Assembly: GCA_034423015.1 (NCBI GenBank)
Contig: DAOUJG010000063.1
Coordinates: 112,865 to 176,864 of the forward strand
DNA length: 64,000 nt
From: Dehalococcoidia bacterium
GTDB lineage: Bacteria; Chloroflexota; Dehalococcoidia; Lucifugimonadales; JAGWBF01
Direction: 5' to 3'
Shown: positions 1-64,000 of the stretch, piece after piece
How positions within the stretch are numbered: the first letter of the stretch is position 1
Layout of the letters: the number at the start of each line of letters is the position of its first letter
The notes under the pieces: generated by a model
Told to the model about the DNA's origin: nothing
What the model saw: the letters and a program-made list of their open reading frames with translations, nothing else
The model's database searches: none
Made by a program: the position numbers and the translations under genes

Positions 1-14
1 GCGGGCGCGGACGG

Positions 15-1223
15 CTAGCGACAGCGCGGCAGATCCAGATACGAAAGGTCATTCCGCTCCACCTTCCCTAGACCGCTCGGAATGCACCCGCTCAACTCAT
101 TCCCGCCGAGATGCAGCAATTCCAGATTTGGCAGGGCGCCCAACTCAGGCGGTATCTCCCCGCTCAACTGATTCACTTCGAGGTTCAGGTTCACAAGATT
201 AGACAGGCTGCCCAACTCGGGCGGTATCTCTCCACTCAACTGATTGAATCGGAGATACAGCTCTTTCAGGTTGGACAGGGCGCCCAACTCAGGCGGTATC
301 TCACCGCTCAACTCGTTCACGTTGAGGATCAGACTTTCCAAGCTGGACAGGGCGCCCAACTCAGGCGGTATCTCACCGCTCAACTCATTCCCGCCGAGAT
401 GCAGCAATTCCAGATTTGGCAAGCCGCCCAACTCAGGCGGTATCTCACCGCTCAACTCGTTCACGTTGAGGATCAGAAATACCAAGCTGGACAAGCCACC
501 CAGCTCCGACGGTATCTCACCACTCAGCTCATTTTCGTTGAGGAACAGCTCTTTCAGGTTGGACAGGCCGCCCAGCTCCGGCGGTATCTCACCGCTCAAC
601 TCGTTGAAGCTGAGGGAGAGCTCTTTCAGGTTGGACAGGCCGCCCAGCTCCGGCGGTATCTCACCGCTCAACCAATTGTTGTGGAGGGACAGCACTTCCA
701 GGTTGGACAGGCCGCCCAGCTCCGGCGGTATCTCACCGCTCAACCCATTCGAGCCGAGGTGCAACTCTTCCAGGTTGGACAGATCGCCCAGCTCCGCCGG
801 TATCTCCCCCCTCAACCCATCCCAGAAGAGGAACAACTCTATCACGCGCCCGCTGCTGTCAGTGGTTACGCCGTGCCACTCCCCAACGGGAGCGTCGCTC
901 AGCCAGTTGTCGCTGCTATGCCAGTCGGCTCCTCCAGCGGCTTCGTAGAGGGCCTCCAGCGCAGCCCTCTCTTCGGCCAGCGTGGACGCCGGCGCAGGCG
1001 TTTGCGCCGGAGACTCCGTGGGCACGGTCGTAGGCGTTTGCGCCGGAGACTCCGTGGGCGCGGTCGTTGGCGTTTGCCCTGAGCTCGCAGCCGACGCGGG
1101 CGTCTGCCCCGGAGACGCCGTAGAGTCCGGTTCACCGGAGCAGGAGGCCAGCAGCAGCGCCGCCACGACAGCCAGCGCGGTCAGAAATGCGAATCGGGAT
1201 ATACTGGTCGTCATCTCTTTCAT
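15..1223 (-). CDS. LRR lipoprotein 1 (lipobox, Pro/Thr linker, plant-type N-cap, 11 x 24-aa LRR, C-cap)
   Basis: Lipobox LLLASC; repeats LxxLxLxxNxLSGEIPPELGxLxN; GGAG 8 nt before the ATG at 1223; TAG stop at 15-17. Confidence 0.92.
   Translation of the reverse strand: MKEMTTSISRFAFLTALAVVAALLLASCSGEPDSTASPGQTPASAASSGQTPTTAPTESPAQTPTTVPTESPAQTPAPASTLAEERAALEALYEAAGGADWHSSDNWLSDAPVGEWHGVTTDSSGRVIELFLFWDGLRGEIPAELGDLSNLEELHLGSNGLSGEIPPELGGLSNLEVLSLHNNWLSGEIPPELGGLSNLKELSLSFNELSGEIPPELGGLSNLKELFLNENELSGEIPSELGGLSSLVFLILNVNELSGEIPPELGGLPNLELLHLGGNELSGEIPPELGALSSLESLILNVNELSGEIPPELGALSNLKELYLRFNQLSGEIPPELGSLSNLVNLNLEVNQLSGEIPPELGALPNLELLHLGGNELSGCIPSGLGKVERNDLSYLDLPRCR
997..1078. repeat. 36-bp tandem repeat encoding the 12-aa Pro/Thr linker of LRR gene 1
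   Basis: ggcgtttgcgccggagactccgtggg at 997 and 1033, partial copy at 1069. Confidence 0.85.
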
Positions 1224-1290
1224 ATGGCACACTCCAGTCTAATGCTGGGTCTCTCTCCGAGGGAAAGAGGGCCCCTACGGGCGCGGACGG
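1224..1290 (-). repeat. 67-bp conserved intergenic spacer, copy 1 (hairpin plus RBS)
   Basis: Near-identical to 2608-2674; ctctttcc/ggagagag stem and GGAG on the minus strand. Confidence 0.85.
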
Positions 1291-2607
1291 CTAGCCGCAG
1301 GGCGGCAGCCCCAGACCCGAGATGTCACTCTGCTCCACTTCTCCGAGACCACCGGGTATGCACCCGCTCAACTGGTTCCCGTTAAGGCGCAGCTCTTTTA
1401 GATTGGGCAGGCCGCCCAACTCCGGCGGTATCTCTCCCCTCAACTGATTCACTTTGAGTTGAAGCCGTTCCAGGTTGGACAGGCTGCCCAGCTCCGACGG
1501 TATTTCCCCGCTCAACTCATTCCAACTGAGGTCCAGGTTTCTAAGATTGGGCAGGCCGCCCAGCTCCGACGGTATCTCTCCGGTCAACTCATTCCCGAAG
1601 ATGTGCAGCAGCTCCAGATTGGACAGGCTGCCCAGTTCCGACGGTATCTCCCCACTCAGCTGATTATTGCTGAGGAGCAGCGACTCCAGGTTGGACAGGC
1701 TGCCCAGCTCCGACGGTATCTCCCCACTCAACTGATTTTGGCTGAGGAACAGCGACTCCAGGTTGGACAGGCTGCCCAACTCCGGCGGTATCTCCCCGCT
1801 CAACTCATTCCCGTGGAGGTCCAGCAATTGCAGATTGGACAGGCTGCCCAACCACGACGGTATCTCCCCGCTCAACCCGGTCCCGCTGAGTCCCAACTCT
1901 TCCAGATTGGACAGGCCACCCAGCCATGGCGGTATCTCCCCGCTCAGCTCGATCCCGCTGAGGCTCAACTCTTCCAGATTGGACAGGTTGACCAACTCCG
2001 GCGGTATTTCACCCCTCAACTCATTGTAGCTGAGGGACAGGCTTCTAAGATTGGACAGGCTACCCAACCACGATGGTATCTCCCCGCTCAACTCGTTCCA
2101 GCCAAGGCGCAGGGTTTCCAGATTGGATAGGCCTCCCAGCTCCGGCGGTATCTCCCCGCCCAACTCATTCCAGCCGAGGCGCAGGGCTTCCAGATTGGAC
2201 AGGCCTCCCAGCTCCGTCGGTATCTCCCCTCTCAACCCATTTTCTTCGAGGTCCAGTTCTATCACGCGCCCGCTGTTGTCAGTGGTTACGCCGTGCCACT
2301 CCCCAATGGGAGCATCGCTCAGCCAGTTGTCGCTGCTTTCCCAGCCGGCTCCCCCGGCGGCTTCGTAGAGAGCCTTCAGCGCAGCCCTCTCTTCGGCCAG
2401 CGTGGACGCCGGCGCAGGCGTTTGCGCCGGAGACTCCGTGGGCGTCGGTGCAAGCGTTTGCCCTGGGCTCGCAGCCGACGCGGGCGTCTGCCCCGGAGAC
2501 GCCGTAGAGTCCGGTTCACCGGAGCAGGAGGCCAGCAGCAGCGCCGCCACGACAGCCAGCGCGGTCAGAAACGTGAATCGGGATACGCCGGTCGCCATCT
2601 CTTTCAT
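1291..2607 (-). CDS. LRR lipoprotein 2 (13 x 24-aa LRR)
   Basis: Same signal peptide, N-cap and C-cap as gene 1; start moved to MKEM (ATG 2607) behind the same GGAG. Confidence 0.92.
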   Translation of the reverse strand: MKEMATGVSRFTFLTALAVVAALLLASCSGEPDSTASPGQTPASAASPGQTLAPTPTESPAQTPAPASTLAEERAALKALYEAAGGAGWESSDNWLSDAPIGEWHGVTTDNSGRVIELDLEENGLRGEIPTELGGLSNLEALRLGWNELGGEIPPELGGLSNLETLRLGWNELSGEIPSWLGSLSNLRSLSLSYNELRGEIPPELVNLSNLEELSLSGIELSGEIPPWLGGLSNLEELGLSGTGLSGEIPSWLGSLSNLQLLDLHGNELSGEIPPELGSLSNLESLFLSQNQLSGEIPSELGSLSNLESLLLSNNQLSGEIPSELGSLSNLELLHIFGNELTGEIPSELGGLPNLRNLDLSWNELSGEIPSELGSLSNLERLQLKVNQLRGEIPPELGGLPNLKELRLNGNQLSGCIPGGLGEVEQSDISGLGLPPCG

Positions 2608-2674
2608 ATGGCGCACTCCAGTCTAATGCTGGGTCTCTCTCTGAGGGAAAGAGGGCCCCTACGGGCGCGAACGG
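2608..2674 (-). repeat. 67-bp conserved intergenic spacer, copy 2
   Basis: Near-identical to 1224-1290. Confidence 0.85.
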
Positions 2675-2858
2675 CTAGCCGCAGGGCGGCAGCCCCAGAT
2701 CCGAGAGGTCACTCCGATCCACGTCTCCGAGATCTCTTGGTTTGCACCCGCTCAACTGATTCTTGCCGAGGCGCAGCGCTACCAGATTGGACAGGCTGCC
2801 CAGCTCCGGTCGTATCCCTCCGCTCAACTCGTTCCAGCCGAGGGACAGATCTCCCAGT
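2675..2858 (-). pseudogene. Orphan 3' end of an LRR lipoprotein (about 1.5 LRR plus complete C-cap)
   Basis: A different frame reads LSLGWNELSGGIRPELGSLSNLVALRLGKNQLSGCKPRDLGDVDRSDLSDLGLPPCG* and has no start or N-cap of its own. Confidence 0.8.
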
Positions 2859-3978
2859 CCACTTCTTCGATACCACCGGGTATGCACCCGCTCAGCTGGT
2901 TTCCGCTGACATGCAGCAATCGCAGATTGGACAGGCTGCCCATCTCCGGTGGTATGTGACCGCTCAGTTGATTGTCGTTTAGCCACAGCAGTTCCAAATT
3001 AGACAGGCTACCCAGCTCCGCCGGTATCTCCCCGCTCAACTCATTGAATCTGAGTCCCAGCACTTTCAGATTGGACAGGCCGCCCAGCTCCGTCGGTATC
3101 TCTCCGCTCAACCCATTGAAGCTGAGAGACAGCTCTTCCAGATTTGACAGGCTGCCCAGGTCCGCCGGTATCGCTCCGCTCAATTGATTATTGCCGAGGG
3201 ACATGTCTTCCAGATTGGTTAGGCCGCCCAACTCAGGCGGTATCTCACCACTCAACTCATTCTCAAAGAGCGACAGCTCTTTCAGGTTGGGCAGGCTGCC
3301 CAGCTCCGGCGGTATCTCACCGCTCAGCTTATTGAAGCTGAGGAACAGCGTTTCCAGGTTGGACAGGCCGCCCAGCTCCGGCGGTATCTCACCGCTCAAC
3401 CGATTATTGGCGAGAATCAGCTGTTCCAGATTGGACAGGCTGCCCAGTTCCGGCGGTATCTCACCGCTCAACTCATTCCCGGCGAGAGTCAGCTGTTCCA
3501 GATTGGACAGGCTGCCCAGTTCCGACGGTATCTCACCACTCAAATGATTATTGCCGAGGGCCAACGTTTCCAGGTTGGACAGGCCGCCCAGCTCCGGCGG
3601 TATCTCACCACCCAACCGATTTTCTTCGAGGTCCAGCTCTATCACGCGCCCGCTGGCGTCAGTGGTTACGTTGCTCCATTCTCCAAGGGGAGCGTCGCTC
3701 AGCCAATTGCGACTGTACCTCCAGCGGGATCCCCCGGCAGCTTCGTAGAGAGCCTCCAGCGTAGCCCGCTCTGCTGCCAGCACGGCCGCTGGCGCAGGCG
3801 CCTGATCCGGAGACTCCGTCGGAACGGTCGTCGGCGTTTGCCCTGAGGTCGCAGCCGACGCGGGCGTTTGCTCCGGAGACTCCGCGGAATCCGGCTCACC
3901 GGAACAGGAGGCCAGCAGCAGCGCCGCCACGACAGCCAGCATGGTAAGCATCCGTTTGGTCATTTCCGCTATACGCAA
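2824..3978 (-). CDS. LRR lipoprotein 3 (11 LRR), C-cap cut short by a frameshifting junction
   Basis: Lipobox LLLASC and LRRs; ends GCIPGGIEEVD then unrelated residues instead of the DLxxLxLPxC cap. Confidence 0.85.
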   Translation of the reverse strand: MRIAEMTKRMLTMLAVVAALLLASCSGEPDSAESPEQTPASAATSGQTPTTVPTESPDQAPAPAAVLAAERATLEALYEAAGGSRWRYSRNWLSDAPLGEWSNVTTDASGRVIELDLEENRLGGEIPPELGGLSNLETLALGNNHLSGEIPSELGSLSNLEQLTLAGNELSGEIPPELGSLSNLEQLILANNRLSGEIPPELGGLSNLETLFLSFNKLSGEIPPELGSLPNLKELSLFENELSGEIPPELGGLTNLEDMSLGNNQLSGAIPADLGSLSNLEELSLSFNGLSGEIPTELGGLSNLKVLGLRFNELSGEIPAELGSLSNLELLWLNDNQLSGHIPPEMGSLSNLRLLHVSGNQLSGCIPGGIEEVDWEICPSAGTS

Positions 3979-4406
3979 CCTGCCTCGTCGAGCACCTCTA
4001 GGAGAACCTTCTCGGCCTATCCATGGTGGTATTGTCGTCGCCGTCGTTCCCGTCGCTTCGCTGGACCCAGGAGGATTTCGTTTCGATCATTCTCCAGTGG
4101 AGCAATCCTGGCAGTCCTCATCTCCCACTGGATTCTCAGTAGTCAGCTCTACCGACAATCGGAATGATCGCAGTTATGGCGGCGATCATCGCCAGAATGA
4201 TGGCGAACTCTATACCCAGGAGCGCCAGCCCTGTAGATCACTTCACTTATCTTCCAGGGCGTGTGCGCCAATACGGCCCAGGCGTCTCTTATTCGCGCCG
4301 GACCCAGCCGCACCTGTAGTCACCCGTTCTTCCTGTGCGGAAGCCAAGCGAACACTTCCCGACCGTGTCGCGGGCATACTCCCCCCAGAGGATACCACCG
4401 CATGCA

Positions 4407-4454
4407 TAACAGAGGGATAACAATTTGCGATAAGTTCAGTAACAGCTTGTAACA
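4407..4454. promoter_or_regulatory. Candidate OmpR/PhoB-type direct-repeat operator (4 x TAACA)
   Basis: TAACA at 4407, 4418, 4440 and 4450 (spacing 11/22/10) in an AT-rich patch upstream of the wHTH-containing regulator. Confidence 0.55.
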
Positions 4455-4528
4455 GTTCGCGGAATCCGGCATAATTGCCCCTGTAGCCGCCCATTCACTC
4501 TCCATAGGCAGACCATCGAGGTGACCAG

Positions 4529-6895
4529 TTGAAGAGACGGGACGAAGTGATGAGAGAGAACGATGCCCTGCGGGAGCGCCTTTCGCGCCTGAGCAGGGCC
4601 AGCCTTCGCATCACCGAAGACCTGGACTTCAACGCCGTGCTCCAGGGGGTGGTGGACAGCGCACGGTCGCTCACCTCCTCGCGCTACGGCGCGATCACCG
4701 TCACTGGGGAGGGCGGACACACGTCCGACTTCATCGTCTCCGGAATGACCAATGAGGAGCATCAGGGGCTCTGGAACATGCCGGAGGGTCTGGGGTTCTT
4801 CGAGTACCTCAGCGGCCTTACCGAGCCCCTGCGGGTCTCGAATATCGACAATCACCTGAGAGAGCTGGGTATGCCGGAGTTCTCGCCCTCCGTCCCGGTG
4901 ACCTCCCTACTGGTGGCTCCGATTCGCCACGGAAGGGGCTGGGTCGGCACCATCTTCCTGGGCCACGATACGCATGACCGGGAGTTCACCCAGGAGGATG
5001 AGGAGACGCTGGTGCTCTTCGCCTCCCAGGCGGCGATGGCCATCGCCAACGCCCGCAGGCATCGGGAGGAGCGGCGGGCCAGGGCAGACCTGGAGACGCT
5101 GGTGGACACCTCCCCGGTGGGCGTGGTGGTCTTCGACGCCGCGACCGGAGCCCCGAAGTCCTTCAACCGCGAGGCCATGAGGATCGTCGATAGCCTCCGC
5201 GACCCCGGGCAGTCCCCCGAGGACCTTCTCACCGTGGTGACCTTCAGGCGGGCCGATGGGCGGGTGGTGTCGCTGCGGGAGTTCCCGGTCGTGGAGGCGC
5301 TGCGCTCGGGCGAGACGCTGCGGGCCGAGGAGGTGGTCATCAACGTACCGGACGGGCGGAGCGTCACGCTGCTGCTCAACGCGACTCCCATCGTCTCGCC
5401 CGAGGGCGAGATAGAGTCGATGGTCGTCACCATGCAGGACATGGCCGACGTGGAGGAGCTGGAGCGGCTGCGGGCGGAGTTCCTGGCGATGGTGAGCCAC
5501 GAGCTGAGGACTCCCCTGACCTCCATCATGGGGTCGGTCACCGCGATCATGGACGCGGGTACGGACCTCGACCCCGCCGTGGTCCGCCAGTTCCTCCGCA
5601 TCATCGGGGACCAGGCCGGCAACATGAACGCCCTGGTCGCCGACCTTCTGGACGTGGCCCGCATCGAGACGGGCGAGCTGCCAATCGGTCCCGAGCCCGC
5701 CGAGGTTGCCGTGCTGGTGGACCGGGCGAGAATCGCCTTCAAGAGCGCGGGAGGCGGGAACGACCTTGCCATCGACATCGAGCCCGGCCTGCCCCTGGTG
5801 ATGGCGGACAGGCGGCGCATCGTCCAGGTGCTGGTCAACCTGCTCTCCAACGCGGCCCGGCACTCCCCCGAGTCGTCGGTCATCAGGATGAGCGCCGTGC
5901 GGGACGGCGTTCACGTGGCGTTCTCAGTGGCCGACGAGGGGCGGGGCATCCCGGCCGAGAGCCTGCCCGATCTGTTCCGCAAGTTCTCCGGGGTGCAGAC
6001 CGAGGAGCAGGGAGGGGACACGGGCCTGGGCCTCGCCATCTGCAAGGGCATCGTGGAGGCGCACGGGGGCCGCATCTGGGCCGAGAGCGACGGGCCGGGA
6101 GCGGGGGCGTGCTTCACCTTCACGCTGCCGACGGTCGAGGACTCCGGGGGCGGGCTCCCTTCGACATCGACGCGGCGTGACCGGATTGCGGAGGAGAAGA
6201 GGCCGCGCATCCTGGCGGTGGACGACGACCCCAACGACCTCCGCTACGTCCGCGACACCCTCGCCAAGTCTGGCTACGACCCGGTGGTGACCGGGGAGCC
6301 GGAGGAGGCGGTCCGCCTCGTGGCCGACGAGAGGCCGGAGCTTGTGCTGCTGGACATGATGCTCCCGGGTACGGACGGCATCGAGCTGATGAAGGACATC
6401 CTCGACGTGGCCGACGTGCCGGTCATCTTCCTGTCCGTCTACGGGCGGGAGGAGCTCATCGCCAAAGCCTTCGACACAGGGGCCGCCGACTACGTGGTCA
6501 AGCCCTTCTCGCCCACGGAGCTTTCGGCGAGGATCAGGGCTGCCCTTCGCCGGAGGGCCGCCGCGGAGCCGTCGGAGCCGTACGTGCGTGGCGACCTGAC
6601 CGTCGACTACTCAGGGCGCAGGGTGGTCCTGGCCGGGCGTCCCCTGCATCTCACGCCGAATGAGTACGGGGTGCTGGCCGAGCTTTCGGCCAACGCCGGG
6701 CGGCTGGTGACCTACGAGCGCCTCCTGAATCGGGTCTGGGGCGAGAAGAATGATGGGGATGTGCGGACCCTACGCACCACCATCGGCAGGCTCCGCCGCA
6801 AGCTGGGCGACGATGCGGACACCCCCACTTACATCTTCAACGAGCCCCGCGTCGGCTACCGGATGCCGGAGAGGGAGGATGACTCCGAGGGGTAA
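4529..6895 (+). CDS. Single-chain hybrid sensor kinase/response regulator: GAF-PAS-HisKA-HATPase-REC-OmpR-type wHTH
   Basis: H-box VSHELRTPL, N-box NLLSNA, G-boxes DEGRGI and GLGLAI, receiver VDDD...LLDMMLP...KPF, C-terminal LTPNEY...RLRRKLG...VGYR; no obvious TM helix. Confidence 0.92.
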   Translation: MKRRDEVMRENDALRERLSRLSRASLRITEDLDFNAVLQGVVDSARSLTSSRYGAITVTGEGGHTSDFIVSGMTNEEHQGLWNMPEGLGFFEYLSGLTEPLRVSNIDNHLRELGMPEFSPSVPVTSLLVAPIRHGRGWVGTIFLGHDTHDREFTQEDEETLVLFASQAAMAIANARRHREERRARADLETLVDTSPVGVVVFDAATGAPKSFNREAMRIVDSLRDPGQSPEDLLTVVTFRRADGRVVSLREFPVVEALRSGETLRAEEVVINVPDGRSVTLLLNATPIVSPEGEIESMVVTMQDMADVEELERLRAEFLAMVSHELRTPLTSIMGSVTAIMDAGTDLDPAVVRQFLRIIGDQAGNMNALVADLLDVARIETGELPIGPEPAEVAVLVDRARIAFKSAGGGNDLAIDIEPGLPLVMADRRRIVQVLVNLLSNAARHSPESSVIRMSAVRDGVHVAFSVADEGRGIPAESLPDLFRKFSGVQTEEQGGDTGLGLAICKGIVEAHGGRIWAESDGPGAGACFTFTLPTVEDSGGGLPSTSTRRDRIAEEKRPRILAVDDDPNDLRYVRDTLAKSGYDPVVTGEPEEAVRLVADERPELVLLDMMLPGTDGIELMKDILDVADVPVIFLSVYGREELIAKAFDTGAADYVVKPFSPTELSARIRAALRRRAAAEPSEPYVRGDLTVDYSGRRVVLAGRPLHLTPNEYGVLAELSANAGRLVTYERLLNRVWGEKNDGDVRTLRTTIGRLRRKLGDDADTPTYIFNEPRVGYRMPEREDDSEG

Positions 6896-6940
6896 GCGGC
6901 GTTGTAGGTCCTTATGGATTCAAAGGGAGGGTGGAGACAA

Positions 6941-7390
6941 ATGAGATCGACTCTGTTGGAGTTCATACCCCGCATGGCGCTTATGGCGGTGATTGCCCTG
7001 GCCGTGGCAGCCTGCGGCGGCAATGGTGAGGAGACGGGGGCTGCTCAGGACGCAGCAACGTCGGCGCTGGCCGCGGAGTCTGGCACGCCCGCTCTCCCGC
7101 TCGACACACCGGCCCCGACCGCCAACGAGACTGTCCCTGGGGGGATAGAGGATGCGGCCCGCAAGCTCCTGGCGGACGAGTTGGGAGTAGGCGAGGGCGA
7201 CTTCACGCTCGATAGCTCCGAGGGGATGGGATGGTCCGACGCCAGCCTTGTATGCCCGAAGGAGGGCTTCATGTACGCCCAAGTCCTCACTCCGGGCTAC
7301 AAGCTGGTCTTCGATCTCGCGGGCACGTCAGACGCCGTGCATACCAACTCCGACGCCTCACACATGGTGATCTGCGGAGACGGGCAGTAG
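6941..7390 (+). CDS. Lipoprotein with WxDxSLxCP...Q..TPGY...HT...C domain of unknown function
   Basis: Strong RBS before ATG 6941; lipobox LAVAAC; paired Cys motif recalled from uncharacterised Chloroflexota/cyanobacterial lipoproteins. Confidence 0.75.
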   Translation: MRSTLLEFIPRMALMAVIALAVAACGGNGEETGAAQDAATSALAAESGTPALPLDTPAPTANETVPGGIEDAARKLLADELGVGEGDFTLDSSEGMGWSDASLVCPKEGFMYAQVLTPGYKLVFDLAGTSDAVHTNSDASHMVICGDGQ

Positions 7391-7500
7391 TTTGCGGAGG
7401 ATGCGTTGAGACTCAAGATTGAGGACATCCCCATCACGAAGGAGTTCAGGCGTGAGAACGATAGTCCTCACTGTATGACTGAGCACGCAGTACGCGTTTA

Positions 7501-7773
7501 CATCTCCCGCCGCCGCCCCACACTCATGGACCGGACCTCTCCGCCAAGAAATCCCGCTCCACCTTCAGCTGGCCGATCTCCTGGTACAACCGGGCCACCA
7601 GGGCGGCCTCATTCTTGGCCTTCTTCTCCTGGCCGTTGCCGAAGACGCCAGAGGCCCCTTCTATGAAGGCCTTCTTCCAGGTCTGAATCTGGCCCGGGTG
7701 CACCTCGTACCGGGCGGCCAGCTGGGCCACCGTATCCTGGCCCTTCACTGCCTCCAAAGCCACCTTGGCCTTG
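7501..7773 (-). mobile_element. IS3-family remnant (5'-truncated orfA plus first codons of orfB)
   Basis: KAKVALEA...VHPGQI..WKK...LYQEIGQLKVERDFL HTH transposase motif, followed by overlapping MSVGRRREM that then stops resembling orfB. Confidence 0.8.
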
Positions 7774-8156
7774 TTCGCGCATGCAGGCAGGCAGGGCCAC
7801 ACCGCGGCCTGCCGCCTCTCATTCAACCCGGTCTACATCTCATTCGGCTGTCCATGAGAACCGTAGTCTTCTGTCGATTGGAGGACGGACAACGAGGAGC
7901 AAGCCAGGGAGGAGGCTTGAGAGACGCATGGATAGGGGTGACTCGGTCTCCGACGGCCGCTGGGACTTGTATCACCGCCAGCTGGCGCAATGGGATCAGG
8001 AGAGCGAGGGGCTCCAGGGGTGTGCCACCTTGTATTTAGACACGAGCACTGTTCCCAGGCTCCTGCATGGGGTCCCTGCCAATGCTCGTGAGAATGGTGG
8101 GGCAATGATCTTGTCGGTCTTGCCGGTGCCACAAGACCGCCCAGTGAGGTAGAAGA

Positions 8157-8558
8157 TCACCCTTGATAGTACGCCTTCAAGAGAAAACCAGAAAGCGGAG
8201 ACGCCCGCCCACAGCAACGGGCAAATATTAGAAGTGCTAGGGAAGCAACGAAACCACCGGCAGCGACAATTGGCGCCCATCCGACCTCGCGCTCAGTGCC
8301 TCCATGCAAGCTGACGACGACAAGGGGAACCCCAATCGTCACGGTCGTGATGAAGACCGTGAATCGCTCTATTCGCTCCTCTACGGCCACCAAGCGTCTT
8401 AAGCTATACTCATAGACACTCGGTACGAATTCCCACGCGAAGTCTAGAGCCGTCTTCTCCCGTGGCTTAGACAAGTCACTCCCCATTCTTTTGGAGCATG
8501 TCCTCAACATCGACATTTTGCATAAGTGGTAACAAACATGGGAACAACCCCGACTCAA
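8157..8558 (-). CDS. Hypothetical membrane protein, possibly degenerate
   Basis: Two hydrophobic segments after YEYSLRRLVAVEERI; atypical composition; C-terminus looks frameshifted. Confidence 0.4.
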   Translation of the reverse strand: MSRGCSHVCYHLCKMSMLRTCSKRMGSDLSKPREKTALDFAWEFVPSVYEYSLRRLVAVEERIERFTVFITTVTIGVPLVVVSLHGGTEREVGWAPIVAAGGFVASLALLIFARCCGRASPLSGFLLKAYYQG

Positions 8559-8590
8559 TAGGGAGATGTGCAGCTACATAAGGGATTTAC

Positions 8591-8665
8591 TGGCTCCCCA
8601 GGTAGGATTCGAACCTACGACCTAGCGGTTAACAGCCGCCCGCTCTACCACTGAGCTACTGGGGA
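8591..8665 (-). tRNA. tRNA-Asn (GTT)
   Basis: TCCCCAG acceptor stem, D-arm GCTC/GAGC, anticodon loop CT-GTT-AA, TTCGAAT T-loop, encoded CCA; 75 nt. Confidence 0.98.
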
Positions 8666-8730
8666 ACAGTCGTGAAGGGTGGGCCGGTGAAGGCCCACAT
8701 AACGATTTTATCACCAGGGGGCGTTGGGTC

Positions 8731-9750
8731 TCAAGCGTTGCTCTCACCGGCCAGCCGCGGTATCACGTGCCTGGCCATCAGCTCGAGCTGCTTCATGACC
8801 TTGTCCTGCTCCAGGCCCGGCCACTGTAGGCGGAAGATCATGTGGGTGACGCCCAGCTCCTCCTCGTACCGCCGTATCTCCGAGACGATGTCGTCGGGGG
8901 TCCCGATGAGGAACCGGTCCCTGGCCAGGTCTTCGAAGGGCATCTCGAAGCTCTCCTCGCCGGGCAGCGCCTTGTCCTGGCCCCAGTCGGCATAGGCCTG
9001 GTACTTGCACTCCAGGTGAGGGCGGCTCTCGTACATGGCCACCTCCCTGTCCTCGGCAACGTACATCTCCCGCATCATGGGCAGGGCCAGCGGCCCGGCG
9101 ACGCCGGACTCCTCCAGCGCCCCCCGGTAGATGTCCATCTGGGCCCTGATGGTGGCCACCGTAGCGTGGGGATTGACCAGCCAGGAATATCCCAGGCGTC
9201 CGGCCCGCCGTATGGCGCCGTCGTTGTTGGCGGCGACCCATATGGGAGGGTGGGGCTGCTGCACGCAGCGGACCGTCGAGGTCACCCTGGGCACCTGGTA
9301 GAAGCGGCCGTCGAACTCCACGTCCTCGCCGGTCCAGAGCAGCTTCATCACCTCCAGGGCCTCCACCATGCGGGGCACCCTCTCCTCGCGCTTGACTCCG
9401 AAGGCCGTGTACTCCTCCTCCCTGTAGCCGAGGCCGACGCCGAAGATGAACCTGCCGGAGCAGATGGCGTCCATGGTCGCCACCATCTCGGCCATCTCCA
9501 CGGGGTTGTGCAGCGGCACGAGCACGATGCTGGAGGCCACCTCCATGCCGTCTGCCTCGGCCGCCATCCTGGCCAGGAAGGGGATGCTCGTCGGCATGGT
9601 GAAGGGCGCGGAGAGGTAGTGCTGGCCGGCGCAGATCATGCCGAACCCGCCCTCCCTGGCCGCCCGGACCTGCTCCAGGTTGTCCTGTATCTTCCGCTCC
9701 ATCGATTCTCCGGCCATATACTGGTTGGTCAGCAGCAGTCCCAGCTTCAT
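8731..9750 (-). CDS. LLM-class flavin-dependent oxidoreductase (luciferase-like)
   Basis: GQHY, PLHNPVEMAE..AT.D..C.GRFIFGVGLGYR..EY motifs. Confidence 0.93.
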   Translation of the reverse strand: MKLGLLLTNQYMAGESMERKIQDNLEQVRAAREGGFGMICAGQHYLSAPFTMPTSIPFLARMAAEADGMEVASSIVLVPLHNPVEMAEMVATMDAICSGRFIFGVGLGYREEEYTAFGVKREERVPRMVEALEVMKLLWTGEDVEFDGRFYQVPRVTSTVRCVQQPHPPIWVAANNDGAIRRAGRLGYSWLVNPHATVATIRAQMDIYRGALEESGVAGPLALPMMREMYVAEDREVAMYESRPHLECKYQAYADWGQDKALPGEESFEMPFEDLARDRFLIGTPDDIVSEIRRYEEELGVTHMIFRLQWPGLEQDKVMKQLELMARHVIPRLAGESNA

Positions 9751-9878
9751 CGTTACCTCCGAAGGCTCCGTAGACGTGAGACAATTGTAGCCCGCCGACG
9801 GGCTGATGACCAGAGACGGCTGTTGCCCCGGAGCCCACCAGCCGGTAGAATCCTCTACGTACCAACGGGGAGGCAGGG

Positions 9879-10664
9879 ATGAAGATAGCCAGGTTCCGAC
9901 AGAAGCGAAGGATGGCCTACGGCGTGGTCGAGGGCGACGAGGTCGCCGAGGTGCGGGGCAGCATCTTCACCCGGTTCAGGATAACGGACACCCGCCACAA
10001 GCTGGACGACGTGGAGCTGCTGGCGCCCACGAACCCGTTGCAGATCTGGTGTCCCGGGCTCAACTTCGCGGAGCACCTGGAGTTCGCCGGGTCGGTGCTG
10101 GGAGAGGAGAAGACCCCGGGGTCCCAGCACCCGGAGCCGTGGCAAAAGGGCAGAAACGCCCTCAACGCCCACGAGGGCCGCATAGTCATACCCAAGGACT
10201 CGTGGGGCGGCGTCCACTACGAGGGCGAGGCCGTGGCGGTCATCGGCAGGCAATGCCGGAGGGTGGCGCCGGACCAGGCGCTGAGCCACGTGCTGGGGTT
10301 CACCTGCGGCAACGACGTCAGCGAGCGCGCCTGGCAGCGGGACGACTGGACCTTCTGGAGGGCCAAGGGCTCGGATACCTTCGCCCCCGTCGGGCCTTGG
10401 ATCGAGACCGACGTGGACCCGGGCAACCTGGAGATGGTGGTCAGGCTAAACGGCGGCGAGGTGCAGAGGGCCAACACCCGGGACATGCTTCACAACTTCC
10501 CCACGGTGATCAGCTACATCAGCCAGCAGGTCACCCTCTACGCGGGAGACCTGGTGTTCTCGGGGACCACGGGCAGCACCACCGCCATGAAGCCCGACGA
10601 CGTGGTGGAGGTGGATATCCGGGGCATTGGCGTACTCCGCAACTACGTACACTCCGAGGAGTAG
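9879..10664 (+). CDS. Fumarylacetoacetate hydrolase family protein
   Basis: GLNFAEH, HYEGE, GFTCGNDVSER, KGSDTFAPVGPW, GDLVFSGT motifs. Confidence 0.93.
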   Translation: MKIARFRQKRRMAYGVVEGDEVAEVRGSIFTRFRITDTRHKLDDVELLAPTNPLQIWCPGLNFAEHLEFAGSVLGEEKTPGSQHPEPWQKGRNALNAHEGRIVIPKDSWGGVHYEGEAVAVIGRQCRRVAPDQALSHVLGFTCGNDVSERAWQRDDWTFWRAKGSDTFAPVGPWIETDVDPGNLEMVVRLNGGEVQRANTRDMLHNFPTVISYISQQVTLYAGDLVFSGTTGSTTAMKPDDVVEVDIRGIGVLRNYVHSEE

Positions 10665-10684
10665 CCCGCGGCACGCCCCTCGTA

Positions 10685-10713
10685 TTGTCTTTCCAGCCTG
10701 TCAATTCTATACT
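10685..10713 (+). promoter_or_regulatory. Sigma70-type promoter for the LON-domain gene
   Basis: TTGTCT-17 bp-TATACT, 10 nt before ATG 10724. Confidence 0.6.
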
Positions 10714-10723
10714 GTCACCTGAT

Positions 10724-11395
10724 ATGGAGGACGCCCAGACCCAACCCGACGGGCCCACGGAAGAGCTCCGGCTGTTCCCGCTGAACGTGGTACTGTTCCC
10801 CGGGATGACGATGCCCCTGCGCATCTTCGAAGAGCGGTACAAGCTGATGATCGGCGAGTGCCTGGATGCCAAGGAGCCCTTCGGCGTGACCCTCATCCAG
10901 GCGGGGGCAGAGGTCGGGGGCGGGGCCACTCCCCACCTGACCGGCACCACGGCCCGGATCACCAACGTGGAGCGCCTGGAGGACGGGCGCATGAACCTCG
11001 CCACCAAGGGCGAGAGGCGGTTCCGCATCGTCGACACCGTCCACGAGGTGCCCTACTTGAAGGCACGGGTCCGCTATCTTCCCGAGGAGGCCGGAGAGGT
11101 GGACCCCGAGGAGCTGGCCAAGCTTCGCGGCCTGTTCAAGGAGTACCTGCGCGGCCTGGCCTCCCTGCAGGGTGGATGGGTGAGGCAGGCGCAGGCTCCG
11201 GAGGATCCGGGGCCGCTGTCCCACACCGTGGCCCACTACATGGAGCTCCCGGCCATGGCCAAGCAACGCCTGCTGGAGCTGGCTTTTATCGGAGAGCGGA
11301 TACACTACGAGGTACCCCTCCTGGAGGGAGCGAACCGCCGCCTCAGGGAGCAGATCGTGGGCCGCAGCCCCTACAAGGGCGCCCGCCTGAACTAG
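10724..11395 (+). CDS. LON peptidase substrate-binding domain protein
   Basis: LRLFPLNVVLFPG..MPLRIFEERYK.MI..C motif; real start is ATG 10724, not the 9806 extension. Confidence 0.9.
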   Translation: MEDAQTQPDGPTEELRLFPLNVVLFPGMTMPLRIFEERYKLMIGECLDAKEPFGVTLIQAGAEVGGGATPHLTGTTARITNVERLEDGRMNLATKGERRFRIVDTVHEVPYLKARVRYLPEEAGEVDPEELAKLRGLFKEYLRGLASLQGGWVRQAQAPEDPGPLSHTVAHYMELPAMAKQRLLELAFIGERIHYEVPLLEGANRRLREQIVGRSPYKGARLN

Positions 11396-11552
11396 GCCTC
11401 GCCCCCATAGTTGCTTGAACAACTACGGCCTCGCCCACTGGTTTCGCTCACCCCTGGGGCTTCTTCTCCCGGAGCCTGGCACCAACAGTCCGCTTTGACG
11501 CAAGAGTCTTGCCTTGCGACCCGTCTTACCGCTTGCGTAGCCCGGGGTAGAC

Positions 11553-11789
11553 TTATCTGACTCTTGTGGCGCACAATCTCAGGGCATCAGGGCCCCGGCC
11601 TTCTCTGATAATCCTACGAGCATGGCTGACGCGGCTTCGATATGACCGTTCGGTATAATTCCGTTGCTCCCTCAGTAATGCGACAATCTGCTGGTTGGTC
11701 AACGACTCATCGGCAAACTGCTTATAGAAGGTCTCAAAGACTTCCATGCCAACCGATTGGAGGGTTCGTTTCAACGTCTGGTCATCCAT
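11553..11789 (-). CDS. Small hypothetical helical protein (78 aa)
   Basis: ATG-started ORF directly after the phosphatase; amphipathic, basic C-terminal half (YTERSYRSRVSHARRIIREG). Confidence 0.6.
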   Translation of the reverse strand: MDDQTLKRTLQSVGMEVFETFYKQFADESLTNQQIVALLREQRNYTERSYRSRVSHARRIIREGRGPDALRLCATRVR

Positions 11790-11821
11790 CGTGGGCAGTC
11801 AGTAGGCAGGCAGCCATCGAG

Positions 11822-12394
11822 TCATTTGGGCCTGTGGACACTGGGTAGCCCGATGAATCCTTCAGCCATGCCCCAGCGGTCTCGCTTGGAAGCGATGTAT
11901 GCAGCTACCGGGCTGGTTCTGTCGATGCCGGCACTGCAATGCACGAGCACTGGCTTGGGCAATTGGTCGAATGCTCTCAAGACCCTCTCCTTGTCATCTT
12001 CGGACGGCTCTTGGTAGTCAGCCATTGGGATATGGCGAAACTCGAACCCTTGCGAACGATAATACCCATACAGCCCATCAGGATGCAGTTCGAGTCCGCC
12101 TCTGATGTAGTACTTCTCGTGCTGAGCTTCTTCAAGTAGGCTCACAATTGAGCGAATTCCTGAAGACCTTACCTGTTCAACCCAGACTTCGACGAGTGTC
12201 CTAGCCTCTGGAGGCAACGGGTTACGTCCTCCATAGTCGGGATGGTCCCGAAGTGGCCGCGTTGAACACGCCAAGCTTCCGTCCAGTAGCCAAACTAGAA
12301 GCTCCGAATCGTTTCCTACTTGACTGCGAAATCTAGTGCTTCGGATCTTTGCCCGAATCCCCTTGGTCAACTCTGCCAATTCCATAAGGTGCAA
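11822..12394 (-). CDS. Protein-tyrosine/dual-specificity phosphatase family protein
   Basis: CX5R P-loop VHCSAGIDRTS; general-acid region IPMAD. Confidence 0.88.
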   Translation of the reverse strand: MHLMELAELTKGIRAKIRSTRFRSQVGNDSELLVWLLDGSLACSTRPLRDHPDYGGRNPLPPEARTLVEVWVEQVRSSGIRSIVSLLEEAQHEKYYIRGGLELHPDGLYGYYRSQGFEFRHIPMADYQEPSEDDKERVLRAFDQLPKPVLVHCSAGIDRTSPVAAYIASKRDRWGMAEGFIGLPSVHRPK

Positions 12395-12410
12395 TTTGCT
12401 CCAAGATCGC

Positions 12411-14183
12411 TTAGCTTGAAGGGCGGGGCCACACCTTCGTTATCGTCTCCGCCAACGCCTCGCTCCGTTGTTTGATGGCGGTTTCATCCCAACGATCGGA
12501 GGCTGAATCCAACACTTCCTTGTTGAGCATCAAAGTGCTAAAGGTATCCAATGCCCGCCGCTTGTCCCCCCATGAACGGTTGGACATCGACGAGTTCAGC
12601 GCTCTTGTTGCTAGGGTCAAGTTACCAATAAGGCCAATATGCTCCTTGCGCAATTCCTCTGCTCGGGCCTCGTCAATGTCTTGGTGAGGGAAAGGCCACC
12701 CATCCGAAGTCCAGCGCTGGGGCATCAAATGCTCTACAGTGAGGTTTGTCGGGACAGCTAGTTGTTCAGTCATGGATGGTCTCTTGCTAAGCTCGATGGT
12801 TTCCAGGATCATCTTACGCCTGGCCGCGTTCCCCGGCATCGGCCTCATGGACAGATAGTCTATTACCTGCTTGTCGTCTGGCCAGGTCCGATTTTCCGCG
12901 GTCTGGCTGACTAGGTAGTCAATAAGCACTTGATTGGCGGGCTCCTGCGTGTGTTGTGCCAAATGACTCACCAGTTCGATGAACAGGGCGTTAAGCCCCT
13001 GAGTACCCAAGTTGCATAGCACCCGCCGGACGAGAAAGCTTTCCACTGCACGAACCGCAGACTGCCGCTCTTGGTCGTTGATGTCCTGGGTGTAAAGCCA
13101 GAGCAGTGGCGGCATGACGACGCTTATTTCCAAGACCTTAAGGCGCTTCAGGATGTCGTCTATTCCCGGTTGTCTGTTTTCTTCGATGTTCTTGTAGACC
13201 ATGCCGACATTCCGCACATCTACGGCCACAGCTTCAATCGTCCGCTCTGTCTCTCCCACATACCTCCTAAAGGCTGCGGCCGTGCGATGCATTTGGACAT
13301 ATTCACGAAGGCGCATGATACACCAGTAGTTGAGGAAGCGGTCCAGTTGTATCTGAAGAACCCGCCCGCGGCTTTCCTCCTGCCTCCACCAGTCGTCTTC
13401 AAACATCCCCCAAAGCGTACGTGCCTTGGTTTCGTCATCAATTAGGTCGGCTTCGTACATCACCGTGTTCTTGATGTAGTCGGCCTGTTTGAGGGGTTCG
13501 CCTCGACTGTTCAGTATCTCAAAGGTGAAGTGGGGTTGGTCTCCCTTGTCCAGCTCTATGGTGGCAACTTTCAGATACTTCTTCACAACGTCGTAGAGCG
13601 CGTGTGCTCGGGCATCGACATGCACCGGATCCTCATTGAGCCAATTCGTTACCCACTCGCGCAGGTGCGAGTAAGCTTCAACTATGGGCCTCGACGGCCG
13701 ATTGGGGCTTAGTCTACCGTTGATAATGTCCTGGAAGTCCGCTTGGTCCAAACGATTTGACTGACGCATCTTCGTGGCATTTAGGTGGTCTCCGCCCGTA
13801 AGCGAATCCCTGTTGAATAGGTAGTCACGGAGGGAAGCGAAGTCCGACGTATCCACCAGTGCCGCCGTAAACGCCCCATCCAGGACCTTGATAAGCAGCT
13901 GCAGAGTCGTCAGGCGCTGCTGGCCATCGACGATCAAGATTGGCTGTACTTCGGAGAGCGGCGCGTCGCTCTCTCGCGGCTGCACGACTATCGCGCCCAT
14001 GAAGTGTAGGCGCACGTCCGATGCGCTCGGTGCCTTCAGCAAATCCTCCGCGACTTTCTGGACGTCGTCCCATAGAGCCTTCCACTCCTCATTCCCCCAG
14101 GCATACGGACGTTGAAATACTGGAATCCGATAGGACACGTCACGGTCAAACAGATCTTTCATGCCCATGATGCTCGCTTCCAT
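12411..14183 (-). CDS. GmrSD-family type IV restriction endonuclease (DUF262 + DUF1524/HNH)
   Basis: IPVFQRPYAW, VDGQQRLTT, FEILNSRG (DUF262); TVEHLMPQ...GNLTL...N...N (DUF1524); AAGGAG RBS. Confidence 0.93.
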   Translation of the reverse strand: MEASIMGMKDLFDRDVSYRIPVFQRPYAWGNEEWKALWDDVQKVAEDLLKAPSASDVRLHFMGAIVVQPRESDAPLSEVQPILIVDGQQRLTTLQLLIKVLDGAFTAALVDTSDFASLRDYLFNRDSLTGGDHLNATKMRQSNRLDQADFQDIINGRLSPNRPSRPIVEAYSHLREWVTNWLNEDPVHVDARAHALYDVVKKYLKVATIELDKGDQPHFTFEILNSRGEPLKQADYIKNTVMYEADLIDDETKARTLWGMFEDDWWRQEESRGRVLQIQLDRFLNYWCIMRLREYVQMHRTAAAFRRYVGETERTIEAVAVDVRNVGMVYKNIEENRQPGIDDILKRLKVLEISVVMPPLLWLYTQDINDQERQSAVRAVESFLVRRVLCNLGTQGLNALFIELVSHLAQHTQEPANQVLIDYLVSQTAENRTWPDDKQVIDYLSMRPMPGNAARRKMILETIELSKRPSMTEQLAVPTNLTVEHLMPQRWTSDGWPFPHQDIDEARAEELRKEHIGLIGNLTLATRALNSSMSNRSWGDKRRALDTFSTLMLNKEVLDSASDRWDETAIKQRSEALAETITKVWPRPSS

Positions 14184-14495
14184 CTCGCTTCTCCTTACTG
14201 CAAGCTCTCCATTTGGACTCTAGCTACTGGAGCGACTCCCATCGTCTATAGCCTCCCCAGTCGTTGGTCCGTAATCGCCAAATAGGACGGGTCAATGTCG
14301 GCACCGATGAATGCGCATCCCAACTCCCCCACCACGATGGCAGTAGTCCCGCCGCGAGAAACAGGTCGCAGACGACCAGCCCCGCGAAGACGCGAATATC
14401 CAGCAAGGGGTTGAATCCCCCTTCATTCTGGCCCCATTCGTGATAGCGGGTATCTTGGGATGTCAGAACCGGCGCGGTAACGACATCAAAGTCAG

Positions 14496-15455
14496 CTAGA
14501 CTCCGGACTTTCGATGCAAAGCCTTCGCAGGGACCACCTGGCCGGTGACCTTGATGGCGCCCCCGGTGGGCACGAACCCGGAGAAGAGCTCGGGATGCAG
14601 TATCTCGGCCATGATCTCCAGGCCGTCGATGAGCCGCGGCCCTGACCTGCTGAAGTAGGCGCTGGCATCCACCACGAACACTCTGGATTGCTCCACCGCG
14701 GGGAGAGAGCTCCAGCCCTCCCGCTCGGTGAGCAGGGACACCTCCTGCAGCGCACGCTTGGCGTCGAAGCCGCAGGGAGTGACCAGTATCACCTCGGGAC
14801 GGGCCTCGAGGACCCGTTCCCACTCGATGCGAAACGACGGAGTGTGCTTGTCGCCCAGGACGTCCTCGCCCCCGGACATCTCCACCATCTCGGGCACCCA
14901 GTGCCCGGCCGCCAGCACCGGGTCCATCCACTCGAGGCACGCCACCCGGGGCCTCGTGTCCGCCAGGGCCGCCCTTGCCTCGACCGCCTCCACCCTGCGG
15001 CTCAGGGAGCCGGCGAACCGTTCCGCCTCGTCCCGGGCCCCCGTGGCGTCGCCCACCTTCAACACGTCCCCTATCACGTCGCCCACCGAGCTGGGGTCCA
15101 GGGACAGTATCTCCGGCTTCCTGGCCAGGGTCTCAGTTGCGTCGGCAACCTGCCGCGCGGTTATCGCTCACTCTCCGCATAGCTCCTGGGTGAGGAGCAG
15201 GTCGGGTTCCAGCTTCTCCAGAAGCTCCACGTCGATGTCGTAGATGCCCTTCCCCTCGGTGAGCCGCTCCTCGATGATCCGGTGTATATCGCCGCTGGAG
15301 TAGTCGCCGTCCTGGAAGATGCTGTGCACGATCCAGGGCAGCTTCCGGGCCTCGGGCGGGTAGTCGCACTCGTGGCTCACACCGAGCAGATGGTCGCCCA
15401 GACCCAGGGAGTAGACGATCTCCGTGGCGCTGGGCAGGAAGGAGCAGATGCGCAT
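14496..15455 (-). CDS. BtuF-like (cobalamin-binding-type) protein without signal peptide, 319 aa, in-frame UGA at codon 96 (candidate selenocysteine, CxxU)
   Basis: MRICSFLPSATEI...HECDYP...TQELCGE[TGA]AIT...LEW...PCGF...FSRSGPRL; ORFs 15168-15455 and 14496-15086 share one frame; real stop is TAG. Confidence 0.85.
15134..15152 (-). promoter_or_regulatory. Candidate bacterial SECIS hairpin (BtuF-like gene)
   Basis: CA(G)GUUGC-CGAC-GCAAC-UG at +16 to +34 after the UGA; loop G at +25. Confidence 0.6.
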
Positions 15456-15664
15456 CGGACCTCCTCGCGTCGTCGGCCGGGGCCGGCTACCCGCCATTAT
15501 GCCACGGCAGGGGCCCGATTGGTAGGAGCATGACAATCGACGCCATGCGGCCATCGGGCCTTGCGGGCATCCGGCGTTGTTGGGGCCGCCGCCATGTATG
15601 GTATAGTGTTGGCGGCCCGCCCACCCCGGCTGCAGGCCGGGCGCTCGGCCCAGACCCCTCTCGG

Positions 15665-15709
15665 CCCGACCAGCGTACCCCAGACCGACGTACCCCCGAC
15701 CAACGTACC
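15665..15709 (+). repeat. 3 x 15-bp tandem repeat in the leader of the LVIVD gene
   Basis: cccgaccagcgtacc / ccagaccgacgtacc / cccgaccaacgtacc directly before AAGGAGG. Confidence 0.8.
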
Positions 15710-15717
15710 AAGGAGGA

Positions 15718-16932
15718 GTGATGGCCCAGCAAGGGGAGATACACAACCTCCGTCTGGTGTCCCACAGCGACCTCGGCGGCTTCGGCAACATCGGCGAGGG
15801 CGTGGCCCTTCAGCAGGCCTCCGACGGGCGTCGCGTGCTCTGGCTGGCCCACGAGGGCCCTCCCAAGGACGTGACCGCGGTGGACGTCAGCGACCCGGCC
15901 AACCCCCGGGTGGTCGCCCAGACGGAGCTGCCCCACCAGCAGATCCGGTCCAACTCCCTGGCGGTGGTCGACGACCTGCTCCTGGTGGCCTACCAGGTCT
16001 CGCGGCCTGGGATCTCCGACGCCGGCATGGGCGTGTACGACATCTCCAGACCCGAGGAGCCCAGGCGGGTAAGCTTCTTCGACACCTCGGGGCCCAGCTC
16101 CCGGGGGACCCACTGCCTCTGGTGCGTCGACGGGCAGTACGCCCACCTGAGCACCGGGGCCGCCGACTTCACGCCGACCGACCCCAAGGACGACCAGTTT
16201 CACATGATAGTCGACGTCGGCGACCCGGCCAGGCCTGCGGAGGTGGGCCGCTGGTGGCTGCCGGGCACACGGGAGGGAGACGACGCCCCTCCGCCGGTCC
16301 GCCATCCGGAGCACGACGTGGGCTACCGGGTGCACAACGTCAACGTCTATCCCGGCCGGCCCGACCGGGCATACCTGGGCTACGTGGACGCCGGCATCGT
16401 CATCCTGGACATCGCGGACCTCTCGCGCCCTAGCATGGTCACCCAGCTCGACTATCACCCCCCACTGACGGGGTTCACCCACACCGTGCTGCCCCTGTTC
16501 GACAGGGGTCTGCTGGTGGTGGCGGAGGAGGCCAGCGAGCACGACAACTGCGAGGACTGGCCCAAGGTCGTGTGGGTGGTGGACTCCAGCGTGGAGACCA
16601 ACCTCGTTATGTTGAGCACCCTGCCCACCGACAAGGACAAGTACTGCGCCATCCCGGGGCGGTACGGGGCCCACAACCTCCACGAGAACCTGCCAGTACC
16701 CACCTCCCACGTTTCCGACACCATCGTGTACAGCACCTTCTTCAACGCGGGCCTGCGGATCCACGACATCTCCGACCCCTTCCGTCCCCAGGAGATAGCC
16801 TACTTCGTGCCGCCGGTGCCCGAGGGAGCCCGGGCCAACTCGGTGAACGACGTTTACGTGGACGAGGGGGAGCTGATCTACACCGTGGACCGGATAAAGG
16901 GCGGCCTCTACATCCTGGAGCCGGCCTGGTAG
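15718..16932 (+). CDS. LVIVD-repeat beta-propeller protein
   Basis: Repeated xxxVDVSDP-type motifs; GFTHT and GAHNLHEN; AGLRIHDISDP. Confidence 0.85.
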   Translation: MMAQQGEIHNLRLVSHSDLGGFGNIGEGVALQQASDGRRVLWLAHEGPPKDVTAVDVSDPANPRVVAQTELPHQQIRSNSLAVVDDLLLVAYQVSRPGISDAGMGVYDISRPEEPRRVSFFDTSGPSSRGTHCLWCVDGQYAHLSTGAADFTPTDPKDDQFHMIVDVGDPARPAEVGRWWLPGTREGDDAPPPVRHPEHDVGYRVHNVNVYPGRPDRAYLGYVDAGIVILDIADLSRPSMVTQLDYHPPLTGFTHTVLPLFDRGLLVVAEEASEHDNCEDWPKVVWVVDSSVETNLVMLSTLPTDKDKYCAIPGRYGAHNLHENLPVPTSHVSDTIVYSTFFNAGLRIHDISDPFRPQEIAYFVPPVPEGARANSVNDVYVDEGELIYTVDRIKGGLYILEPAW

Positions 16933-16937
16933 CCGGG

Positions 16938-18143
16938 ATGAGCCCCAAGCGCATAGCCGAGCCCGACCACTTTCCCTGGCTGGACTACCGGCGTTACACC
17001 TTCTCCCTGGGGGTCGAGAAGGCCGGGGTCGTCTTCCTCTCTGGGGAAACGGCCAGCGAGTATGACGCGGCCAGCGACCGGGTGGTATGCCACGGAAACG
17101 TGGTGGATCAAATGCGCCTGGCCTACGAGAAGCTGAGGCTGTCGCTGGAGTCCCTGGGGGGCGGGTTCGACGACGTGGTCAAGACCGTCGACTATGTGGC
17201 GCCGGCCGGCCTCGCCGACTACCGGGGCACGGCCGACGTGCGCCGGGAGCACTTCAAGGGCCGCTGGCCCGCCTCCACGGGCATCATCGTGGAGCGCCTG
17301 CTGCGGTCAGACGCCCTGATCGAGGTGGACGCCGTGGCCGTCCTGGGCCACGAAAAGGAGCCCGTGGACCCCGGCTGGCCCCGTTACCAACGGCTGACCT
17401 ACGCTCCCGGCGTCAAAGCCGGAGACCTGCTCTGCGTCTCCGGGTTCACCGGGGCCATCGAGGACGCCGACGGGCAGCGCAGGTACCCGGGCTCCCCCGC
17501 CGAGCAGACCGCCGCCGCCCACGACTCCATCGGCCAGGTGCTGCACGCGGCGGGAGCGGGACCCGGGGACGTGGGGAAGTCCCTGGACTACATCACCCCC
17601 GCCTGCCTGGAGGGATACGCCGACACCGGGGAGGCCAGACACCAGTTCCCCAAGGACCGGCTGCCGGCCTCGACGGGCGTGGGCGTCAACCGCCTGCTCC
17701 ACCCCGAGGCGCTAATCGAGGTCGAGGCCACGGCCGTGCTCGGAGCGCCCCGTCAGGAGATCGAGGTGCCCGGCTGGCTTGCCCCGGACGGGCCGCCGGC
17801 CCCAGCCGCCGTCCGCCAGGGGCGGTTCCTGTTCATCTCGGGGCAGACGGCGGTGGACCACAGGACGGGGGACGTCGTCGGGGAGGGGGACGTCCTGGCC
17901 CAGACCACCCAGGCATACAGCAACCTGAAAGCCGTGCTGGAGGCCGCGGGCGGGTCCATGGCGGACGTGGTGAAGACCACGGAGCTCATCACTCCACCGG
18001 GCCTGAGGGGGTACCGGGGCGTGGGAGACATACGGCGGAGGTTCTTCGGCGATGAGTTCCCCGCGGCCACCGGCGTGGTGGTCAGCTCCCTGCTGCGGCC
18101 CGAGCTGCTCATCCAGGTGGACGCCACGGCCATTCTCGACTAG
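16938..18143 (+). CDS. Triple-domain Rid (YjgF/YER057c/UK114) family protein
   Basis: Three copies of (F/C)xSG...DVxK...PA(S/A)T...V..LL....LIEV.A; start ATG 16938. Confidence 0.85.
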   Translation: MSPKRIAEPDHFPWLDYRRYTFSLGVEKAGVVFLSGETASEYDAASDRVVCHGNVVDQMRLAYEKLRLSLESLGGGFDDVVKTVDYVAPAGLADYRGTADVRREHFKGRWPASTGIIVERLLRSDALIEVDAVAVLGHEKEPVDPGWPRYQRLTYAPGVKAGDLLCVSGFTGAIEDADGQRRYPGSPAEQTAAAHDSIGQVLHAAGAGPGDVGKSLDYITPACLEGYADTGEARHQFPKDRLPASTGVGVNRLLHPEALIEVEATAVLGAPRQEIEVPGWLAPDGPPAPAAVRQGRFLFISGQTAVDHRTGDVVGEGDVLAQTTQAYSNLKAVLEAAGGSMADVVKTTELITPPGLRGYRGVGDIRRRFFGDEFPAATGVVVSSLLRPELLIQVDATAILD

Positions 18144-18178
18144 GGAGCCAGCATGACGACGCCCGGAGGACCAGGCCT

Positions 18179-19177
18179 ATGAACACCGGGGCGGCACTGA
18201 CCCCCGACATCAAGGCCCTGATAGGACGGGAGTGGGTCTACCACGCGCCCGAGGAGATCGGGGCGGCCTCCATCCGCAAGTTCGCCCTTTCCATCGGGGA
18301 CTCGAACCCCGTCTATTCCGACGGGGCCTACGCCTCCGGCACGTCTTACGGGGGAATTATCGCGCCGCCCACCTTCGTGTGCGAGACGATGCAGTACATG
18401 GTCGGCGCGCTGGACGAGGCAGGGGGCCCCGCCGCGCGAGTCCAGCTTCCCCTGGGCCTGGAGATCCGCGGCTCCAACGACTACCACTTTCACCAGGCCC
18501 TGCGCCCCGACGACCTGCTCACCGTCCGTTGGAGGGTGGCCGACATCCGGGAGCGGGACGGCAGCACGGGGAAGCTGCTCATCGTCACCTCGGAGATCAG
18601 CTACTGGAACCAGCACGGGGCGCTGCTGGCCACCAACACCGAGACGAACCTGTTCCGCGTGTCGGATGCCCCGTTGCGGGCCGGCCCGGCAGCCCCGCCG
18701 GAGGCCTCCTCCACAGGGGAGGGTCCAGGAAGCTCGACGCCTCCCCGCCGCCTGGACCGGCCCCTCTCGTTCAGGGACGTAGGAGACGGAGACCCGCTGG
18801 CGGAGCTGGAAAAGCGGGTCAGCCTGCCTATGATGGTCTTTTACGCCGCGGCCACGTGGGACTTCCACCGGTACCACTACGACCTGGAATACGTGCGGCA
18901 GAAGGGGTTCGACCGCCCCTTCGTGGACGGCCAGATGCTGGGGGCCTTCCTGGGCCAGATGCTGTCCGACTGGACGGGTGACCCGGGGACCATACGCCGG
19001 CTGGGCTTCCGCTTCAGGGAGTTCGCCTTCCCCGGGGATACCCTCACCTGCAGGGGACGGGTGACCGGGACCGAGGCTGGTGAACGGGGAGGCTCGGTGA
19101 CCTGCGAGCTGTCCATCGTGCGGCAGGACGGCGCGCTGGTGCTGGGGCCGGGGCACGCGGTATTGGCGCTGCCCTGA
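18179..19177 (+). CDS. Double hotdog-fold MaoC-like dehydratase
   Basis: IRKFA.SIGDSNPVY...IIAPPTF N-domain; WDFHRYHYD...PFVDGQM C-domain. Confidence 0.85.
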   Translation: MNTGAALTPDIKALIGREWVYHAPEEIGAASIRKFALSIGDSNPVYSDGAYASGTSYGGIIAPPTFVCETMQYMVGALDEAGGPAARVQLPLGLEIRGSNDYHFHQALRPDDLLTVRWRVADIRERDGSTGKLLIVTSEISYWNQHGALLATNTETNLFRVSDAPLRAGPAAPPEASSTGEGPGSSTPPRRLDRPLSFRDVGDGDPLAELEKRVSLPMMVFYAAATWDFHRYHYDLEYVRQKGFDRPFVDGQMLGAFLGQMLSDWTGDPGTIRRLGFRFREFAFPGDTLTCRGRVTGTEAGERGGSVTCELSIVRQDGALVLGPGHAVLALP

Positions 19178-19208
19178 GGCGGCGCCTTTTTCTATGCGGC
19201 GCTTTTTT

Positions 19209-20960
19209 CTATAACAAGGGGCCGCCGCGCCGCGACCGCCTGAGCAGGTCCGTGGCTTCCACGTCCACCGCCAGCCCGTCGACGACCACCGCATAGTCCC
19301 GCCGGGCGCCCTCCACCGTCACCTTTTCGTTCAGCACGTCGTCGAGCACCAGGGCCGGGTCCCGCTCCAGGGGGTCTCCGAAGCCTCCGCCGCCGCCGGA
19401 GACGATGGTGACCACGTCCGAGGCGTCCACGGGGATGAACGCCCCCTCCCTGGGCAGCTCCTGGGACTCGGACCCGTCGAGGTTGCGCACGATGCGCGTG
19501 AGCGTGCCGTCGCTGGCCCCCAGAAGGCCGGGCCCGGGGACCTTGTGCCGGTTGGAGTGGGTCCCCACGTAGGTGTCCACCAGCATCCGGTAGTCCTTCC
19601 GAATCCCCACACCGCCCCTGAACCGCCCGGCCCCCGCCGAGTCGGGTATGTACTCCAGGCGGTCGGCCATCATGGGGAACTCCAGCTCCATGGCCTCTAT
19701 GGGCAGGTTGGACGCAGTGTGCACACCCTCTATGCCGTCCTTGACGGGCCTGGCCCCACCGCCGCCGGCCAGCGTCTCGTAGTAGATGAAGGTGGGCGGC
19801 CCCTGGCTGCTGAAGCCCATTCCGTGAACGCCGTGACTGCCGGCCTCCAGGTTGGAGTCGGTGGCCGCCCTGTCGCTGGAACCGCCGAGGGCGGCGAAGA
19901 GCAGGTCCGGAAGCTGGGAGCACACCTCGAACCGCGCCCCCACCGGGGAGGGGGGCCTCGGATTGAGGATGGACCCCTCGGGGATGATCATCTCGATGGG
20001 CCTCCAGAACCCGTCGTTGCCCAGGGCGCTGGGGTCCAGCAGGGAGCGCAGCACCCAATAGGCGCAGGCGGCCGTCCCCGAGTAGGGGTTGTTGAGGCCC
20101 CACCTGGTGGGCCCGCCGGTGCCGGTGTAGTCCAGGGTGATGGTGGGCTGGGGTTCGTGCTTTACCGTGACCTTCACCCTCATGGGAATGGGCTCGTCGC
20201 TGTCCAGGTCGTCATCCAGGTAGTCCACGGCCTCGTAGACGCCCTCCCGCAACCGCCGGATACCCTCGCGCACCTTGGTCTCGGAGACCCGGAGCAGCTC
20301 GTCCATGCCCGAGCGCAGCACGTCGATGCCGTACCGCCGGGCCAGCTCCTGCATCCGGCGAACGCCCACCTGGACCGAGCCCACCTGGGCACGAATGTCC
20401 CCATCCCGGCCGTCGGGGTCCCGCACGTTGAGCAGGACCACCTCCAGCACCTCCCGTTGGAGCTCTCCGGCCCTGTACATGCGGATGGGCGGGTACCGGA
20501 TGGCCTCCTGGTATATCTCGGTGGCGTCGCCCAAGGCGCACTGGCCCGGAGCCTTGCCTCCCACGTCGGGCCAGTGGCCGGTGTTTCCCACGAAGCCCAA
20601 GAGCTCGCCGCCGTGGAACACGGGACCCACGAAGGTCACGTCGGCCAGGTGCGATGGGCCGCCGCTGTAGGGGTCGTTGACCATGAACACGTCGCCTTCC
20701 CGGATGGACTCCCTGGGGAACCGCTCCAGGATGGCGGACCCGGTGAACATGAAGGAGCTCATGTGTACGGGCTGGCTGATGTCCCCGATGCAGACGATGC
20801 GACCGTCGGCGTCCAGTATGACGCTGGAGCAGTCCTGCCGCTCCTTGATGTTGGTGGAGTACGCGGACTTTATCAGCGCCGCCAGGATCTCGTCGGCGAT
20901 GGATACCAGGGCGTTGCCCAGGACCTCGGTGGTCACGGGGTTCAGTCTAGCGCCGGCCAT
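19209..20960 (-). CDS. Hydantoinase B/5-oxoprolinase beta-subunit family protein
   Basis: AYSTNIKERQDCS, NDPYSGGPSHLAD, HWPDVGG, GGGGFGDPLER; start ATG 20960. Confidence 0.92.
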   Translation of the reverse strand: MAGARLNPVTTEVLGNALVSIADEILAALIKSAYSTNIKERQDCSSVILDADGRIVCIGDISQPVHMSSFMFTGSAILERFPRESIREGDVFMVNDPYSGGPSHLADVTFVGPVFHGGELLGFVGNTGHWPDVGGKAPGQCALGDATEIYQEAIRYPPIRMYRAGELQREVLEVVLLNVRDPDGRDGDIRAQVGSVQVGVRRMQELARRYGIDVLRSGMDELLRVSETKVREGIRRLREGVYEAVDYLDDDLDSDEPIPMRVKVTVKHEPQPTITLDYTGTGGPTRWGLNNPYSGTAACAYWVLRSLLDPSALGNDGFWRPIEMIIPEGSILNPRPPSPVGARFEVCSQLPDLLFAALGGSSDRAATDSNLEAGSHGVHGMGFSSQGPPTFIYYETLAGGGGARPVKDGIEGVHTASNLPIEAMELEFPMMADRLEYIPDSAGAGRFRGGVGIRKDYRMLVDTYVGTHSNRHKVPGPGLLGASDGTLTRIVRNLDGSESQELPREGAFIPVDASDVVTIVSGGGGGFGDPLERDPALVLDDVLNEKVTVEGARRDYAVVVDGLAVDVEATDLLRRSRRGGPLL

Positions 20961-21027
20961 CGGCACCTCCTTTAGTGGGTCGGGCGTGGGTCCGGCAGCG
21001 TAGCCGGCGGCAGGGACCGGGCCGCGC

Positions 21028-22482
21028 CTACGGGCGGCTGATCTCGTGCCCGCCCCGGGCGTAGGAGGCGGTGTTGGGGTCGCCCGCCAGGAACTCGCCG
21101 CGGCCCTTGGTGCCCACGACCTCGTCGTTCTCAATGACCACGTGGCCCCGGGACATGGTCAGGTCGGGCATGCCCAGCAGCTTGAAGCCGTCGAAGGCCG
21201 AGTGGTCGGTGTTGCCGTGCTGGCCGTCCACCACGTGCACCCTGGCCGGGTCCCAGATCACCAGGTCGGCGTCGGACCCCGGGTTGAGGCAGCCCTTCTT
21301 GGGATAGAGACCGAAGAGCTTGGCGGGGTTCTCGCAGAACACCTGCACCAACCTGGGCAGCGTGATGCGGCCCCTGTTCACCCCGTAGCTCCAGACCACG
21401 GGCACCATGAACTCGATGGTGTTCAGGCCGTAGCGGCCCTCGAAGATGTTCTCCCCCGTGGCCCCCGCGGGCGTGTCCTTCAGGGTGGCGTCCATGCCGC
21501 CGGTCAGCTTCTGGCGCTTGTTGGTGCCGCCGGAATCGCTGGCGATGGTGTCGATGGTGCCGTCGGCCAGGGCGGCCCACAGGGCCTCGCAGTCATCCGC
21601 CTCACGCAGGGGCGGGCCTACCTTGCCTATGGGCCCCTTGGTCAGCACCTCGTCGTTGGTCAGGGTCAGGTAGTGGGGGCAGGTCTCGGCGAACATTTTG
21701 AGGCCCTCACCCTTGTACCGGCGCACCACGGCCATGGCCTCTTTGGTGCTGAGGTGCACCGGGTAGAGGGGGCAGTCCAGCACCTGGGAGAACACGGCCG
21801 ACCGGTTCACTCCCTCGGCCTCCAGTATGTTGGGCTGGGAGCGGAGGAAGTAGGGGGGCGAGGTGTTCCCCTCGGCGGTGTACTGGTCTATCAGGAAGTC
21901 GATGCATGGCCCGTTCTCGGCGTGGACCATGGCCATGCCCCCGTCCTTGGAGGCCAGGTCCATGATGCGGATCATGTTGTCCTCGGGGATCTCCATGCCC
22001 CGGCGCCGGTAGGCCAGGAACATCTTGAAGGAGATGACGCCCATGCGGATGATCTCCCCCACGGACTTGTTGAAGCTCTCCCCGTCCGCCGGCGTGTAGG
22101 TGCCGTGGATGGCGTAGTCCAGGTAGGAGAGCTTCTCGGCCTCGTCGATGAACTGCTTGATGACGTCCGACGTGTAGCCTTCGAACCCCCAGGACCTGAC
22201 GTTGCCCACGAAGGCGATGACGGTGGTTATGCCCCCGTAGGCGGCGGTGATGGAGTAGTCGTCCATCTTGTCGTTGTACACCGGATGGCAATGGGAGTCG
22301 ATGGCCCCGGGGAGCACGTACTTGCCGGTGGCGTCGATTACCCTGCCGGCCTCCCGCGACGGGTCGTCGGTGAGCTCCACGACCTTGCCTTCGCTGATGA
22401 CCACGTCCCGGCGGGTGATGTCCTGGCCGGTGACCAGCATCCCTCCCCTGACTATCACGTCGGCCCTGGTACTGGTTGTCAT
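21028..22482 (-). CDS. Dihydropyrimidinase/hydantoinase-like cyclic amidohydrolase
   Basis: PGAIDSHCH, FKMF (carbamylated Lys), VHAENG, VHLS, ETCPHYL, ASD, NPAKLFG. Confidence 0.9.
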   Translation of the reverse strand: MTTSTRADVIVRGGMLVTGQDITRRDVVISEGKVVELTDDPSREAGRVIDATGKYVLPGAIDSHCHPVYNDKMDDYSITAAYGGITTVIAFVGNVRSWGFEGYTSDVIKQFIDEAEKLSYLDYAIHGTYTPADGESFNKSVGEIIRMGVISFKMFLAYRRRGMEIPEDNMIRIMDLASKDGGMAMVHAENGPCIDFLIDQYTAEGNTSPPYFLRSQPNILEAEGVNRSAVFSQVLDCPLYPVHLSTKEAMAVVRRYKGEGLKMFAETCPHYLTLTNDEVLTKGPIGKVGPPLREADDCEALWAALADGTIDTIASDSGGTNKRQKLTGGMDATLKDTPAGATGENIFEGRYGLNTIEFMVPVVWSYGVNRGRITLPRLVQVFCENPAKLFGLYPKKGCLNPGSDADLVIWDPARVHVVDGQHGNTDHSAFDGFKLLGMPDLTMSRGHVVIENDEVVGTKGRGEFLAGDPNTASYARGGHEISRP

Positions 22483-22504
22483 GGCATATTCTCGCTTTCA
22501 GGCA

Positions 22505-22568
22505 GTTTTGTTGGGCAGCCGTTTTGCTGGACAGCCGGTTCGCTGAACAGCCGGGGCGCTGGACAGAA
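22505..22568 (-). repeat. 4 x 16-bp tandem repeat in the leader of the amidohydrolase gene
   Basis: gttttgttgggcagcc / gttttgctggacagcc / ggttcgctgaacagcc / ggggcgctggacagaa, beside an extended -10 (TGcTACATT, minus strand). Confidence 0.8.
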
Positions 22569-22604
22569 TGTAGCACGTGAGGCGGGCTGGTTCAAGGGGA
22601 CGGG

Positions 22605-23906
22605 CTAGTCAGCCACCGCCACCTGCCCGCCTATTGTCGGCCGCGGCTCCCGCATGTAGTAGACCAGCGCCGCGGAGATGGTGAGCAGGACAAGGTTCGA
22701 CCATATGGCGATGTCGTAGGTCCCCCGCCAGTCGTAGAGGACCCCGCCGAGGTAGGCGCCCAGACCGGAGCCCAGGGGCATGACGCCGAACATGGTGCCG
22801 TATATGGTGGCCAGGTTGGACACGCCGAACCTATCCGAAGCGTAGGCCGCGGTGATCCCGATGACGGCGTTCCACGACGAGCCCACCAGCATGATGCCGA
22901 TGAGGAGCGCGGCCAGCCCCAGGGACGGGATTCCCATGAAGGAGATGCCCATGGACAGGAGGACTATTACGAACCCAAGGGCCCGGAGCTCGTAGGAGAA
23001 GGCGAGAAGGAACTTGCGGCTCCTGGAGCGGTCGGACAGGTGTCCCAGTATGAGGGTCCCGACTATGGCCCAGAGTCCGATGAGGCTGAAGCCGGCCGCT
23101 CCCACCATGGGATGGTAGCCGAGGTCCTGGGCGTAGGAGACGAAGTGAGCATTCACGAAGCTCATGGAGTACCCTCAGACGAAGTAGCCGAAGGTCAGCC
23201 TCCAGAAGAACCCCGTGCGCAGCGCCTCGCCGAAGGTGGCGTCAGGCCCAGCTTCCACCGCAGGGTTGGCGGGCTCGGAGGACGGGGAAGGCTCCGCCCG
23301 GCGGGGCGCAAGCCCCACGTCGCTGGGACGGTTCTTGACGAACAGCAGCCCCACCGGCAGGACCACGGCCAGCAGGAGCACCCCCAGGAAGAGGTACGCC
23401 TCCCTCCAGTCGAAAAGCACGACGAAGCTGGAAGCGGCGGGCACCAGTACGATGGCGCCGATGGAGCCGCCGCCGGTGATGAGACCCAAAGTAAGGCCCC
23501 GGTTGGTATGGAACCAGGCGCTTACTATCTTGGTGAGAGTCGATCCTGTCCCCAGGGTGAGGCCGACGCTCATCACGGCGAAGATGACGTACAGTTGGGC
23601 CAGGTTGCTTGTGAGGGGCAGGAGCAGGAGCATGATGCCCATCAGCACCACGCCCGACAGGGCCACCACCTTTGGGCTGTACCGGTCGGCCAGGAACCCG
23701 GCCACGGGACGCAGCAGGCCCGACAACATGAAGGTGGTCCCGAAGGCCAGGGAGAGGGTCGCCCTGCTCCACTCGAACTCCTCGGTCATGGGTTTCAGGA
23801 ACACGCCGAAGGAGAACTGCGTGCCGGTCATGCCCATGGCTATCAGCGCGCCGCCGATGACGACGAACCAGCCGTAGAAGATGTTGGTGCGCCCTACAAT
23901 CCTCAT
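22605..23906 (-). CDS. MFS transporter, 433 aa, in-frame UGA at codon 244 (candidate selenocysteine)
   Basis: N-half ...FFWRLTFGYFV[TGA]GYSMSFVNAHF... continues in frame into the C-half; the two ORFs are the two 6-TM halves of one MFS; real stop is TAG. Confidence 0.85.
23146..23164 (-). promoter_or_regulatory. Candidate bacterial SECIS hairpin (MFS gene)
   Basis: UGAGCUU-CGUG-AA(U)GCUCA at +11 to +29 after the UGA; GU in the apical loop. Confidence 0.55.
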
Positions 23907-23980
23907 CGTTAGACTCGACGGTGCATCGGGGTAAGGGGGAAGGCCGCGTTACCGGGGCCCTCTTGTTGGCGGTTGTAGCT

Positions 23981-24340
23981 CTACGCCATGCGCCCCCGCA
24001 GCGGGGAGGTAATCAACTCCTGATTGGCGGGGTCGACTCGCAGGCTAAATGTCTCCAACGTGGTTGCTCCCAGCAGCCGCTGGTCATGGGGAGAGAACAG
24101 CACCGGGCACGGCCATTCCCGGCCGGCATAGGCGATTCTGGCCTCTCCTATAGGCCATGTTTCACTTTCCCCATTGGCGAAGTTTATCGTACGAGTGTCC
24201 TTGGGGTCTATGCTCATCTGCCTGAGCATCTCGTCCGGAAGAACCGTATGCGTGGCGCCGGTGTCCACCAGCACTTCCACTTCCCTGAGGTCTCCGCCGT
24301 CTATGTTGCCAAAGGCAATTACTACTGTGAAAGTGCCCAT
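23981..24340 (-). CDS. Clan AA (retropepsin-like) aspartic protease
   Basis: LVDTGA catalytic motif; LLGATTLE; start ATG 24340. Confidence 0.85.
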   Translation of the reverse strand: MGTFTVVIAFGNIDGGDLREVEVLVDTGATHTVLPDEMLRQMSIDPKDTRTINFANGESETWPIGEARIAYAGREWPCPVLFSPHDQRLLGATTLETFSLRVDPANQELITSPLRGRMA

Positions 24341-24435
24341 CAAGGTCCTCTTGTGGCGAACCTGAAGCCGCTGAGCGCGCCCACGCTCATGTGAGTTTCC
24401 TAACGATAGCGACAGGGCATAACCGTTGTCAACAG

Positions 24436-25326
24436 TCAGTAGACCTGGGCCTGGTCCCTCCACCGGCTGGGCTGGCCCGCCAGGGCCTGGAACCCCAGCT
24501 CGCCGCACAGCTCCCGGAAGGGCTCCCGCGGGACCCCGGTCCACCGCAGGTCCTCCAGGCGCTCCGTGATGGGAACGTCGGTGCGGAGGGTGGCCAGCAA
24601 CTTGTAGAGGGCGGCCCTCTCCCGGTGCTCCTCCAGGCTGGCGGATGCCGCCGCCGCGCCACGAACGGCCACGTCCCACTCCGCGGGGTCGGGGGGGATG
24701 TCCTCGATGTGCCCGTAGCGGGAGAGGAGGCGGGCGCTGGTCCCCGCGCCCCACCTGGGAACGCCGGGTATGCCGTCGTTGGCATCGCCCACAAGGGCCA
24801 GGTAGTCGGGGATGGACCGGGGCTCGACCCCGAACTTCTCCCTGACGCCGGCCTCATCCAGCCAGGTTCCCCTGCGCCTGTCCAGGCAGACCACCCGGTC
24901 GCTCGTGACCATCTGGGCCAGGTCCTTGTCGGGGGAGCAGATGACAACCCGCCCGGCCTCCTCCACACCGCACCAGCGAGCGGCGGCTGTGGCGATGGCG
25001 TCGTCGGCTTCGAACCCGACCATGGGCCAGACCACCATGCCCAGGGCGGATGCCGCCCGCTCCGCCAGGGGGAACTGGGACGCCAGGTCGCCTGGGACAC
25101 CCTCGCCGGTCTTGTAGCCTTCGAAGAGCCGGTTCCTGAAGGACTCGATAACGTGGTCGAAGGCGCAGGCCACGTGGGTGACGTCCTCGTCGTGCACCAG
25201 GGTGATGAGGGTCTGGAGGAGGCCGCGGACGGCCGCCACGGGCCGCCCGTCGGGGGCATACATGGGGGGCATGGCGTGGTGGGCCCGGAAGAGCTCGAAG
25301 GTGCCGTCGACCAGGTAGAGGCTCAT
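24436..25326 (-). CDS. Stand-alone 5'-3' exonuclease/flap endonuclease
   Basis: LVDG, FEADDAIAT, SPDKDL, DYLALVGD..DGIPGVP..G helix-3-turn-helix. Confidence 0.92.
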   Translation of the reverse strand: MSLYLVDGTFELFRAHHAMPPMYAPDGRPVAAVRGLLQTLITLVHDEDVTHVACAFDHVIESFRNRLFEGYKTGEGVPGDLASQFPLAERAASALGMVVWPMVGFEADDAIATAAARWCGVEEAGRVVICSPDKDLAQMVTSDRVVCLDRRRGTWLDEAGVREKFGVEPRSIPDYLALVGDANDGIPGVPRWGAGTSARLLSRYGHIEDIPPDPAEWDVAVRGAAAASASLEEHRERAALYKLLATLRTDVPITERLEDLRWTGVPREPFRELCGELGFQALAGQPSRWRDQAQVY

Positions 25327-25354
25327 GGACCCTTACGGGACCCCGGCCCGGTCC

Positions 25355-25672
25355 CTACTCCGTGGCCCGCTCGTTCAGCTCGGTCTGCATGATGAACCAG
25401 ACGGCGGGAGAGAAGACGAACCACAGTATGAATATGATCCACCTGCTTATGATGCCGTCGGTCAGGTACTCGGTGGCCTCGCCCTGCTTGTACCAGGAGT
25501 AAATGCCGACGATGGGTATCAACGTCAGGACCGTCCACAGGCCCGCGCTGCCCGGCAGGTTCTTGTACCTGATCATCTCCTTGGAGGTCACGTAGAATCA
25601 GTAGCTACCGTAGATGGTCAGCGTGATGAGGAACAGGAGCACCTGCACCCACATGTTGCGCCGCCTTATCAT
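25355..25672 (-). pseudogene. DUF4234-like membrane protein interrupted by an in-frame UGA at codon 25
   Basis: MIRRRNMWVQVLLFLITLTIYGSY[TGA]FYVTSKEM...; the family pattern here is IYxxYWFY (recalled); good RBS before ATG 25672. Confidence 0.7.
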
Positions 25673-25731
25673 GCGAGCCTCCCCCCTACACCTCAGTCAG
25701 GCCTTCCCAGTGGTCCGGGCCCTGACCGCAC

Positions 25732-27483
25732 TCAGACGTTCCCCGTGCTCCCGGCCAGCCTCTTCCTCAGCCGGGCCGTGGCCCGCTCGTCCACAGCGCC
25801 GTCTTTCACGACCACCCCGTACACCTCTTTAGCCGCTTCCGGGGATATCCGGTCGTCCACCAGGTCCGCCAGGACCAGGGACGGCTCCCGGAGCAGGGGG
25901 TCGCCGAAGCCGCCGCCGCCGGCTGTCCGCACGCTGACCACGTCCCCCGCCTGCAGGTGAATGCCCGCGGTCACGGCCCTCACGGACCGCTCCCCGGGCG
26001 TATCCGGGTTTATGACGAAGGCGCTGGGGGAGCCGCTCAGGCCTCCCTCCAGGCCCTCCGCCGGATGGGTCTCCCGGTCGGCGGTGGTCGACAGGATGGT
26101 GTCCTCGGCCAGAACGCGGGTGTCCCGCCGGATGGGCATGCCCCCGCGGAAGCTGCCCGGGCCGCCGCCGTCCCGCAGGAGCTCGTACCGGAGCACCTGC
26201 AGCGGGTACGCCAGCTCCATGCTCTCCACCGGCAGGTTGGCGGAGCCCGAGGCGTGGATGCGGACGGCATCGGTGCCGTCCCGGGTGCGCCGGGCTCCCA
26301 GGGCTCCGGCGAAGGTCTCGTAGTCCACCCACGGCTGGTCGGAGCCAGGCAGCGTGCCCCCGTAGGTGCACAGGGAGTGGGGCCCCGAGGGAGCCAGGGA
26401 CTTCTCGGGCATCGCCTGGACCAGCGCGCCCACAACGACGTCGCCCAGGATGCCGCAGCTCGTCGCCCGGGCGCCCACCGCCGCGGGGGGCACCGGGTTC
26501 ACCAGGCACCCTTCGGGCGCGACGACGCGGACGGGCTTGTAGGTGCCCGAGTTGGGGGGCAGGTCAGGGTCCAGGAGCATCTTGAGGACGAAGTACACGA
26601 CGGACAGGGTGGCGACCATGGGGACGTTCTTGCCGCTGTCCATCTGGGGGTCCGTGCCGGTGAAATCGAACTCCACCACACCGTCCTTCACGGTGGCGGC
26701 GCACTCGATGCGCACCGGGGTGTCCTGAAAGCCATCGCTGTCCAGGTAGTCGACGAACCTGTAGGTGCCCTCCTTCAGCCTCCCGATGAGGCGGCGCATC
26801 CGCCTCTCGCTGTAGTCCAGGAAGTGCTCGACGCAATCCAGCATGGTGCCGGCGCCGTACCGCTCGCACACCTGGTGGACGCCCCGGACCCCAACGTGGA
26901 GGGCCGCCATCTGGGCCTGCAGGTCCCCCAGGCGCTCCTCGGGCGTGCGGCTGTTGGACATGATGATCTGGGTGACACCGTCGTCCTCTCCCAGCTCGGG
27001 GTACACCCGCACGGGAGGCAGGCGGATGCCCTCCTCGTATATGGTCTTGCACGCCGCCGACTCGCTGCCCGGCACCATGCCGCCCACGTCGGCGTGGTGG
27101 GCTATGTCGGCGACGAAGGCCACCAGGGAGTCCTCATAGAACACCGGGGAGACGGCGGTGATGTCGGGCAGGTGGGCGCCCCCGCCACGGTAGGGGTCGT
27201 TGGCCAGGAACATGTCGCCGGGTTTCAGTTTGTCCTTGGGAAACCTCTTCAGCACCTCGTCGATCAACCCCACCATGGAGCCCAGGTGCATGGGCACGAA
27301 GGGCGCCTGGGCGATGATCTGGCCCTCGGGCCCGAATATGCAGGTGGAGCAGTCTCTCCGCTCGCGGATGTTGGGAGAGTGGGACGCCGTGATCATGGCG
27401 AGCCCCAGCTCGTCGGACACGGACAGGAGCAGGTTCGCGACCACCTCGGCCAGGATCGGGTCTACTTCCGTCTTGGTGCTCAA
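25732..27483 (-). CDS. Hydantoinase B/5-oxoprolinase beta-subunit family protein
   Basis: SHSPNIRERRDCS, PMHLGSM, NDPYRGGGAHLPD, HHADVGG. Confidence 0.93.
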   Translation of the reverse strand: MSTKTEVDPILAEVVANLLLSVSDELGLAMITASHSPNIRERRDCSTCIFGPEGQIIAQAPFVPMHLGSMVGLIDEVLKRFPKDKLKPGDMFLANDPYRGGGAHLPDITAVSPVFYEDSLVAFVADIAHHADVGGMVPGSESAACKTIYEEGIRLPPVRVYPELGEDDGVTQIIMSNSRTPEERLGDLQAQMAALHVGVRGVHQVCERYGAGTMLDCVEHFLDYSERRMRRLIGRLKEGTYRFVDYLDSDGFQDTPVRIECAATVKDGVVEFDFTGTDPQMDSGKNVPMVATLSVVYFVLKMLLDPDLPPNSGTYKPVRVVAPEGCLVNPVPPAAVGARATSCGILGDVVVGALVQAMPEKSLAPSGPHSLCTYGGTLPGSDQPWVDYETFAGALGARRTRDGTDAVRIHASGSANLPVESMELAYPLQVLRYELLRDGGGPGSFRGGMPIRRDTRVLAEDTILSTTADRETHPAEGLEGGLSGSPSAFVINPDTPGERSVRAVTAGIHLQAGDVVSVRTAGGGGFGDPLLREPSLVLADLVDDRISPEAAKEVYGVVVKDGAVDERATARLRKRLAGSTGNV

Positions 27484-27492
27484 CCGTTCCCC

Positions 27493-29580
27493 CTACGTAG
27501 ATATTAGCAGGCTCAGGTACTGGTCCACGTTGGCCTCCTGGCCGGGCAGCAGGACGGTGGTCGAGTCCATCTGCTCGATCACCGCCGGACCGGGAACTCT
27601 GTCCCCCGGCTCCAGGCTGGGCCTCCAGTACACCGGGCACTCGCCGAACCCGTGCTCCTGGCCAAGATAAACTTCCCTGGTGGAGCTGAGAGCCCGGGCG
27701 TGGTCGCCGTCCCCCGGGGAGCGGGCTTTTAGCTCCGGCTGGGGCCCCGGGGCGCTCACCTGGAGGCGAAAGTGGACCATCTCCACCGGAGTGCCCCTGC
27801 GGGCGTAGCCGTAACCTTCTTCGTAGGTGGCATGGAAGTCTTCCAGGAGCCGCTCCACGGCGCCGGCCGGGCTCCCGTCGGGGTGCGCGACGATGGGTAA
27901 CTGGTGGCCCTGTCCCGCGTACCGCATCTCCACCACCCGGGTACTTCCCGCCGAGGACCGGTCGATGCCCTCGCTCCTGAGCCACCTGTACGCGCGACTC
28001 TCCAGGCCCGCAAAGACGCGTTCCACAGTACGATGGGCTACCGTGCGATGGGAGGTGGATGCGTGGTCCCGCCCGTTCCCGTCCAGGGCCAGCACGTGGG
28101 ACTGGCTGAACTCGGCGCGGACATCGGCCATCAGCAGCCCCAGGGCGCAAAGCACCCCCGGGGCCTCGGGGACCAGCACAGTGCCGATGTCCATCTCGGC
28201 GGCAAGCTGGACCGCGTGCATAGGGCCGGCCCCTCCGAAGGCCACCAGCGTAAAGGTACGCGGGTCGTGGCCCCTCTCCACCGAGACCACGCGGACGGCC
28301 CGGGCGAGGTTGCTGGTCATCACCCCGTTGGCGCCGTAGAGGGCCCTCTCGATGGAGAACCCCATGGGGCCGCAAACGTCCGTCTCCAGGGCGCGGCGGG
28401 CCGGGGCCTCCTGGAGGGCGACCCGGTCCCCGAGCTCCCGGCTGGGGCTGAGGCGGCGGGCCACCAGGTTGGCGTCGGTTACCGTGGCCCGCGTGCCGCC
28501 CAGTCCATAGCAGGCCGGGCCCGGCCGGGCCCCGGCGCTCTGGGGGCCGACCCGCAGGTAGCCGCCCTCGTCCACCCACAGGATGCTGCCGCCCCCGGCG
28601 CCGATGGAGTGGACGTCCAGGGACGGCTCCAGCACCGGCCACCCCCCTATCTGACGCTCCCGGGAGACGAGGGGGGTGCCGCCGTGGACCAGACAGACGT
28701 CGGTGCTGGTGCCTCCCATGTCCAGGGTTATCAGGTCCCGGTACCCGCTGGCCCCGGCGACCGCGGCGGCCCCCACGACCCCGGCGCTGGGCCCGGACAT
28801 CAGGGTCACGGTGGGGCGTTCTTTGGCGGTGCGCAGCGCCACGGTGCCGCCGTAGGAGCTTGAGATGCGCGGCGGCGAGGACACGCCCAGGGCCTTCACC
28901 CGCCGTCCCAGACGGTCCAGGTACCGGCGCATGACGGGCAGGAGGGCGGCGTTGAGAGTGGTGGTGGAGAAACGCTCGAACTCGCGAAACTCCCTCAAGA
29001 CCTCCGACGAGAGGGAGACCAGGGCCCGGGGAAACGAGCGCTTGAGCAGCGTGCGGGCCCTGCGCTCATGGACGGAGTTGCCGTAGGCGTTGAGGAAACA
29101 GATGGCCACGGCCGGAACCCCTGCATCCCTCAGCTTCTCCGCCGCACGGGTCACCGCCTCTTCGTCCAGGGGGGTGAGCACCCTCCGGTGGACGTCCACG
29201 CGCTCCGGGACCTCCAGGCGGAGGCGCCTGGGGGCCAGGGGCCGGGGCTTTTCGATGTCCAGGTTGTACAGGTGGGGACGCCTCTGCCGGGCCAGCTCCA
29301 GGACGTCCCGGAACCCCTCGGTGGTGATCATGCCTATCTCGGGGAGGCGGTCCTGGAGGACGGCGTTGATAGCCACGGTGGTGCCGTGGGCCAGGGAGTC
29401 GAGCTCCGCCGGGGTGATCCCCTGCTCCGGCAGGACCTCTCCCAGCCCCTCTACCGTGGCCGCCGAAGGCTCGTGGGGGGTGGAGGGGTACTTGTGCAGG
29501 TGCAGGGTCTGGGTCTCGGTGTCGAAGATGACGAAGTCGGTGAAGGTGCCGCCGGTGTCTACGCCTGCGAAATAGGTCAT
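27493..29580 (-). CDS. Hydantoinase A/5-oxoprolinase alpha (ATPase) subunit
   Basis: DTGGTFTD, HGTT, SGPSAG, DMGGTSTD, AFGGAGPMHA. Confidence 0.95.
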   Translation of the reverse strand: MTYFAGVDTGGTFTDFVIFDTETQTLHLHKYPSTPHEPSAATVEGLGEVLPEQGITPAELDSLAHGTTVAINAVLQDRLPEIGMITTEGFRDVLELARQRRPHLYNLDIEKPRPLAPRRLRLEVPERVDVHRRVLTPLDEEAVTRAAEKLRDAGVPAVAICFLNAYGNSVHERRARTLLKRSFPRALVSLSSEVLREFREFERFSTTTLNAALLPVMRRYLDRLGRRVKALGVSSPPRISSSYGGTVALRTAKERPTVTLMSGPSAGVVGAAAVAGASGYRDLITLDMGGTSTDVCLVHGGTPLVSRERQIGGWPVLEPSLDVHSIGAGGGSILWVDEGGYLRVGPQSAGARPGPACYGLGGTRATVTDANLVARRLSPSRELGDRVALQEAPARRALETDVCGPMGFSIERALYGANGVMTSNLARAVRVVSVERGHDPRTFTLVAFGGAGPMHAVQLAAEMDIGTVLVPEAPGVLCALGLLMADVRAEFSQSHVLALDGNGRDHASTSHRTVAHRTVERVFAGLESRAYRWLRSEGIDRSSAGSTRVVEMRYAGQGHQLPIVAHPDGSPAGAVERLLEDFHATYEEGYGYARRGTPVEMVHFRLQVSAPGPQPELKARSPGDGDHARALSSTREVYLGQEHGFGECPVYWRPSLEPGDRVPGPAVIEQMDSTTVLLPGQEANVDQYLSLLIST

Positions 29581-29735
29581 CGGGCCCTTTCCGTAGGGGC
29601 GCTACGTAGCCGAGGTTGGGAGGGTGGAAGTGCTTGGCCCCGCAACGGACAGCGCAGCCGCAGCCGCCGAGGCCGGAGCAATCGTAGCAGCCGAGTCATG
29701 GGCCGTCAAGCTTGCCGGCTGCTATACTGCCTGGA

Positions 29736-30611
29736 ATGAACGGCCTAGCCCTGGGCATGGTGGTGCTCTCCGCCGTGGCCCACGCGACCTGGAACTACCT
29801 GCTCAAGGACGCCCTTCGCCCGGAGGTGTTCAGCTGGTGGTTGCTGGCGGCCATCAGCGTCCTGCTGCTGCCTTTGGGTGCGGTGCTGGCGTGGCAGACC
29901 TCGGTCGAGTCCCCGGGCTGGTGGTACGTCCTGGGCACGGTGGGGCTGCACGCCCTCTACTTCCTCTTCCTGGGGAGGGGATACACCCACGGAGACCTGT
30001 CCCTGGTCTACCCCGTCGCCCGGGGCATGGGCCCCATGGCCGTGCCAGTGCTGGGAGTGATCCTGTTGGACGAGGCGGTCTCCGCCCTGGCCGCGGGAGG
30101 GATAGCCGCTATCGTGATCGGCATATACACCGTGTACTGGTGGGGGAGCATCCAGGCAGTCCTGAGCGACCCCCTCCGGTTTCTGAAGGACCCGGGGGCC
30201 AGGTACGCGCTCCTCACCGGGGCAGTTATCGCGGCCTACTCGGTGTGGGACAAGGTGGGGATACGGTACGTGGACCCGCTGCTGTACATGTACCTCATGT
30301 CCCTGGGCACGGGCCTGACGCTGACGCCCTACATGGCGCGGGTCCACGGACTGGGCAAGCTGGCCGACGAGTTTCGGGCGGGGCCCCTCCGTATCGCCGC
30401 GGCGGGCCTGCTGACCTTTCTGGCCTACGGGCTGGTGCTGTCGGCGTTGGAGTTCTCGCGGGTCAGCTACATATCCCCGGCCAGGGAGGTGGGCATCGTG
30501 TTCGGCGTGGTCCTGGGGGCCACCCTGCTGAAGGAGCCGCTGGCGTGGGGCAGGCTGCTGGGCTCCGCGGCCATCGTGGCCGGAGTGATACTCATAGCCG
30601 TGGCGCCGTGA
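29736..30611 (+). CDS. EamA/DMT family transporter
   Basis: About 10 hydrophobic helices, GDLSLVYPVARG; ATG 7 nt after TGcTATACT (leaderless). Confidence 0.9.
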   Translation: MNGLALGMVVLSAVAHATWNYLLKDALRPEVFSWWLLAAISVLLLPLGAVLAWQTSVESPGWWYVLGTVGLHALYFLFLGRGYTHGDLSLVYPVARGMGPMAVPVLGVILLDEAVSALAAGGIAAIVIGIYTVYWWGSIQAVLSDPLRFLKDPGARYALLTGAVIAAYSVWDKVGIRYVDPLLYMYLMSLGTGLTLTPYMARVHGLGKLADEFRAGPLRIAAAGLLTFLAYGLVLSALEFSRVSYISPAREVGIVFGVVLGATLLKEPLAWGRLLGSAAIVAGVILIAVAP

Positions 30612-30641
30612 GGCCCATCCATGGCCTACTCCTGCGAGGCG

Positions 30642-32072
30642 CTACCGGCTCTCCGTCAGCCGATAGATGCCTTCGTTCCGGGAGAGGACATACAGGTTGC
30701 CCTCCAGGTCCTCGCCAAAGGAGGTGATGAAGAGCTCCGACTCGGCCAGCAGGGCCTGCTCCCCTACCGAACCGCCTTCGAGGCGAAGCCCCCATATCCG
30801 CCCGGAGCAATAGTCGCCGTACACGTAGGCGCCGGCCAGGTCGGGTATCGCGCCGCCCCGGTACACGTAGCCGCCGGTGACCGAGCAGTTGTCCCCGGTC
30901 CGGGGGTACTCCCACACCGGAGACGCGAGCACGGCGGAGTCGCACGCCGCCTCCCACCGGAAGCGGTGAAGGCCCTCCATGCACCTCCAGCCGTAGTTGC
31001 CCCCGCCCTCCAGGACGCCTATCTCCTCCCACGCGTTCTGGCCCACGTCGGCCGCCCACAGGCGCCCGGAGGCTTCGAAGGAGAACCTCCAGGGGTTTCT
31101 CAGGCCGTAGGCCCATATCTCCCAGCGCACTCCCGGCTCTCCGACGAAGGGGTTGTCGTGGGGTATCCGGTACGGCTCCCCGGGTGACGATTGGGACACG
31201 TCTATCCGCAGGACCGACCCCAGCAGGGTCTCCAGGTCCTGGCCGTTGTCCCCGGGGTCGCCGGCGCTGCCGCCGTCGCCCAGAGCCACGTACAGGTATC
31301 CATCGGGCCCGAAGGCGATCTGCCCGCCGTTGTGGTTTCCGAAGGGCTGGGGTATCTCCATGACGACCAGCTCGCTGCCGGGGTCCGCCCTCAGCGGGTC
31401 GCCCGGGCTCACGGAGAAGCGGGACACCACCGACCGCCTGGGACTGCCGGCCGAGTAGTGGACATAGAAGAAGCCGTTCCCGGCGTAGCCGGGATCGAAG
31501 GCCAGCCCCAGGAGGCCCTCCTCGTTGTTTACCTCCCTGACCCTATCCCTGATATCAAGGAACACGCCGGCCTCGGCGGCGTCCTGCCGGTTGGGAAAGA
31601 GACGCACCAAGCCCGCCTGCTCGGTGACGAAGAGCATCCCTCGACCGTCGTCGGGCTGGGCCAGGTTGGTCAGCCTGCGGAACTCGAGGTCGGGAAACGC
31701 CCGCTCCACGTCCACCTGGGGCAACGGACCTGGGGCTGCGGGCCGAGCGGCGTTCCCGGTGGGTTCCGGAGACTGAGTTAGCGCCGGAGGTGTCTCCGGC
31801 TCCCCGGTCGGAGGAGCCGGAGTGGCATCGGAGGTCGGCGAAGCCGGCCACGGGGGCGGCGAGAGGGCCGGGGCCGTTTCCGGCACGGGTACGGCCGTGC
31901 CAGCGGCCGGCGACGGGGTTGCTACGTCGGGCGCCGGGGTGTCCGACGAGTCGCAGGCGGCCGCCAGCAGGGCCAGGAGGACCAGGGCCTTGCCCAGGGT
32001 CTTCCCGATGGAGCCCGGGCCAATGGAGGCCAGCCCGACGGCGCCCAACGGGTCACGCCAGGGGCTCGGCAA
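30642..32072 (-). CDS. PQQ-dependent glucose/sorbosone dehydrogenase family lipoprotein
   Basis: Lipobox LAAAC, Pro-rich linker, NHNGGQIAFGPDGYLY, YGLRNPWRFSF; start approximate. Confidence 0.9.
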   Translation of the reverse strand: MPSPWRDPLGAVGLASIGPGSIGKTLGKALVLLALLAAACDSSDTPAPDVATPSPAAGTAVPVPETAPALSPPPWPASPTSDATPAPPTGEPETPPALTQSPEPTGNAARPAAPGPLPQVDVERAFPDLEFRRLTNLAQPDDGRGMLFVTEQAGLVRLFPNRQDAAEAGVFLDIRDRVREVNNEEGLLGLAFDPGYAGNGFFYVHYSAGSPRRSVVSRFSVSPGDPLRADPGSELVVMEIPQPFGNHNGGQIAFGPDGYLYVALGDGGSAGDPGDNGQDLETLLGSVLRIDVSQSSPGEPYRIPHDNPFVGEPGVRWEIWAYGLRNPWRFSFEASGRLWAADVGQNAWEEIGVLEGGGNYGWRCMEGLHRFRWEAACDSAVLASPVWEYPRTGDNCSVTGGYVYRGGAIPDLAGAYVYGDYCSGRIWGLRLEGGSVGEQALLAESELFITSFGEDLEGNLYVLSRNEGIYRLTESR

Positions 32073-32403
32073 AGCTCAGCTCGTGCCCGTCGGGGTCGGT
32101 GATGTGGAAGTACCGCTCGCCCCACTCGCCGTCCCTCGGCTCGTCGGGCTCCAGGCCGCTCCCTCTGAGCTGCCGATACCGCTCGTCCACCCCCTCGACG
32201 TGCAGGATGACGCGGCCCCACCAGGCGGGCTCCCGGGAGGGGTCCAGGACCAGATTGAGGGAGTCCCTGCCGACCCGGAAGCTGGTGAAGGAGGCGTTCT
32301 CCCCGCCGTAGGACATCTCCAGCCCCACCTTATGGTAGAACCGCACCGCCCTGGCCATGTCCCGCACGGCCAGGGTCACGGCGCTGATGTGCTTCATTGT
32401 CAT
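32053..32403 (-). CDS. VOC/glyoxalase family protein
   Basis: VTL.V.DM..A..FY; WGERYFHITDPDGHELSF. Confidence 0.9.
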   Translation of the reverse strand: MTMKHISAVTLAVRDMARAVRFYHKVGLEMSYGGENASFTSFRVGRDSLNLVLDPSREPAWWGRVILHVEGVDERYRQLRGSGLEPDEPRDGEWGERYFHITDPDGHELSFAEPLA

Positions 32404-32583
32404 CGGGGCCCGTCACCTCCGCGGGTCTCGTCCCACCCTCGACCCGGCCACCGGCGATTGTATCGGCCAGCCGCCGATTCCACAAGACCCGCTCCGTTTG
32501 ATATTCTCGGTACTCGAACATAGAATGATGGCACGAGGATGGCACGAGGCGAAGACGGCCCTCGGACTGTGGAGGAGGGTAGC

Positions 32584-33366
32584 ATGCTGCTGGAAGGTAA
32601 GGCCGCCCTGGTCACGGGGGGCGGACGCGGCCTGGGACGGGCCATCTCCCTGCGACTGGCCGAGGGGGGAGCCCGCGTCGCCGTCGCAGATATAGACGCC
32701 GCGACGGCGGGAGGTACGTGTCAGGCGATCCGCGACGCAGGCGGGGAGGGCGTGGCCATCCAGGCCGACGTGGCCGACCTGGACCAGATCGACCGCATGG
32801 TCCGGGAGGCCGTAGGAGCCTTCGACGGCCTGGACATCTTCGTGAACAACGCCGCGGTGACCCAGGCGGCCCGGATCATGGACATCGACGAGGAGCTGTG
32901 GGACCGCATCCACCGGGTGAACGCCAAGGGGGCCTTCTTCTGCATGCAGAGGGTAGCCCGGGAGATGATGCGCCTGGGCAAGGGGGGCCGCATCGTCAAC
33001 ATGTCCTCGGTGGCGGGCAAGGGGTTTCCCGGCGGCTCCAACGCCGCCTATGCTGCCGCCAAGGCCGGCATCATCGCCATGACCCAGCTTGCGACGCACC
33101 CCTTTGCCGAGCACGACATCAACGTGAACTCCATCTGCCCCGGGGCCGTGCGGACGCCGATGCTGGAGGCCACCAGCTCCCAGAGGGCCCGGGAGGAGGG
33201 GGTTTCCCTGGAGGAGATGATGCGGCGGGCAGAGGCGTCCATCCCCCTGGGCCGGATCATCGAGCCCGGGGACATAGCCGAGATGGCGGCGTTCCTCGCC
33301 GGGCCGGGCGGGCGCAACATCACGGGACAGGCCTTCAACGTCGACGGCGGCGTGGTGATGCACTGA
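32584..33366 (+). CDS. SDR family oxidoreductase
   Basis: TGGGRGLG, NNAA, YAAAK; start ATG 32584. Confidence 0.95.
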   Translation: MLLEGKAALVTGGGRGLGRAISLRLAEGGARVAVADIDAATAGGTCQAIRDAGGEGVAIQADVADLDQIDRMVREAVGAFDGLDIFVNNAAVTQAARIMDIDEELWDRIHRVNAKGAFFCMQRVAREMMRLGKGGRIVNMSSVAGKGFPGGSNAAYAAAKAGIIAMTQLATHPFAEHDINVNSICPGAVRTPMLEATSSQRAREEGVSLEEMMRRAEASIPLGRIIEPGDIAEMAAFLAGPGGRNITGQAFNVDGGVVMH

Positions 33367-33405
33367 CGGGCCGTCGCACTCGACCCTGAGCCATTAGGAG
33401 GCGGC

Positions 33406-33693
33406 ATGATAGGAGTTCTCACCCACCACTGGGCCAAGGAGGACAGGCTGGAGGAGGCCCGGGCCCTGCTGGACAGGAACGGCGCGGCCCAGAGTAGGGC
33501 GCCCGGGTTCGGCAGCCGCTGGACCCTCTATTCCCTGACGGACCCCACCAAGATCACGACCCTGGTGACCTGGGACAGCAACGAGATCTACGACGCCTGG
33601 CGGGCCAGCCCCCAGCGAGCGGAGGTGATGGCGGGGGCCGACCAGCTCTGGTCGCGGCACCCGGAGTCGGAGCGGTTCGAGGTGGTCGACTAG
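33406..33693 (+). CDS. Antibiotic biosynthesis monooxygenase (ABM) family protein
   Basis: APGF...TWDSNEIYDAWRAS pattern; RBS AGGAGG. Confidence 0.75.
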   Translation: MIGVLTHHWAKEDRLEEARALLDRNGAAQSRAPGFGSRWTLYSLTDPTKITTLVTWDSNEIYDAWRASPQRAEVMAGADQLWSRHPESERFEVVD

Positions 33694-34001
33694 CCGGGCA
33701 CGTCGATGTCCAGCAGGGGCGCGTGCTGCTGGCCGCCGTAGATGTCGCTGTCGCCCAGGTCTCCGGAGAAGACGGGCCGGGGTATGCTGAACTTGATGGC
33801 CAGCGCGTTGTCGCAGTGGAAGAAGAGGACGTCGTCCTCATCCTGACGGTACATGCGGGCCACCAGTTCCCTGGTGATGGCGTTGGACTCCTTCACTCGC
33901 TGGTACACGTCGGCGTCGTCGAACATGATGTCGAAGGTCAGCACAAAGGGGCCCGCGTTCTTGCTACGGACCAGCTTGGTCACTTCCCACAGCTTGGGCA
34001 T
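33690..34001 (-). CDS. DUF4387 family protein
   Basis: VRSKNAGPF.LTFDI...D.YGGQQHAPL. Confidence 0.9.
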   Translation of the reverse strand: MPKLWEVTKLVRSKNAGPFVLTFDIMFDDADVYQRVKESNAITRELVARMYRQDEDDVLFFHCDNALAIKFSIPRPVFSGDLGDSDIYGGQQHAPLLDIDVPG

Positions 34002-34085
34002 GTCACCTCCGACGTGCGGCGGGCACCGGCCTGCCGCCTCGGGGCTTGGGCTTGCCCCGCCCCGTAGGCGGTCGAGGCCCGACCG

Positions 34086-35456
34086 CTATACTTGCACCAT
34101 CTCCCGGGGGAACATCTCGTAGGGGTCGTCGGGCTCGACCACGTGGTTCAGGTTGAACCTGTGGACGGGCCCCCGGTTGAGCACCGGCGGGCTGTACGGG
34201 TACGCCATCCCGGTGATCAGCCCGTGCCACTCGGGCACCGGGTGGTGCAGGGCCAGGCCGGCGCAGCTCGTGCATATGGACTCGGCGAGACCCTGCTCCG
34301 GCGCGGTGACCTCGATGAAGAGGCACAGCTCGTGGGCCGGGGTCTCCACCGGCTCCAGGGAGCCCATGGCCCCGTTCCGCCCGTAAACCCGGAAGTGTAA
34401 GGAGTAGTCCTTGTCCACCTCCAGGCCGCCGAAGGCCTCGTGGATCCGGTCCACCTGCTTCTCCCGCAGGCTCTCCAGCCAGCTATCGATCTGCCGGATG
34501 ATGATGGGGTCGCGTATGCCGCCGATGGCCACGCTCTGCTGCCCGGCCAGCTCCACCCCCTCCAGCTTGACCGTATACCTGTCCGCGGGCACCCACCGGC
34601 TGTCCGACACCTTCACGGCCCGGTCCGAGACGGCCTCGTAGCGGGAGCTCGAGGTGTCCAGCATGCCGGAGCACTCGTAGAGGTGGTAGGGGTCGGCGTT
34701 CTCGTACAGCGTGTGGGACGCCACGCTCTGTGGGGTGCACCAGAGCTGCTCGCCCGGAGGCTCCACGACGAAGTGGTCCTTCCTGATGTAGGCGAACATG
34801 CAGTCCGGCGACTTCCGGATGGCGGCGCAGGCGGCGCCGCACTCCAAAGTCTTGGCCGCGTGCCACACCGGGGCCTCGGGGAAGCCATGGACCATAGGCA
34901 GGGCGGCGAACAGAGACGTATCGCTGGACCGCCCGGCCAGCACCACGTCGGCCCCCTCCTCCAAGGCCTTGGCGATGGGCTCGGGGCCCATCATCCCGAC
35001 GATGTGGATGCTGCGGTTGATCACCTCTTCGTCCAGGGCCGGGGCCGGCTTCAGGGGGGTAATCTTGCCGTCGTGGAGTTTGCCCTGCAGGTACTCGCGG
35101 TCCTGCTCCGAGCGGACCAGGGCCAGCTTGAAGTGGAGGTCCTCCTCCTTGGCCACCTCCAGGGTTACGTCCCGGACCAGGTCCAGGCCCAGGTTGCCGC
35201 CGCCGGTGCCGCAGGAGCCGATGATCAGGGGCACGCCGGCCTTCCTGGCCGCCAGCAGCATCAGCCGCAGGTCCCTCTTGATGGCCGACCTGGGGAACTG
35301 TCCCCTGCCCGTGGCCAGCGGGTCGGGCCCGGTGTCGGTGGAGCCGGCGTCGCAGGCGACGAAGTGGGGATCCAGCCCCATGGCCTTGGTCAGAGAACTC
35401 TCCAGGAAGCCGGAGCCCAGCATACCCGTCGGGGCCACGGCCCGTATCTCGTCCAC
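34086..35456 (-). CDS. AtuA (DUF1446) family protein
   Basis: PTGMLGSG, DAGSTD.GP, GADVVLAGRSSD, HTLYENADP; GTG start at 35456. Confidence 0.9.
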   Translation of the reverse strand: MDEIRAVAPTGMLGSGFLESSLTKAMGLDPHFVACDAGSTDTGPDPLATGRGQFPRSAIKRDLRLMLLAARKAGVPLIIGSCGTGGGNLGLDLVRDVTLEVAKEEDLHFKLALVRSEQDREYLQGKLHDGKITPLKPAPALDEEVINRSIHIVGMMGPEPIAKALEEGADVVLAGRSSDTSLFAALPMVHGFPEAPVWHAAKTLECGAACAAIRKSPDCMFAYIRKDHFVVEPPGEQLWCTPQSVASHTLYENADPYHLYECSGMLDTSSSRYEAVSDRAVKVSDSRWVPADRYTVKLEGVELAGQQSVAIGGIRDPIIIRQIDSWLESLREKQVDRIHEAFGGLEVDKDYSLHFRVYGRNGAMGSLEPVETPAHELCLFIEVTAPEQGLAESICTSCAGLALHHPVPEWHGLITGMAYPYSPPVLNRGPVHRFNLNHVVEPDDPYEMFPREMVQV

Positions 35457-35516
35457 GCAGCACCTCCTCATGGAATGGGATTCAAGACGGCCCTGGGGCG
35501 CCTTGGCCCGGCCGAC

Positions 35517-36269
35517 CTACTGGGCGGTGTAGCCGCCGTCCACGGCCAGCTCCGCGCCCGTGATGTAGGAGGCCTCGTCCGACGCCAGGAACAGGACGGC
35601 GTTGGCGACCTCCTCCTGGCGGCCCCGCCTGCGCATGGGGGTACCGTCGATCACCAGCCGCTCCTCGTCGTCGGAGTAGGCGGGTTGGTTCATCATGGGG
35701 GGCATGAACCCGGGGTGGACTGAGTTGACCCGGACGCCCTCCTGGGCGTGGCGGACGGCCATGGCCTTGGTGAACAGCCTGACCGCGCCCTTGGAGGCGT
35801 GGTAGGCGCCGTGCCCGAAGGGGTTGCCTACCAGCCCCATGATGGACGATATGTTGACGATGGAGCCACCGCCCGCCTCGATCATGTGGGGGACCGCGTG
35901 AATGGTGCCCAGGTACACGCCCTTGGCGTTGATGTCCATGATGCGGTCCCACCCGTCGACACTGGAGGAGTCGGGGTAGAGGCGACTGCTGATGCCGGCG
36001 TTGTTCACCAGGATGTCCAGCTTGCCGAACCTCTCCACCGTCTTCGACACCACCGTCTTCCAGTCCTGTTCGCTGGTCACGTCCATGGGCAGGAACATCG
36101 CTTCGCCCCCGGCCTCGGCGATCTCCGCCTCCACCTGCCGGCCCTCGGCCTCCAGGACGTCGCCGATCACCACCCTGGCCCCTTCCCGCACGAACATCCT
36201 GGCTTCCACCGCGCCCATGCCGTGGGCCCCTCCGGTGATTATGGCAACCTTGCCCTCGAGTCTCATCAC
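35517..36269 (-). CDS. SDR family oxidoreductase
   Basis: TGGAHGMG, NNAGI, YHASK. Confidence 0.95.
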   Translation of the reverse strand: MMRLEGKVAIITGGAHGMGAVEARMFVREGARVVIGDVLEAEGRQVEAEIAEAGGEAMFLPMDVTSEQDWKTVVSKTVERFGKLDILVNNAGISSRLYPDSSSVDGWDRIMDINAKGVYLGTIHAVPHMIEAGGGSIVNISSIMGLVGNPFGHGAYHASKGAVRLFTKAMAVRHAQEGVRVNSVHPGFMPPMMNQPAYSDDEERLVIDGTPMRRRGRQEEVANAVLFLASDEASYITGAELAVDGGYTAQ

Positions 36270-37576
36270 ACGTTACCGTCCTCGTTGGTAGCTGCCCTCG
36301 ACGGGGGCGATACAGTAGCCATTATAAACGCGGTGGCAAGATACACGCCCATCAGCATCCACCAGGCCTGGTCGTAGCTGCCCAGGACGTCGCGCATGTA
36401 ACCCGCCGCCGGGGCGCCCACGCCCGAGGCTATCAGGGTGACCGGAAACACGATCCCCCTGATGGCCCCCAGGAACGCCCTACCGTAGTAGGCCGCGAAT
36501 ATGTAGGACTGAACCACCATCCCGACCCCCACGGCCATGCCGAAGGTGATGACCGAGGCGAAGAGGGCGGCCTCGTTGAGGGCATAGATCATCAGGAGCA
36601 CGGCCAGCGCGAAGCCCAGGTAGGACGCCACCGCAACCCACCGTATGGGAAACCTGTCCACGACCCACCCGGTGGCCAGGGCCATGATGGCGGCCCCCGC
36701 GGCGTCGGCGGAGAAGGCGTAGGACACGACCAGAGGATCGAAGCCCCGCTCCTCGACGAAATAGGGTATGCGGTGCAGGCTGGCGGCGCCCATCCCCAGG
36801 CCGGCCAACGCGAAGACGAGCATCAGCTTCCACATGGTGGTGGTGCGCAGGGTCTCGCCCACGGTCCAGACCGCCTCGGCGCCGGGGTCCCCGGTCATGG
36901 TGGAGCCAGATGGCACGGCTTCGGGAGAGGGGTCTCCGTCCACCGCCAGCCCGAAGTCCTCGGGCTGGCGTCTGAGGAACAGGGCGCCCAGGGGTATGGA
37001 CACCCCCATGAAGACGATGGCCAGTATGACCCACGCCTCCCGCCACTGCACCTGGTCGATGAGCTGCTGGGTGATGGGGAGAAAGGCCACGCCGCCCAGG
37101 CCCAACCCGGTGCTGGCCAGGGCCAGGGCCCGGCCCCTGGCCCGCCGGAACCACTTGGCAACCGGCACCGACGTCACGAGGCTGTTGGGCGCGGCCAAGC
37201 CGCACACCCCCAGGATGCCAAACAGAAGGACCACGTGCCAGCCGGCCTCCGACCTCGAGACGCCAAGAAGACAGACGCCGATTATGGTCGCTGCAACGAC
37301 CACGAGGACCCGGGGCCCGTACCGGTCCAGTATCCGTCCAATCAGAAAGCTGGACAGCCCCGCCGACAGCCCCCGGGTCGTCTGCGCCCACCCGAACTGG
37401 CCACGGCTCATGCCCAGGGCCGTCCCCATGGGCAGGACGAACAGGCCGAAGTTGAGGGTGCCCGTGGCCATGGTGGAGAAGTTGATGGCGAAGGTGCTGG
37501 CGACGATCACCCAGCCGTAGAAGAGGCGTTTCTGGACAAGACCCACCAACCCGCCGGTGGAGGTGGTGGCGGCCAC
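36266..37576 (-). CDS. MFS transporter
   Basis: About 12 TM helices; GRILDRYGPR motif A. Confidence 0.92.
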   Translation of the reverse strand: MAATTSTGGLVGLVQKRLFYGWVIVASTFAINFSTMATGTLNFGLFVLPMGTALGMSRGQFGWAQTTRGLSAGLSSFLIGRILDRYGPRVLVVVAATIIGVCLLGVSRSEAGWHVVLLFGILGVCGLAAPNSLVTSVPVAKWFRRARGRALALASTGLGLGGVAFLPITQQLIDQVQWREAWVILAIVFMGVSIPLGALFLRRQPEDFGLAVDGDPSPEAVPSGSTMTGDPGAEAVWTVGETLRTTTMWKLMLVFALAGLGMGAASLHRIPYFVEERGFDPLVVSYAFSADAAGAAIMALATGWVVDRFPIRWVAVASYLGFALAVLLMIYALNEAALFASVITFGMAVGVGMVVQSYIFAAYYGRAFLGAIRGIVFPVTLIASGVGAPAAGYMRDVLGSYDQAWWMLMGVYLATAFIMATVSPPSRAATNEDGNV

Positions 37577-37580
37577 GTCC

Positions 37581-38147
37581 CTACGGCCGTCGCCCGCCGG
37601 GGGCCCCTTCGTCCGACGCGGGGTCCGAGGGTGGACGCTTGCGGGTGGGAGACTCCCAGAGGCAGGTGTAATCGTACTCCGCCACCAGCTCTCCCCTCTG
37701 GTTGTGCGCGGTCACCCGGAAGGTGACGAACTTGTTGTCGCGCCGCTGGAACTTGTCCACGACCTCGGTAACCGAGGAGATCACGTCGCCCGGACGCACC
37801 AGGGTCTCCTGGAAGCGGACGTCGGTGGACACGAACGGGGTGCTCCGGGGGGCGGCCACAGACTGCTCGGGGGCGATGTATCCCCGCGCCTCGATGAGGT
37901 CGTTGCGCCGTTGGGGAGCGTAGGTGTAGAGCATCGTTGGAGGCGCGAACACCCCTGGGAAACCCATCTCCCGCGCCGCGGCGTCGTTGACGTATACGGG
38001 GTTCTCGTAGCGTACGGCCCTGCAGTAGTCGGCGATGTTCTCGGCCGTGACCTCGTAGACGAACTCAGGGGAGCGGTCTCCCACCTGGGCCACGTCCCAC
38101 TCGTATAGTATTTCGGCGCCCGCGTGTTGTTCTCCGGTCATGTGCAT
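37581..38147 (-). CDS. MaoC/FAS1-like hotdog-fold dehydratase domain protein
   Basis: IADYCRAVRYENPVY...FAPPT; VRPGDVI. Confidence 0.82.
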   Translation of the reverse strand: MHMTGEQHAGAEILYEWDVAQVGDRSPEFVYEVTAENIADYCRAVRYENPVYVNDAAAREMGFPGVFAPPTMLYTYAPQRRNDLIEARGYIAPEQSVAAPRSTPFVSTDVRFQETLVRPGDVISSVTEVVDKFQRRDNKFVTFRVTAHNQRGELVAEYDYTCLWESPTRKRPPSDPASDEGAPGGRRP

Positions 38148-38237
38148 CCCCCATTATACCGCGCCCAGGCCGCCGACAACCTACGGGGTTCCTAAGATTC
38201 CTCGCCTACGGCTCGGAATGACAGGTGAGGGCTCTCT

Positions 38238-38669
38238 TCAACTGGGAGGCCTGCCCCACCAGGTGACCCGCTCGGGACTGATGCGGATGACCGGGTTGGC
38301 GTCGATCTCCATCTGCTCGTACTGGGCGTACTTGCGTCTCAGGAGCCCTATGGCCCGGCGGTGCTCCGGCCCCGACCGGAGCAGCAGGGCCCTCCCCGTG
38401 ACCAGGCCGTACCAGAGCCGGGACCAGTCCTCGTCGTAGTGGTCCAGCACCAGCGAGACCCTGGGGTTGGCAAGGATGTTGCGGACCCTCTTCAGCCGCT
38501 CGACGGGAGCCCGCTTGGGCTTCTGGTCCAGGACGGAGTAGAAGCTCTCTCCGTCGTAGGCGAAGCAGACCGGCACCACGTGGGGGGTCCCGGAGGGGTC
38601 CGCCGTGGCAAGGCGAGCGACCCTGATGGAGTTGACGAAGGAGGGACCGGGAGAGGCGTCTTGTGACAT
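38238..38669 (-). CDS. PPOX-class, probably F420-dependent, oxidoreductase (TIGR03668-like)
   Basis: RVARLATAD..G.PHVVPVCFA...D.KPK...LKR.RNI..NP.V.L..DHY.EDWS.L. Confidence 0.88.
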   Translation of the reverse strand: MSQDASPGPSFVNSIRVARLATADPSGTPHVVPVCFAYDGESFYSVLDQKPKRAPVERLKRVRNILANPRVSLVLDHYDEDWSRLWYGLVTGRALLLRSGPEHRRAIGLLRRKYAQYEQMEIDANPVIRISPERVTWWGRPPS

Positions 38670-38871
38670 CTTCCTAGGGATGCTCCGAACAACCCATGCC
38701 CCTTCCGAGTTGTCGAGCCCGCCCTCCCACCCCGCGCTCTGCGCGGGCAAGGAATCTCCACCCACCGGTGGGCGGCCAGGGGACTTCTTCAGACCACCCC
38801 TGACCCATGCCGCCCCAAGGGACCGGGCGCCCTTCCGGGTTGGAAGACACGACCGCGGGGTGATGGGGGCG

Positions 38872-39795
38872 CTACGCGTCGTGGGCGAACCCCAGGGGGT
38901 CCTCCATGGTCCTGATATTCTCCAGGGCAGTCCTGGCGGCGTCCTCCAGGACCGGGTCTTCCCGTTTGACGCACCGGACGAGGGCCTTCTTGGCCAGGCT
39001 GCCGCCGATCTCCCCCAGGGCCCCTACGGCCGCCAGCTGTACCTGGCTATCGTCGTCGTGGAGGAGGGCGATGAGGTGGGGCGCCACCTCCTGGTCGTCC
39101 ATCTCCCCGCAGGCGTTGGCCGCCTCGTACCTGACCGGCGGGTTGGGGTTCTGGAGCTCACGGACCAGGAGTTCCAGCCAGGCGGGCTCGCCGGTCTTGC
39201 CCATGGCGTAGATGGAGCTGCACTTCAGCTTGAGGTCATCGCTGTCGTAGGCCCAGCGGATGTACCCGTTCACGTCCTCCGCCCGGAAGGGGGCCACGGA
39301 CTCCAACGCCCGCCGGCGCACCTCGAGCCACTCTTCGACGTTGGTCAGGGCCCCCAGGAGAGCGCACCTCACGGCGTCCGCGTCCTTCTGCAGGAGCTTT
39401 CCGTCCTGGGCCAAGGCCGCGAACCGGCCCAGGGCCACGGCGGCCGCCGCCCGGACCTCTCCGGCCCCGTCCGAGTGAAGGAGGGCGACGAGGGGCCCGA
39501 TGAGGGAGCGGTCCTCGTACTCCCACAACCCGGAGATGGACCGCTCCCTGACCCCCCGGTCAGGGTCCTTGAGCCCCACCTTGAATATGGCGCTGAACTC
39601 CAGCTCCGCGTCGTCCTCGGCCATCTCGACGAGACCCTCGATGACCTCGCACTTCCGGGCGGCGGAGACACTGGCCCAGGTCCGGGCAAACTGGCCGAGG
39701 TCCGCGGGCGACAGGTCCGACAGGTCGGTAAGGACCGGGTAGCTCAGGGCCGCGTGCTGGTCGGCTATGTGCTCCAGGCAGGTATCCAGGGACAA
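38872..39795 (-). CDS. HEAT-repeat protein
   Basis: Repeated VR..A..ALG helical units. Confidence 0.85.
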   Translation of the reverse strand: MSLDTCLEHIADQHAALSYPVLTDLSDLSPADLGQFARTWASVSAARKCEVIEGLVEMAEDDAELEFSAIFKVGLKDPDRGVRERSISGLWEYEDRSLIGPLVALLHSDGAGEVRAAAAVALGRFAALAQDGKLLQKDADAVRCALLGALTNVEEWLEVRRRALESVAPFRAEDVNGYIRWAYDSDDLKLKCSSIYAMGKTGEPAWLELLVRELQNPNPPVRYEAANACGEMDDQEVAPHLIALLHDDDSQVQLAAVGALGEIGGSLAKKALVRCVKREDPVLEDAARTALENIRTMEDPLGFAHDA

Positions 39796-39889
39796 AACAC
39801 CACTCCTTGCGCGATGTTGCCCGTTGTCTTGGGGGACGGGCCCCGCGGCGGCAGCTCCACCGCGTCCGCTTGCCCGTTTACTTGCCCTC

Positions 39890-41257
39890 TTACTTGGACG
39901 ACACCGATACGTTGTCGGCGTACAGGGAGGGCACTTTGACGGCCCCCCCTACCCAACGGGCCTCACTCTCGATCCCGCGGATGTTTTCCAGGACCCGGTA
40001 TACGTTGCCGGATATGACGGTGTTCTTCACCCGCCCGGTCACCCGGCCTCCCTCCACCCTGTACCCCAGCAGGACATTGGCGTTGAAGTCCCCGCCAAGA
40101 ATGTTGCTCTGGCCCGCCCCAAGGAGCCGCTCCACCACCAGGCCGGTACCCATGTCCTGGATCATCTCCTCGTAGCTGATGTCGCCGCCGTCCACTACTA
40201 TTACGCTGGACCCCGGGGACGGCAGGCTGCTTACGCCCCGGTGGGCGCTGGCCGTGCTCTCGACGCCGGCCTGGGCCGCGCTCTGCAGGTCGTAGAGGAA
40301 GCTGCCCACGGTCCCCCTGTCCACCAGGGACAGCTTCCGAGTCGGCATCCCCTCGTCGTCGCACATGCGGCTGCCGGGCGAGTAGGCCATTTGCGGGTCG
40401 TCCCACAGGCTGAACCGCTCATCCATCAGCCGTTGGCCCTGCTTGCCCACGAGGGGAGACACGCCCTGGAGAACGGCCTTGCCGCTGAATCCCGCCATGA
40501 GAGGCGACAACAACGCGCCGGCGAACCCCCTGGGGGTGAACACGACAGGAACGGCGCCCACCGGCGCCTCGACCACCGTCCGGGACAGGTCGAGCTGGGT
40601 CTCGATGGACTCTACGATCTCCGTGGTGTCCCGGATGGGGCTGCACCAGCTTCTCCCGTCGGACACCAGCAGCATGTCCTCGCCCTTTACGACGGTGCCG
40701 TGGAAGAACACGGAGAACACGCTCTTGGTGTAGCTGGCGGCGCCCCCGGAGGAGTTGAGCACCGTAACCGTGGTCACGCCCTTGGCGACCACGCCGTCGC
40801 AGGTCAGGTCCGGGGTGTGGCGGGCCAGCCGGTCCACGGCGGCCTGTCCCATCTCGGCCATGTCCTCCACTTCGACGGAGGGCGTTTCCTCGTCATAGAC
40901 CTCCACCGGCGAGAAGTCGTGGGGGCCTGGGAACTCCAGACGGGCTTCCGGCCCATAGGGGCCCATCTCCAGCGCCTTGTCGACGAGCTTGCCCGGGTCG
41001 CGGAAGTCCGACGTGGAGGAGAACCCTATCCTGCCGTCCTTGACGAGGCGCAGGGCAACCCCGGAGCTTTCGCGGCTCTCTACCAGCTTCAGCCGGTTGG
41101 CCTCGAACATCACAGGCTCGTCTCTGCGGCTGACGTGGAAGACCTCGGCTGCCTGGGAGACCCTTCCGGCCCGCTCCAAGAGCGCCTCCAGGAAGGGGTC
41201 GATGGCGGGGGACTCTCCAGCTCCGGAGGGCATCAGGCCGTCCCCCCGATGAGGCAT
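39890..41257 (-). CDS. pmbA: TldD/PmbA family protein (PmbA-like)
   Basis: DDEGMPTRKLSLVDRG, GDFNAN; lacks HExxH; directly after tldD. Confidence 0.85.
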   Translation of the reverse strand: MPHRGDGLMPSGAGESPAIDPFLEALLERAGRVSQAAEVFHVSRRDEPVMFEANRLKLVESRESSGVALRLVKDGRIGFSSTSDFRDPGKLVDKALEMGPYGPEARLEFPGPHDFSPVEVYDEETPSVEVEDMAEMGQAAVDRLARHTPDLTCDGVVAKGVTTVTVLNSSGGAASYTKSVFSVFFHGTVVKGEDMLLVSDGRSWCSPIRDTTEIVESIETQLDLSRTVVEAPVGAVPVVFTPRGFAGALLSPLMAGFSGKAVLQGVSPLVGKQGQRLMDERFSLWDDPQMAYSPGSRMCDDEGMPTRKLSLVDRGTVGSFLYDLQSAAQAGVESTASAHRGVSSLPSPGSSVIVVDGGDISYEEMIQDMGTGLVVERLLGAGQSNILGGDFNANVLLGYRVEGGRVTGRVKNTVISGNVYRVLENIRGIESEARWVGGAVKVPSLYADNVSVSSK

Positions 41258-42609
41258 TTCTGTATCCGTATGTGGGGGCTGCCATTGGAAACGGGAAGGG
41301 GCGACTGGCCGCCCTTGCCGCAGCCGCCTCCCTGGTTCATGTCCAGGTCGTCGCCGATGGAGTCCAGGTTCTCCAGGGTCGTGAACAGGTTCCCGGAGAG
41401 GAGGACGGGGCGCATGAGCTCCTCCACCTTGCCGTTGCGGATGGCGAAGGACTCACCCGCCGAGAAGGTGAACTGCTCCATGGTCGTCATGCCGCCGTAC
41501 CAGTTCCGGACGTACAGGCCGTCCTTGATGTCCGAGATCATGTCCTGGAAGGTGGTGTCTCCGGGCTCTATGTAGGTGTTGGTCATGCGCACTATGGGCG
41601 GGAACTGGGAGCTGATCGCCCGGGCGTTCCCCGTGGGGGTCTCGCCCATGGCGGCGGCGGTCTCCCTGGAGTGGAGCCGGCCCACCAGGTGACCCTCCCT
41701 GAGCAGGTAGGTCTTGGTGGAGGGGACGCCCTCGGAGTCGTACTTGTAGCTGCCCCGGAGGCCGGGGACGGCCGCTCCGTCGACCACGTTGATATGGGGG
41801 CCTCCGAAGCGGCGGCCCATTACCATTATGTCCCGTAGCTGCTGGTTTTCGTAGACGTGGTCCGCCTCGGACAGGTGCCCGAAGGCCTCGTGGATGAACA
41901 CGCCCGCCAGCACCGGGTCCAGCACGACAGTGTACTCGCCGCCCTTGACCTGGGGCGCCTTCACCAGGTCCACCGCGCGGCGGGCCATGGTCTCCGCGTC
42001 CTCGTGAAGCGTCTCGACGAAGGAGTAGTCGCCGTTGGAGCCAAGGCTGAGGCTGGACTGCTGGACCTCACCGCCGTCCCGGACGGCCGCGCTCAGGTTC
42101 ATGCTGACGTCGACCTGGCCCTGCTCGACATAGGCGCCCTCGGAGGTGGCGAAGATGCGCTTCCGGCGGCCGTCCCCGTACCGTATGGACGACGTGGTCA
42201 CGCCGGGCACTCCCCAGATGGTCTCGACGTACTGGTCTAGGAGGGATTTCTTGTCGCGAATCGGTATGACCAGGGGGTCCTTCACCACCACCGGCGGAAC
42301 CGAGTCCACCACCGGCTCGACGGGAGAGAGGGAGATATCCCTCTCGCCGACCAGGCGGGCGTTGCGGACCGCAGTGGCCACCTTCTCCCGGAGGCCTTCC
42401 AGATCGTTGAAGGAAACGAAGCCCCACCCGCCGGAGAGGGCCCGGACGCACCCGCCGACCCCGGTGGAGTGCCCTATCTCCTCCAGATCCCTACCCCGGT
42501 AGCGGATGTGGGAGCCCTCCACCTCTTCGACGCGTATCTCGATGTACCGGGCATCGTGCCCGGCCAGGGCGTCCTGAATCCTGTCGCGGATGTTGCCGTT
42601 ATCGTCCAT
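41233..42609 (-). CDS. tldD: TldD metalloprotease
   Basis: FIHEAFGH, RMTNTYI, GGCGKGGQ.PLPV..G.PH. Confidence 0.93.
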   Translation of the reverse strand: MDDNGNIRDRIQDALAGHDARYIEIRVEEVEGSHIRYRGRDLEEIGHSTGVGGCVRALSGGWGFVSFNDLEGLREKVATAVRNARLVGERDISLSPVEPVVDSVPPVVVKDPLVIPIRDKKSLLDQYVETIWGVPGVTTSSIRYGDGRRKRIFATSEGAYVEQGQVDVSMNLSAAVRDGGEVQQSSLSLGSNGDYSFVETLHEDAETMARRAVDLVKAPQVKGGEYTVVLDPVLAGVFIHEAFGHLSEADHVYENQQLRDIMVMGRRFGGPHINVVDGAAVPGLRGSYKYDSEGVPSTKTYLLREGHLVGRLHSRETAAAMGETPTGNARAISSQFPPIVRMTNTYIEPGDTTFQDMISDIKDGLYVRNWYGGMTTMEQFTFSAGESFAIRNGKVEELMRPVLLSGNLFTTLENLDSIGDDLDMNQGGGCGKGGQSPLPVSNGSPHIRIQKCLIGGTA

Positions 42610-42908
42610 GCGCCTTCACTACTCTAGGGGGTATATGCGAGCCGGCGGGGCCAACGGACCGTTCCGTACGTCCGGGGAAACAGTCCAGCCAGTATAACAC
42701 ACCGGGCAGGCCGGGACCGCTGCTGCGGAGAATGTAGTGTCTCCCCAAACCGGGACACTACCCGAAGAAAGGTCGCGGAGCCCCCAGCACCACTTCCCGG
42801 TCGAAGGCCGGATGATATAATCCGGACAGGCCGGGGCGCCAGGGTGGCCGGTTACGTTCGGCCCCGGGCGGCCCCGGGCGAATCTCTAGAGGTTGGGGGC
42901 CATATGCC

Positions 42909-44651
42909 ATGCAGATGCGATCCATAACGGCCAATCCGTCCCAGGTAATCGTAGAACAGCTCGTGGCGTCGGGCGTGAAGTACGTTTTCTACAACTCGGG
43001 CTCCCGCGAGGCCCACTTCTTCGACGCCCTCCACGAAAACCCGTCCGTCAACGGCATCCTGGCCCTTCACGAGGGGAGCGTGACCGCCATGGCCGGCGGA
43101 TACACCCAGGCCAAGCTGGACCCGGCGGTCATGGTGGTCCATCTTGGCGCGGGCCTCGCCCAGTGCCTGGGCCAGCTCATCAACGTGTGGACGGGCAGCC
43201 TGCCCGTGGTGGTCATCACCTTCGCCGGCGACACGGGGAGCTTCGCCGACGCCATCGGCCTCGACCTGAGCCACAACTTCGGACCGACGTCCATCTCCAC
43301 GCCGTTCACGAAGGCAAGCTGGACCGTCATCGAGCCCGAGGGGTTGCCCCAGGCCATCGACCGCGCCATCCGGGTGGCCACCACTCCCCCGGTGGGCCCG
43401 GTCCACATCGCCGTATACGACCGGCTGCTGGGGCCGGGCCAGGTGACCACCAACATCGTCGAGGGCGCCATCCCGGACGTCCGGTCCGGCCATCCCGACG
43501 ACGGCGACGTGGAGCAGATCGTCCAGGCGCTGAACGACGCCAGGCGCCCGGTGCTCCACGTGGGCGACGGCGTGTGGAAGGGCGGCGCCGAAGGACAGGC
43601 GGCGGCCCTTGCCGAGCACTTCGGCCTTCCCGTCGTGTCCGACATGCGGGACCTGCGCTCCGTCCCCACAAAGCACCCCCTCCACGCCGGACGGGCCGTC
43701 CAGTCGCTGGAGACCCTGGACCCGGACCTGATCCTCTGTGTCGGCGTCCGCCACAGCGGAGACGGCCTGGCGTCCGACTACGGGCCGTTCATGAAGGCCC
43801 GGAAGGTCATCGCCGTGGGCCCGGACATGGAGAACCTGAAGAACGTCCCGGGCCTGGACTTGGCCGTGATGGCTGACGTGCGCCGGACCCTGGACAGAGT
43901 TTTGGTCGCGGCCCGCAGCGGCAGGGAGCCGGAAGAGCTGGCGAACAGGCGGGCCCGCGCCCGGGAGGAGGCGGCCTCCCTGCGGGCCCAACGCAGGAAG
44001 GCCGCGGAGAGCGCGGGACCGGAGGCGTCCCGGATACGCGCGTTGGTGCTGGGCGATACCCTAGACGAAGCGCTGGAGAGGAGGGGCGGCGGCATGGTGC
44101 TGATCGAGCAGTTCGCCGTGCCTCTCGACGTCCTCGGCGGCTCGGGAGACCCGGGGAACAACGTGTACATCCGGCCCGCGGGCGGGTCCGAGGGATACGG
44201 CGTCGGCGGGGCCATAGGCGTCAAGCTGGCGGCCCCCGACCGCCCCGTAGTGGGGCTGGTGGGAGACGGTTCCGTGTACTATGCGGACTCGGGAATGTGG
44301 ACCGCCGCCCATCACGATATTCCACTGCTGTACGTCATACCTAACAACGAGGCCTACGGCATCGTGGCCGGGTACTTCGGCCAGGCCGGCGGGTACATGA
44401 AGCAGAGCGGCGACTACGGCGGCGTGGTGCTGGACAAGATAGACCCCGTCAAGATCGCCGAGGCCTTCGGCGTGGAGGGGATGCACGTCGAGGAGGAGGA
44501 ACGGCTGCAGGAAGCCATCGACCACGGCCTGGACGTGGTGGAGAGGGAGAAGCGCCCCTTCCTCCTCGACGCGCGCCTGATCCGCGGCCTGCCCGAGGGC
44601 GGGCGGGCGGAGACGCCCTTCAGCTTCCGGGACTCCGTGCTGAACGCCTAG
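42909..44651 (+). CDS. Thiamine diphosphate-dependent enzyme (benzoylformate decarboxylase-like)
   Basis: LHEGSVTAMAGGY; TPP motif GDGS...NNEAYG. Confidence 0.9.
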   Translation: MQMRSITANPSQVIVEQLVASGVKYVFYNSGSREAHFFDALHENPSVNGILALHEGSVTAMAGGYTQAKLDPAVMVVHLGAGLAQCLGQLINVWTGSLPVVVITFAGDTGSFADAIGLDLSHNFGPTSISTPFTKASWTVIEPEGLPQAIDRAIRVATTPPVGPVHIAVYDRLLGPGQVTTNIVEGAIPDVRSGHPDDGDVEQIVQALNDARRPVLHVGDGVWKGGAEGQAAALAEHFGLPVVSDMRDLRSVPTKHPLHAGRAVQSLETLDPDLILCVGVRHSGDGLASDYGPFMKARKVIAVGPDMENLKNVPGLDLAVMADVRRTLDRVLVAARSGREPEELANRRARAREEAASLRAQRRKAAESAGPEASRIRALVLGDTLDEALERRGGGMVLIEQFAVPLDVLGGSGDPGNNVYIRPAGGSEGYGVGGAIGVKLAAPDRPVVGLVGDGSVYYADSGMWTAAHHDIPLLYVIPNNEAYGIVAGYFGQAGGYMKQSGDYGGVVLDKIDPVKIAEAFGVEGMHVEEEERLQEAIDHGLDVVEREKRPFLLDARLIRGLPEGGRAETPFSFRDSVLNA

Positions 44652-44704
44652 AAGATTTAGGAAACGGGGAGCCGGCTGGAAGGCGCAGCGCCAAGCCGAA
44701 AATA

Positions 44705-44733
44705 TTGACAGTTACGGGGGACGGCAGTACGAT
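44705..44733 (+). promoter_or_regulatory. Sigma70 promoter for the tandem hydantoinase B genes
   Basis: TTGACA-17 bp-TACGAT. Confidence 0.75.
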
Positions 44734-44791
44734 TCGCTAGGTATCCCGGCGAGTCCGACCCCCGCATCCTTCGATGCGACAGGAGACGGGA

Positions 44792-46546
44792 ATGCAGCAG
44801 ACCACGGACCCGATCAGCCGCGAGGTCATCAAGAACGCCCTGCTAAGCGCCGCCGACACCATGGCCCTGACGGTGGTCCGCACCGCCCGATCGGCGGTGA
44901 TCAAGCACGCGATGGACTTCTCCACGGCCCTCTTCACCGCCGACGGTCAGCAGGTGGCCCAGGGCCTGACCATCCCCGTCCACCTGGGAGCGATGGCCCC
45001 GGCGCTGCACGGGGTCATGAACGCCTTCGGCGACGACGTGCAGCCGGGCGACGTGTTCGCCAACAACGACCCTTACGAGGGGGGCAGCCACCTCCCCGAC
45101 ATCTTCTTGTTCAAGCCCATCTTCTCCAGGGACACGTTGGTGGGCTGGAGCTGCTGCATCGGGCACCAGACGGACATCGGCGGCAGGGTGCCCGCGGGGA
45201 ACGCCACCGACAGCACGGAGATATACCAGGAGGGCATCCAGATCCCGCCCATCAAGCTCATCGAGGGCGGTGTCCTGAACCGGGCCGTCTGGCGCATCCT
45301 GGAGAAGAACGTGCGGGTGTCCGACAAGGTGATGGGGGACATCCAGGCCCTGCTGGCCGCCACCCGCTTCGGCGAACGGGACCTGCTGAAGCTGGTGGAC
45401 GACTACGGCGTGGAGGAGATGAAGCTCTACATGGCGGACATCCTGGACACGACGGAGCGCCTTGCCAGGGCGGACATCGCCAAGCTGCCCAAGGGCGAGT
45501 GGGAGTTCACCGACTACCTGGACAACGACGGCCTGGACCTGCGGCCCATCGCCATACACGCCCGGCTGAAGATAGAGGACGACCAGGTGTTCGTGGACTT
45601 CGACGGCACCTCCCCCCAGGCCAGGGGCTCCATCAACCCCAACTTCGCCTTCACCAAGTCGATGGTGTACGCGGCGGTGAAGTGCGTGATAGACAACGAC
45701 ATAGAGTCCAACAGCGGCTTCTTCAGGGCCTTCCACATAACGGCCCCCGAAGGATGCTTCGTGAACCCCCAGCACCCCGCGCCGGTGGCCGCCAGGGGCA
45801 TGTCGGGCCTGCGGGTTTCCCAGGTCATCTTCGGCGCCCTGGCGCAGGCGCTGCCCGAAAAGGTGCCCGGCGTGTGGGGCGGCGGCGAGGTGGGCCTGAG
45901 CTTCGGCGGGTACGACCAGGACCGCAGGGGCTGGGTGTACCTGGAGTTCAACAACGACGGGCCAAGGGGGGGCGGGCCCTTCCAGGACGGGCCCGACGGC
46001 CTGCCCAGCCCGGTGTCCAACACCGCCAACACGCCGATAGAGAGCGTGGAGGCCGACCACCCCCTCATGGTGGAACGGTTCGAGCTGGTCCCGGACTCGG
46101 GCGGCCCTGGCAAGTACAGAGGGGGCCTGGCCTACACCCGGAAGTTCCGCATCCTGGCCGACGAGGCCACCTTCCACCTGCGCTCGGACCGGCACGACTT
46201 CCCCACCTGGGGCGTGCAGGGGGGCAAGCCCGGCACCCCCATCGAGAACTACATCCTGAGGGACAACGAAGGGCCGGACACGAACCCGGACCAGGTGGCG
46301 CCCAAGCTCCTGACGACCATGAAGAAGGACGACGTGTACCACCTGATCCAGGCCGGCGCGGGCGGATACGGAGACCCCCTGGAACGGGACCTGGACTCCA
46401 TCCTGGACGACCTCCAGCAGGAGAAGCTGACCGTCGACCACGTGCGGCGGGAGTACGGCGTGGTGGTCGACCCCGCCACGCTGCAGATCGACCTGAAGGC
46501 AACCGAGGAGCTGCGGGCGTCCATGAGGGCGGACCGAGCCGGGTAG
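44792..46546 (+). CDS. Hydantoinase B/oxoprolinase beta family protein (tandem copy 1)
   Basis: ARSAVIKHAMDFS, NDPYEGGSHLPD, HQTDIGG; AGGAG before ATG 44792. Confidence 0.92.
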   Translation: MQQTTDPISREVIKNALLSAADTMALTVVRTARSAVIKHAMDFSTALFTADGQQVAQGLTIPVHLGAMAPALHGVMNAFGDDVQPGDVFANNDPYEGGSHLPDIFLFKPIFSRDTLVGWSCCIGHQTDIGGRVPAGNATDSTEIYQEGIQIPPIKLIEGGVLNRAVWRILEKNVRVSDKVMGDIQALLAATRFGERDLLKLVDDYGVEEMKLYMADILDTTERLARADIAKLPKGEWEFTDYLDNDGLDLRPIAIHARLKIEDDQVFVDFDGTSPQARGSINPNFAFTKSMVYAAVKCVIDNDIESNSGFFRAFHITAPEGCFVNPQHPAPVAARGMSGLRVSQVIFGALAQALPEKVPGVWGGGEVGLSFGGYDQDRRGWVYLEFNNDGPRGGGPFQDGPDGLPSPVSNTANTPIESVEADHPLMVERFELVPDSGGPGKYRGGLAYTRKFRILADEATFHLRSDRHDFPTWGVQGGKPGTPIENYILRDNEGPDTNPDQVAPKLLTTMKKDDVYHLIQAGAGGYGDPLERDLDSILDDLQQEKLTVDHVRREYGVVVDPATLQIDLKATEELRASMRADRAG

Positions 46547-46601
46547 CCCCCGGACCCCGATACGAGGACCGGACGCGGCCCCGCAGCAGGAGAGCTACAC
46601 G

Positions 46602-48365
46602 ATGCAACAGGCCACCGATCCCGTCACCCGGGAGATCATCAAGAACGCGCTGATGAGCAGCGCCGACACCATGGCGCTCACGGTGGTCCGCACCGCGCGC
46701 TCCGCCGTCATCAAGCACTCCATGGACTTCTCCACGGCCCTCTTCTCCGCCGACGGACAGCAGGTGGCCCAGGGCCTCACCCTCCCCTCCCACCTGGGCT
46801 CCATGGCCCCGGCCCTGGAGGGCATCATGAACGCCTTCGGGGACGACGTCCACCCGGGGGACATCTTCGCCAACAACGACCCCTACGAGGGCGGCAGCCA
46901 CCTGCCGGACATATTCCTCTTCAAGCCCATCTTCGCCTACGACACCCTGGTGGGCTGGAGCTGCTGCATCGGCCACCAGACGGACATAGGCGGCCGCATT
47001 CCCGGGGGCAACGCCTGCGACAACACGGAGATATACCAGGAGGGGCTACTGCTGCCTCCCCTGAAGCTGTACGACAGGGGCGTACTGAACCAAGCCGTCT
47101 GGCGCATCCTGGGAAAGAACGTCAGGGTGCCCGAGAAGGTGCTCGGGGACGTTCAGGCCCTCCTGGCCGCCGTCAGGTTCGGCGAACGGGACCTCCTCCG
47201 CCTGGTCGACGACTACGGCGTCGAGGAGATGAAGAGCTACATGACCGACATCCTGGACACCACGGAGCGCATGACCCGGGCGGAGATACAGGGTCTGCCC
47301 GACGGCGAGTGGGAGTTCACCGACTACATCGACAACGACGGCATCGACGAACAGCCCATCGCCATCCACGCCAAGGTGAAGATCCAGGGCGATACCGTGT
47401 ACGTGGACTTCAAGGGCACCTCGCCCCAGGCCAGGGGCTCCATCAACCCCAACTTCGCGTACACCAAGTCCCAGGTGTACGCGGTCATGAAGCACCTCAT
47501 CGACGAGTCCATCCAGTCCAACAGCGGCTTCTTCAGGGCCTTCGAGATCACCGCGCCCGAGGGCTGCTTCGTCAACCCACAGCACCCCGCGCCCGTGGCT
47601 GCCCGCGGCCTCTCGGGGTTCCGCATCACGGCGACCCTCTTCGGCGCCATGGCCCAGGCCCTTCCGGGCAGGGTGCCGGGGGCCTTCGGCGGAGGCGAGG
47701 TGGGCCTCACATTCGGAGGCTACGACCGCAACCGCAAGGCCTGGGTCTACCTGGAGTTCAACAACGACGGGCCCAGGGGCGGCGGACCCTACTTCGACGG
47801 CGCGGACGGCCTGGCCGCCCCCGGGCGGAACACCGCCAACACCCCCATCGAGAGCATCGAGGCCGACCAGCCCCTGATGGTCGAGCGTTTCGCCCTTGTC
47901 CCGGACACGGGCGGCCCCGGGAAGTACCGGGGCGGCCTGGCCATAACGCGGGAGTTCAGGGTCCTGGCCGACGAGGCCACCTTCCAGCTACGCTCCGACC
48001 GCCACGACTTCCCGCCCTGGGGCGTAGAGGGCGGCAAGCACGGCACACCGACCCGCAGCTACATCTCTAAGGAAAGCGAAGGGCCGGACGCGGACTCGGG
48101 AGAGATCCCCAGTAAGCACCTGACGACGTTGAAGAGCGGCGACCTATACCGGCTCATCCAGTCCAGCGCCGGCGGGTATGGCGATCCCCTGGACCGGGAC
48201 GTGGACTCAGTGCTGGACGACGTGGAGCAGGAGAAGATGACCCAGGGCCACGCCCGCGCCGAGTACGGGGTCGTCGTCGACCCCGACACCCTGGCGCTGG
48301 ACCCGAGGGCCACCGCGGAACTCCGGGACAGAATGCGCCAAGCGCGAAACGAGAAGCAGGGATAG
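46602..48365 (+). CDS. Hydantoinase B/oxoprolinase beta family protein (tandem copy 2)
   Basis: Collinear close paralog of 44792-46546. Confidence 0.92.
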   Translation: MQQATDPVTREIIKNALMSSADTMALTVVRTARSAVIKHSMDFSTALFSADGQQVAQGLTLPSHLGSMAPALEGIMNAFGDDVHPGDIFANNDPYEGGSHLPDIFLFKPIFAYDTLVGWSCCIGHQTDIGGRIPGGNACDNTEIYQEGLLLPPLKLYDRGVLNQAVWRILGKNVRVPEKVLGDVQALLAAVRFGERDLLRLVDDYGVEEMKSYMTDILDTTERMTRAEIQGLPDGEWEFTDYIDNDGIDEQPIAIHAKVKIQGDTVYVDFKGTSPQARGSINPNFAYTKSQVYAVMKHLIDESIQSNSGFFRAFEITAPEGCFVNPQHPAPVAARGLSGFRITATLFGAMAQALPGRVPGAFGGGEVGLTFGGYDRNRKAWVYLEFNNDGPRGGGPYFDGADGLAAPGRNTANTPIESIEADQPLMVERFALVPDTGGPGKYRGGLAITREFRVLADEATFQLRSDRHDFPPWGVEGGKHGTPTRSYISKESEGPDADSGEIPSKHLTTLKSGDLYRLIQSSAGGYGDPLDRDVDSVLDDVEQEKMTQGHARAEYGVVVDPDTLALDPRATAELRDRMRQARNEKQG

Positions 48366-48449
48366 GCCCTCCGCCGTGGAACGGTCTGTTTATCATGAGG
48401 CGACGGTCGGGCACCATGTGACGGGCAGGCGGCGCGTTCCGGGAGGCAA

Positions 48450-48920
48450 GTGATGGACGCCAGGTTCACGCTGCCGCGCCGGGCCGGTGAGCCCCCGCGG
48501 GTGGGGAGCGTGGTCCCGCAGCTCCAGGAGACCCAAAAGAGCCCCGCCGAGGTGTACGAGAAGGTGGCGGCCTGGGCGTTCTCCGCCCTTGCCGGGGTAC
48601 GGGAGGAGCCCACCCGGATATCCGTTCCGACGACCCGGGCCCTGTGGCTGGACGAGGGACTGGACACGGTCCACGACGACGCCTTCATGCCTCCCAGCGG
48701 CGGACGGGAGTTCGCTCATCTCCACGCCGACGGGAGCATGCACCTCCACGTGGACGGCCAAGTCGCCCGGGAGGTGTACGACAAGGGGTGGGGATGCGCC
48801 CATCCCCTGGACCCCAGGAGCTGCATGGTCTACGCCGCCAGGGACGACCGCGAGATCGAGGTCGTCAAGCTGGTGATAGCCGAATCGTATCGCTACGCAA
48901 CGGGGAGGGGCATTCCTTAG
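48450..48920 (+). CDS. Luciferase-domain (DUF5519-like) protein
   Basis: REFAHLH.DGS.H...GWG..HP...MVY.ARD..E.EVV..I..SY motif. Confidence 0.7.
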   Translation: MMDARFTLPRRAGEPPRVGSVVPQLQETQKSPAEVYEKVAAWAFSALAGVREEPTRISVPTTRALWLDEGLDTVHDDAFMPPSGGREFAHLHADGSMHLHVDGQVAREVYDKGWGCAHPLDPRSCMVYAARDDREIEVVKLVIAESYRYATGRGIP

Positions 48921-48982
48921 CCGGGATGTGATTGGCCGCACCAAGCCTCCGTCCACAAGCCTCGCCCACTAGGGAGGACGCC

Positions 48983-49666
48983 GTGACGATACCCGATACC
49001 CTGACGTTCTATCGCGAGCACGCCCAGGACTACTCCAAGGTGTCGCACGACTTCCTGGGACAGCAGTACACGGACCCATCCCACCCGGAGATCTCCAACG
49101 ACCGCCAGATCCTGGCGCGCCTCAAGGCGCTGTCCCCGGGCAAGAGGGGCCTCGACGCGGGCTGCGGCGCGGGGGCCCGGGACGTTTTCCTGCTATACCG
49201 GGAGGGGTTCGACATGAGCGGGGTCGACGCGGTTCCCGAGAACATAGCGGAGGCCGCCCGCCGCCATCCCGAGATCGCCGGCCGGGTGTCGGTTGCCGAC
49301 CTGAGGGAGCCGCTGCCGTTCGCCGACGCCTCCTTCGACTTCGTCATGTGCAACGCCGTGATCCAGCACATCCCCCCGGAGGTCATCCGGACTGTGACCC
49401 TGCCCGAGCTTGCCAGGGTCCTGCGTCCCTTGGGAGTCCTGCAGCTCATGTTCAAGAACGGGCGGGGAGTGACCACGGTGCTGGACCCGGACTACGGCAT
49501 CCGGCGCAGTTTCCGGCTCTACGACGAGCACGAGGTGGCGGGGATCCTGGAGAGCCACGGCTGCCGGGTGCTGCAGCCCGAGTCTCCGGGCGGGCCCGGC
49601 GGCTTCATGTACGTGACAGACGTGAAGCCCATGCGGTACTGCGTGTTCCACGCCAGGAAGCGGTAG
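48983..49666 (+). CDS. Class I SAM-dependent methyltransferase
   Basis: LDAGCGAG, DLREPLPF...FD.V.CNAV, RVLRP.G; GTG start behind GGAGG. Confidence 0.9.
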   Translation: MTIPDTLTFYREHAQDYSKVSHDFLGQQYTDPSHPEISNDRQILARLKALSPGKRGLDAGCGAGARDVFLLYREGFDMSGVDAVPENIAEAARRHPEIAGRVSVADLREPLPFADASFDFVMCNAVIQHIPPEVIRTVTLPELARVLRPLGVLQLMFKNGRGVTTVLDPDYGIRRSFRLYDEHEVAGILESHGCRVLQPESPGGPGGFMYVTDVKPMRYCVFHARKR

Positions 49667-49714
49667 CCGACCTGCTGGAATGGTTATGTCAACGGACCTC
49701 GAGGGGAGTGTGAC

Positions 49715-50443
49715 ATGAGCCCCACGGCACGGCTGGAGCCTGTCCCGGAGGACTGGGAGAGGGCCCTTGCCATCGCCGCCCACCCCGACGACCTGGAGTA
49801 CGGAGCGGCCGCCGCCATCGCCAGGTGGACCGACCAGGGAAAGCGGGTGGTCTACCTGATGGTCACCCGGGGAGAGGCGGGCATCGACGGCATGCCTCCC
49901 CACGAGACAGGGCCCATCCGGGCGGAGGAGGAGCGCCGCAGCGCCGCGGTGGTGGGCGTGGACCAGGTGGAGTTCCTGGACCACCGGGACGGCGTCATAG
50001 AGTACGGTCTGCCCCTGCGCAGGGACCTGGCGCTGGCGATACGGAAACACCGTCCCCAGGTGGTGATCACCCTGAACCACCGCCTGACGTGGCCCGGCGG
50101 CGGCCTGAACATGGCGGACCACCGCAACGTGGGCCTGGCCGTTTTGGACGCCGTGAGGGATGCGGGCAACAGGTGGGTCTTCACAAATGAGTCCGGAGAG
50201 GGTCCCGAGCCCTGGAACGGCGTGGAGACGGTCCTCCTCAGCGGCTCTCCCGAGCCCACCCACGGGGTGGACGTGACGGACCACTTCGACCGGGGGGCCG
50301 CCTCCCTGGCGGAGCACAGAACGTACCTGGAGGCCCTGGGCAACGCCGACCGGACCCACGAGATGCTGCGCGAGTTCGCCAGGGACGCAGGCAGGGCGCT
50401 GGGATGCGACCTGGGCGTCCTGTTCCAGGCGGTCCGGCCATGA
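49715..50443 (+). CDS. PIG-L/LmbE family deacetylase
   Basis: AHPDDLE, TRGEAG, DH. Confidence 0.92.
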   Translation: MSPTARLEPVPEDWERALAIAAHPDDLEYGAAAAIARWTDQGKRVVYLMVTRGEAGIDGMPPHETGPIRAEEERRSAAVVGVDQVEFLDHRDGVIEYGLPLRRDLALAIRKHRPQVVITLNHRLTWPGGGLNMADHRNVGLAVLDAVRDAGNRWVFTNESGEGPEPWNGVETVLLSGSPEPTHGVDVTDHFDRGAASLAEHRTYLEALGNADRTHEMLREFARDAGRALGCDLGVLFQAVRP

Positions 50444-50464
50444 AGCCATCGGGACGTCCTGCAC

Positions 50465-50875
50465 GTGGGAACGCCCGCGGCTAGAGACCGGACGGTGTTC
50501 TACTACGACGGCGGCTGCGGCTTCTGCAGGTCCGTGGTGGCGGTGCTGTCGCGAATCGACGTCCGCCGACGGGTCACCTGGACTCCCTACCAGTCGCTGG
50601 AGACGCCGCCCGACGGCCTAACGTGGGAAGACCTGGAGCGGTCGGCCCACCTGGAAACGGAGCAAGGCGGCCTTCACGAAGGCTTCCACGCCTTTCGCAG
50701 GCTGACCCTTCTGCTGCCTCCCCTATGGCCACTGGCGCCCTTCCTGTGGCTGCCAGGCGTGCCCTCATTGGGCACGGGCCTCTACCGGTGGGTCGCCCGA
50801 AACCGGCACTGCATATGGGCGTGCGGGACCGCCCCACTGAGGCGGACGGGCGGGCGAGAGCATCGCGCTCCGTGA
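50465..50875 (+). CDS. DUF393 (DCC-type thiol-disulfide) family protein
   Basis: YDGGCGFC; YRWVARNR. Confidence 0.88.
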   Translation: MGTPAARDRTVFYYDGGCGFCRSVVAVLSRIDVRRRVTWTPYQSLETPPDGLTWEDLERSAHLETEQGGLHEGFHAFRRLTLLLPPLWPLAPFLWLPGVPSLGTGLYRWVARNRHCIWACGTAPLRRTGGREHRAP

Positions 50876-50947
50876 GCAGTGTACCCACATCGCCCACGGA
50901 AGTCGCACTCAACGCAACCGGCCTCCTTGCAAGGAGGCCGGTATAGA

Positions 50948-50976
50948 CCCCGGGCCGGGCGGCGCCCGGCCCGGGG
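50948..50976. terminator. GC hairpin between convergent genes
   Basis: 13-bp perfect stem ccccgggccgggc/gcccggcccgggg with a 3-nt loop. Confidence 0.6.
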
Positions 50977-50995
50977 CTTGGGATGAAGGAAACCC

Positions 50996-52024
50996 TTAAG
51001 CCTTGGCAGCCATGGCGCCGCAGACCGTCTCCATGATCAGGCGTGTGACCACGTACGGGTCCATGTTGGCGTTGGGCCGCCTGTCCTCTATGTACCCCTT
51101 CTGGTTCTTCTCCACCTGCCAGGGGATCCTGATGGAAGCGCCCCGGTCCGACACGCCGTACCGGAACTCCCTGTAGGAGCAGGTCTCGTGCAGCCCGGTC
51201 AGACGCTCTTCGATGGCGAACCCGTAGTTGGCGATGTGCAGCTCATGCCTGGTCCCCAGGGCCTCGGCCGCGTCTACGCACGCCTGGTAGTTGGACCTCA
51301 TGGTCTTGGTCGAGAAGTTGGTGTGGGCGCCCGCACCGTTCCAGTCGCCCCGGGCGGGCTTGGGGTACAGGGTGGCGTTCACGTCGTGGTCCTCACCCAC
51401 CCGGTACAGCAGCCACCTGGCCACCCATAGCTGGTCCGAAACGGCCAGGGCAGGGGTGGGGCCTATCTGGAACTCCCACTGGCCCGGCATGACCTCCGCG
51501 TTGATGCCGGAGATGTCCAGACCGGCGTCCAGGCACCTCTCCAGGTGCTCCTCCACCGCCGGCCGGCCGAACACCTCGTCGGCCCCAACGCCGCAGTAGT
51601 AGCCACCCTGGGGAGCGGGGAACCCGTGGTCTGGGAAGCCCAGGGGCCTCATCCCCTTGAAGAAGGTGTACTCCTGCTCGATGCCGAAGATGAACTCCTG
51701 GTCCGCGTACCTCTCGGCGGCCTCGGCACACGCGGCCCGCGTGTTCGACCTATGAGGGCTGAGGTCCGTGTTCAACACCTCGGTCATCACCAGAAGGCTG
51801 TTCCCTCCCCTTATCGGGTCCGGACAGCAGAACACCGGCCTCAGGACGCAGTCCGAGGCCGACCCCATGGCCTGGTTGGTGCTGGACCCATCGAAGCCCC
51901 ATATGGGTAGGTCTTCATGACTGGGCATATCCTTATCCGAGGCCACAATCATGGTCTTGGATCGAAGCTTCGGCGTGGGAATACTCCCGTCTATCCAGAT
52001 GTATTCGGCTCTGTACGTACTCAT
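50996..52024 (-). CDS. glnII: Glutamine synthetase type II
   Basis: AEYIWIDG, WGFDGSST.QA.G..SD, NAEVMPGQWEFQIGP, DWNGAG.HTNFST, EDRRP.AN.DPY; start ATG 52024. Confidence 0.93.
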   Translation of the reverse strand: MSTYRAEYIWIDGSIPTPKLRSKTMIVASDKDMPSHEDLPIWGFDGSSTNQAMGSASDCVLRPVFCCPDPIRGGNSLLVMTEVLNTDLSPHRSNTRAACAEAAERYADQEFIFGIEQEYTFFKGMRPLGFPDHGFPAPQGGYYCGVGADEVFGRPAVEEHLERCLDAGLDISGINAEVMPGQWEFQIGPTPALAVSDQLWVARWLLYRVGEDHDVNATLYPKPARGDWNGAGAHTNFSTKTMRSNYQACVDAAEALGTRHELHIANYGFAIEERLTGLHETCSYREFRYGVSDRGASIRIPWQVEKNQKGYIEDRRPNANMDPYVVTRLIMETVCGAMAAKA

Positions 52025-52185
52025 CCTGCCTCTCAACTCATTTGGATTTCCGGCTTGCGGCCATATTCCAACCGCAGTTGGCCGGGCCAGATATAGAATA
52101 ACGTATTTCCAGACTCCGGGCAACCTAGACGGTGGTCACAACCCCGCCCGAGAGGCACACTGCAACACCCGGCTTTCTCCCGGCG

Positions 52186-53286
52186 TCAGCTCGCCGAGGA
52201 GGGCGCCATGGCAGGGTCACGGCTGGCTTCGACAGCCCGCCGGAAGGAGTCGACGAGCCCGTCTTCGGACCGCCGGAGCACGGTGGTGTTGACCGTGAGC
52301 AGGATGCGCCGGGGGGACCGGTCGTCGGGGTAGACGAACACCCCCTCCCGCTCCAGGGAGGAGGCCAGCCTGCCCACGTCGATGTGGGGCCCCACCGTCA
52401 TCGGGAATATGTTGGAGCCGTCTGCGAAGGGCCGTACCTCGATGCCCGGAATGTCGTTCAGGCGGGCGAACACCGACCTGGCCCTGTCCATGGCGGCGTA
52501 GAACCGCTCCTCGAACCCGTCGGTGCCCTGGAGGGCCAGAGCCGCCGCCAGGGACGCCGAGGGGAGCCCCCCTCCGAACATCCTCCTGTGGTGGTACATG
52601 TCCTCGACGAACCCCGCGGCGCCCGCCAGGATTGCACCGAAGGGGGCCCCGAAGTACTTGTACAGCGACACGTAGACGCTGTCGTAGAGGCCCGTGTAAC
52701 GCTTTGGGTCGACCCCGGTGGCCGAGGCCATCATGTAGAGACGCGCGGCGTCCAGATGGGTGGCGATGCCCCGCTCGGCGCAGAACCCGGTGACCTCCTC
52801 CATGCGTTGGAAGGACACCACCCGGCCCTCCTGGCGGCGCACCGGGCTCTCGACAATCACTGCGCCTATGCGGTTGGCCACCCTGCCCGTCTCCGACCGC
52901 TCCACCGCTTCCTTCAGCTCGTCGAGGGTGAATTCGGGCCGCCCCTGGCCCAGGGGGACGAGGTTGATGCCGCTGAGGCCGGCAACTGAGTCTCCGGTGT
53001 CGTTGTACACGTGGCCCTGCTCCTGGACAACCGCCCGGGGCTTGACCCCGCAGTGCTTCCGGATGGCCAGGTGGTTGGCCATGGTGCCCGTGGGCATGAA
53101 CACCGCGGCCTCCTTGCCCAGCATCCCGGCCAACCGCAGCTCCAGCTTCTCCACGGTGCCGCCCCGGGAGAAGTCGTCCAGCTCCAGGCCGATGTCCCGG
53201 TGGAACTCGGAGAGGCGCCGGAGCATGTCGCCGGGCTCCTTGGGCTCCCCGTCTCCCCTGAAGACCACGTCGGTGGACTGGCTCAC
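52186..53286 (-). CDS. Threonine aldolase/beta-eliminating lyase family PLP enzyme
   Basis: FMPTGTMAN, HLDAARL, SLYKYFGAPFGA; GTG start at 53286. Confidence 0.85.
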   Translation of the reverse strand: MSQSTDVVFRGDGEPKEPGDMLRRLSEFHRDIGLELDDFSRGGTVEKLELRLAGMLGKEAAVFMPTGTMANHLAIRKHCGVKPRAVVQEQGHVYNDTGDSVAGLSGINLVPLGQGRPEFTLDELKEAVERSETGRVANRIGAVIVESPVRRQEGRVVSFQRMEEVTGFCAERGIATHLDAARLYMMASATGVDPKRYTGLYDSVYVSLYKYFGAPFGAILAGAAGFVEDMYHHRRMFGGGLPSASLAAALALQGTDGFEERFYAAMDRARSVFARLNDIPGIEVRPFADGSNIFPMTVGPHIDVGRLASSLEREGVFVYPDDRSPRRILLTVNTTVLRRSEDGLVDSFRRAVEASRDPAMAPSSAS

Positions 53287-53288
53287 GG

Positions 53289-54359
53289 CTACTCTACCCT
53301 GAGCAGCTTCTGCAGGTTGCCGCCCATGACCAGGGCCCGGTCCTCGGGGGTCATGAAGTCGCAGTGGAGGCGGATGAGGTCCAGGTTCTGCTGGTAGGTG
53401 CAGGTCCTGAGGGCCCAGGGCATGTCCGAGCCCCACACCATCGCCTCGGGGCCGAAGTTCTCGTACACGGTCCTGATGATCTGCTCGTGCCGGGGGTACG
53501 GGTACTCGAACTCCTTGCCCCAGATGCCCCAGTTCTCGTAGGCGAGGACGTAGCCCATCTCCAGATGGAAGTTCCCCAGTTTGAATAGGGGGAAGAACTC
53601 CCTGGGATTGTCCACGTACTCCGGATGGCTGGGATGCTTGACCCAGGCCCCAAGGTGGCAGTCGATGACGTGCATGTCGGGGTACTTCTGCAGCACGTTC
53701 CTGATGTGGTCGATCTCCTCCAGGTACGCCTCGCGGCCGTTGAACCCGGTGTCCATGTAGACGGGTATGCCGAGGCGCAGGCACTCCTTCCACAGAGGGT
53801 CGCACTTGGGGTCGTCCACCGGCTGGCCCTTGATGACGTGGGTATGCAGGGCCCGGAAGCCGTTCTCCTCCACGGCCCTGGTCAGCTTCTCGATCTCCCC
53901 CCGCAGGTACTTCTCGTCCCGGGTGACGTCGTACTCGATGGCCACGGTCCCGATCAGCCTGTCGGGGTGCTCCCTGATGGCGTCGGCGAAGTACACCTCC
54001 CGGCCCCAGCTATGCTCCATGTACCCCGCCAGCACGACCCCCTTGTCGACCCCGATGAAGTCCATGTTCGCGATGAGCTGGTCGGGGGTGTACTCCATCT
54101 TCTCCATGGACACGGCGCCCCGCTGAAGCCAGACGTCCTCTCCGTGCTTCTTCCACTGGAAGCGGTTGAACCGACCCACGCGGAACTCGACGTCCTCGCC
54201 GGCCTCGGCTATGTACTTGGGGTCCTCGTGGCTGCTGTACATCCTGCCCCAGGATGGGCGAACGATCTTCTGGAGCTCCGCCCTGTAGGCCGCCTCGTCC
54301 TTGTACCCGGCGGGCCCCGCCTGGTCGGGAAAGACGTGAACGTGGTTGTCGATTATCAA
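53289..54359 (-). CDS. Amidohydrolase_2 family protein
   Basis: IIDNHVH; CHLG; WGSDMPW. Confidence 0.88.
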   Translation of the reverse strand: MIIDNHVHVFPDQAGPAGYKDEAAYRAELQKIVRPSWGRMYSSHEDPKYIAEAGEDVEFRVGRFNRFQWKKHGEDVWLQRGAVSMEKMEYTPDQLIANMDFIGVDKGVVLAGYMEHSWGREVYFADAIREHPDRLIGTVAIEYDVTRDEKYLRGEIEKLTRAVEENGFRALHTHVIKGQPVDDPKCDPLWKECLRLGIPVYMDTGFNGREAYLEEIDHIRNVLQKYPDMHVIDCHLGAWVKHPSHPEYVDNPREFFPLFKLGNFHLEMGYVLAYENWGIWGKEFEYPYPRHEQIIRTVYENFGPEAMVWGSDMPWALRTCTYQQNLDLIRLHCDFMTPEDRALVMGGNLQKLLRVE

Positions 54360-54411
54360 TCCGTTGACCTCCGTTCTATCGACCTCCGCAGAATGTCCTG
54401 CGGTCTCGCCA

Positions 54412-55557
54412 CTATTCGAACAGGGCCGCGATGCGCTCTCCGACGATCGTGTCCTCGCCCTCGCTGAGACCGAAGACGTGGATGGCGATGAAGTCCTCCC
54501 CGTCGCGGACCCTGGTCCATATGGGCGGGTCTCCCGCCTTCAGACGGTCCACCACGTCGGTAAGGCTCATGCCCGTGGCCTCCTGGTCGACCCTCAGGAC
54601 CACGCCGTAGGGCATGTGGCCGACCACGTTGTCGATGCGCTGGACCGTAATGCCCGGTACGCCCGCCAGGGGGGCCATGATGGCCAGGCACTGCCCCTCG
54701 GCCTGGGCCAGCCTCTCCTCGTGGTTCATGGTCATCCAGCGTCTCACGGCGGCCACCGCCCCGATCATCTCCTGGCGGTCCACCTTGTGGGGCCTGCCCA
54801 CGCCCCGTATCCGGCGTCCCTCGTAGCTGGCGAAGGACTGGAGGCCCAGCTTCCGTATCATGTCCTTGGTGCCCAGGGCCAGCCCCGTGGACTGGGGCGC
54901 GCCCATGTACTTGGCCGCGATGCACTGGAAGTCTGCCCCCATCCGCACGTGCTTGCCGAAGACGTCCAGGGGATATATCTGGCCCGCCGAGTCCACCAGG
55001 ACGGGCACGTCGTGGGCGTGGGCGATCTCGATGATGTCCTCCAGGGGCAGGGCCTTGGGGTCGGGCTCCTGCTCCACGGCGTAGAAGTGCACCGCGGCAG
55101 TCTTGGGGCCGATGGCCTTCTCCAGGTCCTCCCGGGTGGTGCCGTCCTTGTCTCCGAACTCCACCAGCTTGGCCCCGGCGAGCTGCAGGCAGCGGTCGTA
55201 CCAGTAGCGCTGCCTGGTCTGGATCAGGATCTCGTCCTTCATGCCCGTGGTGTCGGGCAGCTGCTGTATCTTGTCGTCGTCGTCCCCGGCCATCACGGCC
55301 GCCGTGGCCAGGGTCAGCGCGGAGCCGGCCCCCGAGGTGATGTAGGCCGCGGGCACGTCGGCCATCTTGGCGATGGCCTCACCGGCCTTCTCCTGCAGGT
55401 GCATCAGGGGGATGTAGGGACCGTCGGCCCGCTCCATCGCCTCCTTGACCTCGGGCACCGGCGTCGACCCGCCCAGCATCGTCACGCTTCCGATGGCGTT
55501 GATAACCGGGGTCGCCCCCAGCTCCTTGTAGATGTCTCCCCAATCTCCGGCTGCCAT
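54412..55557 (-). CDS. SelA-like PLP enzyme (DgaE/D-glucosaminate-6-phosphate ammonia-lyase-like)
   Basis: INAIGSVT.LGGS, ITSGA, VDSA, AAKYMGAP, RPHKVD; 381 aa without the SelA N-terminal domain. Confidence 0.85.
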   Translation of the reverse strand: MAAGDWGDIYKELGATPVINAIGSVTMLGGSTPVPEVKEAMERADGPYIPLMHLQEKAGEAIAKMADVPAAYITSGAGSALTLATAAVMAGDDDDKIQQLPDTTGMKDEILIQTRQRYWYDRCLQLAGAKLVEFGDKDGTTREDLEKAIGPKTAAVHFYAVEQEPDPKALPLEDIIEIAHAHDVPVLVDSAGQIYPLDVFGKHVRMGADFQCIAAKYMGAPQSTGLALGTKDMIRKLGLQSFASYEGRRIRGVGRPHKVDRQEMIGAVAAVRRWMTMNHEERLAQAEGQCLAIMAPLAGVPGITVQRIDNVVGHMPYGVVLRVDQEATGMSLTDVVDRLKAGDPPIWTRVRDGEDFIAIHVFGLSEGEDTIVGERIAALFE

Positions 55558-55639
55558 GAGTCCTCCTTGTTATCTTTATGTCAACGTGTGGCCGGCCAAA
55601 CCCCCGGCCGCAGGCCAGTTCGGGCACGCGGGGCGCGCC

Positions 55640-56545
55640 CTAGTCGTCGGCCTGCAGGACGGCTGCGGAGCCGATGCCCAACGCGGCCAAGGTCCGTACC
55701 ACCTCGGCCCTGCCCTCGGGGCTGATGGGCCGCCCGGGCGGGCGCGGGGCCCCGCAGTCGATGCCCAGCCGCTCGCTGATAGCCGCCTTGACCGTAGCGT
55801 GCAGGCCGAACCTGTCCACCAGAAGGTTGAGGTTGGTCGCCTTGTCCTGGGCCTCCTCGGCGCGCCCCAGGTCGCCGGCGACATAGGCGTCCCAAAGCTC
55901 CACCCACAGCTCGGGGGCTATGTTGGGCGGCCCGTCTATGCAACCGACGGCGCCGATGGTGAGGGCGGGCAGCATGAGGTGGGAGTGGCCCACGAAGCAG
56001 CTCAGCCCCATCTTCGCGAAGGCGCGGATGTTGGAGATGTCCATGGGCGAGTGCTTGAGCCCCGTTAGCTGAGGGACCCGGTCCTGGATCTTCCGCATGA
56101 GGTCCGGCTTGACCTCGACGCCGGTGGCCTTGGGTATGTTGTACACGAAGAAGGGCAGGTCCGCGGCCGCGGCTACGACCCGGTAGTGCTCCACCATCTC
56201 GTCGTCGCTGCGACCGTAGAAGTAGGGCGGCACGCAGCATATGGCGTCCACCCCTGCCCTGGCCGCGTGCTCGGCCATCCTGGCGGACCGCAGCGTCGTC
56301 GGCGACCCCACGTGCATGATGTTCTTTATCCTGCCCCTGGCCTGGTCCGCGGCTATCTCGGCGATGCGCATGTTCTCCGCGTCGTCCAGGAGAACACTCT
56401 CGCCGGTGCCTCCGGCCACCCAGAAGCCGTGGGCGCCCTGCTGGATGTTGAACTCCATCACTTCCCTGAAGGCTCCCTCGTTCAGCCCTCCGTCCTGCGT
56501 CATGGGGGTCAGGAAGGCGGGGTACACGCCACGGAACTCGGACAT
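55640..56545 (-). CDS. DHDPS/N-acetylneuraminate lyase family aldolase
   Basis: GGTGE, YNIP, catalytic LKHS; start ATG 56545. Confidence 0.92.
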   Translation of the reverse strand: MSEFRGVYPAFLTPMTQDGGLNEGAFREVMEFNIQQGAHGFWVAGGTGESVLLDDAENMRIAEIAADQARGRIKNIMHVGSPTTLRSARMAEHAARAGVDAICCVPPYFYGRSDDEMVEHYRVVAAAADLPFFVYNIPKATGVEVKPDLMRKIQDRVPQLTGLKHSPMDISNIRAFAKMGLSCFVGHSHLMLPALTIGAVGCIDGPPNIAPELWVELWDAYVAGDLGRAEEAQDKATNLNLLVDRFGLHATVKAAISERLGIDCGAPRPPGRPISPEGRAEVVRTLAALGIGSAAVLQADD

Positions 56546-56714
56546 CGACTCACCTCCCGGAATCGTACTTGGCCGCCCGTGAAACGCCGCAGGCACAGAC
56601 GGTTTACAGCGTTCGTATTATACACGCGACCCGCCCGGTGGCCTAGACCGTCCGAGGCTTGCGTGCTAAACTCCCCCAAAAGCACACCCCAAAGGTGCAA
56701 AAAAGGAGGAAGAT

Positions 56715-57461
56715 ATGCCTCTCCACGGAAAGCAGAGAATCGGCCTGATGGTGCCCCCCGCCAACACCACGATGGAGGACGACTTCGACCGCTGGCTGCC
56801 GGACTCGGTGCGCGTCCACGTGAACCGCATGTACTCCCCACCGACCCCACCGAAGAACCTGGTGGAGGCCCTGCAGGCCTATGGCGACCACATCGAGGAC
56901 ACGGCCCGGACCATGGCCCAGGTCCCCCTGGACGTCATGGCCTTCGGCTGCACCAGCGGCAGCTTCCTCAACGGGGTGGGCTACGATGCCCAGATCATCG
57001 ACAAGATCCAGGGCGTGTCGGGCGGGGTGAGGACCGTCGCCACGGCCAAGGCGGTAGCCGACGCCCTCAAGGAGCTGGGGGTCACGAAGATCGCCGCCTG
57101 CTCCCCCTACCCGGCGGAGGTCAACGAACGGCTGCGCCAGTACTACACCGACTCCGGGTTCGACATAGTCAACTTCCAGCCCGTCGACAGTGAAAAGTAC
57201 CCCATGGACTACAACCAGTTCCCGCCCGGAGTGGCGAAGGACCTAGCCCTCAGCGTGGACCGCCCGGAGGCGGAGGCCATATTCATGAGCTGCACCGCCT
57301 TCAAGGGGGCGGCCGAGTCCATAGAGGCGATAGAAGAGGCGACAGGCAAGCCGGTGGTCACAGCCAACCAGGCCACCTTCTGGGCGTGCATGAGGGCGCT
57401 GGAGGTCACGGAGCCCATCCAGGGCGGCGGCGTTCTGATGCGGGAGCGGGTGGCGGCGTAG
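56715..57461 (+). CDS. Maleate isomerase/arylmalonate decarboxylase/Asp-Glu racemase family protein
   Basis: GLMVPPANTT.E; both Cys motifs FGCTSGS and SCT. Confidence 0.9.
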   Translation: MPLHGKQRIGLMVPPANTTMEDDFDRWLPDSVRVHVNRMYSPPTPPKNLVEALQAYGDHIEDTARTMAQVPLDVMAFGCTSGSFLNGVGYDAQIIDKIQGVSGGVRTVATAKAVADALKELGVTKIAACSPYPAEVNERLRQYYTDSGFDIVNFQPVDSEKYPMDYNQFPPGVAKDLALSVDRPEAEAIFMSCTAFKGAAESIEAIEEATGKPVVTANQATFWACMRALEVTEPIQGGGVLMRERVAA

Positions 57462-57542
57462 ACGAGGCCGCCGGAGCACGCGAGCGCGCCTCGCCCCCAT
57501 ATCCAAAGATGGCCGGACCATGAGCCAAAGGAGAGGTGCAAC

Positions 57543-58451
57543 ATGGGCGCCATAGAAGACATCGCCCTGGACCTGATAGGCGGGGTCCGGGGCGGCAAGC
57601 CCGCCCCCCGGCTGGTGGAGCTCAGGCCCTACCTGGCCTCCGACTACATGGAGGACGCGGCCCGGTTCATGCTGGACCACCCCAACCGGGCCATGATTAT
57701 CACCGGCTTCTTCATCCCCGTTCCGTACAAGTTCCCCCTGCCCGAGGGCGGCTCCGTGGAGACCGACGGTCCGCCGGGGGCCTACTTCCTGGGAGAGGCG
57801 CTTAGGGCGCTGGACTTCCACGTGACCTACGTGGCCGACCGGTGGTTCAGCTTCGTGTTCGACGGGGTGCCGGGCGCCGAGGACTACGTCGAGTTCCCGA
57901 TGGCCGACTTCAAGGAGAGCGACAACTACAGCAGGAAGCTGCTGGAGGATAAGGACCCATCGGTGGTGATCTCCACCGAGAGGTGCGGCCTGACCCGGGA
58001 GCGCCGCTACCTGAACATGATGGGCTGGGACATCAGCGAGTTCACCGCGAAGCTGGACTATCTCCTGGAGAACCATCCCCACACCGTGGCCGTGGGAGAT
58101 GCGGGCAACGAGCTGGGGATGGGAAACTTCGCCCCGTTCATCGGGGACCTCCCCCACCCGTTGGCGGAGCCGGCGGTGGTTCCGTCCACCAAGCCGGTCC
58201 TGGGACGCTCCTCGGACTGGGGCTGCTACGGGCTGGTGACCGCCCTATCCAAGCTGGCGGGCCGCGACCTTCTCCCGACGGGCAAGCAGGTGCAGGAGTT
58301 CATAGTAGACATCTGCGACAGGGGAGTCGTCCGGGGAGACGGCCGCAAGGGATACGAGGTGGACAACCGGACCCTGGAGGAGCAGGGAGAGGTGCTGGAC
58401 AGGCTGCGCGGCGTCCTTAAGGACGCGGGCATCGAGGTGAAGAGCGGCTAG
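57543..58451 (+). CDS. DUF4392/D-glutamate cyclase-like protein
   Basis: TGF...ETDGPPGA..LG.AL; ERCG; VGDAGNELGMG; SDWG.YG. Confidence 0.85.
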   Translation: MGAIEDIALDLIGGVRGGKPAPRLVELRPYLASDYMEDAARFMLDHPNRAMIITGFFIPVPYKFPLPEGGSVETDGPPGAYFLGEALRALDFHVTYVADRWFSFVFDGVPGAEDYVEFPMADFKESDNYSRKLLEDKDPSVVISTERCGLTRERRYLNMMGWDISEFTAKLDYLLENHPHTVAVGDAGNELGMGNFAPFIGDLPHPLAEPAVVPSTKPVLGRSSDWGCYGLVTALSKLAGRDLLPTGKQVQEFIVDICDRGVVRGDGRKGYEVDNRTLEEQGEVLDRLRGVLKDAGIEVKSG

Positions 58452-58551
58452 AGGCCCGGACACGTCATCGGGCGCCGGGGTCAGGGGGTGCCGGATTCCA
58501 CTGGCCCAGAGCCCGTGCGGAAAGACGGGCGGCCGTCTCCCCTCTGACGTA

Positions 58552-58977
58552 CTGCCTTCGGCCGGGGGAACCTACGCCCTCCTCTTCCGATTGAACAACG
58601 TCCATATCTTGACGGCGGGCAGTCTGGGTCCAGCGACCTACGCGAAAGGGTTCTACTTCTACCTGGGCAGCGCCCTGAATGGCCTGGCGGGACGCGTCGG
58701 GCGGCACCTGACCCAGGGAAAACGCCTCCACTGGCACATCGACGCGCTGACGGAGGTGTCCTGCCCCGTTTGGGTATGGTGGCGTGAAGGGCCCGAGCGG
58801 CTGGAGTGTCATTGGGCCCGGAACGTCCTCTCCGTCCCCGGCTCCCAGATACCCGTGCCTGGATTCGGCTCCTCGGACTGCCGGTGCCCAAGCCACCTGG
58901 TCTTCTTTCCCGATACTGCGTCTCCGCCTATGAATGCCGTCTCGGTTCCAGGAATGCTGATGGGCGCGGCCGGATGA
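58552..58977 (+). CDS. DUF123/GIY-YIG nuclease family protein
   Basis: GTYAL...Y.Y.GSA..GL..RV.RH...K..HWHID; FGSSDC.CPSHL; homology extends upstream of 58591, start uncertain (CTG 58552). Confidence 0.8.
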   Translation: MPSAGGTYALLFRLNNVHILTAGSLGPATYAKGFYFYLGSALNGLAGRVGRHLTQGKRLHWHIDALTEVSCPVWVWWREGPERLECHWARNVLSVPGSQIPVPGFGSSDCRCPSHLVFFPDTASPPMNAVSVPGMLMGAAG

Positions 58978-58999
58978 CAAACCCGTCTTCCTACATGGC

Positions 59000-59403
59000 T
59001 TACGCGTGTATGCTGGACAAGAACTGGGGAGCGTTGAGGATTCTCGCGCCCCGATACTCCCCAAGGGGCAACAGATGCCGCCGGTCGCCGGTGACCAGGT
59101 AGTCGGCGTTCGCGGCCGCCGCACAATCCAGTATGCGGTTGTCGGCGTGGCCTCCAGCGATCACCTCCGGGAGCCCGGGGGGTGGACGACCGTGGCAGCA
59201 TCCGCCAGAGTCCTGAGAGCGTGGGACGAGCGTTCTTCGTCCCAATCGAACTTGCCGCCGAGCACCCCCGCAACCTCGTTCAGGATGAAGGGAGAGAGGT
59301 AAAGATCGAACCGTCCCCTCAGGGCCAGCTCGAGGATGACGCGCTCGTTTCCAGGGAAGTTCAGACCGGAGATGATCACGTTGGTGTCCAGAACGACTCT
59401 CAC
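59000..59403 (-). pseudogene. PIN-domain toxin, frameshifted in a C6 run
   Basis: MRVVLDTNVIIS in one frame and DNRILDCA...DYLVTGD in another; one extra C at 59177-59182 restores the frame. Confidence 0.8.
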
Positions 59404-59657
59404 GTACGGGATGAGCTGACTTCCGCCCTGTGCTCTTCCACCAAACGGGCCACGTCCTCAGGGCCGAGTCCCTTCTCTCTGGCCTTCTCTTCACCGTACT
59501 GGAGCACCTGCCTCCACTCGCACTCCTCGATGTAGCGGAGCACCGCCTCCCGCAGAAACTCGCTCCTCGACCGGCGCTGCTGCCTCATCACCCGGTCCAC
59601 GCGGTCCGCCATCTCCGGCGGCAACGAGAAGGTAATGGTCTTGGTAGTTCGCGGCAT
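59400..59657 (-). CDS. Ribbon-helix-helix (CopG-type) antitoxin
   Basis: TITFSLPPEM...RSEFLREA; 4-nt overlap with the PIN gene. Confidence 0.88.
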   Translation of the reverse strand: MPRTTKTITFSLPPEMADRVDRVMRQQRRSRSEFLREAVLRYIEECEWRQVLQYGEEKAREKGLGPEDVARLVEEHRAEVSSSRT

Positions 59658-59856
59658 GCCAACCTCTTGTTATCGAGTCTTACTGGGATAGTGCACCAGT
59701 CGAGGACCCCTGTCAACAAATCTCTTGCCCCGTCGCCATTCGTAGGCTTGGCCCTGTATGTTCGGGTCGACGGGGGCAGATGACAAACCCGTGCTGCATG
59801 CCTTAGTATGTTGGGCAGGACGCAGCCCCACTCCAACACACGCGAGGTCCGGGACC

Positions 59857-60831
59857 GTGAACAGGTGGTTCGACTACTCTCCCATCGTTGACAGGCCGGT
59901 AATCCGGTGGCCGGGAGGCGCCCGGGTCGCCTTCTGGCTGTCCCCCAACGTGGAGTACCTGGAGTACGACCCGCCGGCCACCAGCAGGCCCCCGGGTTTC
60001 GTGGGGGCCGGGATTCCCACGCCCAACCTCCAGTGGTACAGGACCCGGGACTACGGCAACCGGGTGGCCTTCTGGCGCATGCTGGAGGTGATCGACAAAC
60101 ACAACATCCGTTGCACGGCCTCCCTCAACGAGGCAGTTCTGGACCACTTCCCCGAAATCAGGGACGCCATGGTGGCCCGGGACTGGGACTACATGTCCCA
60201 CGGCATCTACAACAACCGCACCCTCCACGGCGTAAGTGAAGAGGACGAGCGCCGCTTCTACGCGGACTGCGTCGAGACGCTGAAGAGGCACACGGGGAAG
60301 CGGCTCAAGGGGATGCTGGGCCCCGCCATATCGGCGACGGTGAACACGCCCGACCTGATGGCCGAGGCCGGGCTGATCTACCACACGGACTGGTGCCACG
60401 ACGACCAGCCCTTCCCTCTGAAGGTGAAGTCGGGCCGCCTCATCTCCCTGCCCTACACCCTGGAGATGAACGACAGCGCCGCCGTCGCCGAGTCCGCCAA
60501 CGACGCACCGTACTTCGCCCAGATCTGCAAAGACCAGTTCGACGTGCTCTACGAGCAGGGCGCCGAGAGCGGCCGGGTCATGTGCATCGCCCTGCACCCC
60601 TACTGGATAGGCGCCCCCCACCGCATCAAGCACCTGGACGACATCCTGACCCACATCCTGTCCCACGACGGCGTGTGGAAGACGACGGCCGAGGAGATCG
60701 CCGAGTACTACATGGACAACTACTACGACACGGTGGTGGCATACCTGGAGGAGCGCCGGCAGGACCTGAACCCGGCCCCCCGGGGCGAGGGTGCCGGTCC
60801 CCAGGATACGCGACGGGAGTTGGAGGCATGA
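59857..60831 (+). CDS. Polysaccharide deacetylase/PuuE-like protein, copy 1
   Basis: WPGGARVAFW...N.E, RDYGNRV.FWR, ALHPY; GTG start at 59857. Confidence 0.9.
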   Translation: MNRWFDYSPIVDRPVIRWPGGARVAFWLSPNVEYLEYDPPATSRPPGFVGAGIPTPNLQWYRTRDYGNRVAFWRMLEVIDKHNIRCTASLNEAVLDHFPEIRDAMVARDWDYMSHGIYNNRTLHGVSEEDERRFYADCVETLKRHTGKRLKGMLGPAISATVNTPDLMAEAGLIYHTDWCHDDQPFPLKVKSGRLISLPYTLEMNDSAAVAESANDAPYFAQICKDQFDVLYEQGAESGRVMCIALHPYWIGAPHRIKHLDDILTHILSHDGVWKTTAEEIAEYYMDNYYDTVVAYLEERRQDLNPAPRGEGAGPQDTRRELEA

Positions 60832-61742
60832 CCGCTGCACGTCAACCGGGGATGGACCACGACTTCTACCCGTTCTCGTCCATGGCGGCCAGGGAGCCCC
60901 TGGTGTGGCCCGACGGAGCGCGGGTGGCCTTCTGCGTCATCGTCAACCTGGAGCACTACGAGCTGGAGCCCCCCGAGGACGCCTTCACCCTGAACCGCCG
61001 GTACGGCCCGGCCCGCATGCGGCCCTTCCCGGACATCACCCGGGCCTCCCACCGGGAGTACGGCAACCGGGTGGGCATATTCGGGATCATGAAGCTCCTG
61101 GACAGCTACGGGATGAGGGCCACGGCCGCCATGGACGCCGTCATCGCGGAGACCAATCCCTTCCTGGTAAACGAGGCGATGAAGCGCGACTGGGACGTCA
61201 TCGGCCACGGGGTAAGCGCCAACCGGCTCATCACCTCGGAGATGTCCGAGGAGCAGGAGCGGGCCCACATAGCCAGGTGCGTCGGGGCCATCGAAAGGGC
61301 CACCGGACGGGGACCCTCGGGATGGCTCGGGGTCGAGTACAGCGAGTCCAGGCGGACGCCGCACCTGCTGGCGGAGCACGGCATCCGCTACGTGTGCGAC
61401 TGGACGGTGGACGAGCAGCCACACCGGATGAACGTCGACGGAGGCACTCTCTACTCCCTACCGGTCACCACCGAGCTGGACGACCATACGGTCCTGGGCA
61501 TCCGCAACATGCCCATCACCGAGTACGCGCAGGCGGCCAGGGACACCTTCGACGTGCTGCACCGGGAAGGCGCACAGAACGGCCGGACCCTCGTGTACAG
61601 CATCCACCCGTGGATAATGGGCCAGCCCTATCGACTCAAGTACCTGGATCGCATCCTGGCCCACATCGCGGGCCGCGGGCAGGTCTGGAAGGCCACGGGG
61701 GCCGAGATAGTCGACTGGTACGCCGGGCGCCAGAACGGATAG
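60828..61742 (+). CDS. Polysaccharide deacetylase/PuuE-like protein, copy 2
   Basis: WPDGARVAF, REYGNRVG, SIHPW; ATGA overlap with copy 1. Confidence 0.9.
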   Translation: MTAARQPGMDHDFYPFSSMAAREPLVWPDGARVAFCVIVNLEHYELEPPEDAFTLNRRYGPARMRPFPDITRASHREYGNRVGIFGIMKLLDSYGMRATAAMDAVIAETNPFLVNEAMKRDWDVIGHGVSANRLITSEMSEEQERAHIARCVGAIERATGRGPSGWLGVEYSESRRTPHLLAEHGIRYVCDWTVDEQPHRMNVDGGTLYSLPVTTELDDHTVLGIRNMPITEYAQAARDTFDVLHREGAQNGRTLVYSIHPWIMGQPYRLKYLDRILAHIAGRGQVWKATGAEIVDWYAGRQNG

Positions 61743-61832
61743 GTCCGGCCTGCGGCACGGGCCGTTCCAACCGGTCCTGACCGCGGCAAGCCCGCCCAAA
61801 CGCCGTAGAGACATTCACCTGGGAGACGCGCC

Positions 61833-62666
61833 ATGATAATCATGTGCCCGCCGGTGGCCCTGGGCGACGACGCCGAGTCCCGCGCCGACATGCTGCGGAA
61901 GGCCAGGGAGCTGGAGTGCACCGCCATCGCCTCCCACGTTCCCGAGGAGTGGCCCGACGGCAAGGTGGCCCAGGCCCGGGCCTTCCTGGACGAGCACGGC
62001 CTGCGCGTGGGCGAATACGTCCAGTTCCGGTTCGACTTCGCGTCGGCAGTGCCCGAGGAGCACCGGGCGGCCATGGCCGACTACAGGCGTCAGCTACGCC
62101 ACGCCAGGACCATTGGCGCGGCCTTCGTCGGGTTCAACATCGTGTGCGACCGTGCGACTCCCCGGATGTGGACGGATGAGACGTGGCGGCGGTGCATAGG
62201 GGCGGTCGCCGAGCTGGCCGCCGAGGCCGAGGGCGCCGGGATGGACGTGGCCGCGCATCCCCACTACATGAGCCCCCTGTTCTCCATCGAAAGGGTGGAG
62301 GAGCTGCTGGCCTCGGTGCCCTCCCCGCGGCTGAAGGTCCTCATAGACATCGTGAACCTGACCAGCCCGGAGATGGTCTACAGGACTACGGAGCTGGTGA
62401 ACGACGTCTTCGACCGCCTGGGGGACCGGATAGTGGGCCTGCACGCCAAGGACGTGGTGATGTCCGGGGGAGGCAACACCATCGTCCACGTGGACGAGTC
62501 CATCCCCGGGACGGGCCTGATGGACCTGTCCACGGCGCTCAGCCGGCTGGACGGGCTGGGGCGCGACGTCACCCTGCAGGTGGAGCACCTGGGCTACGAG
62601 GACACGCTCCAAGGCGTCGGCCACATCCGCGGTCTGGCGAGGGACGCCGGCATCACCCTGGGCTAG
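61833..62666 (+). CDS. Sugar phosphate isomerase/epimerase (xylose isomerase-like TIM barrel)
   Basis: DIVN, LHAKD, PGTG.MD, VEH. Confidence 0.85.
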   Translation: MIIMCPPVALGDDAESRADMLRKARELECTAIASHVPEEWPDGKVAQARAFLDEHGLRVGEYVQFRFDFASAVPEEHRAAMADYRRQLRHARTIGAAFVGFNIVCDRATPRMWTDETWRRCIGAVAELAAEAEGAGMDVAAHPHYMSPLFSIERVEELLASVPSPRLKVLIDIVNLTSPEMVYRTTELVNDVFDRLGDRIVGLHAKDVVMSGGGNTIVHVDESIPGTGLMDLSTALSRLDGLGRDVTLQVEHLGYEDTLQGVGHIRGLARDAGITLG

Positions 62667-62721
62667 GCGGGGGAGCCGCGAAGCCGGCACGACGTACCGA
62701 GCCCCTGACGGACCCCCGGTC

Positions 62722-63078
62722 CTAGTACATGATCAGGTGGGTGGGGACCAGGCGCTGTTCCACGGGGTCCACCGCCAGGGCCAGCCCCTCCAGGGTATAG
62801 GCTCCCAGCAGAGGCGGGGAGCCGTCTTCCCCGAAGATCACCAGGGTTGTCACGCTCTCACCGCCGACGGTTGCGCGGGCCTCCCCGTAGTCCATCTCAA
62901 TGCGGCGTCCGTCGGCCAGCAGGAAGCGGCGCTTCCCCAGGGGAGCTACGCCCAACTCTCGCAACAGGCTGCCGGGCAGCGTGGTGTAAGCCGCGCCGGT
63001 ATCCACCGTTGCCTCTATGTCACGGGCCTGTTGGCCGTCCAAACTGGCAATCCGCATCGGCCAGCTGAAGGTCCCCAT
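62722..63078 (-). CDS. Clan AA (retropepsin-like) aspartic protease, second copy
   Basis: VDTGA, LLGAYTLE; start ATG 63078. Confidence 0.88.
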   Translation of the reverse strand: MGTFSWPMRIASLDGQQARDIEATVDTGAAYTTLPGSLLRELGVAPLGKRRFLLADGRRIEMDYGEARATVGGESVTTLVIFGEDGSPPLLGAYTLEGLALAVDPVEQRLVPTHLIMY

Positions 63079-63104
63079 GCCGAACACCTCTCTTGGGGTC
63101 TTGT

Positions 63105-63998
63105 CTAGCCGGACTTGGCTTTTGCCCTGGAGCGGCGCTTCTTGGGAGCGGGCGCGTCCTCTGGCTCAGTGGGGGTCTCGGCGGGCGATTCGGCGGGTGG
63201 GCCGGGGGGCGCCGCCTCGGCCTTCTTGGTCGCGGCGATGCTGGCCTTCAGCGCGTCCATCAGGTCGCTCACCTTGCCCTTGGGCGGCGGCGGAGCGGCG
63301 GTCACGGGCTGCTGGGAGGTGAGCTTCCCCTCGATGGTGCGCTCCAGGGCCAGCCGGTACTCGTCCTGGAAGATCTCCGGCTGGTAGGGCGCGGTGAGCT
63401 GGTCTATGAGTATGGACGCCATGCCCATCTCCTGGTCGGTGATGGCGGTCCTCTCCTCGGGCAGGTCCAGTTCGTTGGTCCCCCGGATCTCATCGGGATA
63501 GTGCATGGTGTGCATGGAGATGGCCTTCTGGTAGGGCCGAAGGCAGCATATGTGCTCCTTCTGGCGCAAGGAGACCTTGGCGATGGCCACCCTGCCGCTG
63601 TCCTCGAGGGACTGCTTGAGCAGGTAGAATGGCTTGACCCCGACGCCCTCGGGCTCCAGCATGTAGGAGCGCTCGAAGTTGATGGGGTCGATGTCTCCCA
63701 GGTCCACGAACTGGGTGATCTCTATGACGTGGGTGGAAGGCACCGGGAGGTTTTCGAAGTCCGCCGGGTCCATCTCCAGGTACTGCTCCTTGGCATACTC
63801 GTAGCCGCGCACGATCTCCGAGGCCTCGACCTCGGCCTCGTGGTACGGGCAGTACCGCTTCTGGCGGATGCGGTTCATACACGTCTTGTGCAGGGTGACG
63901 AAGGAGAGGTCCTTGCTCTCGGTGGCGGTGTACAGCTTGATGGGGATGGCCACCATCCCGAAGCTCACCGCGCCTCTCCATATCGCTCTTCTGGCCAT
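63105..63998 (-). CDS. ku: Ku protein (non-homologous end joining)
   Basis: RAIWRGAVSFGMVAIPIKLYTATE, IVRGYEY, basic C-terminal tail. Confidence 0.96.
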   Translation of the reverse strand: MARRAIWRGAVSFGMVAIPIKLYTATESKDLSFVTLHKTCMNRIRQKRYCPYHEAEVEASEIVRGYEYAKEQYLEMDPADFENLPVPSTHVIEITQFVDLGDIDPINFERSYMLEPEGVGVKPFYLLKQSLEDSGRVAIAKVSLRQKEHICCLRPYQKAISMHTMHYPDEIRGTNELDLPEERTAITDQEMGMASILIDQLTAPYQPEIFQDEYRLALERTIEGKLTSQQPVTAAPPPPKGKVSDLMDALKASIAATKKAEAAPPGPPAESPAETPTEPEDAPAPKKRRSRAKAKSG

Positions 63999-64000
63999 GG

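Follow-up and report, generated by a model that had tools for sequence, protein, structure and literature searches.

A tandem array of predicted surface LRR lipoproteins with a constrained framework and a variable face in a Dehalococcoidia bacterium

The window that we analyzed, a stretch of 64,000 nucleotides from a Dehalococcoidia bacterium, opens with a tandem array of genes for leucine-rich repeat (LRR) lipoproteins. The array is of a known kind and belongs to the LRR "eukaryotic-like proteins" of sponge-associated bacteria, which form a very large family. We consider it rather probable that this is a birth-and-death, gene-converting family of surface proteins with predicted display and binding functions, and, as part of the same joint explanation, that the array represents a small tandem gene family, with four or more members originally, for cell-surface lipoproteins whose lipidation is predicted from the sequence. 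Units and genes of the family are gained and lost, and identical framework tracts of 39 to 54 nt would act as RecA-type recombination substrates by which variable segments are moved. Selection for new binding surfaces may maintain the diversity of the face. The proteins would face outward from the cell surface and bind partners outside the cell that are themselves variable, with host, phage, or neighboring microbes as possible candidates. Diversification would proceed on an evolutionary timescale in the population's germ line, by neither a dedicated nor a somatic mechanism.

Three genes and the remnant of a fourth

Open reading frames (ORFs) and their translations placed three co-oriented lipoprotein genes on the minus strand: gene 1 (15-1223, 402 aa), gene 2 (1291-2607, 438 aa), and gene 3 (2824-3942, 372 aa). 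Unit parsing divided their LRR domains (54-845, 1330-2265, and 2854-3645) into 11, 13, and 11 units of 24 residues, and TRF found 72-bp arrays, in agreement with the paralogs and unit counts given by a first-pass annotation of the sequence. Pfam assigned LRR_1/LRR_4/LRR_8 domains to gene 1. Ahead of each ORF stands GGAG, 8 nt before the ATG, and the three proteins have the same domain order: signal peptide, lipobox LLASC, Pro/Thr/Ser/Ala-rich linker, helical N-cap, and 24-residue units. As predicted, each would consist of a Sec/SPII signal peptide, a lipidated Cys, a Pro/Thr-rich stalk of 40 to 55 residues, the helical N-cap, the LRRs, and a two-Cys C-cap. A 36-bp tandem repeat (985-1103, minus strand; TRF and an alignment with a 36-nt indel) encodes TESPAQTPTT(A/V)P in the linker of gene 1, which has one 12-aa unit more than the linkers of genes 2 and 3.

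The first-pass annotation described a common signal peptide with lipobox, N-cap, and C-cap, which holds in general; the C-cap is intact in gene 1, where it has two Cys, and in gene 2, but not in gene 3. There it is cut off at a deletion junction at ∼2857-2859, and a novel 10-aa tail ends the protein. Past LSGCIPGGIEEVD, gene 3 continues, in a different frame, into what is left of a fourth paralog (2675-2857, minus strand; ORF 2675-2986), which had been overlooked. The remnant consists of two degenerate units (GGIRPE and GCKPRD) and an intact C-cap end with its stop codon; it lies in a frame different from that of gene 3, is fused into the gene 3 C-cap, and is followed by the usual 67-nt spacer. 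This spacer carries the GGAG ribosome-binding site and, from the sequence and the alignment of the 5' regions, occurs on the minus strand at 1224-1290 and again at 2608-2674. The gene 3/remnant junction is the site of a deletion. A separate ENA contig, on which the gene 1 protein was called identically and gene 3 was called at 372 aa, is 100% identical to window positions 1-5015 and then turns into unrelated sequence, so the array ends at gene 1.

On the other side, an intergenic region (3943-4528) is common to the array and to a divergent neighbor, a fused sensor kinase/response regulator gene (4529-6895, plus strand; GAF-PAS-HisKA-HATPase-REC-winged helix by Pfam). The region contains an element of ∼186 nt (4333-4517) that recurs twice on a neighboring contig, and one promoter-like site on the plus strand (4447-4475). 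Kinase homologs adjoin LRR arrays at 8 of 80 LRR-anchored loci and at 0 of 13 kinase-anchored loci, and a tie of the kinase to the array is uncertain.

A constrained framework and a diverse face

The plant receptor-kinase (PS) type proposed earlier for these LRRs was borne out, as the best PDB matches were the ectodomains of GSO1, FLS2, TDR, and MIK2 (top sequence match 6s6q, E = 1e-153), with which Foldseek agreed; the AF2 model of the gene 2 protein is an LRR solenoid over residues 107 to 420. The window proteins share with the plant ectodomains (GSO1, FLS2, TDR/PXY, and MIK2) the 24-residue unit LxxLxLxxNxLSGxIPxxLGxLxxL and, ahead of the first unit, a W..GV..D motif in a helical N-cap. Unlike the plant receptor kinases, they have no transmembrane helix or kinase and would be anchored by the predicted lipid and the PT-rich stalk; Pfam found no LRRNT_2 in them, and their N-cap lacks the Cys pair. 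Bacterial LRR proteins serve in host interaction, and Leptospira and Listeria have multigene families of such proteins. Profile matches to bacterial LRR proteins (Leptospira LIC proteins, internalins, and Xanthomonas XopAC/XopAE/XopL) were weak, with NCBIfam scores of 16 to 117 bits, far below the curated cutoffs of 450 to 1600 bits; the window proteins belong to another LRR class and have no LPXTG, NEAT, or T3SS features.

The variable decapeptide differs in all 29 internal units (29 of 29 variable segments distinct); the first-pass annotation had described the x positions of LxxLxLxxN as different in nearly every unit. Entropy is highest at positions 3, 5, 7, and 8 of this motif (2.8 to 3.5 bits), where change among the window units is near saturation, and lower at positions 2 and 10. 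Variation is concentrated on the LxxLxLxx face, and the 18 framework positions per unit are constrained: their codons have 85% identity from unit to unit, with a dN/dS of about 0.2 that indicates purifying selection. The description of the constant part as almost invariant at the DNA level was overstated: codons 11 to 24 have a mean identity of 84%, and 26 of 29 42-mers are distinct. Whole units have a mean identity of 75% in nucleotides and 69% in amino acids. The x positions on the convex side of the PS consensus (14, 17, 18, 21, 23, and 24) are close to fixation as well, have position-specific nonpreferred codons, and show a uniformity well beyond what the x's in the plant-specific LRR consensus call for. 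Because the framework codons are not those that the genome prefers (ATA, 80% versus 19%; AAT, 62% versus 13%; GC3, 0.69 to 0.76 versus about 0.9), their low synonymous divergence is not due to codon bias.

The six x positions of LxxLxLxxNx, chiefly 3, 5, 7, and 8, evolve at or above the synonymous rate. Over all unit pairs in the window, framework dS was 0.46 and dN was 0.08, and x4 dN was 1.7; the bootstrap interval of pN(x4) - pS(framework) was 0.25 to 0.38, which excludes 0, and the ratio of face nonsynonymous to framework synonymous change was 2 to 4. The excess variation of the face expected from the first pass thus appears in the all-pairs estimates but not in the ten closest unit pairs of the window, where x-position nonsynonymous change was 0.27 and framework synonymous change was 0.22 (ratio, 1.2; Fisher P = 0.34). 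As the closest pairs show no significant excess, positive selection in the window array rests on saturated all-pairs estimates. Related Dehalococcoidia arrays had face/framework ratios of 7.6 to 40, with framework dS of 0.03 to 0.18 and saturated faces, and in one of these relatives (L004) the ratio of 40 went with a framework dS of 0.028. Ratios in arrays of distant phyla were 0.9 to 1.7.

Duplication and exchange in the window and among relatives

Blocks of one, two, and four units have been tandemly duplicated inside genes. The nearest neighbor lies in the same gene for 16 of 29 units (9.1 expected, P = 0.02) and within two units for 11 of these 16, and in gene 1 TRF reported repeat periods of 144 and 288. 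The recurring tracts seen in the first pass, both on the minus strand, are exact: positions 88-133 equal 376-421 (46 nt, LELLHLGGNELSG), covering one unit's end and the next unit's variable segment, and positions 281-333 equal 425-477 (53 nt, LILNVNELSGEIPPELG; LILNVNELSG...). Both are longer than expected in a run test (P = 0.0095 and 0.0006, respectively, uncorrected for about 60 offsets), and only one of the two survives correction for multiple offsets. LSLSFN and LRFN are indeed present in genes 1 and 3. Identical framework tracts of 39 to 54 nt occur both within genes and between them; by exact-match comparison, one at 696-745 in gene 1 equals 3352-3401 in gene 3 (50 nt, minus strand). 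A length of 50 nt is sufficient for homologous recombination.

The 5' module of gene 1 (846-1290, minus strand; spacer, signal peptide with lipobox, PT-rich linker, and N-cap) matches that of gene 2 (2266-2674) at 92% identity across 300 nt, including 105 exact nucleotides (1083-1187 and 2467-2571). Between these genes, dS was 0.106 in the 5' module and 0.57 in the framework of the best collinear LRR alignment. A near-identical module thus stands on noncollinear LRR domains, and the histories of the two are discordant. No between-gene unit pair exceeded 89% identity, and at a dS of about 0.5 the units are old. Exchange within the window is only suggested, by the 5' module, the identical tracts, and the one deletion junction.

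A search for the family returned more than 7,771 matches. Among 80 genome loci, most were from Dehalococcoidia, and others were from Acidimicrobiia, Longimicrobiales, Caldilineaceae, and Tectimicrobiota; tandem arrays of 4 to 8 genes were found at many of them. The closest relatives of the window array are in Dehalococcoidia (Chloroflexota) MAGs, and chromosome-level MAG assemblies of relatives have the same architecture, tandem arrays included. The MAG taxa carrying the family are, we presume, typical sponge symbionts, and the source organism is probably a sponge-associated member of the Chloroflexi, a habitat read from its relatives. The enrichment in sponge symbionts mentioned in the first pass is in line with the abundance of the family in these MAGs and with the LRR eukaryotic-like proteins of sponge Chloroflexi, including SAR202 and Caldilineae, which are postulated mediators of host-microbe interaction (PMC6306507). 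The family resembles those proteins in its abundance in sponge-associated lineages, and the relatives found here are often in tandem. Our literature search, incomplete for papers on eukaryotic-like proteins, found no account of diversification at the codon level or of unit replacement in the LRR proteins of sponge symbionts.

Between orthologous genes of two close relatives, L005 and L006, the numbers of changed x codons in successive units were 2, 6, 0, 5, 0, 5, 6, 0, 0, 5, 2, and 0 of 6 (dispersion P = 4e-7), and L006 contains an intragenic copy of LAH|LRWLDLSGNE. Here variable segments are replaced in all-or-none fashion, which directly attests to the swapping of units within the family; the module shuffling that the first-pass annotation proposed therefore stands for the family, and the signs of it within the window are only suggestive. 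At a locus with a common upstream flank, five species have 5, 2, 2, 1, and 2 genes.

Alternative accounts and analogous systems

Ordinary LRR proteins, shaped by structural constraint and neutral drift of exposed residues with no adaptive diversification or meaningful exchange, would fit the closest unit pairs, in which x-position pN is close to framework pS, and the low ratios in distant phyla; variable x positions are common to all LRR proteins (PMC2946307). We consider this account unlikely, given the near fixation of the convex-side x positions with nonpreferred codons, the bootstrap interval, the related arrays that pair low framework dS with saturated faces, the bimodal segment replacement between orthologs, and the discordant module and LRR histories. 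Those saturated faces, and third positions that are kept at x codons 2 and 3 (NNA and NNG) in several arrays, are what a dedicated mutator randomizing the x codons (a diversity-generating retroelement or another codon-targeted process) might leave behind. Such a mutator is the least likely of the accounts weighed here: no reverse transcriptase is present among the 40 ORFs scanned in the window, invariant framework adenines contradict adenine-directed mutagenesis, third-position diversity of the window x codons fits point mutation with selection (P = 0.52), the deficit in relatives is inconsistent across positions or arrays, and the bimodal replacement indicates recombination, not mutation. It is also very improbable that the array, its truncated gene 3, and the remnant arose from collapsed or chimeric repeats in the assembly. 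Short-read assemblers have difficulty with 72-bp repeats that contain such identical tracts, the window edge lies 14 nt past the gene 1 stop codon, and short-read contigs of relatives break near arrays, but the separately deposited contig matches over 5,015 nt, most units are uniquely placeable at their mean identity, and the chromosome-level assemblies of relatives agree.

The same contig breaks (L083 stops 237 nt upstream of the kinase gene) would also be expected of a contingency locus with programmed or high-frequency shuffling, VLR-like or antigenic-variation-like, that gave each cell a differing receptor or adhesin set. The framework tracts could sustain frequent RecA recombination, and the segment replacement in relatives and the deletion junction would suit such a locus. 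We nonetheless regard it as improbable. No recombinase, deaminase, or reverse transcriptase was found in the 40 ORFs scanned, and defense-system models had no match; the genes are complete, and the window holds no donor cassettes or cassette library, the one degenerate remnant being the only partial copy. A unit dS of about 0.5 fits old events, not ongoing high-rate exchange, and two assemblies are 100% identical over 5 kb. Lamprey VLRs are assembled somatically, with a cytidine deaminase, from an incomplete germ line gene and flanking cassettes; they are LRR solenoids, capped at the N and C ends, in which interchangeable modules combine a constant framework with a variable concave face. The window proteins resemble them in solenoid, caps, framework, concave face, and modular build, but the first pass's loose analogy does not extend to the mechanism.

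For a birth-and-death, gene-converting family, the closer analog is, by likeness of pattern, the combination of concerted evolution and diversifying selection known from the repeats of fungal NLRs (PMC1805685), and in our best reading the window array appears nearer to these than to lamprey VLR assembly. The WD/ANK/TPR repeats of fungal NLRs (het-d/het-e and the NWD family) have high internal conservation (PMC1805685, PMC4986451), and bacterial NLRs carry similar WD/TPR repeats (bioRxiv 10.1101/2020.01.06.895854). Likenesses are a scaffold conserved at the DNA level, few binding-surface positions per unit under diversifying selection, exchange of units within and between family members, and varying repeat number. 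The fungal proteins have another fold and are intracellular, whereas the window encodes LRR proteins predicted to be extracellular lipoproteins, and the amino acid identity of its units is below the 85% criterion of highly conserved NLR repeats.

The LRR array and the class of its proteins

Three minus-strand genes at the start of the window encode LRR lipoproteins: gene 1 (positions 15-1223; 402 amino acids [aa], 11 LRR units), gene 2 (1291-2607; 438 aa, 13 units), and gene 3 (2824-3942; 372 aa, 11 units). The genes were delimited from their open reading frames (ORFs) and by in-register parsing of the units, and each starts at an ATG 8 nt after a GGAG. All 35 units of 24 aa are in register, and the TRF period of 72 bp agrees, bearing out the three co-oriented paralogs with 11, 13, and 11 LRRs described in the first-pass annotation. 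In the 64-kb window, no LRR motif clusters were found besides these genes and the remnant of a fourth paralogue (minus strand, 2857 down to 2675), which lies one base out of the gene 3 frame. The intergenic spacers are of equal length (67 nt). No intrinsic terminators were found between genes 1 to 3; the sole terminator-like site falls inside gene 1, and shuffled sequences yield such sites at least as often.

Each protein runs from a signal peptide through the lipobox LLAS/C and a Pro/Thr/Ser/Ala-rich linker to a helical N-cap (ERAALxALYEAAGG..W....NWLSDAP.GEW.GVTTD..GRV) and then to the 24-residue units. The signal peptide, MKEMATGVSRFTFLTALAVVAALLLAS/C, is present in all three genes with DNA identity tracts of 36 to 105 nt, and a 36-bp tandem repeat in the linker (985-1103) has one additional copy in gene 1. 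Judged by eye, genes 1 to 3 all have the SPII features (charged n-region, hydrophobic h-region, lipobox [LVI][ASTVI][GAS]C). Cells of this class are monoderm. From sequence features, the proteins are predicted to be exported lipoproteins on a flexible stalk, with the LRR solenoid displayed outside the cell.

The C-cap had been taken as common to all three genes. It closes genes 1 and 2 (LSGCIP...LP.C) but is not intact in gene 3, where the frame leaves the repeat after LSGCIPGGIEEVD, enters unlike sequence, and stops. Behind it, the remnant holds two degenerate units (GGIRPE and GCKPRD), a full C-cap end (DLSDLGLPPCG), and a stop, followed by the standard spacer ahead of gene 2. The boundary between gene 3 and the remnant is a deletion junction, at which gene 3 lost its end and the fourth paralogue most of its length. 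At the other end, the array stops at gene 1. Continuation past the window start was rejected because the spacer-like 17 nt after the gene 1 stop diverge immediately. A separate ENA contig is 100% identical to window positions 1-5015 and then enters unrelated non-coding sequence; after another 7 kb it carries a different LRR lipoprotein gene.

The per-position unit consensus, LEELSLSGNELSGEIPPELGGLSN, fits the plant-specific (PS) pattern LxxLxLxxNxL(S/T)GxIPxxLGxLxxL. The best PDB sequence matches were ectodomains of plant LRR receptor kinases (GSO1, E = 1e-153, then FLS2, TDR, and MIK2), and Leptospira LRR proteins ranked far lower. An AlphaFold2 model of gene 2, made with no alignment, had a mean pLDDT of 74.9, with residues 1-64 disordered, an N-cap helix, and a regular solenoid at 107-420; its top Foldseek matches were also plant ectodomains. 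Pfam returned LRR families only, and LRRNT_2, the N-terminal cap with a cysteine pair, had no match in these proteins at E ≤ 0.01. The N-cap is without cysteines, yet its motif W..GV..D..GRV resembles LRRNT_2. The PDB sequence and Foldseek matches thus confirm the PS class, with the exception of the absent Cys-pair N-cap (LRRNT_2), and the repeat type is that of plant receptor kinases, as first proposed. Named NCBIfam LRR families (internalins, XopAC/XopAE/XopL, LIC_11051) gave best scores of 16 to 117 bits against curated cut-offs of 450 to 1600.

Variability of the predicted binding face and turnover of units

We compared the 29 internal units at the x positions (2, 3, 5, 7, 8, and 10 of LxxLxLxxNx) and at the other 18 positions, the framework. 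Amino acid entropy was highest at positions 3, 5, 7, and 8 (2.8 to 3.5 bits), lower at positions 2 and 10 (1.5 to 2.0 bits), and at most 1.6 bits at the remaining positions. All 29 variable decapeptides are distinct, so the concentration of variation at the x positions seen on first reading is real. Internal units share on average 0.69 of their amino acids (0.85 in the framework alone). Their DNA identity is 85% in framework codons, 47% in x codons, and 37% in the four central x codons. The description of the constant part as almost invariant at the DNA level was too strong for the window: codons 11-24 are 84% identical, with 26 distinct 42-mers among the 29 units.

Over all pairs of internal units (Nei-Gojobori), dS was 0.46 and dN 0.08 in the framework, compared with 0.78 and 1.7 at positions 3, 5, 7, and 8. 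The face dN is thus 3.8 times the framework dS and 2.1 times the x codons' own dS, and the bootstrap 95% interval for pN at the four central positions minus framework pS is 0.25 to 0.38, which excludes 0. The excess expected from dN/dS at these LRR positions is therefore present among all pairs but not among the ten closest disjoint pairs, where pN at x positions was 0.27 against a framework pS of 0.22 (ratio, 1.2; P = 0.34, not significant). The units use non-preferred codons at specific positions (Ile15 is ATA in 29/29, against 19% genome-wide; likewise Leu11 TTG, Leu6 CTC, and Asn AAT), and their GC3 is 0.69 to 0.76 rather than about 0.9 as elsewhere, so the low framework dS is not due to codon bias. 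It is safe to state for the window array that the face evolves at least neutrally and that the framework is constrained; change of the face above neutrality is supported, but only in comparisons that are saturated.

Within the window, units are also duplicated, and their exchange is suggested. The recurrences first noticed near 90-130/379-420 and 305-333/449-477 are exact: 88-133 equals 376-421 (46 nt), and 281-333 equals 425-477 (53 nt). Both tracts exceed the expectation from surrounding divergence under a site-heterogeneous null (P = 0.0095 and 0.0006, respectively), and after a rough correction for ∼60 offsets only the 53-nt tract remains significant. Identical framework tracts of 38 to 50 nt also connect genes 1, 2, and 3. 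The units follow gene boundaries weakly (mean identity, 0.748 between genes versus 0.78 for adjacent units). The most similar unit belongs to the same gene for 16 of the 29 units, against 9.1 expected (P = 0.02), and for 11 of these 16 it is no more than two units away; local tandem duplication therefore dominates, and TRF reports periods of 2 and 4 units within gene 1. Only the first and cap units can be matched as collinear orthologues among genes 1 to 3. Genes 1 and 2 share a 5' module, made up of spacer, signal peptide, linker, and N-cap, that is 92% identical, with 105 nt exact and a dS of 0.106, whereas their LRR domains, even when aligned collinearly in the best way, show a framework dS of 0.57. 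Because module and LRR domains differ in history, recombination between paralogues is required. Structural turnover is visible at the gene 3/remnant junction.

The contrast between face and framework is far sharper in related Dehalococcoidia arrays, which carry the same ATA/TTG/CTC/AGC codon signature. In the array of one related MAG, L004, framework dS was 0.028 and the face ratio was 40; the ratio was 7.6 to 12 in L003, L005, L006, L008, L017, and L026 and 0.9 to 2.7 in arrays from other phyla. In L004 (8926-11224), L003, L005, L006, and L008, all related Dehalococcoidia MAGs, a 42- to 45-nt framework is identical in nearly every unit (in L004, in nearly all of 24) and the six x codons differ. 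Five species share a common upstream flank of ∼1 kb (∼85% identity), with 5, 2, 2, 1, and 2 LRR genes behind it. L005 and L006 have collinear first genes of 13 units each, with 95.4% identity in the N-terminal module and a framework dS of 0.048. Between them, the numbers of changed x residues per unit are 2, 6, 0, 5, 0, 5, 6, 0, 0, 5, 2, and 0 of 6. Change is all or none (dispersion chi-square, 51; 11 df; P = 4e-7), with 10 of 12 units at the extremes against 1.1 expected. Therefore, whole variable segments have been replaced between otherwise near-identical orthologues, as the idea that constant cores act as homology arms for module shuffling predicts. In L006, a block LAH/LRWLDLSGNE recurs at units 1/2 and 6/7 with 96% identity, an intragenic copy across the framework-variable boundary; L005 has two identical units, 10 and 11. 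Exchange is thus seen directly in the relatives; in the window it is suggested by the mosaic 5' module, the identical tracts, and the block duplications.

Mechanism, known diversification systems, and origin

Unit duplication, recombination between paralogues, and deletion have occurred, and in the relatives segments have also been replaced. The scaffold is constant, the framework is constrained, and the face is unconstrained to diversifying. Of the overall interpretation first offered, the hypervariable face stands, and so does the recombining modular architecture, mainly from the relatives. Ordinary homologous recombination through identical framework tracts would move the variable segments, and selection for new binding surfaces would keep the face diverse. 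Variation confined to the face, a framework constant down to its non-preferred codons, and the swapped segments in relatives suggest recognition of changing partners rather than of one fixed ligand; such partners would be extracellular and variable, namely, a host, phage, or other microbes. The analysis also picks out which residues binding experiments could mutate or graft.

Dedicated mutagenesis was also considered. Among relatives (L003, L004, L005, L006, and L008), x codons 2 and 3 have a fixed third base (NNA, NNG) and first and second bases close to saturation, and position 8 shows the opposite. A third-position deficit at positions 2 and 3 with an excess at position 8 gives no consistent sign of codon-targeted mutagenesis; in the window, a simulation of point mutation with selection for amino acid change matches the third-position diversity of x codons (P = 0.52). 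No reverse transcriptase, deaminase (AID/APOBEC type), or recombinase was found among the 40 larger window ORFs scanned with Pfam, and the 64-kb window has three complete genes and one degenerate remnant but no library of partial LRR cassettes. The framework shows no change at its adenines, and all bases vary in the x codons. These results do not support either a somatic mechanism like that of lamprey variable lymphocyte receptors (VLRs) or a diversity-generating retroelement (DGR), and we rejected a DGR or other targeted mutagenesis on the lack of reverse transcriptase in the 40 ORFs, the framework adenines, and the inconsistent third-position signature. The proposed VLR analogy holds for architecture but not for mechanism, with complete genes here and neither cassettes nor a dedicated enzyme. 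PADLOC had no match for the LRR array, and its membership in a defence system was rejected on that basis.

PRDM9 and VLRs are vertebrate examples of such an evolutionary regime. The closest described one is that of the highly internally conserved repeats of fungal NLR genes. There, WD, ANK, and TPR repeats evolve in concert, their units are reshuffled both inside a gene and from gene to gene, and a few positions on the binding surface are under positive selection (PMC1805685; PMC4986451). Such repeats are defined by units at least 85% identical over at least 100 aa (PMC4986451), whereas the window units have 69% amino acid identity; L004 is nearer at the DNA level. Similar WD/TPR repeats have been noted in bacterial NLRs. 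Fungal NLR repeats have been the main described case of this regime, which would here be extended to bacterial surface proteins. The case for the window is moderate, the array being an older, more diverged family member. A broader reading, which we consider improbable, is that the LRR arrays of sponge-associated Dehalococcoidia, the window's included, jointly form a combinatorial surface-receptor repertoire. Segments would be moved continually between units, genes, and loci through identical framework tracts and renewed far above the synonymous rate (ratios of 10 to 40 in relatives), possibly with a mechanism biasing change to face codons, and the products could recognise host, phage, or neighbouring cells. 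If this is true, bacteria would have their own equivalent of the repeat diversification in VLRs or fungal NLRs.

The family is very large: the matches listed for gene 2 include more than 7,771 proteins with E ≤ 1e-10 and are dominated by longer LRR proteins; the N-terminal 135 aa as query returned short proteins only, at ≤75% identity. In contigs from a one-genome-per-species collection, which lacks the window's own genome, the best 80 loci were 41 to 62% identical. They come mostly from Dehalococcoidia MAGs and also from Acidimicrobiia, Longimicrobiales, Caldilineaceae, Tectimicrobiota, Rhodothermales, and 'Aldehydirespirator', and tandem arrays of 4 to 8 co-oriented LRR (lipo)protein genes are common among them. 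We take these taxa and the MAG isolate names to be typical of sponge symbionts and sponge projects. No genomic feature marks sponge symbionts more consistently than eukaryotic-like proteins (ELPs) of the LRR, ankyrin, and TPR types. We infer a sponge-associated Dehalococcoidia origin for the window organism. LRR proteins are described as ELPs of sponge symbionts, within sponge Chloroflexi those of SAR202 and Caldilineae (PMC6306507), and the array probably belongs to these known LRR ELPs of sponge-type symbionts as a rather diverged new member. No literature on such an evolutionary regime in sponge-symbiont LRR proteins was found, the literature searched holding the key ELP papers only in part. 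Exact-protein look-up of the LRR proteins returned one contig only, identical to the window; the protein cluster look-up and a spacer probe in JGI metagenomes gave no match.

Neighbouring genes and the rest of the window

Divergent to the array, window 4529-6895 (plus strand) encodes GAF, PAS, HisKA, HATPase, receiver, and OmpR-type winged-helix domains in one polypeptide, which is thus both sensor kinase and regulator. It is 73 to 79% identical to Dehalococcoidia and metagenome homologues and has no exact record. In 8 of the 80 loci (L050, L075, L023, L074, L004, L019, L009, and L013), a kinase homologue (48 to 73% identity) is found no more than 10 kb from an LRR array, but of 13 kinase-anchored JGI metagenome loci none carried LRR genes next to the kinase; a regulatory link is therefore no more than tentative. 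The window shares the kinase alone with loci L083, L084, and L050. A conserved, operon-like kinase-LRR unit was dropped given the 0/13 count.

A non-coding element of ∼115 to 186 nt occurs in three copies within ∼11 kb, at window 4333-4517 and, on the neighbouring contig L002, at 5371-5552 and 10659-10772. The copies are 77 to 80% identical and all point the same way; TAACAG motifs recur in them, and they share a conserved core ...GGAATCCGGCATAATTGCCCCTGTAG.CGCCCATTCACT.TCCAT. The window copy lies between the LRR array and the kinase gene and holds the only promoter-like site, at 4447-4475 (plus strand). Absent from the other fetched loci, the element may act as an operator, encode a small RNA, or represent a miniature mobile element. 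Downstream of the kinase, a small lipoprotein gene without a Pfam family (6914-7390, plus strand) has an 80%-identical (nt) paralogue at L002 11132-12064. Beside that paralogue stands an LRR lipoprotein gene (L002 12081-13628) of a different subfamily, with LTGEIPxELGQL and other codon choices. Directly past the window start, L002 6263-10495 encodes a 607-aa secreted protein without Pfam matches and a 770-aa fibronectin type III repeat protein; therefore, the LRR array is part of a larger cluster of surface and secreted protein genes.

By Pfam scan, the remainder of the window encodes ordinary metabolism. A low-GC island (11822-14183, minus strand; GC, 0.54) holds a GmrSD-type (type IV restriction-like) defence gene at 12411-14183 (PADLOC Orf5/HEC-06/mREase_IV) and a DSP-phosphatase of polymorphic-toxin type at 11822-12394. 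Close by are a transposase HTH fragment (7524-7826) and tRNA-Asn (8591-8665), and the region has the appearance of an integration hotspot. At the window end, a homologue of Ku, a protein of non-homologous end joining (63105-63998, minus strand), may bear on the origin of deletions such as the gene 3/remnant junction. Two further repeat proteins are present, a HEAT-repeat protein at 38872-39795 (minus strand) and an LVIVD-repeat protein at 15718-16932 (plus strand). Hydantoinase/oxoprolinase genes, four B paralogues and one A subunit in 30 kb (19209-21134, 25732-27483, 27493-29580, 44774-46546, and 46602-48365), stand among SDR, MFS, and TldD/PmbA genes. Such local amplification of a single enzyme family is unusual.

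What the first reader, a model, noticed from the sequence alone, without database searches (positions are those of the whole stretch)
4529..6895. A whole two-component system in one soluble polypeptide, divergent from the LRR array
Seen: GAF, PAS, His kinase, receiver and an OmpR/KdpE-type winged helix in one 788-aa chain, with no TM segment. Established: hybrid kinases usually end at the receiver, and kinase-to-DNA-binding fusions are best known as membrane-bound AraC-type HTCS in Bacteroidota. The GAF resembles DosS/DevS GAF-A in spacing but has no His where the heme-ligand motif would be (recalled). Inference: a cytoplasmic self-contained sensor-regulator controlling the head-to-head LRR array and/or the downstream lipoprotein.
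Basis: partly seen in the sequence, partly recalled or inferred. Interest (0 to 1): 0.65.

Follow-up and report, generated by a model that had tools for sequence, protein, structure and literature searches.

The report
Soluble one-protein two-component regulator family
The gene really encodes a sensor, kinase, receiver and DNA-binding domain in one soluble protein; it belongs to a very large, unnamed, uncharacterised family of Dehalococcoidia (SAR202-type) bacteria that carries its own conserved promoter and repeat sites, and its position next to the LRR genes looks incidental.

Summary
ORF 4529-6895 (+) encodes 788 aa with GAF, PAS, HisKA, HATPase_c, REC and an OmpR-type winged helix, all above Pfam cutoffs. 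It has no TM segment and an intact catalytic His324 and Asp609.

The fusion is not an assembly error. Thousands of same-length, same-architecture homologues exist in Dehalococcoidia/SAR202 MAGs, several per genome. More than 100 clusters at 50% identity align end-to-end.

The GAF is DosS/DosT GAF-A-like by sequence (E~1e-18) and by fold (TM 0.8). The heme-ligand His position is Ser here and hypervariable in the family, so the ligand is unknown.

New here: 62 of 85 family members share a promoter (TTGTAA-17-CATAAT) flanked by four TGTRAC-type repeats spaced about 11/21/11 bp. In the window these are RTAACA at 4406, 4417, 4439 and 4449. This element is the only such site in the 64 kb and travels with the gene. 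The best reading is intramolecular His-to-Asp signalling with autoregulation, co-transcribing the downstream lipoprotein gene.

Control of the LRR array is not supported. LRR genes lie within 6 kb in only 13 of 81 loci, with no fixed position and no operator. Orthologues at 75% identity have a RiPP cluster there instead.

This is a new variant of a known kind, of moderate interest.

The parts
4402..4424 (+). Distal repeat pair (sites A and B): ATAACA at 4406-4411 and 4417-4422, 11 bp apart
   Evidence: PWM of the family's -45..-22 block scores 18.2 here, the best hit in 64 kb and exactly 31 bp upstream of the proximal pair, as in the family. RTAACA hexamer positions.
4433..4455 (+). Proximal repeat pair (sites C and D): GTAACA at 4439-4444 and 4449-4454, 10 bp apart; site D overlaps the -35
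   Evidence: The only PWM hit of at least 10 in the window, score 21.0. RTAACA-N4-RTAACA occurs once in the window against 0 in 100 shuffles. Four of the window's nine RTAACA hexamers lie in 4406-4454, all on the + strand.
4447..4475 (+). Sigma-70-like promoter: -35 TTGTAA (4447-4452), 17-bp spacer, -10 CATAAT (4470-4475)
   Evidence: The only promoter-like site in 3900-7600. The same hexamers occur in 62 of 85 relatives, 57 of them with a 17-bp spacer, a median 71.5 nt before the start. The exact composite is almost exclusive to this family across 185,579 genomes.
4518..4524 (+). Shine-Dalgarno GAGGTGA
   Evidence: AGGTG lies exactly 5 nt before the start in 56 of 85 relatives.
4529..6895 (+). 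CDS of the 788-aa fused sensor kinase and response regulator (TTG start)
4622..5050 (+). GAF domain (aa 32-174), DosS/DosT GAF-A type, lacking the proximal His
   Evidence: It is the most variable folded domain in the family (entropy 1.27 against 0.7-0.9).
5093..5443 (+). PAS domain (aa 189-305)
   Evidence: Pfam PAS 1.9e-6. The model shows a PAS-like fold with pLDDT 80-91.
5471..5674 (+). HisKA/DHp domain (aa 315-382); phospho-acceptor His324 codon at 5498-5500
   Evidence: Pfam 4.9e-17. H-box VSHELRTPL; His present in 82 of 85 relatives.
5807..6133 (+). HATPase_c catalytic domain (aa 427-535) with N, G1, F and G2 boxes
   Evidence: Pfam 7.3e-28. N437/N441, D469xGxG473, F483 and G499xG501 are conserved.
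6134..6208 (+). Hypervariable 25-aa tether between kinase and receiver (aa 536-560)
   Evidence: Highest entropy in the protein, 2.23.
6209..6538 (+). Receiver domain (aa 561-670); phospho-acceptor Asp609 codon at 6353-6355
   Evidence: Pfam 7.6e-24. D565/D566, D609 (82 of 85), S636 and K658 (85 of 85) are conserved.
6635..6865 (+). OmpR/PhoB-type winged helix (aa 703-779); recognition helix about aa 744-758
   Evidence: Pfam Trans_reg_C 2.1e-20. KdpE and MtrA E~6e-38. R746, R749, T750 and R756-K758 are conserved.
6941..7390 (+). 149-aa lipoprotein gene of unknown family (the mechanical ORF starts at 6914), probably co-transcribed
   Evidence: A GGAGG-type SD lies before ATG 6941 and there is a lipobox AVAAC. 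No terminator-like site between the genes. Conserved directly downstream in L004, L022, L060, L108 and L109. No Pfam family.
15..3978 (-). Divergent array of three LRR lipoprotein genes (15-1232, 1291-2616, 2824-3978) plus a fragment at 2675-2986. This is a neighbour and is not shown to be part of the system.
   Evidence: Synteny holds only with L108.

Best explanation
The gene encodes a soluble, dimeric, self-contained two-component regulator. It is one member of a very large paralogous family of Dehalococcoidia/SAR202-type bacteria.

Shown:
- The six-domain anatomy, with intact and conserved phosphotransfer residues.
- The absence of membrane segments.
- A DosS/DosT-type GAF that lacks the heme-ligating His.
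- A family-specific promoter with four same-strand TGTRAC/RTAACA repeats at helical phasing, which travels with the gene.

Inferred mechanism:
1. A cytoplasmic small molecule or redox cue binds the GAF (and/or PAS) module. This module is the part that diversifies between paralogues.
2. That sets the kinase/phosphatase balance of the DHp-CA core, which autophosphorylates His324.
3. The phosphoryl group passes over a flexible 25-aa tether to Asp609 of the receiver in the same chain or dimer.
4. The phosphorylated REC-wHTH pair binds as head-to-tail dimers to the two direct-repeat pairs at 4402-4455. The proximal pair overlaps the -35.
5. This autoregulates the gene's own promoter and, with it, the co-transcribed 149-aa lipoprotein gene. 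Whether the effect is activation or repression cannot be decided from sequence.

The neighbouring LRR array is most likely a passenger of the same variable genomic region and not a dedicated target.
For: Architecture and residues. No TM.

Not an artefact and widely conserved:
- More than 120 clusters at 73-81% identity with the same length and domains.
- 223 relatives in species-representative genomes, all Dehalococcoidia/Chloroflexota-type MAGs.
- More than 100 clusters at 50% identity aligning end-to-end.
- 58 of 58 distant members have HisKA, REC and Trans_reg_C.
- At least 8000 further candidates.
- Paralogy within genomes.

GAF: DosS/DosT by sequence and fold, ligand His absent and the position hypervariable. 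GAF is the most variable folded domain.

Cis-element:
- k-mers TGTAAC, CATAAT and GAGGTG are enriched 10- to 100-fold over shuffles.
- 62 of 85 members carry the promoter, 57 with a 17-bp spacer, and repeat peaks fall at +1, -9/-10, -31 and -42 relative to the -35 hexamer start.
- It is the only match in the 64-kb window.
- There are 113 hits in 1.1 Mb of loci against 2 in shuffles, 81 of them at own promoters.
- The exact composite occurs 11 times in 185,579 genomes. Eight are in Dehalococcoidia, six directly upstream of a full-length family gene and one at a locus edge; the other three are chance-level hits elsewhere.
- Nucleotide similarity to the closest relative starts at 4393, at the operator edge.
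- Four of nine RTAACA hexamers in the window cluster at 4406-4454.
- Recognition-helix variants track half-site variants.

Established knowledge: OmpR/PhoB-family regulators bind tandem direct repeats with about 10-11 bp phasing, often overlapping the -35, and commonly autoregulate.
Against:
- That the encoded wHTH, and not another factor or sigma/UP contacts, reads the repeats is inferred only from co-inheritance and phylogenetically confounded covariation.
- The -35-overlapping repeat cannot be separated from the promoter itself.
- 32 further sites in the loci are not in front of intact family genes. Some precede degraded copies and others precede unrelated or no ORFs, so the element is not strictly private.
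- Paralogues in one genome share very similar sites, which raises an unresolved cross-talk problem.
- The ligand is unknown.
- Cis versus trans (within-dimer) transfer, and activation versus repression, are undetermined.
Confidence: 0.55

Rival explanations
1. One reading: the regulator's main targets are the divergently transcribed LRR lipoprotein genes (host-interaction, 'eukaryote-like' genes), controlled from the shared 3979-4528 intergenic region.
For: - Head-to-head arrangement in the window and in the closest relative L108.
- LRR is the single most frequent Pfam family among the two nearest downstream ORFs of family members (8 of 113). fn3, cadherin and LRR proteins recur upstream (8, 3 and 3 of 129).
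- 13 of 81 loci have an LRR gene within 6 kb.
Against: - The association is a minority one, on either side and either strand, with distances indistinguishable from uniform.
- It is lost in 75%-identity orthologues that keep the lipoprotein.
- None of 16 independent LRR loci has a family gene within 1 kb.
- There is no operator-like site near any LRR gene in the window; the only one is 425-475 bp from the LRR start and oriented toward the regulator.
- In L108 about 2.6 kb separates the two.
- ELP genes are generally abundant in sponge-symbiont genomes (PMC6306507), so the baseline is high. That baseline could not be measured here.
Confidence: 0.12
2. The conserved upstream block is only a strong family promoter (sigma and UP-like contacts), or is bound by a different shared regulator, inherited with each duplication. 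The wHTH binds elsewhere.
For: - The hexamers are near-consensus sigma-70 elements with a 17-bp spacer.
- The sequence around the -10 (GGCATAATTGCC) is a near-palindrome that could be another factor's site.
- Orphan promoter copies occur without family genes.
- All paralogues share similar sites although their recognition helices differ somewhat.
Against: - Conservation extends 45 bp upstream of the -35 in a footprint-like pattern: four phased blocks separated by unconserved spacers.
- It persists across paralogues at 65-80% protein identity, where neutral DNA would be saturated.
- The composite is almost exclusive to this family in 185,579 genomes.
- Half-site variants follow recognition-helix variants.
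- The geometry matches OmpR/PhoB-type sites (established knowledge).
Confidence: 0.22
3. It acts as an ordinary hybrid kinase in a multistep phosphorelay. The internal receiver is an intermediate or phosphate sink passing phosphate to an HPt and terminal RR, or DNA binding is inhibited by phosphorylation as in ChiS.
For: - Hybrid kinases with internal receivers usually feed HPt relays (established knowledge; PMC12471899).
- ChiS shows that phosphorylation can diminish DNA binding in a DNA-binding hybrid kinase (bioRxiv 10.1101/2020.01.10.902320).
Against: - The receiver is directly followed by a complete OmpR-type output domain with conserved DNA-contact residues, which is the architecture of a terminal regulator.
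- No other HK, RR or family-related gene is detectable in the 64-kb window by tblastn with this protein.
- The three degenerate paralogues lost His and Asp together, as expected if the two sites work as a pair. This may be a single evolutionary event.
Confidence: 0.12
4. It is a heme-based O2/NO/CO or redox sensor like DosS/DosT, using a different axial ligand.
For: - GAF is closest to DosS/DosT GAF-A by sequence and fold.
- The distal Tyr171 equivalent is Tyr in 71 of 85 relatives.
Against: - The proximal His149 equivalent is Ser in the window and L/G/S/R/V in the family, with His in only 3 of 85.
- The window copy also has Phe at the distal Tyr position.
- There is a 2-residue indel at the ligand loop.
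- The pocket region is the most variable part of the protein.
Confidence: 0.1
5. The fusion is an assembly, frameshift or annotation artefact joining a separate kinase and regulator.
For: None found.
Against: Thousands of independent homologues from many assemblies, including complete long-read chromosomes, have the same length and continuous architecture.
Confidence: 0.01

Closest known systems
Bacteroidota hybrid two-component systems (HTCS, e.g. the Bacteroides thetaiotaomicron polysaccharide sensors)
   Same: Sensor, HisKA-HATPase kinase, receiver and DNA-binding output are in one polypeptide. The family is expanded into many paralogues per genome, each sitting next to variable accessory loci.
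   Different: HTCS are inner-membrane proteins with periplasmic sensor domains and an AraC-type HTH (32 of 33 in B. thetaiotaomicron, as cited in bioRxiv 10.1101/2020.01.10.902320). This protein is soluble, senses through cytoplasmic GAF-PAS and ends in an OmpR-type winged helix. The phylum is also different.
Classical OmpR/PhoB-family two-component pairs (KdpD/KdpE, MtrB/MtrA, PhoR/PhoB)
   Same: HisKA-type kinase core and REC plus Trans_reg_C regulator. KdpE and MtrA are the closest solved relatives (E~6e-38). The predicted direct-repeat operator overlaps the -35, and autoregulation is predicted.
   Different: Kinase and regulator are covalently fused through a 25-aa variable tether. There is no membrane anchor. 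Partner-specificity problems are bypassed by tethering.
Mycobacterium tuberculosis DosS (DevS) and DosT
   Same: The N-terminal GAF is of the same subfamily (28-31% identity, TM 0.8) and feeds a cytoplasmic histidine kinase.
   Different: No proximal His149 equivalent, and Phe at the Tyr171 position in this copy. There is one GAF followed by PAS in place of GAF-A/GAF-B. The kinase is HisKA type, whereas my recollection is that DosS/DosT use the HisKA_3 type and pair with the separate NarL-type regulator DosR (recalled, not tested here).
Vibrio cholerae ChiS (DNA-binding hybrid sensor kinase)
   Same: A hybrid kinase that itself binds DNA and needs no separate response regulator.
   Different: ChiS is membrane-embedded, uses a cryptic non-canonical DNA-binding domain, and is inhibited by receiver phosphorylation (bioRxiv 10.1101/2020.01.10.902320). 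Here the output domain is a canonical wHTH and the direction of control is unknown.

Membership tests
Class I (HisKA-type) sensor histidine kinase | DHp H-box with phospho-acceptor His | tested here: met
   VSHELRTPL, His324. HisKA 4.9e-17. His present in 82 of 85 relatives.
Class I (HisKA-type) sensor histidine kinase | Bergerat-fold CA domain with N, G1, F and G2 boxes | tested here: met
   HATPase_c 7.3e-28. N437/N441, D469xGxG473, F483 and G499xG501 are conserved.
Class I (HisKA-type) sensor histidine kinase | ATP-dependent autophosphorylation | not testable with these tools
   Needs a biochemical assay.
Hybrid histidine kinase | Receiver domain with acidic pocket, Asp, Ser/Thr and Lys, C-terminal to the kinase in the same chain | tested here: met
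   Response_reg 7.6e-24 at 561-670. D565/D566, D609, S636 and K658.
OmpR/PhoB-family response regulator | REC followed by a Trans_reg_C winged helix-turn-helix | tested here: met
   Trans_reg_C 2.1e-20. KdpE, MtrA and BaeR full-length matches at 555-780. NCBIfam MtrA, PhoB and KdpE partial-length hits below equivalog cutoffs.
OmpR/PhoB-family response regulator | Binds tandem direct repeats about 10-11 bp apart near or overlapping the -35 | tested here: inconclusive
   Sites with exactly this geometry are conserved upstream of the family. Binding by this protein is not shown.
Bacteroidota HTCS | Kinase, receiver and DNA-binding domain in one polypeptide | tested here: met
Bacteroidota HTCS | Membrane-spanning protein with a periplasmic sensor domain | tested here: not met
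   No hydrophobic segment, maximum KD19 1.35. The sensor is cytoplasmic GAF-PAS.
Bacteroidota HTCS | AraC-type HTH output | tested here: not met
   The output is Trans_reg_C and there is no HTH_18/AraC hit.
DosS/DosT heme GAF-A sensors | GAF-A fold and sequence subfamily | tested here: met
   E 8e-19 and 9e-15. Foldseek top 13 hits, TM 0.80-0.84.
DosS/DosT heme GAF-A sensors | Proximal heme ligand His149 (DosS numbering) | tested here: not met
   Aligns to Ser119. Family column: L34, G19, S8, R8, V3, H3.
DosS/DosT heme GAF-A sensors | Distal Tyr171 | tested here: not met
   Phe143 in the window copy; Tyr in 71 of 85 relatives.
DosS/DosT heme GAF-A sensors | Heme binding | not testable with these tools
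   Needs spectroscopy of purified protein.
One-component regulators (sensor plus DNA-binding domain, no phosphotransfer) | Absence of kinase and receiver modules | tested here: not met
   Complete and conserved HK and REC modules are present. It works like a one-protein system but is built from two-component parts.

The most novel reading that the evidence does not exclude
Sponge-associated Dehalococcoidia have replaced much of classical two-component signalling with an expanded set of autonomous, soluble one-protein sensor-regulators. Their DosS-like GAF pockets have diversified to read many different intracellular or host-derived ligands. Their near-identical operators couple the paralogues into one cross-regulating network that controls variable accessory islands (surface-repeat 'eukaryote-like' proteins, RiPP clusters, methyltransferase cassettes).
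Probability: 0.2. Interest if true: 0.7.

Novelty: new variant of a known kind. Interest (0 to 1): 0.48.

Why it matters
If the mechanism holds, this is a naturally soluble, single-gene signalling device that combines ligand sensor, kinase, receiver and transcription factor and comes with a defined operator. Such a device is far easier to purify, crystallise and re-engineer than membrane-bound HTCS or split two-component pairs.

It would allow direct study of intramolecular His-to-Asp transfer, and of how tethering relaxes partner specificity.

Biologically, it appears to be a dominant, unnamed regulator family in an uncultured and ecologically important clade (SAR202-type Dehalococcoidia, many from sponge-type MAG sets). 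The ligands of its heme-less DosS-like GAF domains are unknown, so it is a concrete entry point into what these symbionts sense.

The finding also corrects a tempting but unsupported story that it is a dedicated controller of LRR host-interaction genes.

Tried and rejected
1. Conserved leader RNA structure in the roughly 50-70-nt 5' UTR. RNAalifold found 6 weak pairs and no compensatory change. My hand-picked 5' stem had no both-sided changes and did no better than shuffles. Rfam found nothing in 3900-7600. Dropped.
2. Apparent HK-REC-wHTH 'fusions' in Proteobacteria (L092, L093, L096, L098). These turned out to be adjacent kdpD and kdpE genes in different frames, so they are not fusions.
3. 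Transcript evidence.
4. Look-up of the window's own contig. The window protein is not on record.
5. LRR baseline density. The pattern-based scan returned only 16 LRR loci, so genome-wide density and formal enrichment could not be computed. Only the reverse test (0 of 16 with a family gene within 1 kb) and the distance-uniformity test were possible.
6. Small ORFs in the 3979-4528 intergenic region. None is convincing.
7. Taxonomy of distant members through cluster names. Almost no names exist; one is 'Chloroflexota bacterium', and one 40%-identity member lies on the same chromosome as closer copies. The profile search returned only unnamed ENA proteins.
8. Other copies, or any other HK or RR related to this protein, in the window. 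None.
Full report
**Observation.** The window contains a 788-aa ORF at 4529-6895 (+) with a TTG start.

- Pfam finds six domains, all above their curated cutoffs: GAF 32-174, PAS 189-305, HisKA 315-382, HATPase_c 427-535, Response_reg 561-670 and Trans_reg_C 703-779.
- The closest solved relatives of residues 555-780 are KdpE, MtrA and BaeR (E down to 6e-38). Those of residues 301-540 are HK853-type kinases.
- No 19-residue window exceeds a Kyte-Doolittle mean of 1.35, so there is no membrane segment.
- The gene is divergent from an LRR lipoprotein gene (2824-3978, minus strand) across 550 bp. Two more LRR paralogues lie beyond it.

The description is correct in every respect I could test.

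**Not an artefact, and not rare in its lineage.**

- A word-indexed search returned more than 120 clusters at 73-81% identity, all about 790 aa with the same Pfam set. Several pairs lie on the same contig.
- Among one-genome-per-species contigs, 223 stretches encode close relatives. The 80 best are all Dehalococcoidia, SAR202 or Chloroflexota MAGs, a few of them binned as Acidimicrobiia, and ten genomes appear twice or more.
- Eight of 81 loci carry a second copy within 6 kb.
- An exhaustive HMMER search of 1.84 billion representatives found more than 100 clusters (50% identity level) that align from about residue 1 to 781 at 36-70% identity. It also found longer variants with extra N-terminal sensor domains.
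- Of 58 such representatives, 58 have HisKA, REC and Trans_reg_C, 57 have HATPase_c and 52 have GAF. A few carry MEDS, Cache, CHASE2 or HAMP in addition or instead.
- A 40%-identity member lies on the same 4.68-Mb chromosome as two closer copies, so paralogy is deep.
- A profile search gave at least 8000 further same-architecture proteins, none with a curated name. Where sources name close relatives, the names are only 'ATP-binding protein' or 'response regulator'.
- I found no paper describing this architecture class. A paper on ChiS states that DNA-binding hybrid kinases are 'uncommon, but not unprecedented' and cites the AraC-type Bacteroides proteins.

**Catalytic competence.** In an alignment of 85 family members, the following are conserved: the H-box His324 (82 of 85); N437/N441; D469xGxG473; F483; G499xG501; the receiver's D565/D566; Asp609 (82 of 85); S636; and K658 (85 of 85).

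The three exceptions are second copies lying next to a canonical copy (L023, L040, L029). They have lost His and Asp together, and they also lack the family promoter. These three look related, so this may be a single event.

The 25-residue segment between kinase and receiver is the most variable part of the protein (entropy 2.23), as expected of a flexible tether. Among folded domains the GAF is the most variable (1.27 against 0.69-1.00).

**The sensor.**

- Residues 30-180 match DevS/DosS GAF-A at E=8e-19 and DosT at 9e-15.
- An AlphaFold2 model of residues 1-314 (mean pLDDT 80) finds DosS/DosT GAF-A as its top 13 PDB matches, with TM 0.80-0.84 normalised to the target.
- Glu87 and His89 fix the numbering of the DevS chain. 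On that register the proximal heme ligand His149 (PPYHPP) aligns to Ser119 next to a two-residue indel, and the distal Tyr171 aligns to Phe143.
- Across the family the His149 column reads L34, G19, S8, R8, V3, H3. The Tyr171 column is Tyr in 71 of 85.

The family is a heme-ligand-less branch of the DosS-type GAF, and its ligand is unknown. Heme with another ligand is not excluded, but I rate it unlikely.

**A conserved cis-element that travels with the gene.** I aligned the 200 bp upstream of all 85 members on the start codon. This revealed a shared architecture despite only 65-80% protein identity between members:

`...GTGTAACC-n3-cGTnAC...ATTTTCTATGACTTCTTGTAAC-(17)-GGCATAATTGCCCC...about 70 nt...CGAGGTGACGAG-start`

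- The k-mers TGTAAC, CATAAT and GAGGTG occur in 47-58 of 85 sequences, against 3-4 expected.
- Sixty-two members have the TTGTAA/CATAAT pair, 57 with a 17-bp spacer, a median 71.5 nt before the start. TGTRAC-type elements peak at +1, -9/-10, -31 and -42 relative to the -35 hexamer. That gives two same-strand pairs with about 11-bp internal spacing, two helical turns apart, separated by unconserved spacers.
- In the window, the only sigma-70-like site in 3900-7600 is TTGTAA 4447-4452 / CATAAT 4470-4475.
- The family PWMs hit only at 4433-4455 (score 21.0) and 4402-4424 (score 18.2) in the whole 64 kb.
- RTAACA-N4-RTAACA occurs once in the window, against none in 100 shuffles. Four of the window's nine RTAACA hexamers lie at 4406, 4417, 4439 and 4449 on the + strand.
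- In 1.1 Mb of related loci there are 113 strong sites against 2 in shuffles. Of these, 81 are at a family gene's own promoter.
- Of the 32 others, several precede frameshifted or degraded family copies. Some are orphan promoter-plus-leader copies, and a few precede unrelated ORFs.
- The exact composite ACTTCTTGTAAC-N13-15-GGCATAAT occurs 11 times in 185,579 genomes. Three hits are in unrelated phyla, about the chance expectation. Eight are in Dehalococcoidia; six of those are directly upstream of a full-length family gene and one is at a locus edge.
- Nucleotide similarity between the window and its closest relative begins at 4393, at the distal repeat pair.
- Recognition-helix variants co-occur with half-site variants. 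Helices with R749H/I751M go with GGTAAC/TGTTAC. Helices with V752/S753/S754 go with TGTGAG/TGTGAT. Helices with I748/R753/R754 go with GTGACG. The window's T751/G753/R754 type goes with RTAACA. This agrees with self-recognition but is confounded by shared ancestry.

**Neighbourhood.** An all-against-all clustering of flanking ORFs shows essentially no conserved neighbour. The commonest are roughly 275-aa SAM-methyltransferases (15 of 81 loci, often in tandem) with a MarR-like gene (8 of 81).

A Pfam census of the two nearest ORFs on each side gave the following:

| Side | ORFs scanned | Most frequent families |
|---|---|---|
| Upstream | 129 | methyltransferases 13, fn3 8, cadherin 3, LRR 3, DUF11 3 |
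| Downstream | 113 | LRR 8, then scattered families |

- LRR genes lie within 6 kb in 13 of 81 loci, on either side. Their distances are consistent with a uniform spread (KS p=0.47).
- The closest relative (L108, 81% aa) shares the order LRR genes, regulator, lipoprotein. There, about 2.6 kb of tiny ORFs lies between the LRR genes and the regulator, and a defence island lies downstream.
- The next orthologues (L109=L060, and L022, about 75%) keep the 150-aa lipoprotein. Upstream they have an NHLP-type RiPP precursor array with a C39-ABC exporter in place of the LRR genes.
- None of 16 LRR loci found independently has a family gene within 1 kb. Those LRR proteins also occur in Gemmatimonadota, Acidimicrobiales and Caldilineaceae MAGs.
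- Eukaryote-like repeat proteins are a general feature of sponge-symbiont genomes (PMC6306507), so a high baseline is expected. I could not measure that baseline.
- The lipoprotein gene most likely starts at ATG 6941 behind a GGAGG-type SD, 45 nt after the regulator's stop. No terminator-like site lies between them, so co-transcription is plausible.

**Interpretation.** The anatomy is that of a complete two-component pathway tethered into one soluble chain. The most economical mechanism runs as follows: a GAF/PAS-sensed cytoplasmic signal; autophosphorylation at His324; transfer to Asp609 within the chain or dimer; and binding of the REC-wHTH pair to the phased direct repeats at the gene's own promoter. 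The result would be autoregulation of the regulator-lipoprotein operon.

Only the anatomy, its conservation and the cis-element are shown. The flow of phosphate, the identity of the protein that reads the repeats, the sign of regulation and the ligand are all inferred.

**Comparison with known systems.** It works like a Bacteroides HTCS or a covalently fused KdpDE- or MtrAB-type pair. It fails two defining HTCS features (membrane or periplasmic sensing, and AraC output) and two defining DosS/DosT features (His149, and Tyr171 in this copy). I therefore file it as a new variant of hybrid two-component systems, and as a member of an abundant but unnamed Dehalococcoidia family.

**Verdict.** Interest is moderate, at 0.48.

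Noticed in passing
L023:3383-5938(-), L040:3328-5886(-), L029:11301-13721(+): Three family paralogues, each next to a canonical copy, have lost both the phospho-acceptor His (Q or S) and the receiver Asp (G or S) while keeping the overall architecture. They also lack the family promoter. They may be pseudo-kinase/pseudo-receiver partners of the adjacent copy.
   Followed up: partly
L001:1984, L022:1607, L060:1654, L029:10806(-), L017:9336: Orphan copies of the family promoter plus the start of the leader, with no family ORF downstream. They could be relics of deleted paralogues, or promoters recruited for other genes.
   Followed up: partly
L109:3287-7839 (same place as L060 and L022): A divergent array of five roughly 90-aa NHase_alpha/NHLP-type RiPP precursor genes, with an FAD oxidoreductase, an HlyD-like protein and a C39-peptidase ABC exporter, sits directly upstream of the orthologous regulator.
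   Followed up: no
about 15 related loci, e.g. L043:3052-4917, L052:2989-5560, L071:472-3703: Tandem roughly 275-aa SAM-dependent methyltransferase genes, often with a divergent MarR-like gene, are the commonest upstream neighbours of family members.
   Followed up: partly
window 15-3978 (-): Three paralogous lipoproteins with plant-type 24-residue LRRs (LSGEIPPELGxLSNLxxL), plus a fragment at 2675-2986. Relatives at 46-62% identity occur in MAGs of several other phyla (Gemmatimonadota, Acidimicrobiales, Caldilineaceae, Longimicrobiales), which suggests horizontal spread.
   Followed up: partly
window 7524-7826 (-): IS3-type transposase OrfA (HTH_Tnp_1/HTH_28) fragment just downstream of the lipoprotein gene. 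The region looks like a variable or mobile segment.
   Followed up: partly
window 11822-12394 (-): A 190-aa ORF with a dual-specificity/tyrosine-phosphatase P-loop (HCSAGIDRT; Pfam Tc-R-P 8.8e-11) lying at the edge of a low-GC segment (54% against about 65%) at 12-14 kb.
   Followed up: partly
window 4529-4531 and 85 related starts: The weak TTG start codon is conserved in 52 of 85 family members (ATG in 27), behind a strong GAGGTGA Shine-Dalgarno at fixed spacing.
   Followed up: yes
L007, L008, L010, L025, L026 promoters: In the subgroup whose recognition helix has R749H and I751M, the -35 region reads GGTAAC-N5-TGTTACC. That is an inverted repeat in place of the direct repeat.
   Followed up: no
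window 4468-4479 and family -10 regions: The -10 hexamer sits inside a conserved near-palindrome, GGCATAATTGCC, followed by a conserved GC-rich discriminator (CCCC). It could be a second factor's site.
   Followed up: no
L108:5139-7861 and 12192-18181: In the closest relative, about 2.6 kb holding nine tiny ORFs (46-83 aa) separates the LRR genes from the regulator. A defence island (type I restriction R subunit, HicAB, PIN, AAA/SMC-like ATPase) lies downstream.
   Followed up: no

What the first reader, a model, noticed from the sequence alone, without database searches (positions are those of the whole stretch)
14496..15455. Candidate new selenoprotein: signal-less BtuF-like protein with a CxxU motif and a SECIS-like hairpin
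Seen: the two ORFs share one frame (15170-15086 = 84 nt) and are separated only by TGA at 15168-15170, reading TQELCGE[TGA]AITARQV; the gene ends in TAG. A bulged hairpin, CA(G)GUUGC-CGAC-GCAAC-UG, lies at +16 to +34, with G at the second loop position. The codons there (GTT, GCA, ACT) end in A/T although most codons in the gene end in G/C. Established: bacterial SECIS elements lie just 3' of the UGA with G early in the apical loop, as in E. coli fdhF, and Sec typically replaces a Cys of a CxxC motif. Recalled: this cobalamin-binding-type subfamily carries TQxLCxVC. Inference: this is a CxxU selenoprotein. It also has HECD and PCGF cysteines, no signal peptide and no neighbouring permease/ATPase, which suggests a cytoplasmic metal/redox protein rather than a B12 importer. 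I do not recall this family in bacterial selenoprotein lists.
Basis: partly seen in the sequence, partly recalled or inferred. Interest (0 to 1): 0.9.

Follow-up and report, generated by a model that had tools for sequence, protein, structure and literature searches.

The report
Known BtuF-like selenoprotein gene, Dehalococcoidia
This is almost certainly a real selenocysteine-containing gene for a cytoplasmic BtuF-like binding protein from a Dehalococcoidia bacterium, but the family is already listed in published selenoprotein catalogues, so its main remaining interest is its unknown function.

Summary
The sequence observation holds. One minus-strand frame (15455..14496) is interrupted only by TGA at 15170..15168, inside a conserved LTQxLCxx[C/U]A motif. 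The TGA is not an error or a pseudogene. It sits at the same codon in 27 distinct orthologs (about 53-96% identity), all Dehalococcoidia/Chloroflexi, and aligns with Cys (TGC/TGT) in 60 homologs from other lineages. Selection is purifying on both sides.

The likely SECIS is a different, overlapping hairpin with an invariant core, CGGC-AGGUN-GCCG, 13-25 nt after the UGA. Across 27 genes, synonymous change is absent only in its codons.

Three related genomes with the Sec form also encode a Sec-containing SelD. No selA, selB or tRNA-Sec was seen in the DNA sampled, and the window's own genome could not be searched.

The novelty claim fails. [quoted passage not shown]

The protein lacks a signal peptide and has a heme/B12-binding-protein fold. 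It has four invariant Cys/Sec residues, at least three of them probably lining the ligand cleft. Its function is unknown.

In passing: an MFS transporter gene 8 kb away also carries a conserved Sec/Cys-type TGA and was not found in the literature searched.

The parts
14496..15455 (-). Read-through gene for a 319-residue cytoplasmic BtuF-like (Peripla_BP_2) protein with one Sec codon. ATG at 15455..15453, TAG stop at 14498..14496.
   Evidence: Translation. PF01497 E = 7e-23. pN/pS is 0.13 upstream of the TGA and 0.15-0.32 downstream. Orthologs in L001-L008 and L012-L031.
15168..15170 (-). In-frame TGA at codon 96, the proposed selenocysteine codon. It is the second position of the CxxC/CxxU motif (C93-G-E-U96).
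   Evidence: TGA at this codon in 27 distinct genes. TGC in 49 and TGT in 11 homologous loci.
15139..15158 (-). Probable SECIS hairpin GCGCGGCA-GGU-UGCCG(A)CGC, at +13 to +32 counted from the U of UGA. The invariant core CGGC-AGGUN-GCCG-A is 15155..15142.
   Evidence: It is the MFE structure, -10.7 kcal/mol. Positions +16..+23 and +25..+29 are invariant in 27 unique sequences; only loop nucleotide +24 varies. The apical pairs hold in 24/24 sequences, and the lower stem shows compensatory changes. Codons R101 CGG, Q102 CAG and A104 GCC are among only 6 codon-invariant columns of 96.
15134..15152 (-). It overlaps the real one and is not conserved.
   Evidence: -6.2 kcal/mol. 66.7% of cells paired, no compensatory change, and pairs 20-36, 22-35 and 24-33 broken in 12-19 of 24 sequences.
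15460..15466 (-). Ribosome-binding site GAGGAGG, 4 nt upstream of the ATG.
   Evidence: Read directly from the sequence.
15366..15368 (-). Codon for Cys30 (SHECDYP), invariant in the family. By alignment it lies in the N-lobe loop that corresponds to the SYSDYP loop of BtuF.
   Evidence: Invariant column in A1/A2. Alignment to 5ysc.
15177..15179 (-). Codon for Cys93, the first Cys of the CxxU motif.
   Evidence: Invariant column.
14772..14774 (-). Codon for Cys228 (TPCGF), the invariant C-lobe cysteine.
   Evidence: Invariant column.

Best explanation
The gene encodes a cytoplasmic protein with the fold of a heme- or B12-type periplasmic binding protein. The second cysteine of a conserved cleft motif, LTQxLCxxC, is replaced by selenocysteine.

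Shown: the UGA at codon 96 is translated rather than terminating, because the frame is kept and is under purifying selection on both sides in 27 orthologs. The position is Cys in all non-Sec homologs.

Inferred: decoding is the standard bacterial route. SelB carrying Sec-tRNA(Sec) is recruited by a SECIS hairpin in the coding sequence. Here that is the invariant CGGC-AGGUN-GCCG stem-loop 13-25 nt after the UGA, sitting on a variable lower helix.

Inferred with less confidence: C30, C93 and U96 lie in loops that by alignment line the inter-lobe ligand cleft, and C228 follows a C-lobe strand that probably faces it too. Together they bind, or carry out thiol/selenol chemistry on, a metal-containing ligand. 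A corrinoid, a heme-like tetrapyrrole or a metal ion are the candidates. The more nucleophilic selenol would improve that chemistry in one Dehalococcoidia clade.

The protein is not a classical importer receptor, because it has no signal peptide.
For: - TGA conservation: TGA sits at the same codon in 8 close relatives and in 20 of 80 species-representative genomes, all Dehalococcoidia/Chloroflexi. The other 60 have TGC or TGT.
- Selection: pN/pS is 0.13 before the TGA, 0.30 in the 29 codons between the TGA and the gene callers' restart, and 0.15 after that.
- SECIS: a 35-nt invariant run spans the UGA and the hairpin. Synonymous divergence in the 10 codons after the UGA is 0.08, against 0.33-0.45 elsewhere.
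- Codon control: across 27 genes only 6 of 96 invariant degenerate columns are codon-invariant. Four of them are the TGA, R101 CGG, Q102 CAG and A104 GCC. Other invariant Arg and Ala columns use 3-6 codons.
- Loop base: the only varying base of the core is the last loop nucleotide, the Val wobble position.
- Cys-form control: none of the 60 Cys-form genes has the core.
- UGA as a stop: TGA ends 22 coding-like ORFs in the window, so UGA is not reassigned genome-wide.
- Sec trait in the clade: SelD with an in-frame TGA at the Cys17 position lies 8.6 kb from the Sec-form gene in L028. SelD also lies on two further contigs that carry the Sec form. BSepDB lists Dehalococcoidia MAGs with 46-49 selenoprotein genes. 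8/4-type tRNA-Sec is reported in Chloroflexi.
- Fold: the AlphaFold2 model of a 60%-identical Cys form has pLDDT 91.7. The best Foldseek matches are heme binders RhuT, ShuT, PhuT and BhuT, and BtuF.
- Literature: the family is catalogued as a CxxU selenoprotein.
Against: - Machinery: no selA, selB or tRNA-Sec was found in the window or in 1.6 Mb of related loci. The window's own genome beyond 64 kb could not be searched.
- SECIS models: no Rfam SECIS family matches. Fold-energy z-scores are weak in this GC-rich context (-0.7 to -2.2).
- Covariation: the apical stem never varies, so it gives no covariation evidence. Lower-stem covariation is modest, with 23 of 500 shuffles reaching the observed score.
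- Chemistry: sequence alone cannot tell Sec from Cys inserted at UGA.
- Function: no coordinates were available to measure Cys-Cys distances. No neighbour is conserved across phyla. No cobalamin riboswitch was found.
Confidence: 0.8

Rival explanations
1. The UGA is recoded, but to cysteine or another standard amino acid rather than selenocysteine. One route would be a SelC*-like tRNA-Cys(UCA) with a SelB-like factor, as proposed for some deltaproteobacteria. Another would be near-cognate suppression.
For: The mechanism is documented in PMC5389517. Sequence data cannot distinguish the residue inserted. The aligned residue in homologs is Cys.
Against: Genomes carrying the Sec form encode SelD, which is needed only for selenium use, and that SelD itself has a Sec-type TGA. 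The hairpin apex GGU resembles classical SelB-binding loops (own knowledge of E. coli fdhF and Moorella SECIS). If Cys were inserted, nothing would favour keeping TGA plus a costly hairpin over TGC across a whole clade.
Confidence: 0.07
2. The TGA is a true stop. The locus encodes two polypeptides, a 95-residue N-terminal piece and a ~190-200-residue C-terminal piece, which assemble into a split binding protein.
For: This is how gene callers annotate every Sec-form locus.
Against: - The 29 codons between the TGA and the called restart are under purifying selection (pN/pS 0.30) and align residue for residue with the continuous Cys-form proteins.
- The called restart codons differ between close relatives.
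- The break falls inside an invariant motif, exactly at a Cys of the homologs.
- The nucleotide-level freeze after the TGA has no explanation under this model.
Confidence: 0.04
3. The gene is a pseudogene or carries a sequencing or assembly error at this codon.
For: A single window taken alone cannot exclude it. Some related long-read assemblies do carry indels in neighbouring sequence (L012 N-terminus; L005 MFS gene).
Against: The same TGA occurs in 27 distinct sequences from many samples and assemblers, with low dN/dS on both sides and no other stop or frameshift. The truncated N-terminal fragment is present in database clusters of up to 145 members, many of them seen on several contigs each.
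Confidence: 0.01
4. UGA is reassigned genome-wide in this organism (genetic code 4 or 25), so the TGA is an ordinary sense codon.
For: None specific.
Against: TGA terminates 22 ORFs with a clear coding signature in the window. Only two genes in 64 kb have an internal TGA, and both align with Cys in homologs. The genome is 66% G+C, unlike known code-4 or code-25 lineages (own knowledge).
Confidence: 0.01

Closest known systems
[quoted passage not shown] 2022 (PMC9312934) and Zhang et al. 2026 (PMC13188914) and attributed to Peng et al. 2016
   Same: Same superfamily assignment: BtuF-type Peripla_BP_2, and NCBI names the Cys homologs 'cobalamin-binding protein'. Same CxxU motif and a single Sec. 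Known only from metagenome-assembled genomes, and usually annotated as truncated pieces.
   Different: The catalogue gives only a table row, with no SECIS, taxonomy, localisation or function. I could not retrieve the representative accessions (RUA21600.1, MDE0719563.1) to prove they are orthologs. The window gene is the rarer CGEU subtype; most Sec forms are CEVU.
E. coli BtuF and the heme-binding proteins ShuT, PhuT, RhuT and BhuT (class III periplasmic binding proteins)
   Same: Same two-lobe fold (TM-score 0.7-0.8) and the same Pfam family. The CxxU loop follows the strand that aligns with PDLVIAW85 of BtuF, and the HECD loop aligns with the SYSDYP loop. From memory, both are ligand-contacting regions in BtuF.
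   Different: No signal peptide. No adjacent BtuC/BtuD genes in the Sec forms. Four invariant Cys/Sec residues that are absent from the solved homologs. It scores 53 bits against the BtuF equivalog model, whose cutoff is 234. No cobalamin riboswitch.
SaoB and SaoX, the selenocysteine-containing ABC substrate-binding proteins of the SAO system (Haft and Gwadz 2023; preprint 10.1101/2022.07.06.499078)
   Same: They set a precedent for Sec in the ligand pocket of a binding protein rather than in an enzyme active site, proposed there as a soft-metal ligand.
   Different: Different binding-protein fold class. They are secreted or lipoproteins, have CU or UxP motifs, are part of a nine-gene operon, and occur in Clostridia, spirochaetes and deltaproteobacteria.
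Bacterial SECIS elements of E. coli fdhF and Moorella thermoacetica fdhA
   Same: A hairpin in the coding sequence just 3' of the UGA with G-G-U at the apex. The UGA-to-loop spacing of 17 nt falls within the 16-37 nt range of the bSECIS model as I recall it (own knowledge).
   Different: The loop is A-GGU-N on a 4-bp G/C stem. The lower stem differs between the two subtypes. No Rfam SECIS model matches.

Membership tests
Bacterial selenoprotein gene (SelB/SECIS-dependent UGA recoding) | In-frame UGA conserved among orthologs with the reading frame maintained | tested here: met
   27 distinct genes have TGA at the same codon, with no other stop.
Bacterial selenoprotein gene (SelB/SECIS-dependent UGA recoding) | UGA aligns with Cys in non-Sec homologs | tested here: met
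   TGC in 49 and TGT in 11 of 80 loci. The full-length proteins read LC-x-V-C-A.
Bacterial selenoprotein gene (SelB/SECIS-dependent UGA recoding) | Purifying selection on the sequence downstream of the UGA | tested here: met
   pN/pS is 0.30 for codons 97-125 and 0.15 for codons 126-300.
Bacterial selenoprotein gene (SelB/SECIS-dependent UGA recoding) | SECIS stem-loop shortly 3' of the UGA with G in the apical loop | tested here: met
   The invariant CGGC-AGGUN-GCCG lies at +16..+28 and is the MFE hairpin. Synonymous sites are frozen only there. Caveats: bSECISearch was not available and no Rfam model matched.
Bacterial selenoprotein gene (SelB/SECIS-dependent UGA recoding) | selA, selB, selC and selD present in the same genome | tested here: inconclusive
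   Sec-containing SelD lies on three contigs that also carry the Sec form, in a different sub-lineage. No selA, selB or tRNA-Sec was found in the 1.6 Mb sampled.
Bacterial selenoprotein gene (SelB/SECIS-dependent UGA recoding) | Selenium physically present at the residue (75Se labelling or mass spectrometry) | not testable with these tools
   This requires an experiment.
BtuF / class III periplasmic binding protein of an ABC importer | Peripla_BP_2 domain and two-lobe fold | tested here: met
   PF01497 scores 81.7 bits against a cutoff of 27.5. Foldseek probability is 1.00 to RhuT, ShuT and BtuF.
BtuF / class III periplasmic binding protein of an ABC importer | Signal peptide or lipobox; extracytoplasmic location | tested here: not met
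   The domain starts at residue 2. Stop codons lie 1-3 residues upstream of the Met in homologs. No SignalP run was available.
BtuF / class III periplasmic binding protein of an ABC importer | Encoded with a FecCD/BtuC permease and a BtuD ATPase | tested here: not met
   0 of 27 Sec-form loci and 6 of 63 Cys-form loci have BtuC- and BtuD-type genes within 10 kb. None was found among the window neighbours scanned.
BtuF / class III periplasmic binding protein of an ABC importer | Match to the BtuF equivalog model; cobalamin regulation | tested here: not met
   NF002894 scores 53 bits against a cutoff of 234. No cobalamin riboswitch in the window or in 16 loci.
[quoted passage not shown] | CxxU motif with a single Sec in a BtuF-type domain | tested here: met
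   The motif is C93-G-E-U96 with one TGA.
[quoted passage not shown] | Orthology to the published representatives RUA21600.1 and MDE0719563.1 | not tested
   The accessions could not be retrieved and were not among the cluster members listed.

The most novel reading that the evidence does not exclude
This cytoplasmic BtuF-fold family may be an unrecognised intracellular handler of a metallo-ligand. It could act as an acceptor or processing protein for corrinoids, heme-like tetrapyrroles or a soft metal, using a four-Cys/Sec cleft site. Dehalococcoidia would have upgraded it with selenocysteine as part of a lineage-specific selenoproteome. That selenoproteome would also include the neighbouring MFS transporter with Sec in transmembrane helix 7, a selenoprotein family I could not find in the literature I searched.
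Probability: 0.25. Interest if true: 0.6.

Novelty: already known. Interest (0 to 1): 0.3.

Why it matters
For annotation, this gene and hundreds of orthologs are split in public databases into a 95-97-residue 'hypothetical protein' and a ~190-residue 'periplasmic binding protein' fragment. Joining them is straightforward now that the SECIS core is defined.

For biology, the family shows Sec in a binding-protein fold rather than a thioredoxin-fold enzyme, and its function is unknown. The clade-specific Cys-to-Sec switch, the invariant four-Cys/Sec site and the lack of a signal peptide make it a tractable target for asking what selenium adds to ligand binding or processing.

The conserved CGGC-AGGUN-GCCG element is a usable search pattern for further Dehalococcoidia selenoproteins.

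Tried and rejected
- Rfam, at the gathering threshold on the whole window and at the permissive threshold on 15050-15250, found no SECIS or other relevant family.
- Fold-energy z-scores were not informative in this GC-rich sequence.
- The representative-library search with the 95-residue N-terminal piece returned mostly fragments from short contigs and added little.
- The neighbourhood clustering across 90 loci found no partner conserved beyond Dehalococcoidia synteny. Many top clusters were antisense-ORF artefacts.
- The cobalamin-riboswitch test was negative.
No coordinates are returned, so Cys-Cys distances could not be measured.
- Cluster 9, which seemed to hold full-length forms, turned out to be a gene-fusion clustering artefact.
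- The SelD contig-length fingerprint trick did not reach the window's own sub-lineage.
- There were no plasmid matches.
- Peng et al. 2016 mentions neither BtuF nor a cobalamin-binding protein in its main text or in its held supplements; the only 'cobalamin' hit there is CobW. So the primary description could not be read.

Full report
**What is in the sequence.** The feature lies on the minus strand. From ATG at 15455 to TAG at 14498..14496 there is one reading frame of 319 sense codons. It is broken only by TGA at 15170..15168, and the context reads LLLTQELCGE[TGA]AITARQV. A GAGGAGG ribosome-binding site lies 4 nt upstream of the ATG. The product is a Peripla_BP_2 protein (PF01497, E = 7e-23). 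It scores far below the BtuF equivalog cutoff, 53 bits against 234.

**The TGA is conserved and aligns with Cys.** Full-length homologs at 50-60% identity read LTQ(E/G)LC-x-V-C-A, so the TGA falls on the second Cys of an invariant CxxC. The closest database relatives (77-89% identity) are all called as fragments of 190-210 residues. Their DNA shows a 95-codon piece, then TGA, then the rest in the same frame, in eight loci from several samples. A scan of one genome per species returned 80 loci. Twenty have TGA at this codon, all from Dehalococcoidia or unclassified Chloroflexi MAGs, with about 53-96% identity to the window protein. Forty-nine have TGC and eleven have TGT, in many phyla including archaea and other Dehalococcoidia. 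The best match, at 96%, is a Dehalococcoidia MAG (OZ219936.1), which places the window in that class. The truncated 95-97-residue N-terminal piece sits in database clusters of up to 145 members, many seen on several contigs. It is usually named 'hypothetical protein'.

**The TGA is translated.** Pooled pN/pS among seven close orthologs is 0.13 upstream of the TGA, 0.30 in the 29 codons between the TGA and the gene callers' restart, and 0.15 beyond. That excludes a pseudogene and argues against two separate genes. TGA ends 22 ORFs with a clear coding signature in the same window, so UGA is not reassigned genome-wide.

**The SECIS is not the one proposed.** The minimum-energy fold after the UGA is GCGCGGCA-GGU-UGCCG(A)CGC at -10.7 kcal/mol (window 15158..15139).
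- Among close orthologs, the longest invariant nucleotide run in the gene (35 nt, against 20 for the next) runs from the codon before the UGA to the last base of this hairpin. Synonymous divergence in the ten codons after the UGA is 0.08, against 0.33-0.45 elsewhere.
- Across all 27 unique Sec-form sequences and two protein subtypes (CGEU and CEVU), positions +16 to +29 read CGGC-AGGUN-GCCG-A. The only variation is at the last loop nucleotide.
- Of 96 amino-acid columns that are invariant and degenerate across the 27 genes, only six have an invariant codon. Four of those are the TGA, R101 CGG, Q102 CAG and A104 GCC. Other invariant Arg columns use 3-6 codons and other Ala columns 3-4.
- The lower stem differs between subtypes but remains helical, with compensatory changes at three pairs.
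- None of the 60 Cys-form genes has the core.

The weak points are that the apical stem never varies, so it gives no covariation evidence, and that no Rfam SECIS model matches.

**Sec machinery.** The window has only tRNA-Asn. No selA, selB or tRNA-Sec was found in the 1.6 Mb of fetched DNA. However, L028, a closed 2.75-Mb Dehalococcoidia chromosome with the Sec form, encodes SelD 8.6 kb upstream. It is 46% identical to E. coli SelD and itself has an in-frame TGA at the position of catalytic Cys17. All 120 best SelD relatives are N-terminally truncated calls. Contig lengths tie SelD to two further contigs that carry the Sec form. BSepDB lists Dehalococcoidia MAGs with 46-49 selenoprotein genes, and an unusual 8/4 tRNA-Sec is reported for Chloroflexi. 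The trait is therefore established in the clade but not shown for the window's own genome.

**What the protein may do.** The domain begins at residue 2, and homologs have stop codons just upstream of the Met, so the whole family is cytoplasmic. An AlphaFold2 model of a 60%-identical Cys form is confident (pLDDT 91.7). It matches heme-binding RhuT, ShuT, PhuT and BhuT, and B12-binding BtuF. C30, C93, C/U96 and C228 are invariant in 47 members. By alignment, the first three lie in N-lobe loops that correspond to ligand-contacting loops of BtuF (plus my recollection of BtuF).

Context gives no firm clue. A LON_substr_bdg gene is syntenic within Dehalococcoidia only. Six of 63 Cys-form loci have BtuC- and BtuD-type genes nearby, and none of 27 Sec-form loci does. 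One Methylomirabilales homolog precedes methylmalonyl-CoA mutase and MeaB. No cobalamin riboswitch was found. My best guess is a cleft site that binds or processes a metal-containing ligand, but this is inference.

[quoted passage not shown] 2016. The held text of that paper does not mention the family, and I could not fetch the representative accessions. Still, the domain, the motif and the single Sec match. As far as I could find, the SECIS core, the Dehalococcoidia restriction, the cytoplasmic location and the four-Cys/Sec site are not described in the papers searched. The discovery itself is not new.

**In passing.** An MFS transporter gene at 23906..22605 (minus strand) has a single in-frame TGA at 23177..23175.
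- The TGA is conserved in every relative checked at the DNA level, down to 59% identity, including a SAR202 MAG. The 32 nt after it are almost invariant.
- All 120 best protein hits are N-terminal pieces ending at the same residue.
- Four distant MFS homologs have Cys at the aligned position.
- No MFS selenoprotein appears in the 2026 catalogue or in the text searches.

Noticed in passing
window 22605-23906 (minus strand); TGA at 23175-23177: An MFS_1 transporter gene has one in-frame TGA inside predicted TM7 (…FGYFV[TGA]GYSMSF…). The TGA and about 32 nt after it are conserved down to 59% identity, including a SAR202 MAG. All 120 best database hits are N-terminal pieces ending at this residue. 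Four distant MFS homologs have Cys at the aligned position. It is a candidate selenoprotein family that I did not find in the 2026 catalogue or in text searches.
   Followed up: partly
L028:634-1638 (TGA at 682-684); same region in L094: This SelD (selenophosphate synthetase) is itself a selenoprotein (SHCAG[U]AAKIS). It lies 8.6 kb upstream of the Sec-form BtuF-like gene in a closed Dehalococcoidia chromosome, next to ATP sulfurylase and APS reductase genes. Its hairpin apex is CCUG-GUU-CAGG.
   Followed up: partly
window 11822-14183: A GmrSD-type restriction endonuclease (12411-14183) and a DSP-type phosphatase (11822-12394) are inserted between the target gene and the LON_substr_bdg gene, compared with the syntenic relatives L004-L008. 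This looks like a small defence-island insertion.
   Followed up: no
whole window: Among ORFs with a coding-like GC3 signature, TAG is the commonest stop (41), ahead of TGA (22) and TAA (4). That is unusual for a 66% G+C genome and might relate to heavy UGA recoding. The count is crude and includes some shadow ORFs.
   Followed up: no
L037, L040, L044, L047, L065, L089: In six Cys-form loci from other phyla, the signal-less BtuF-like gene lies within a few kb of BtuC-type permease and BtuD-type ATPase genes on the same strand. This hints at a cytoplasmic partner role for an importer in those lineages.
   Followed up: partly
L011:7001-14453: In a Methylomirabilales MAG, the Cys-form gene is immediately upstream, on the same strand, of methylmalonyl-CoA mutase, a B12-binding domain protein and MeaB. 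This is the only context found that points to cobalamin.
   Followed up: no
L012:10001-10100 and L005:1-886: There are apparent frameshifts in otherwise conserved genes. One is in the N-terminus of the BtuF-like gene in the 96%-identical MAG L012, and one is in the MFS gene of L005. These are probably assembly indels rather than biology.
   Followed up: no
L004:8168-9382: The LVIVD-repeat gene is 403 residues in the other relatives but is called as 280 + 120 residues, 9 nt apart, in L004. The cause (stop codon or error) was not examined.
   Followed up: no
window 50441-50443: A TGA has coding-like sequence on both sides. Downstream it reads …VFYYDGGCGFCRS, a DCC1-like thiol-disulfide oxidoreductase motif. 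This is probably just two adjacent genes in the same frame, but it was not checked.
   Followed up: no
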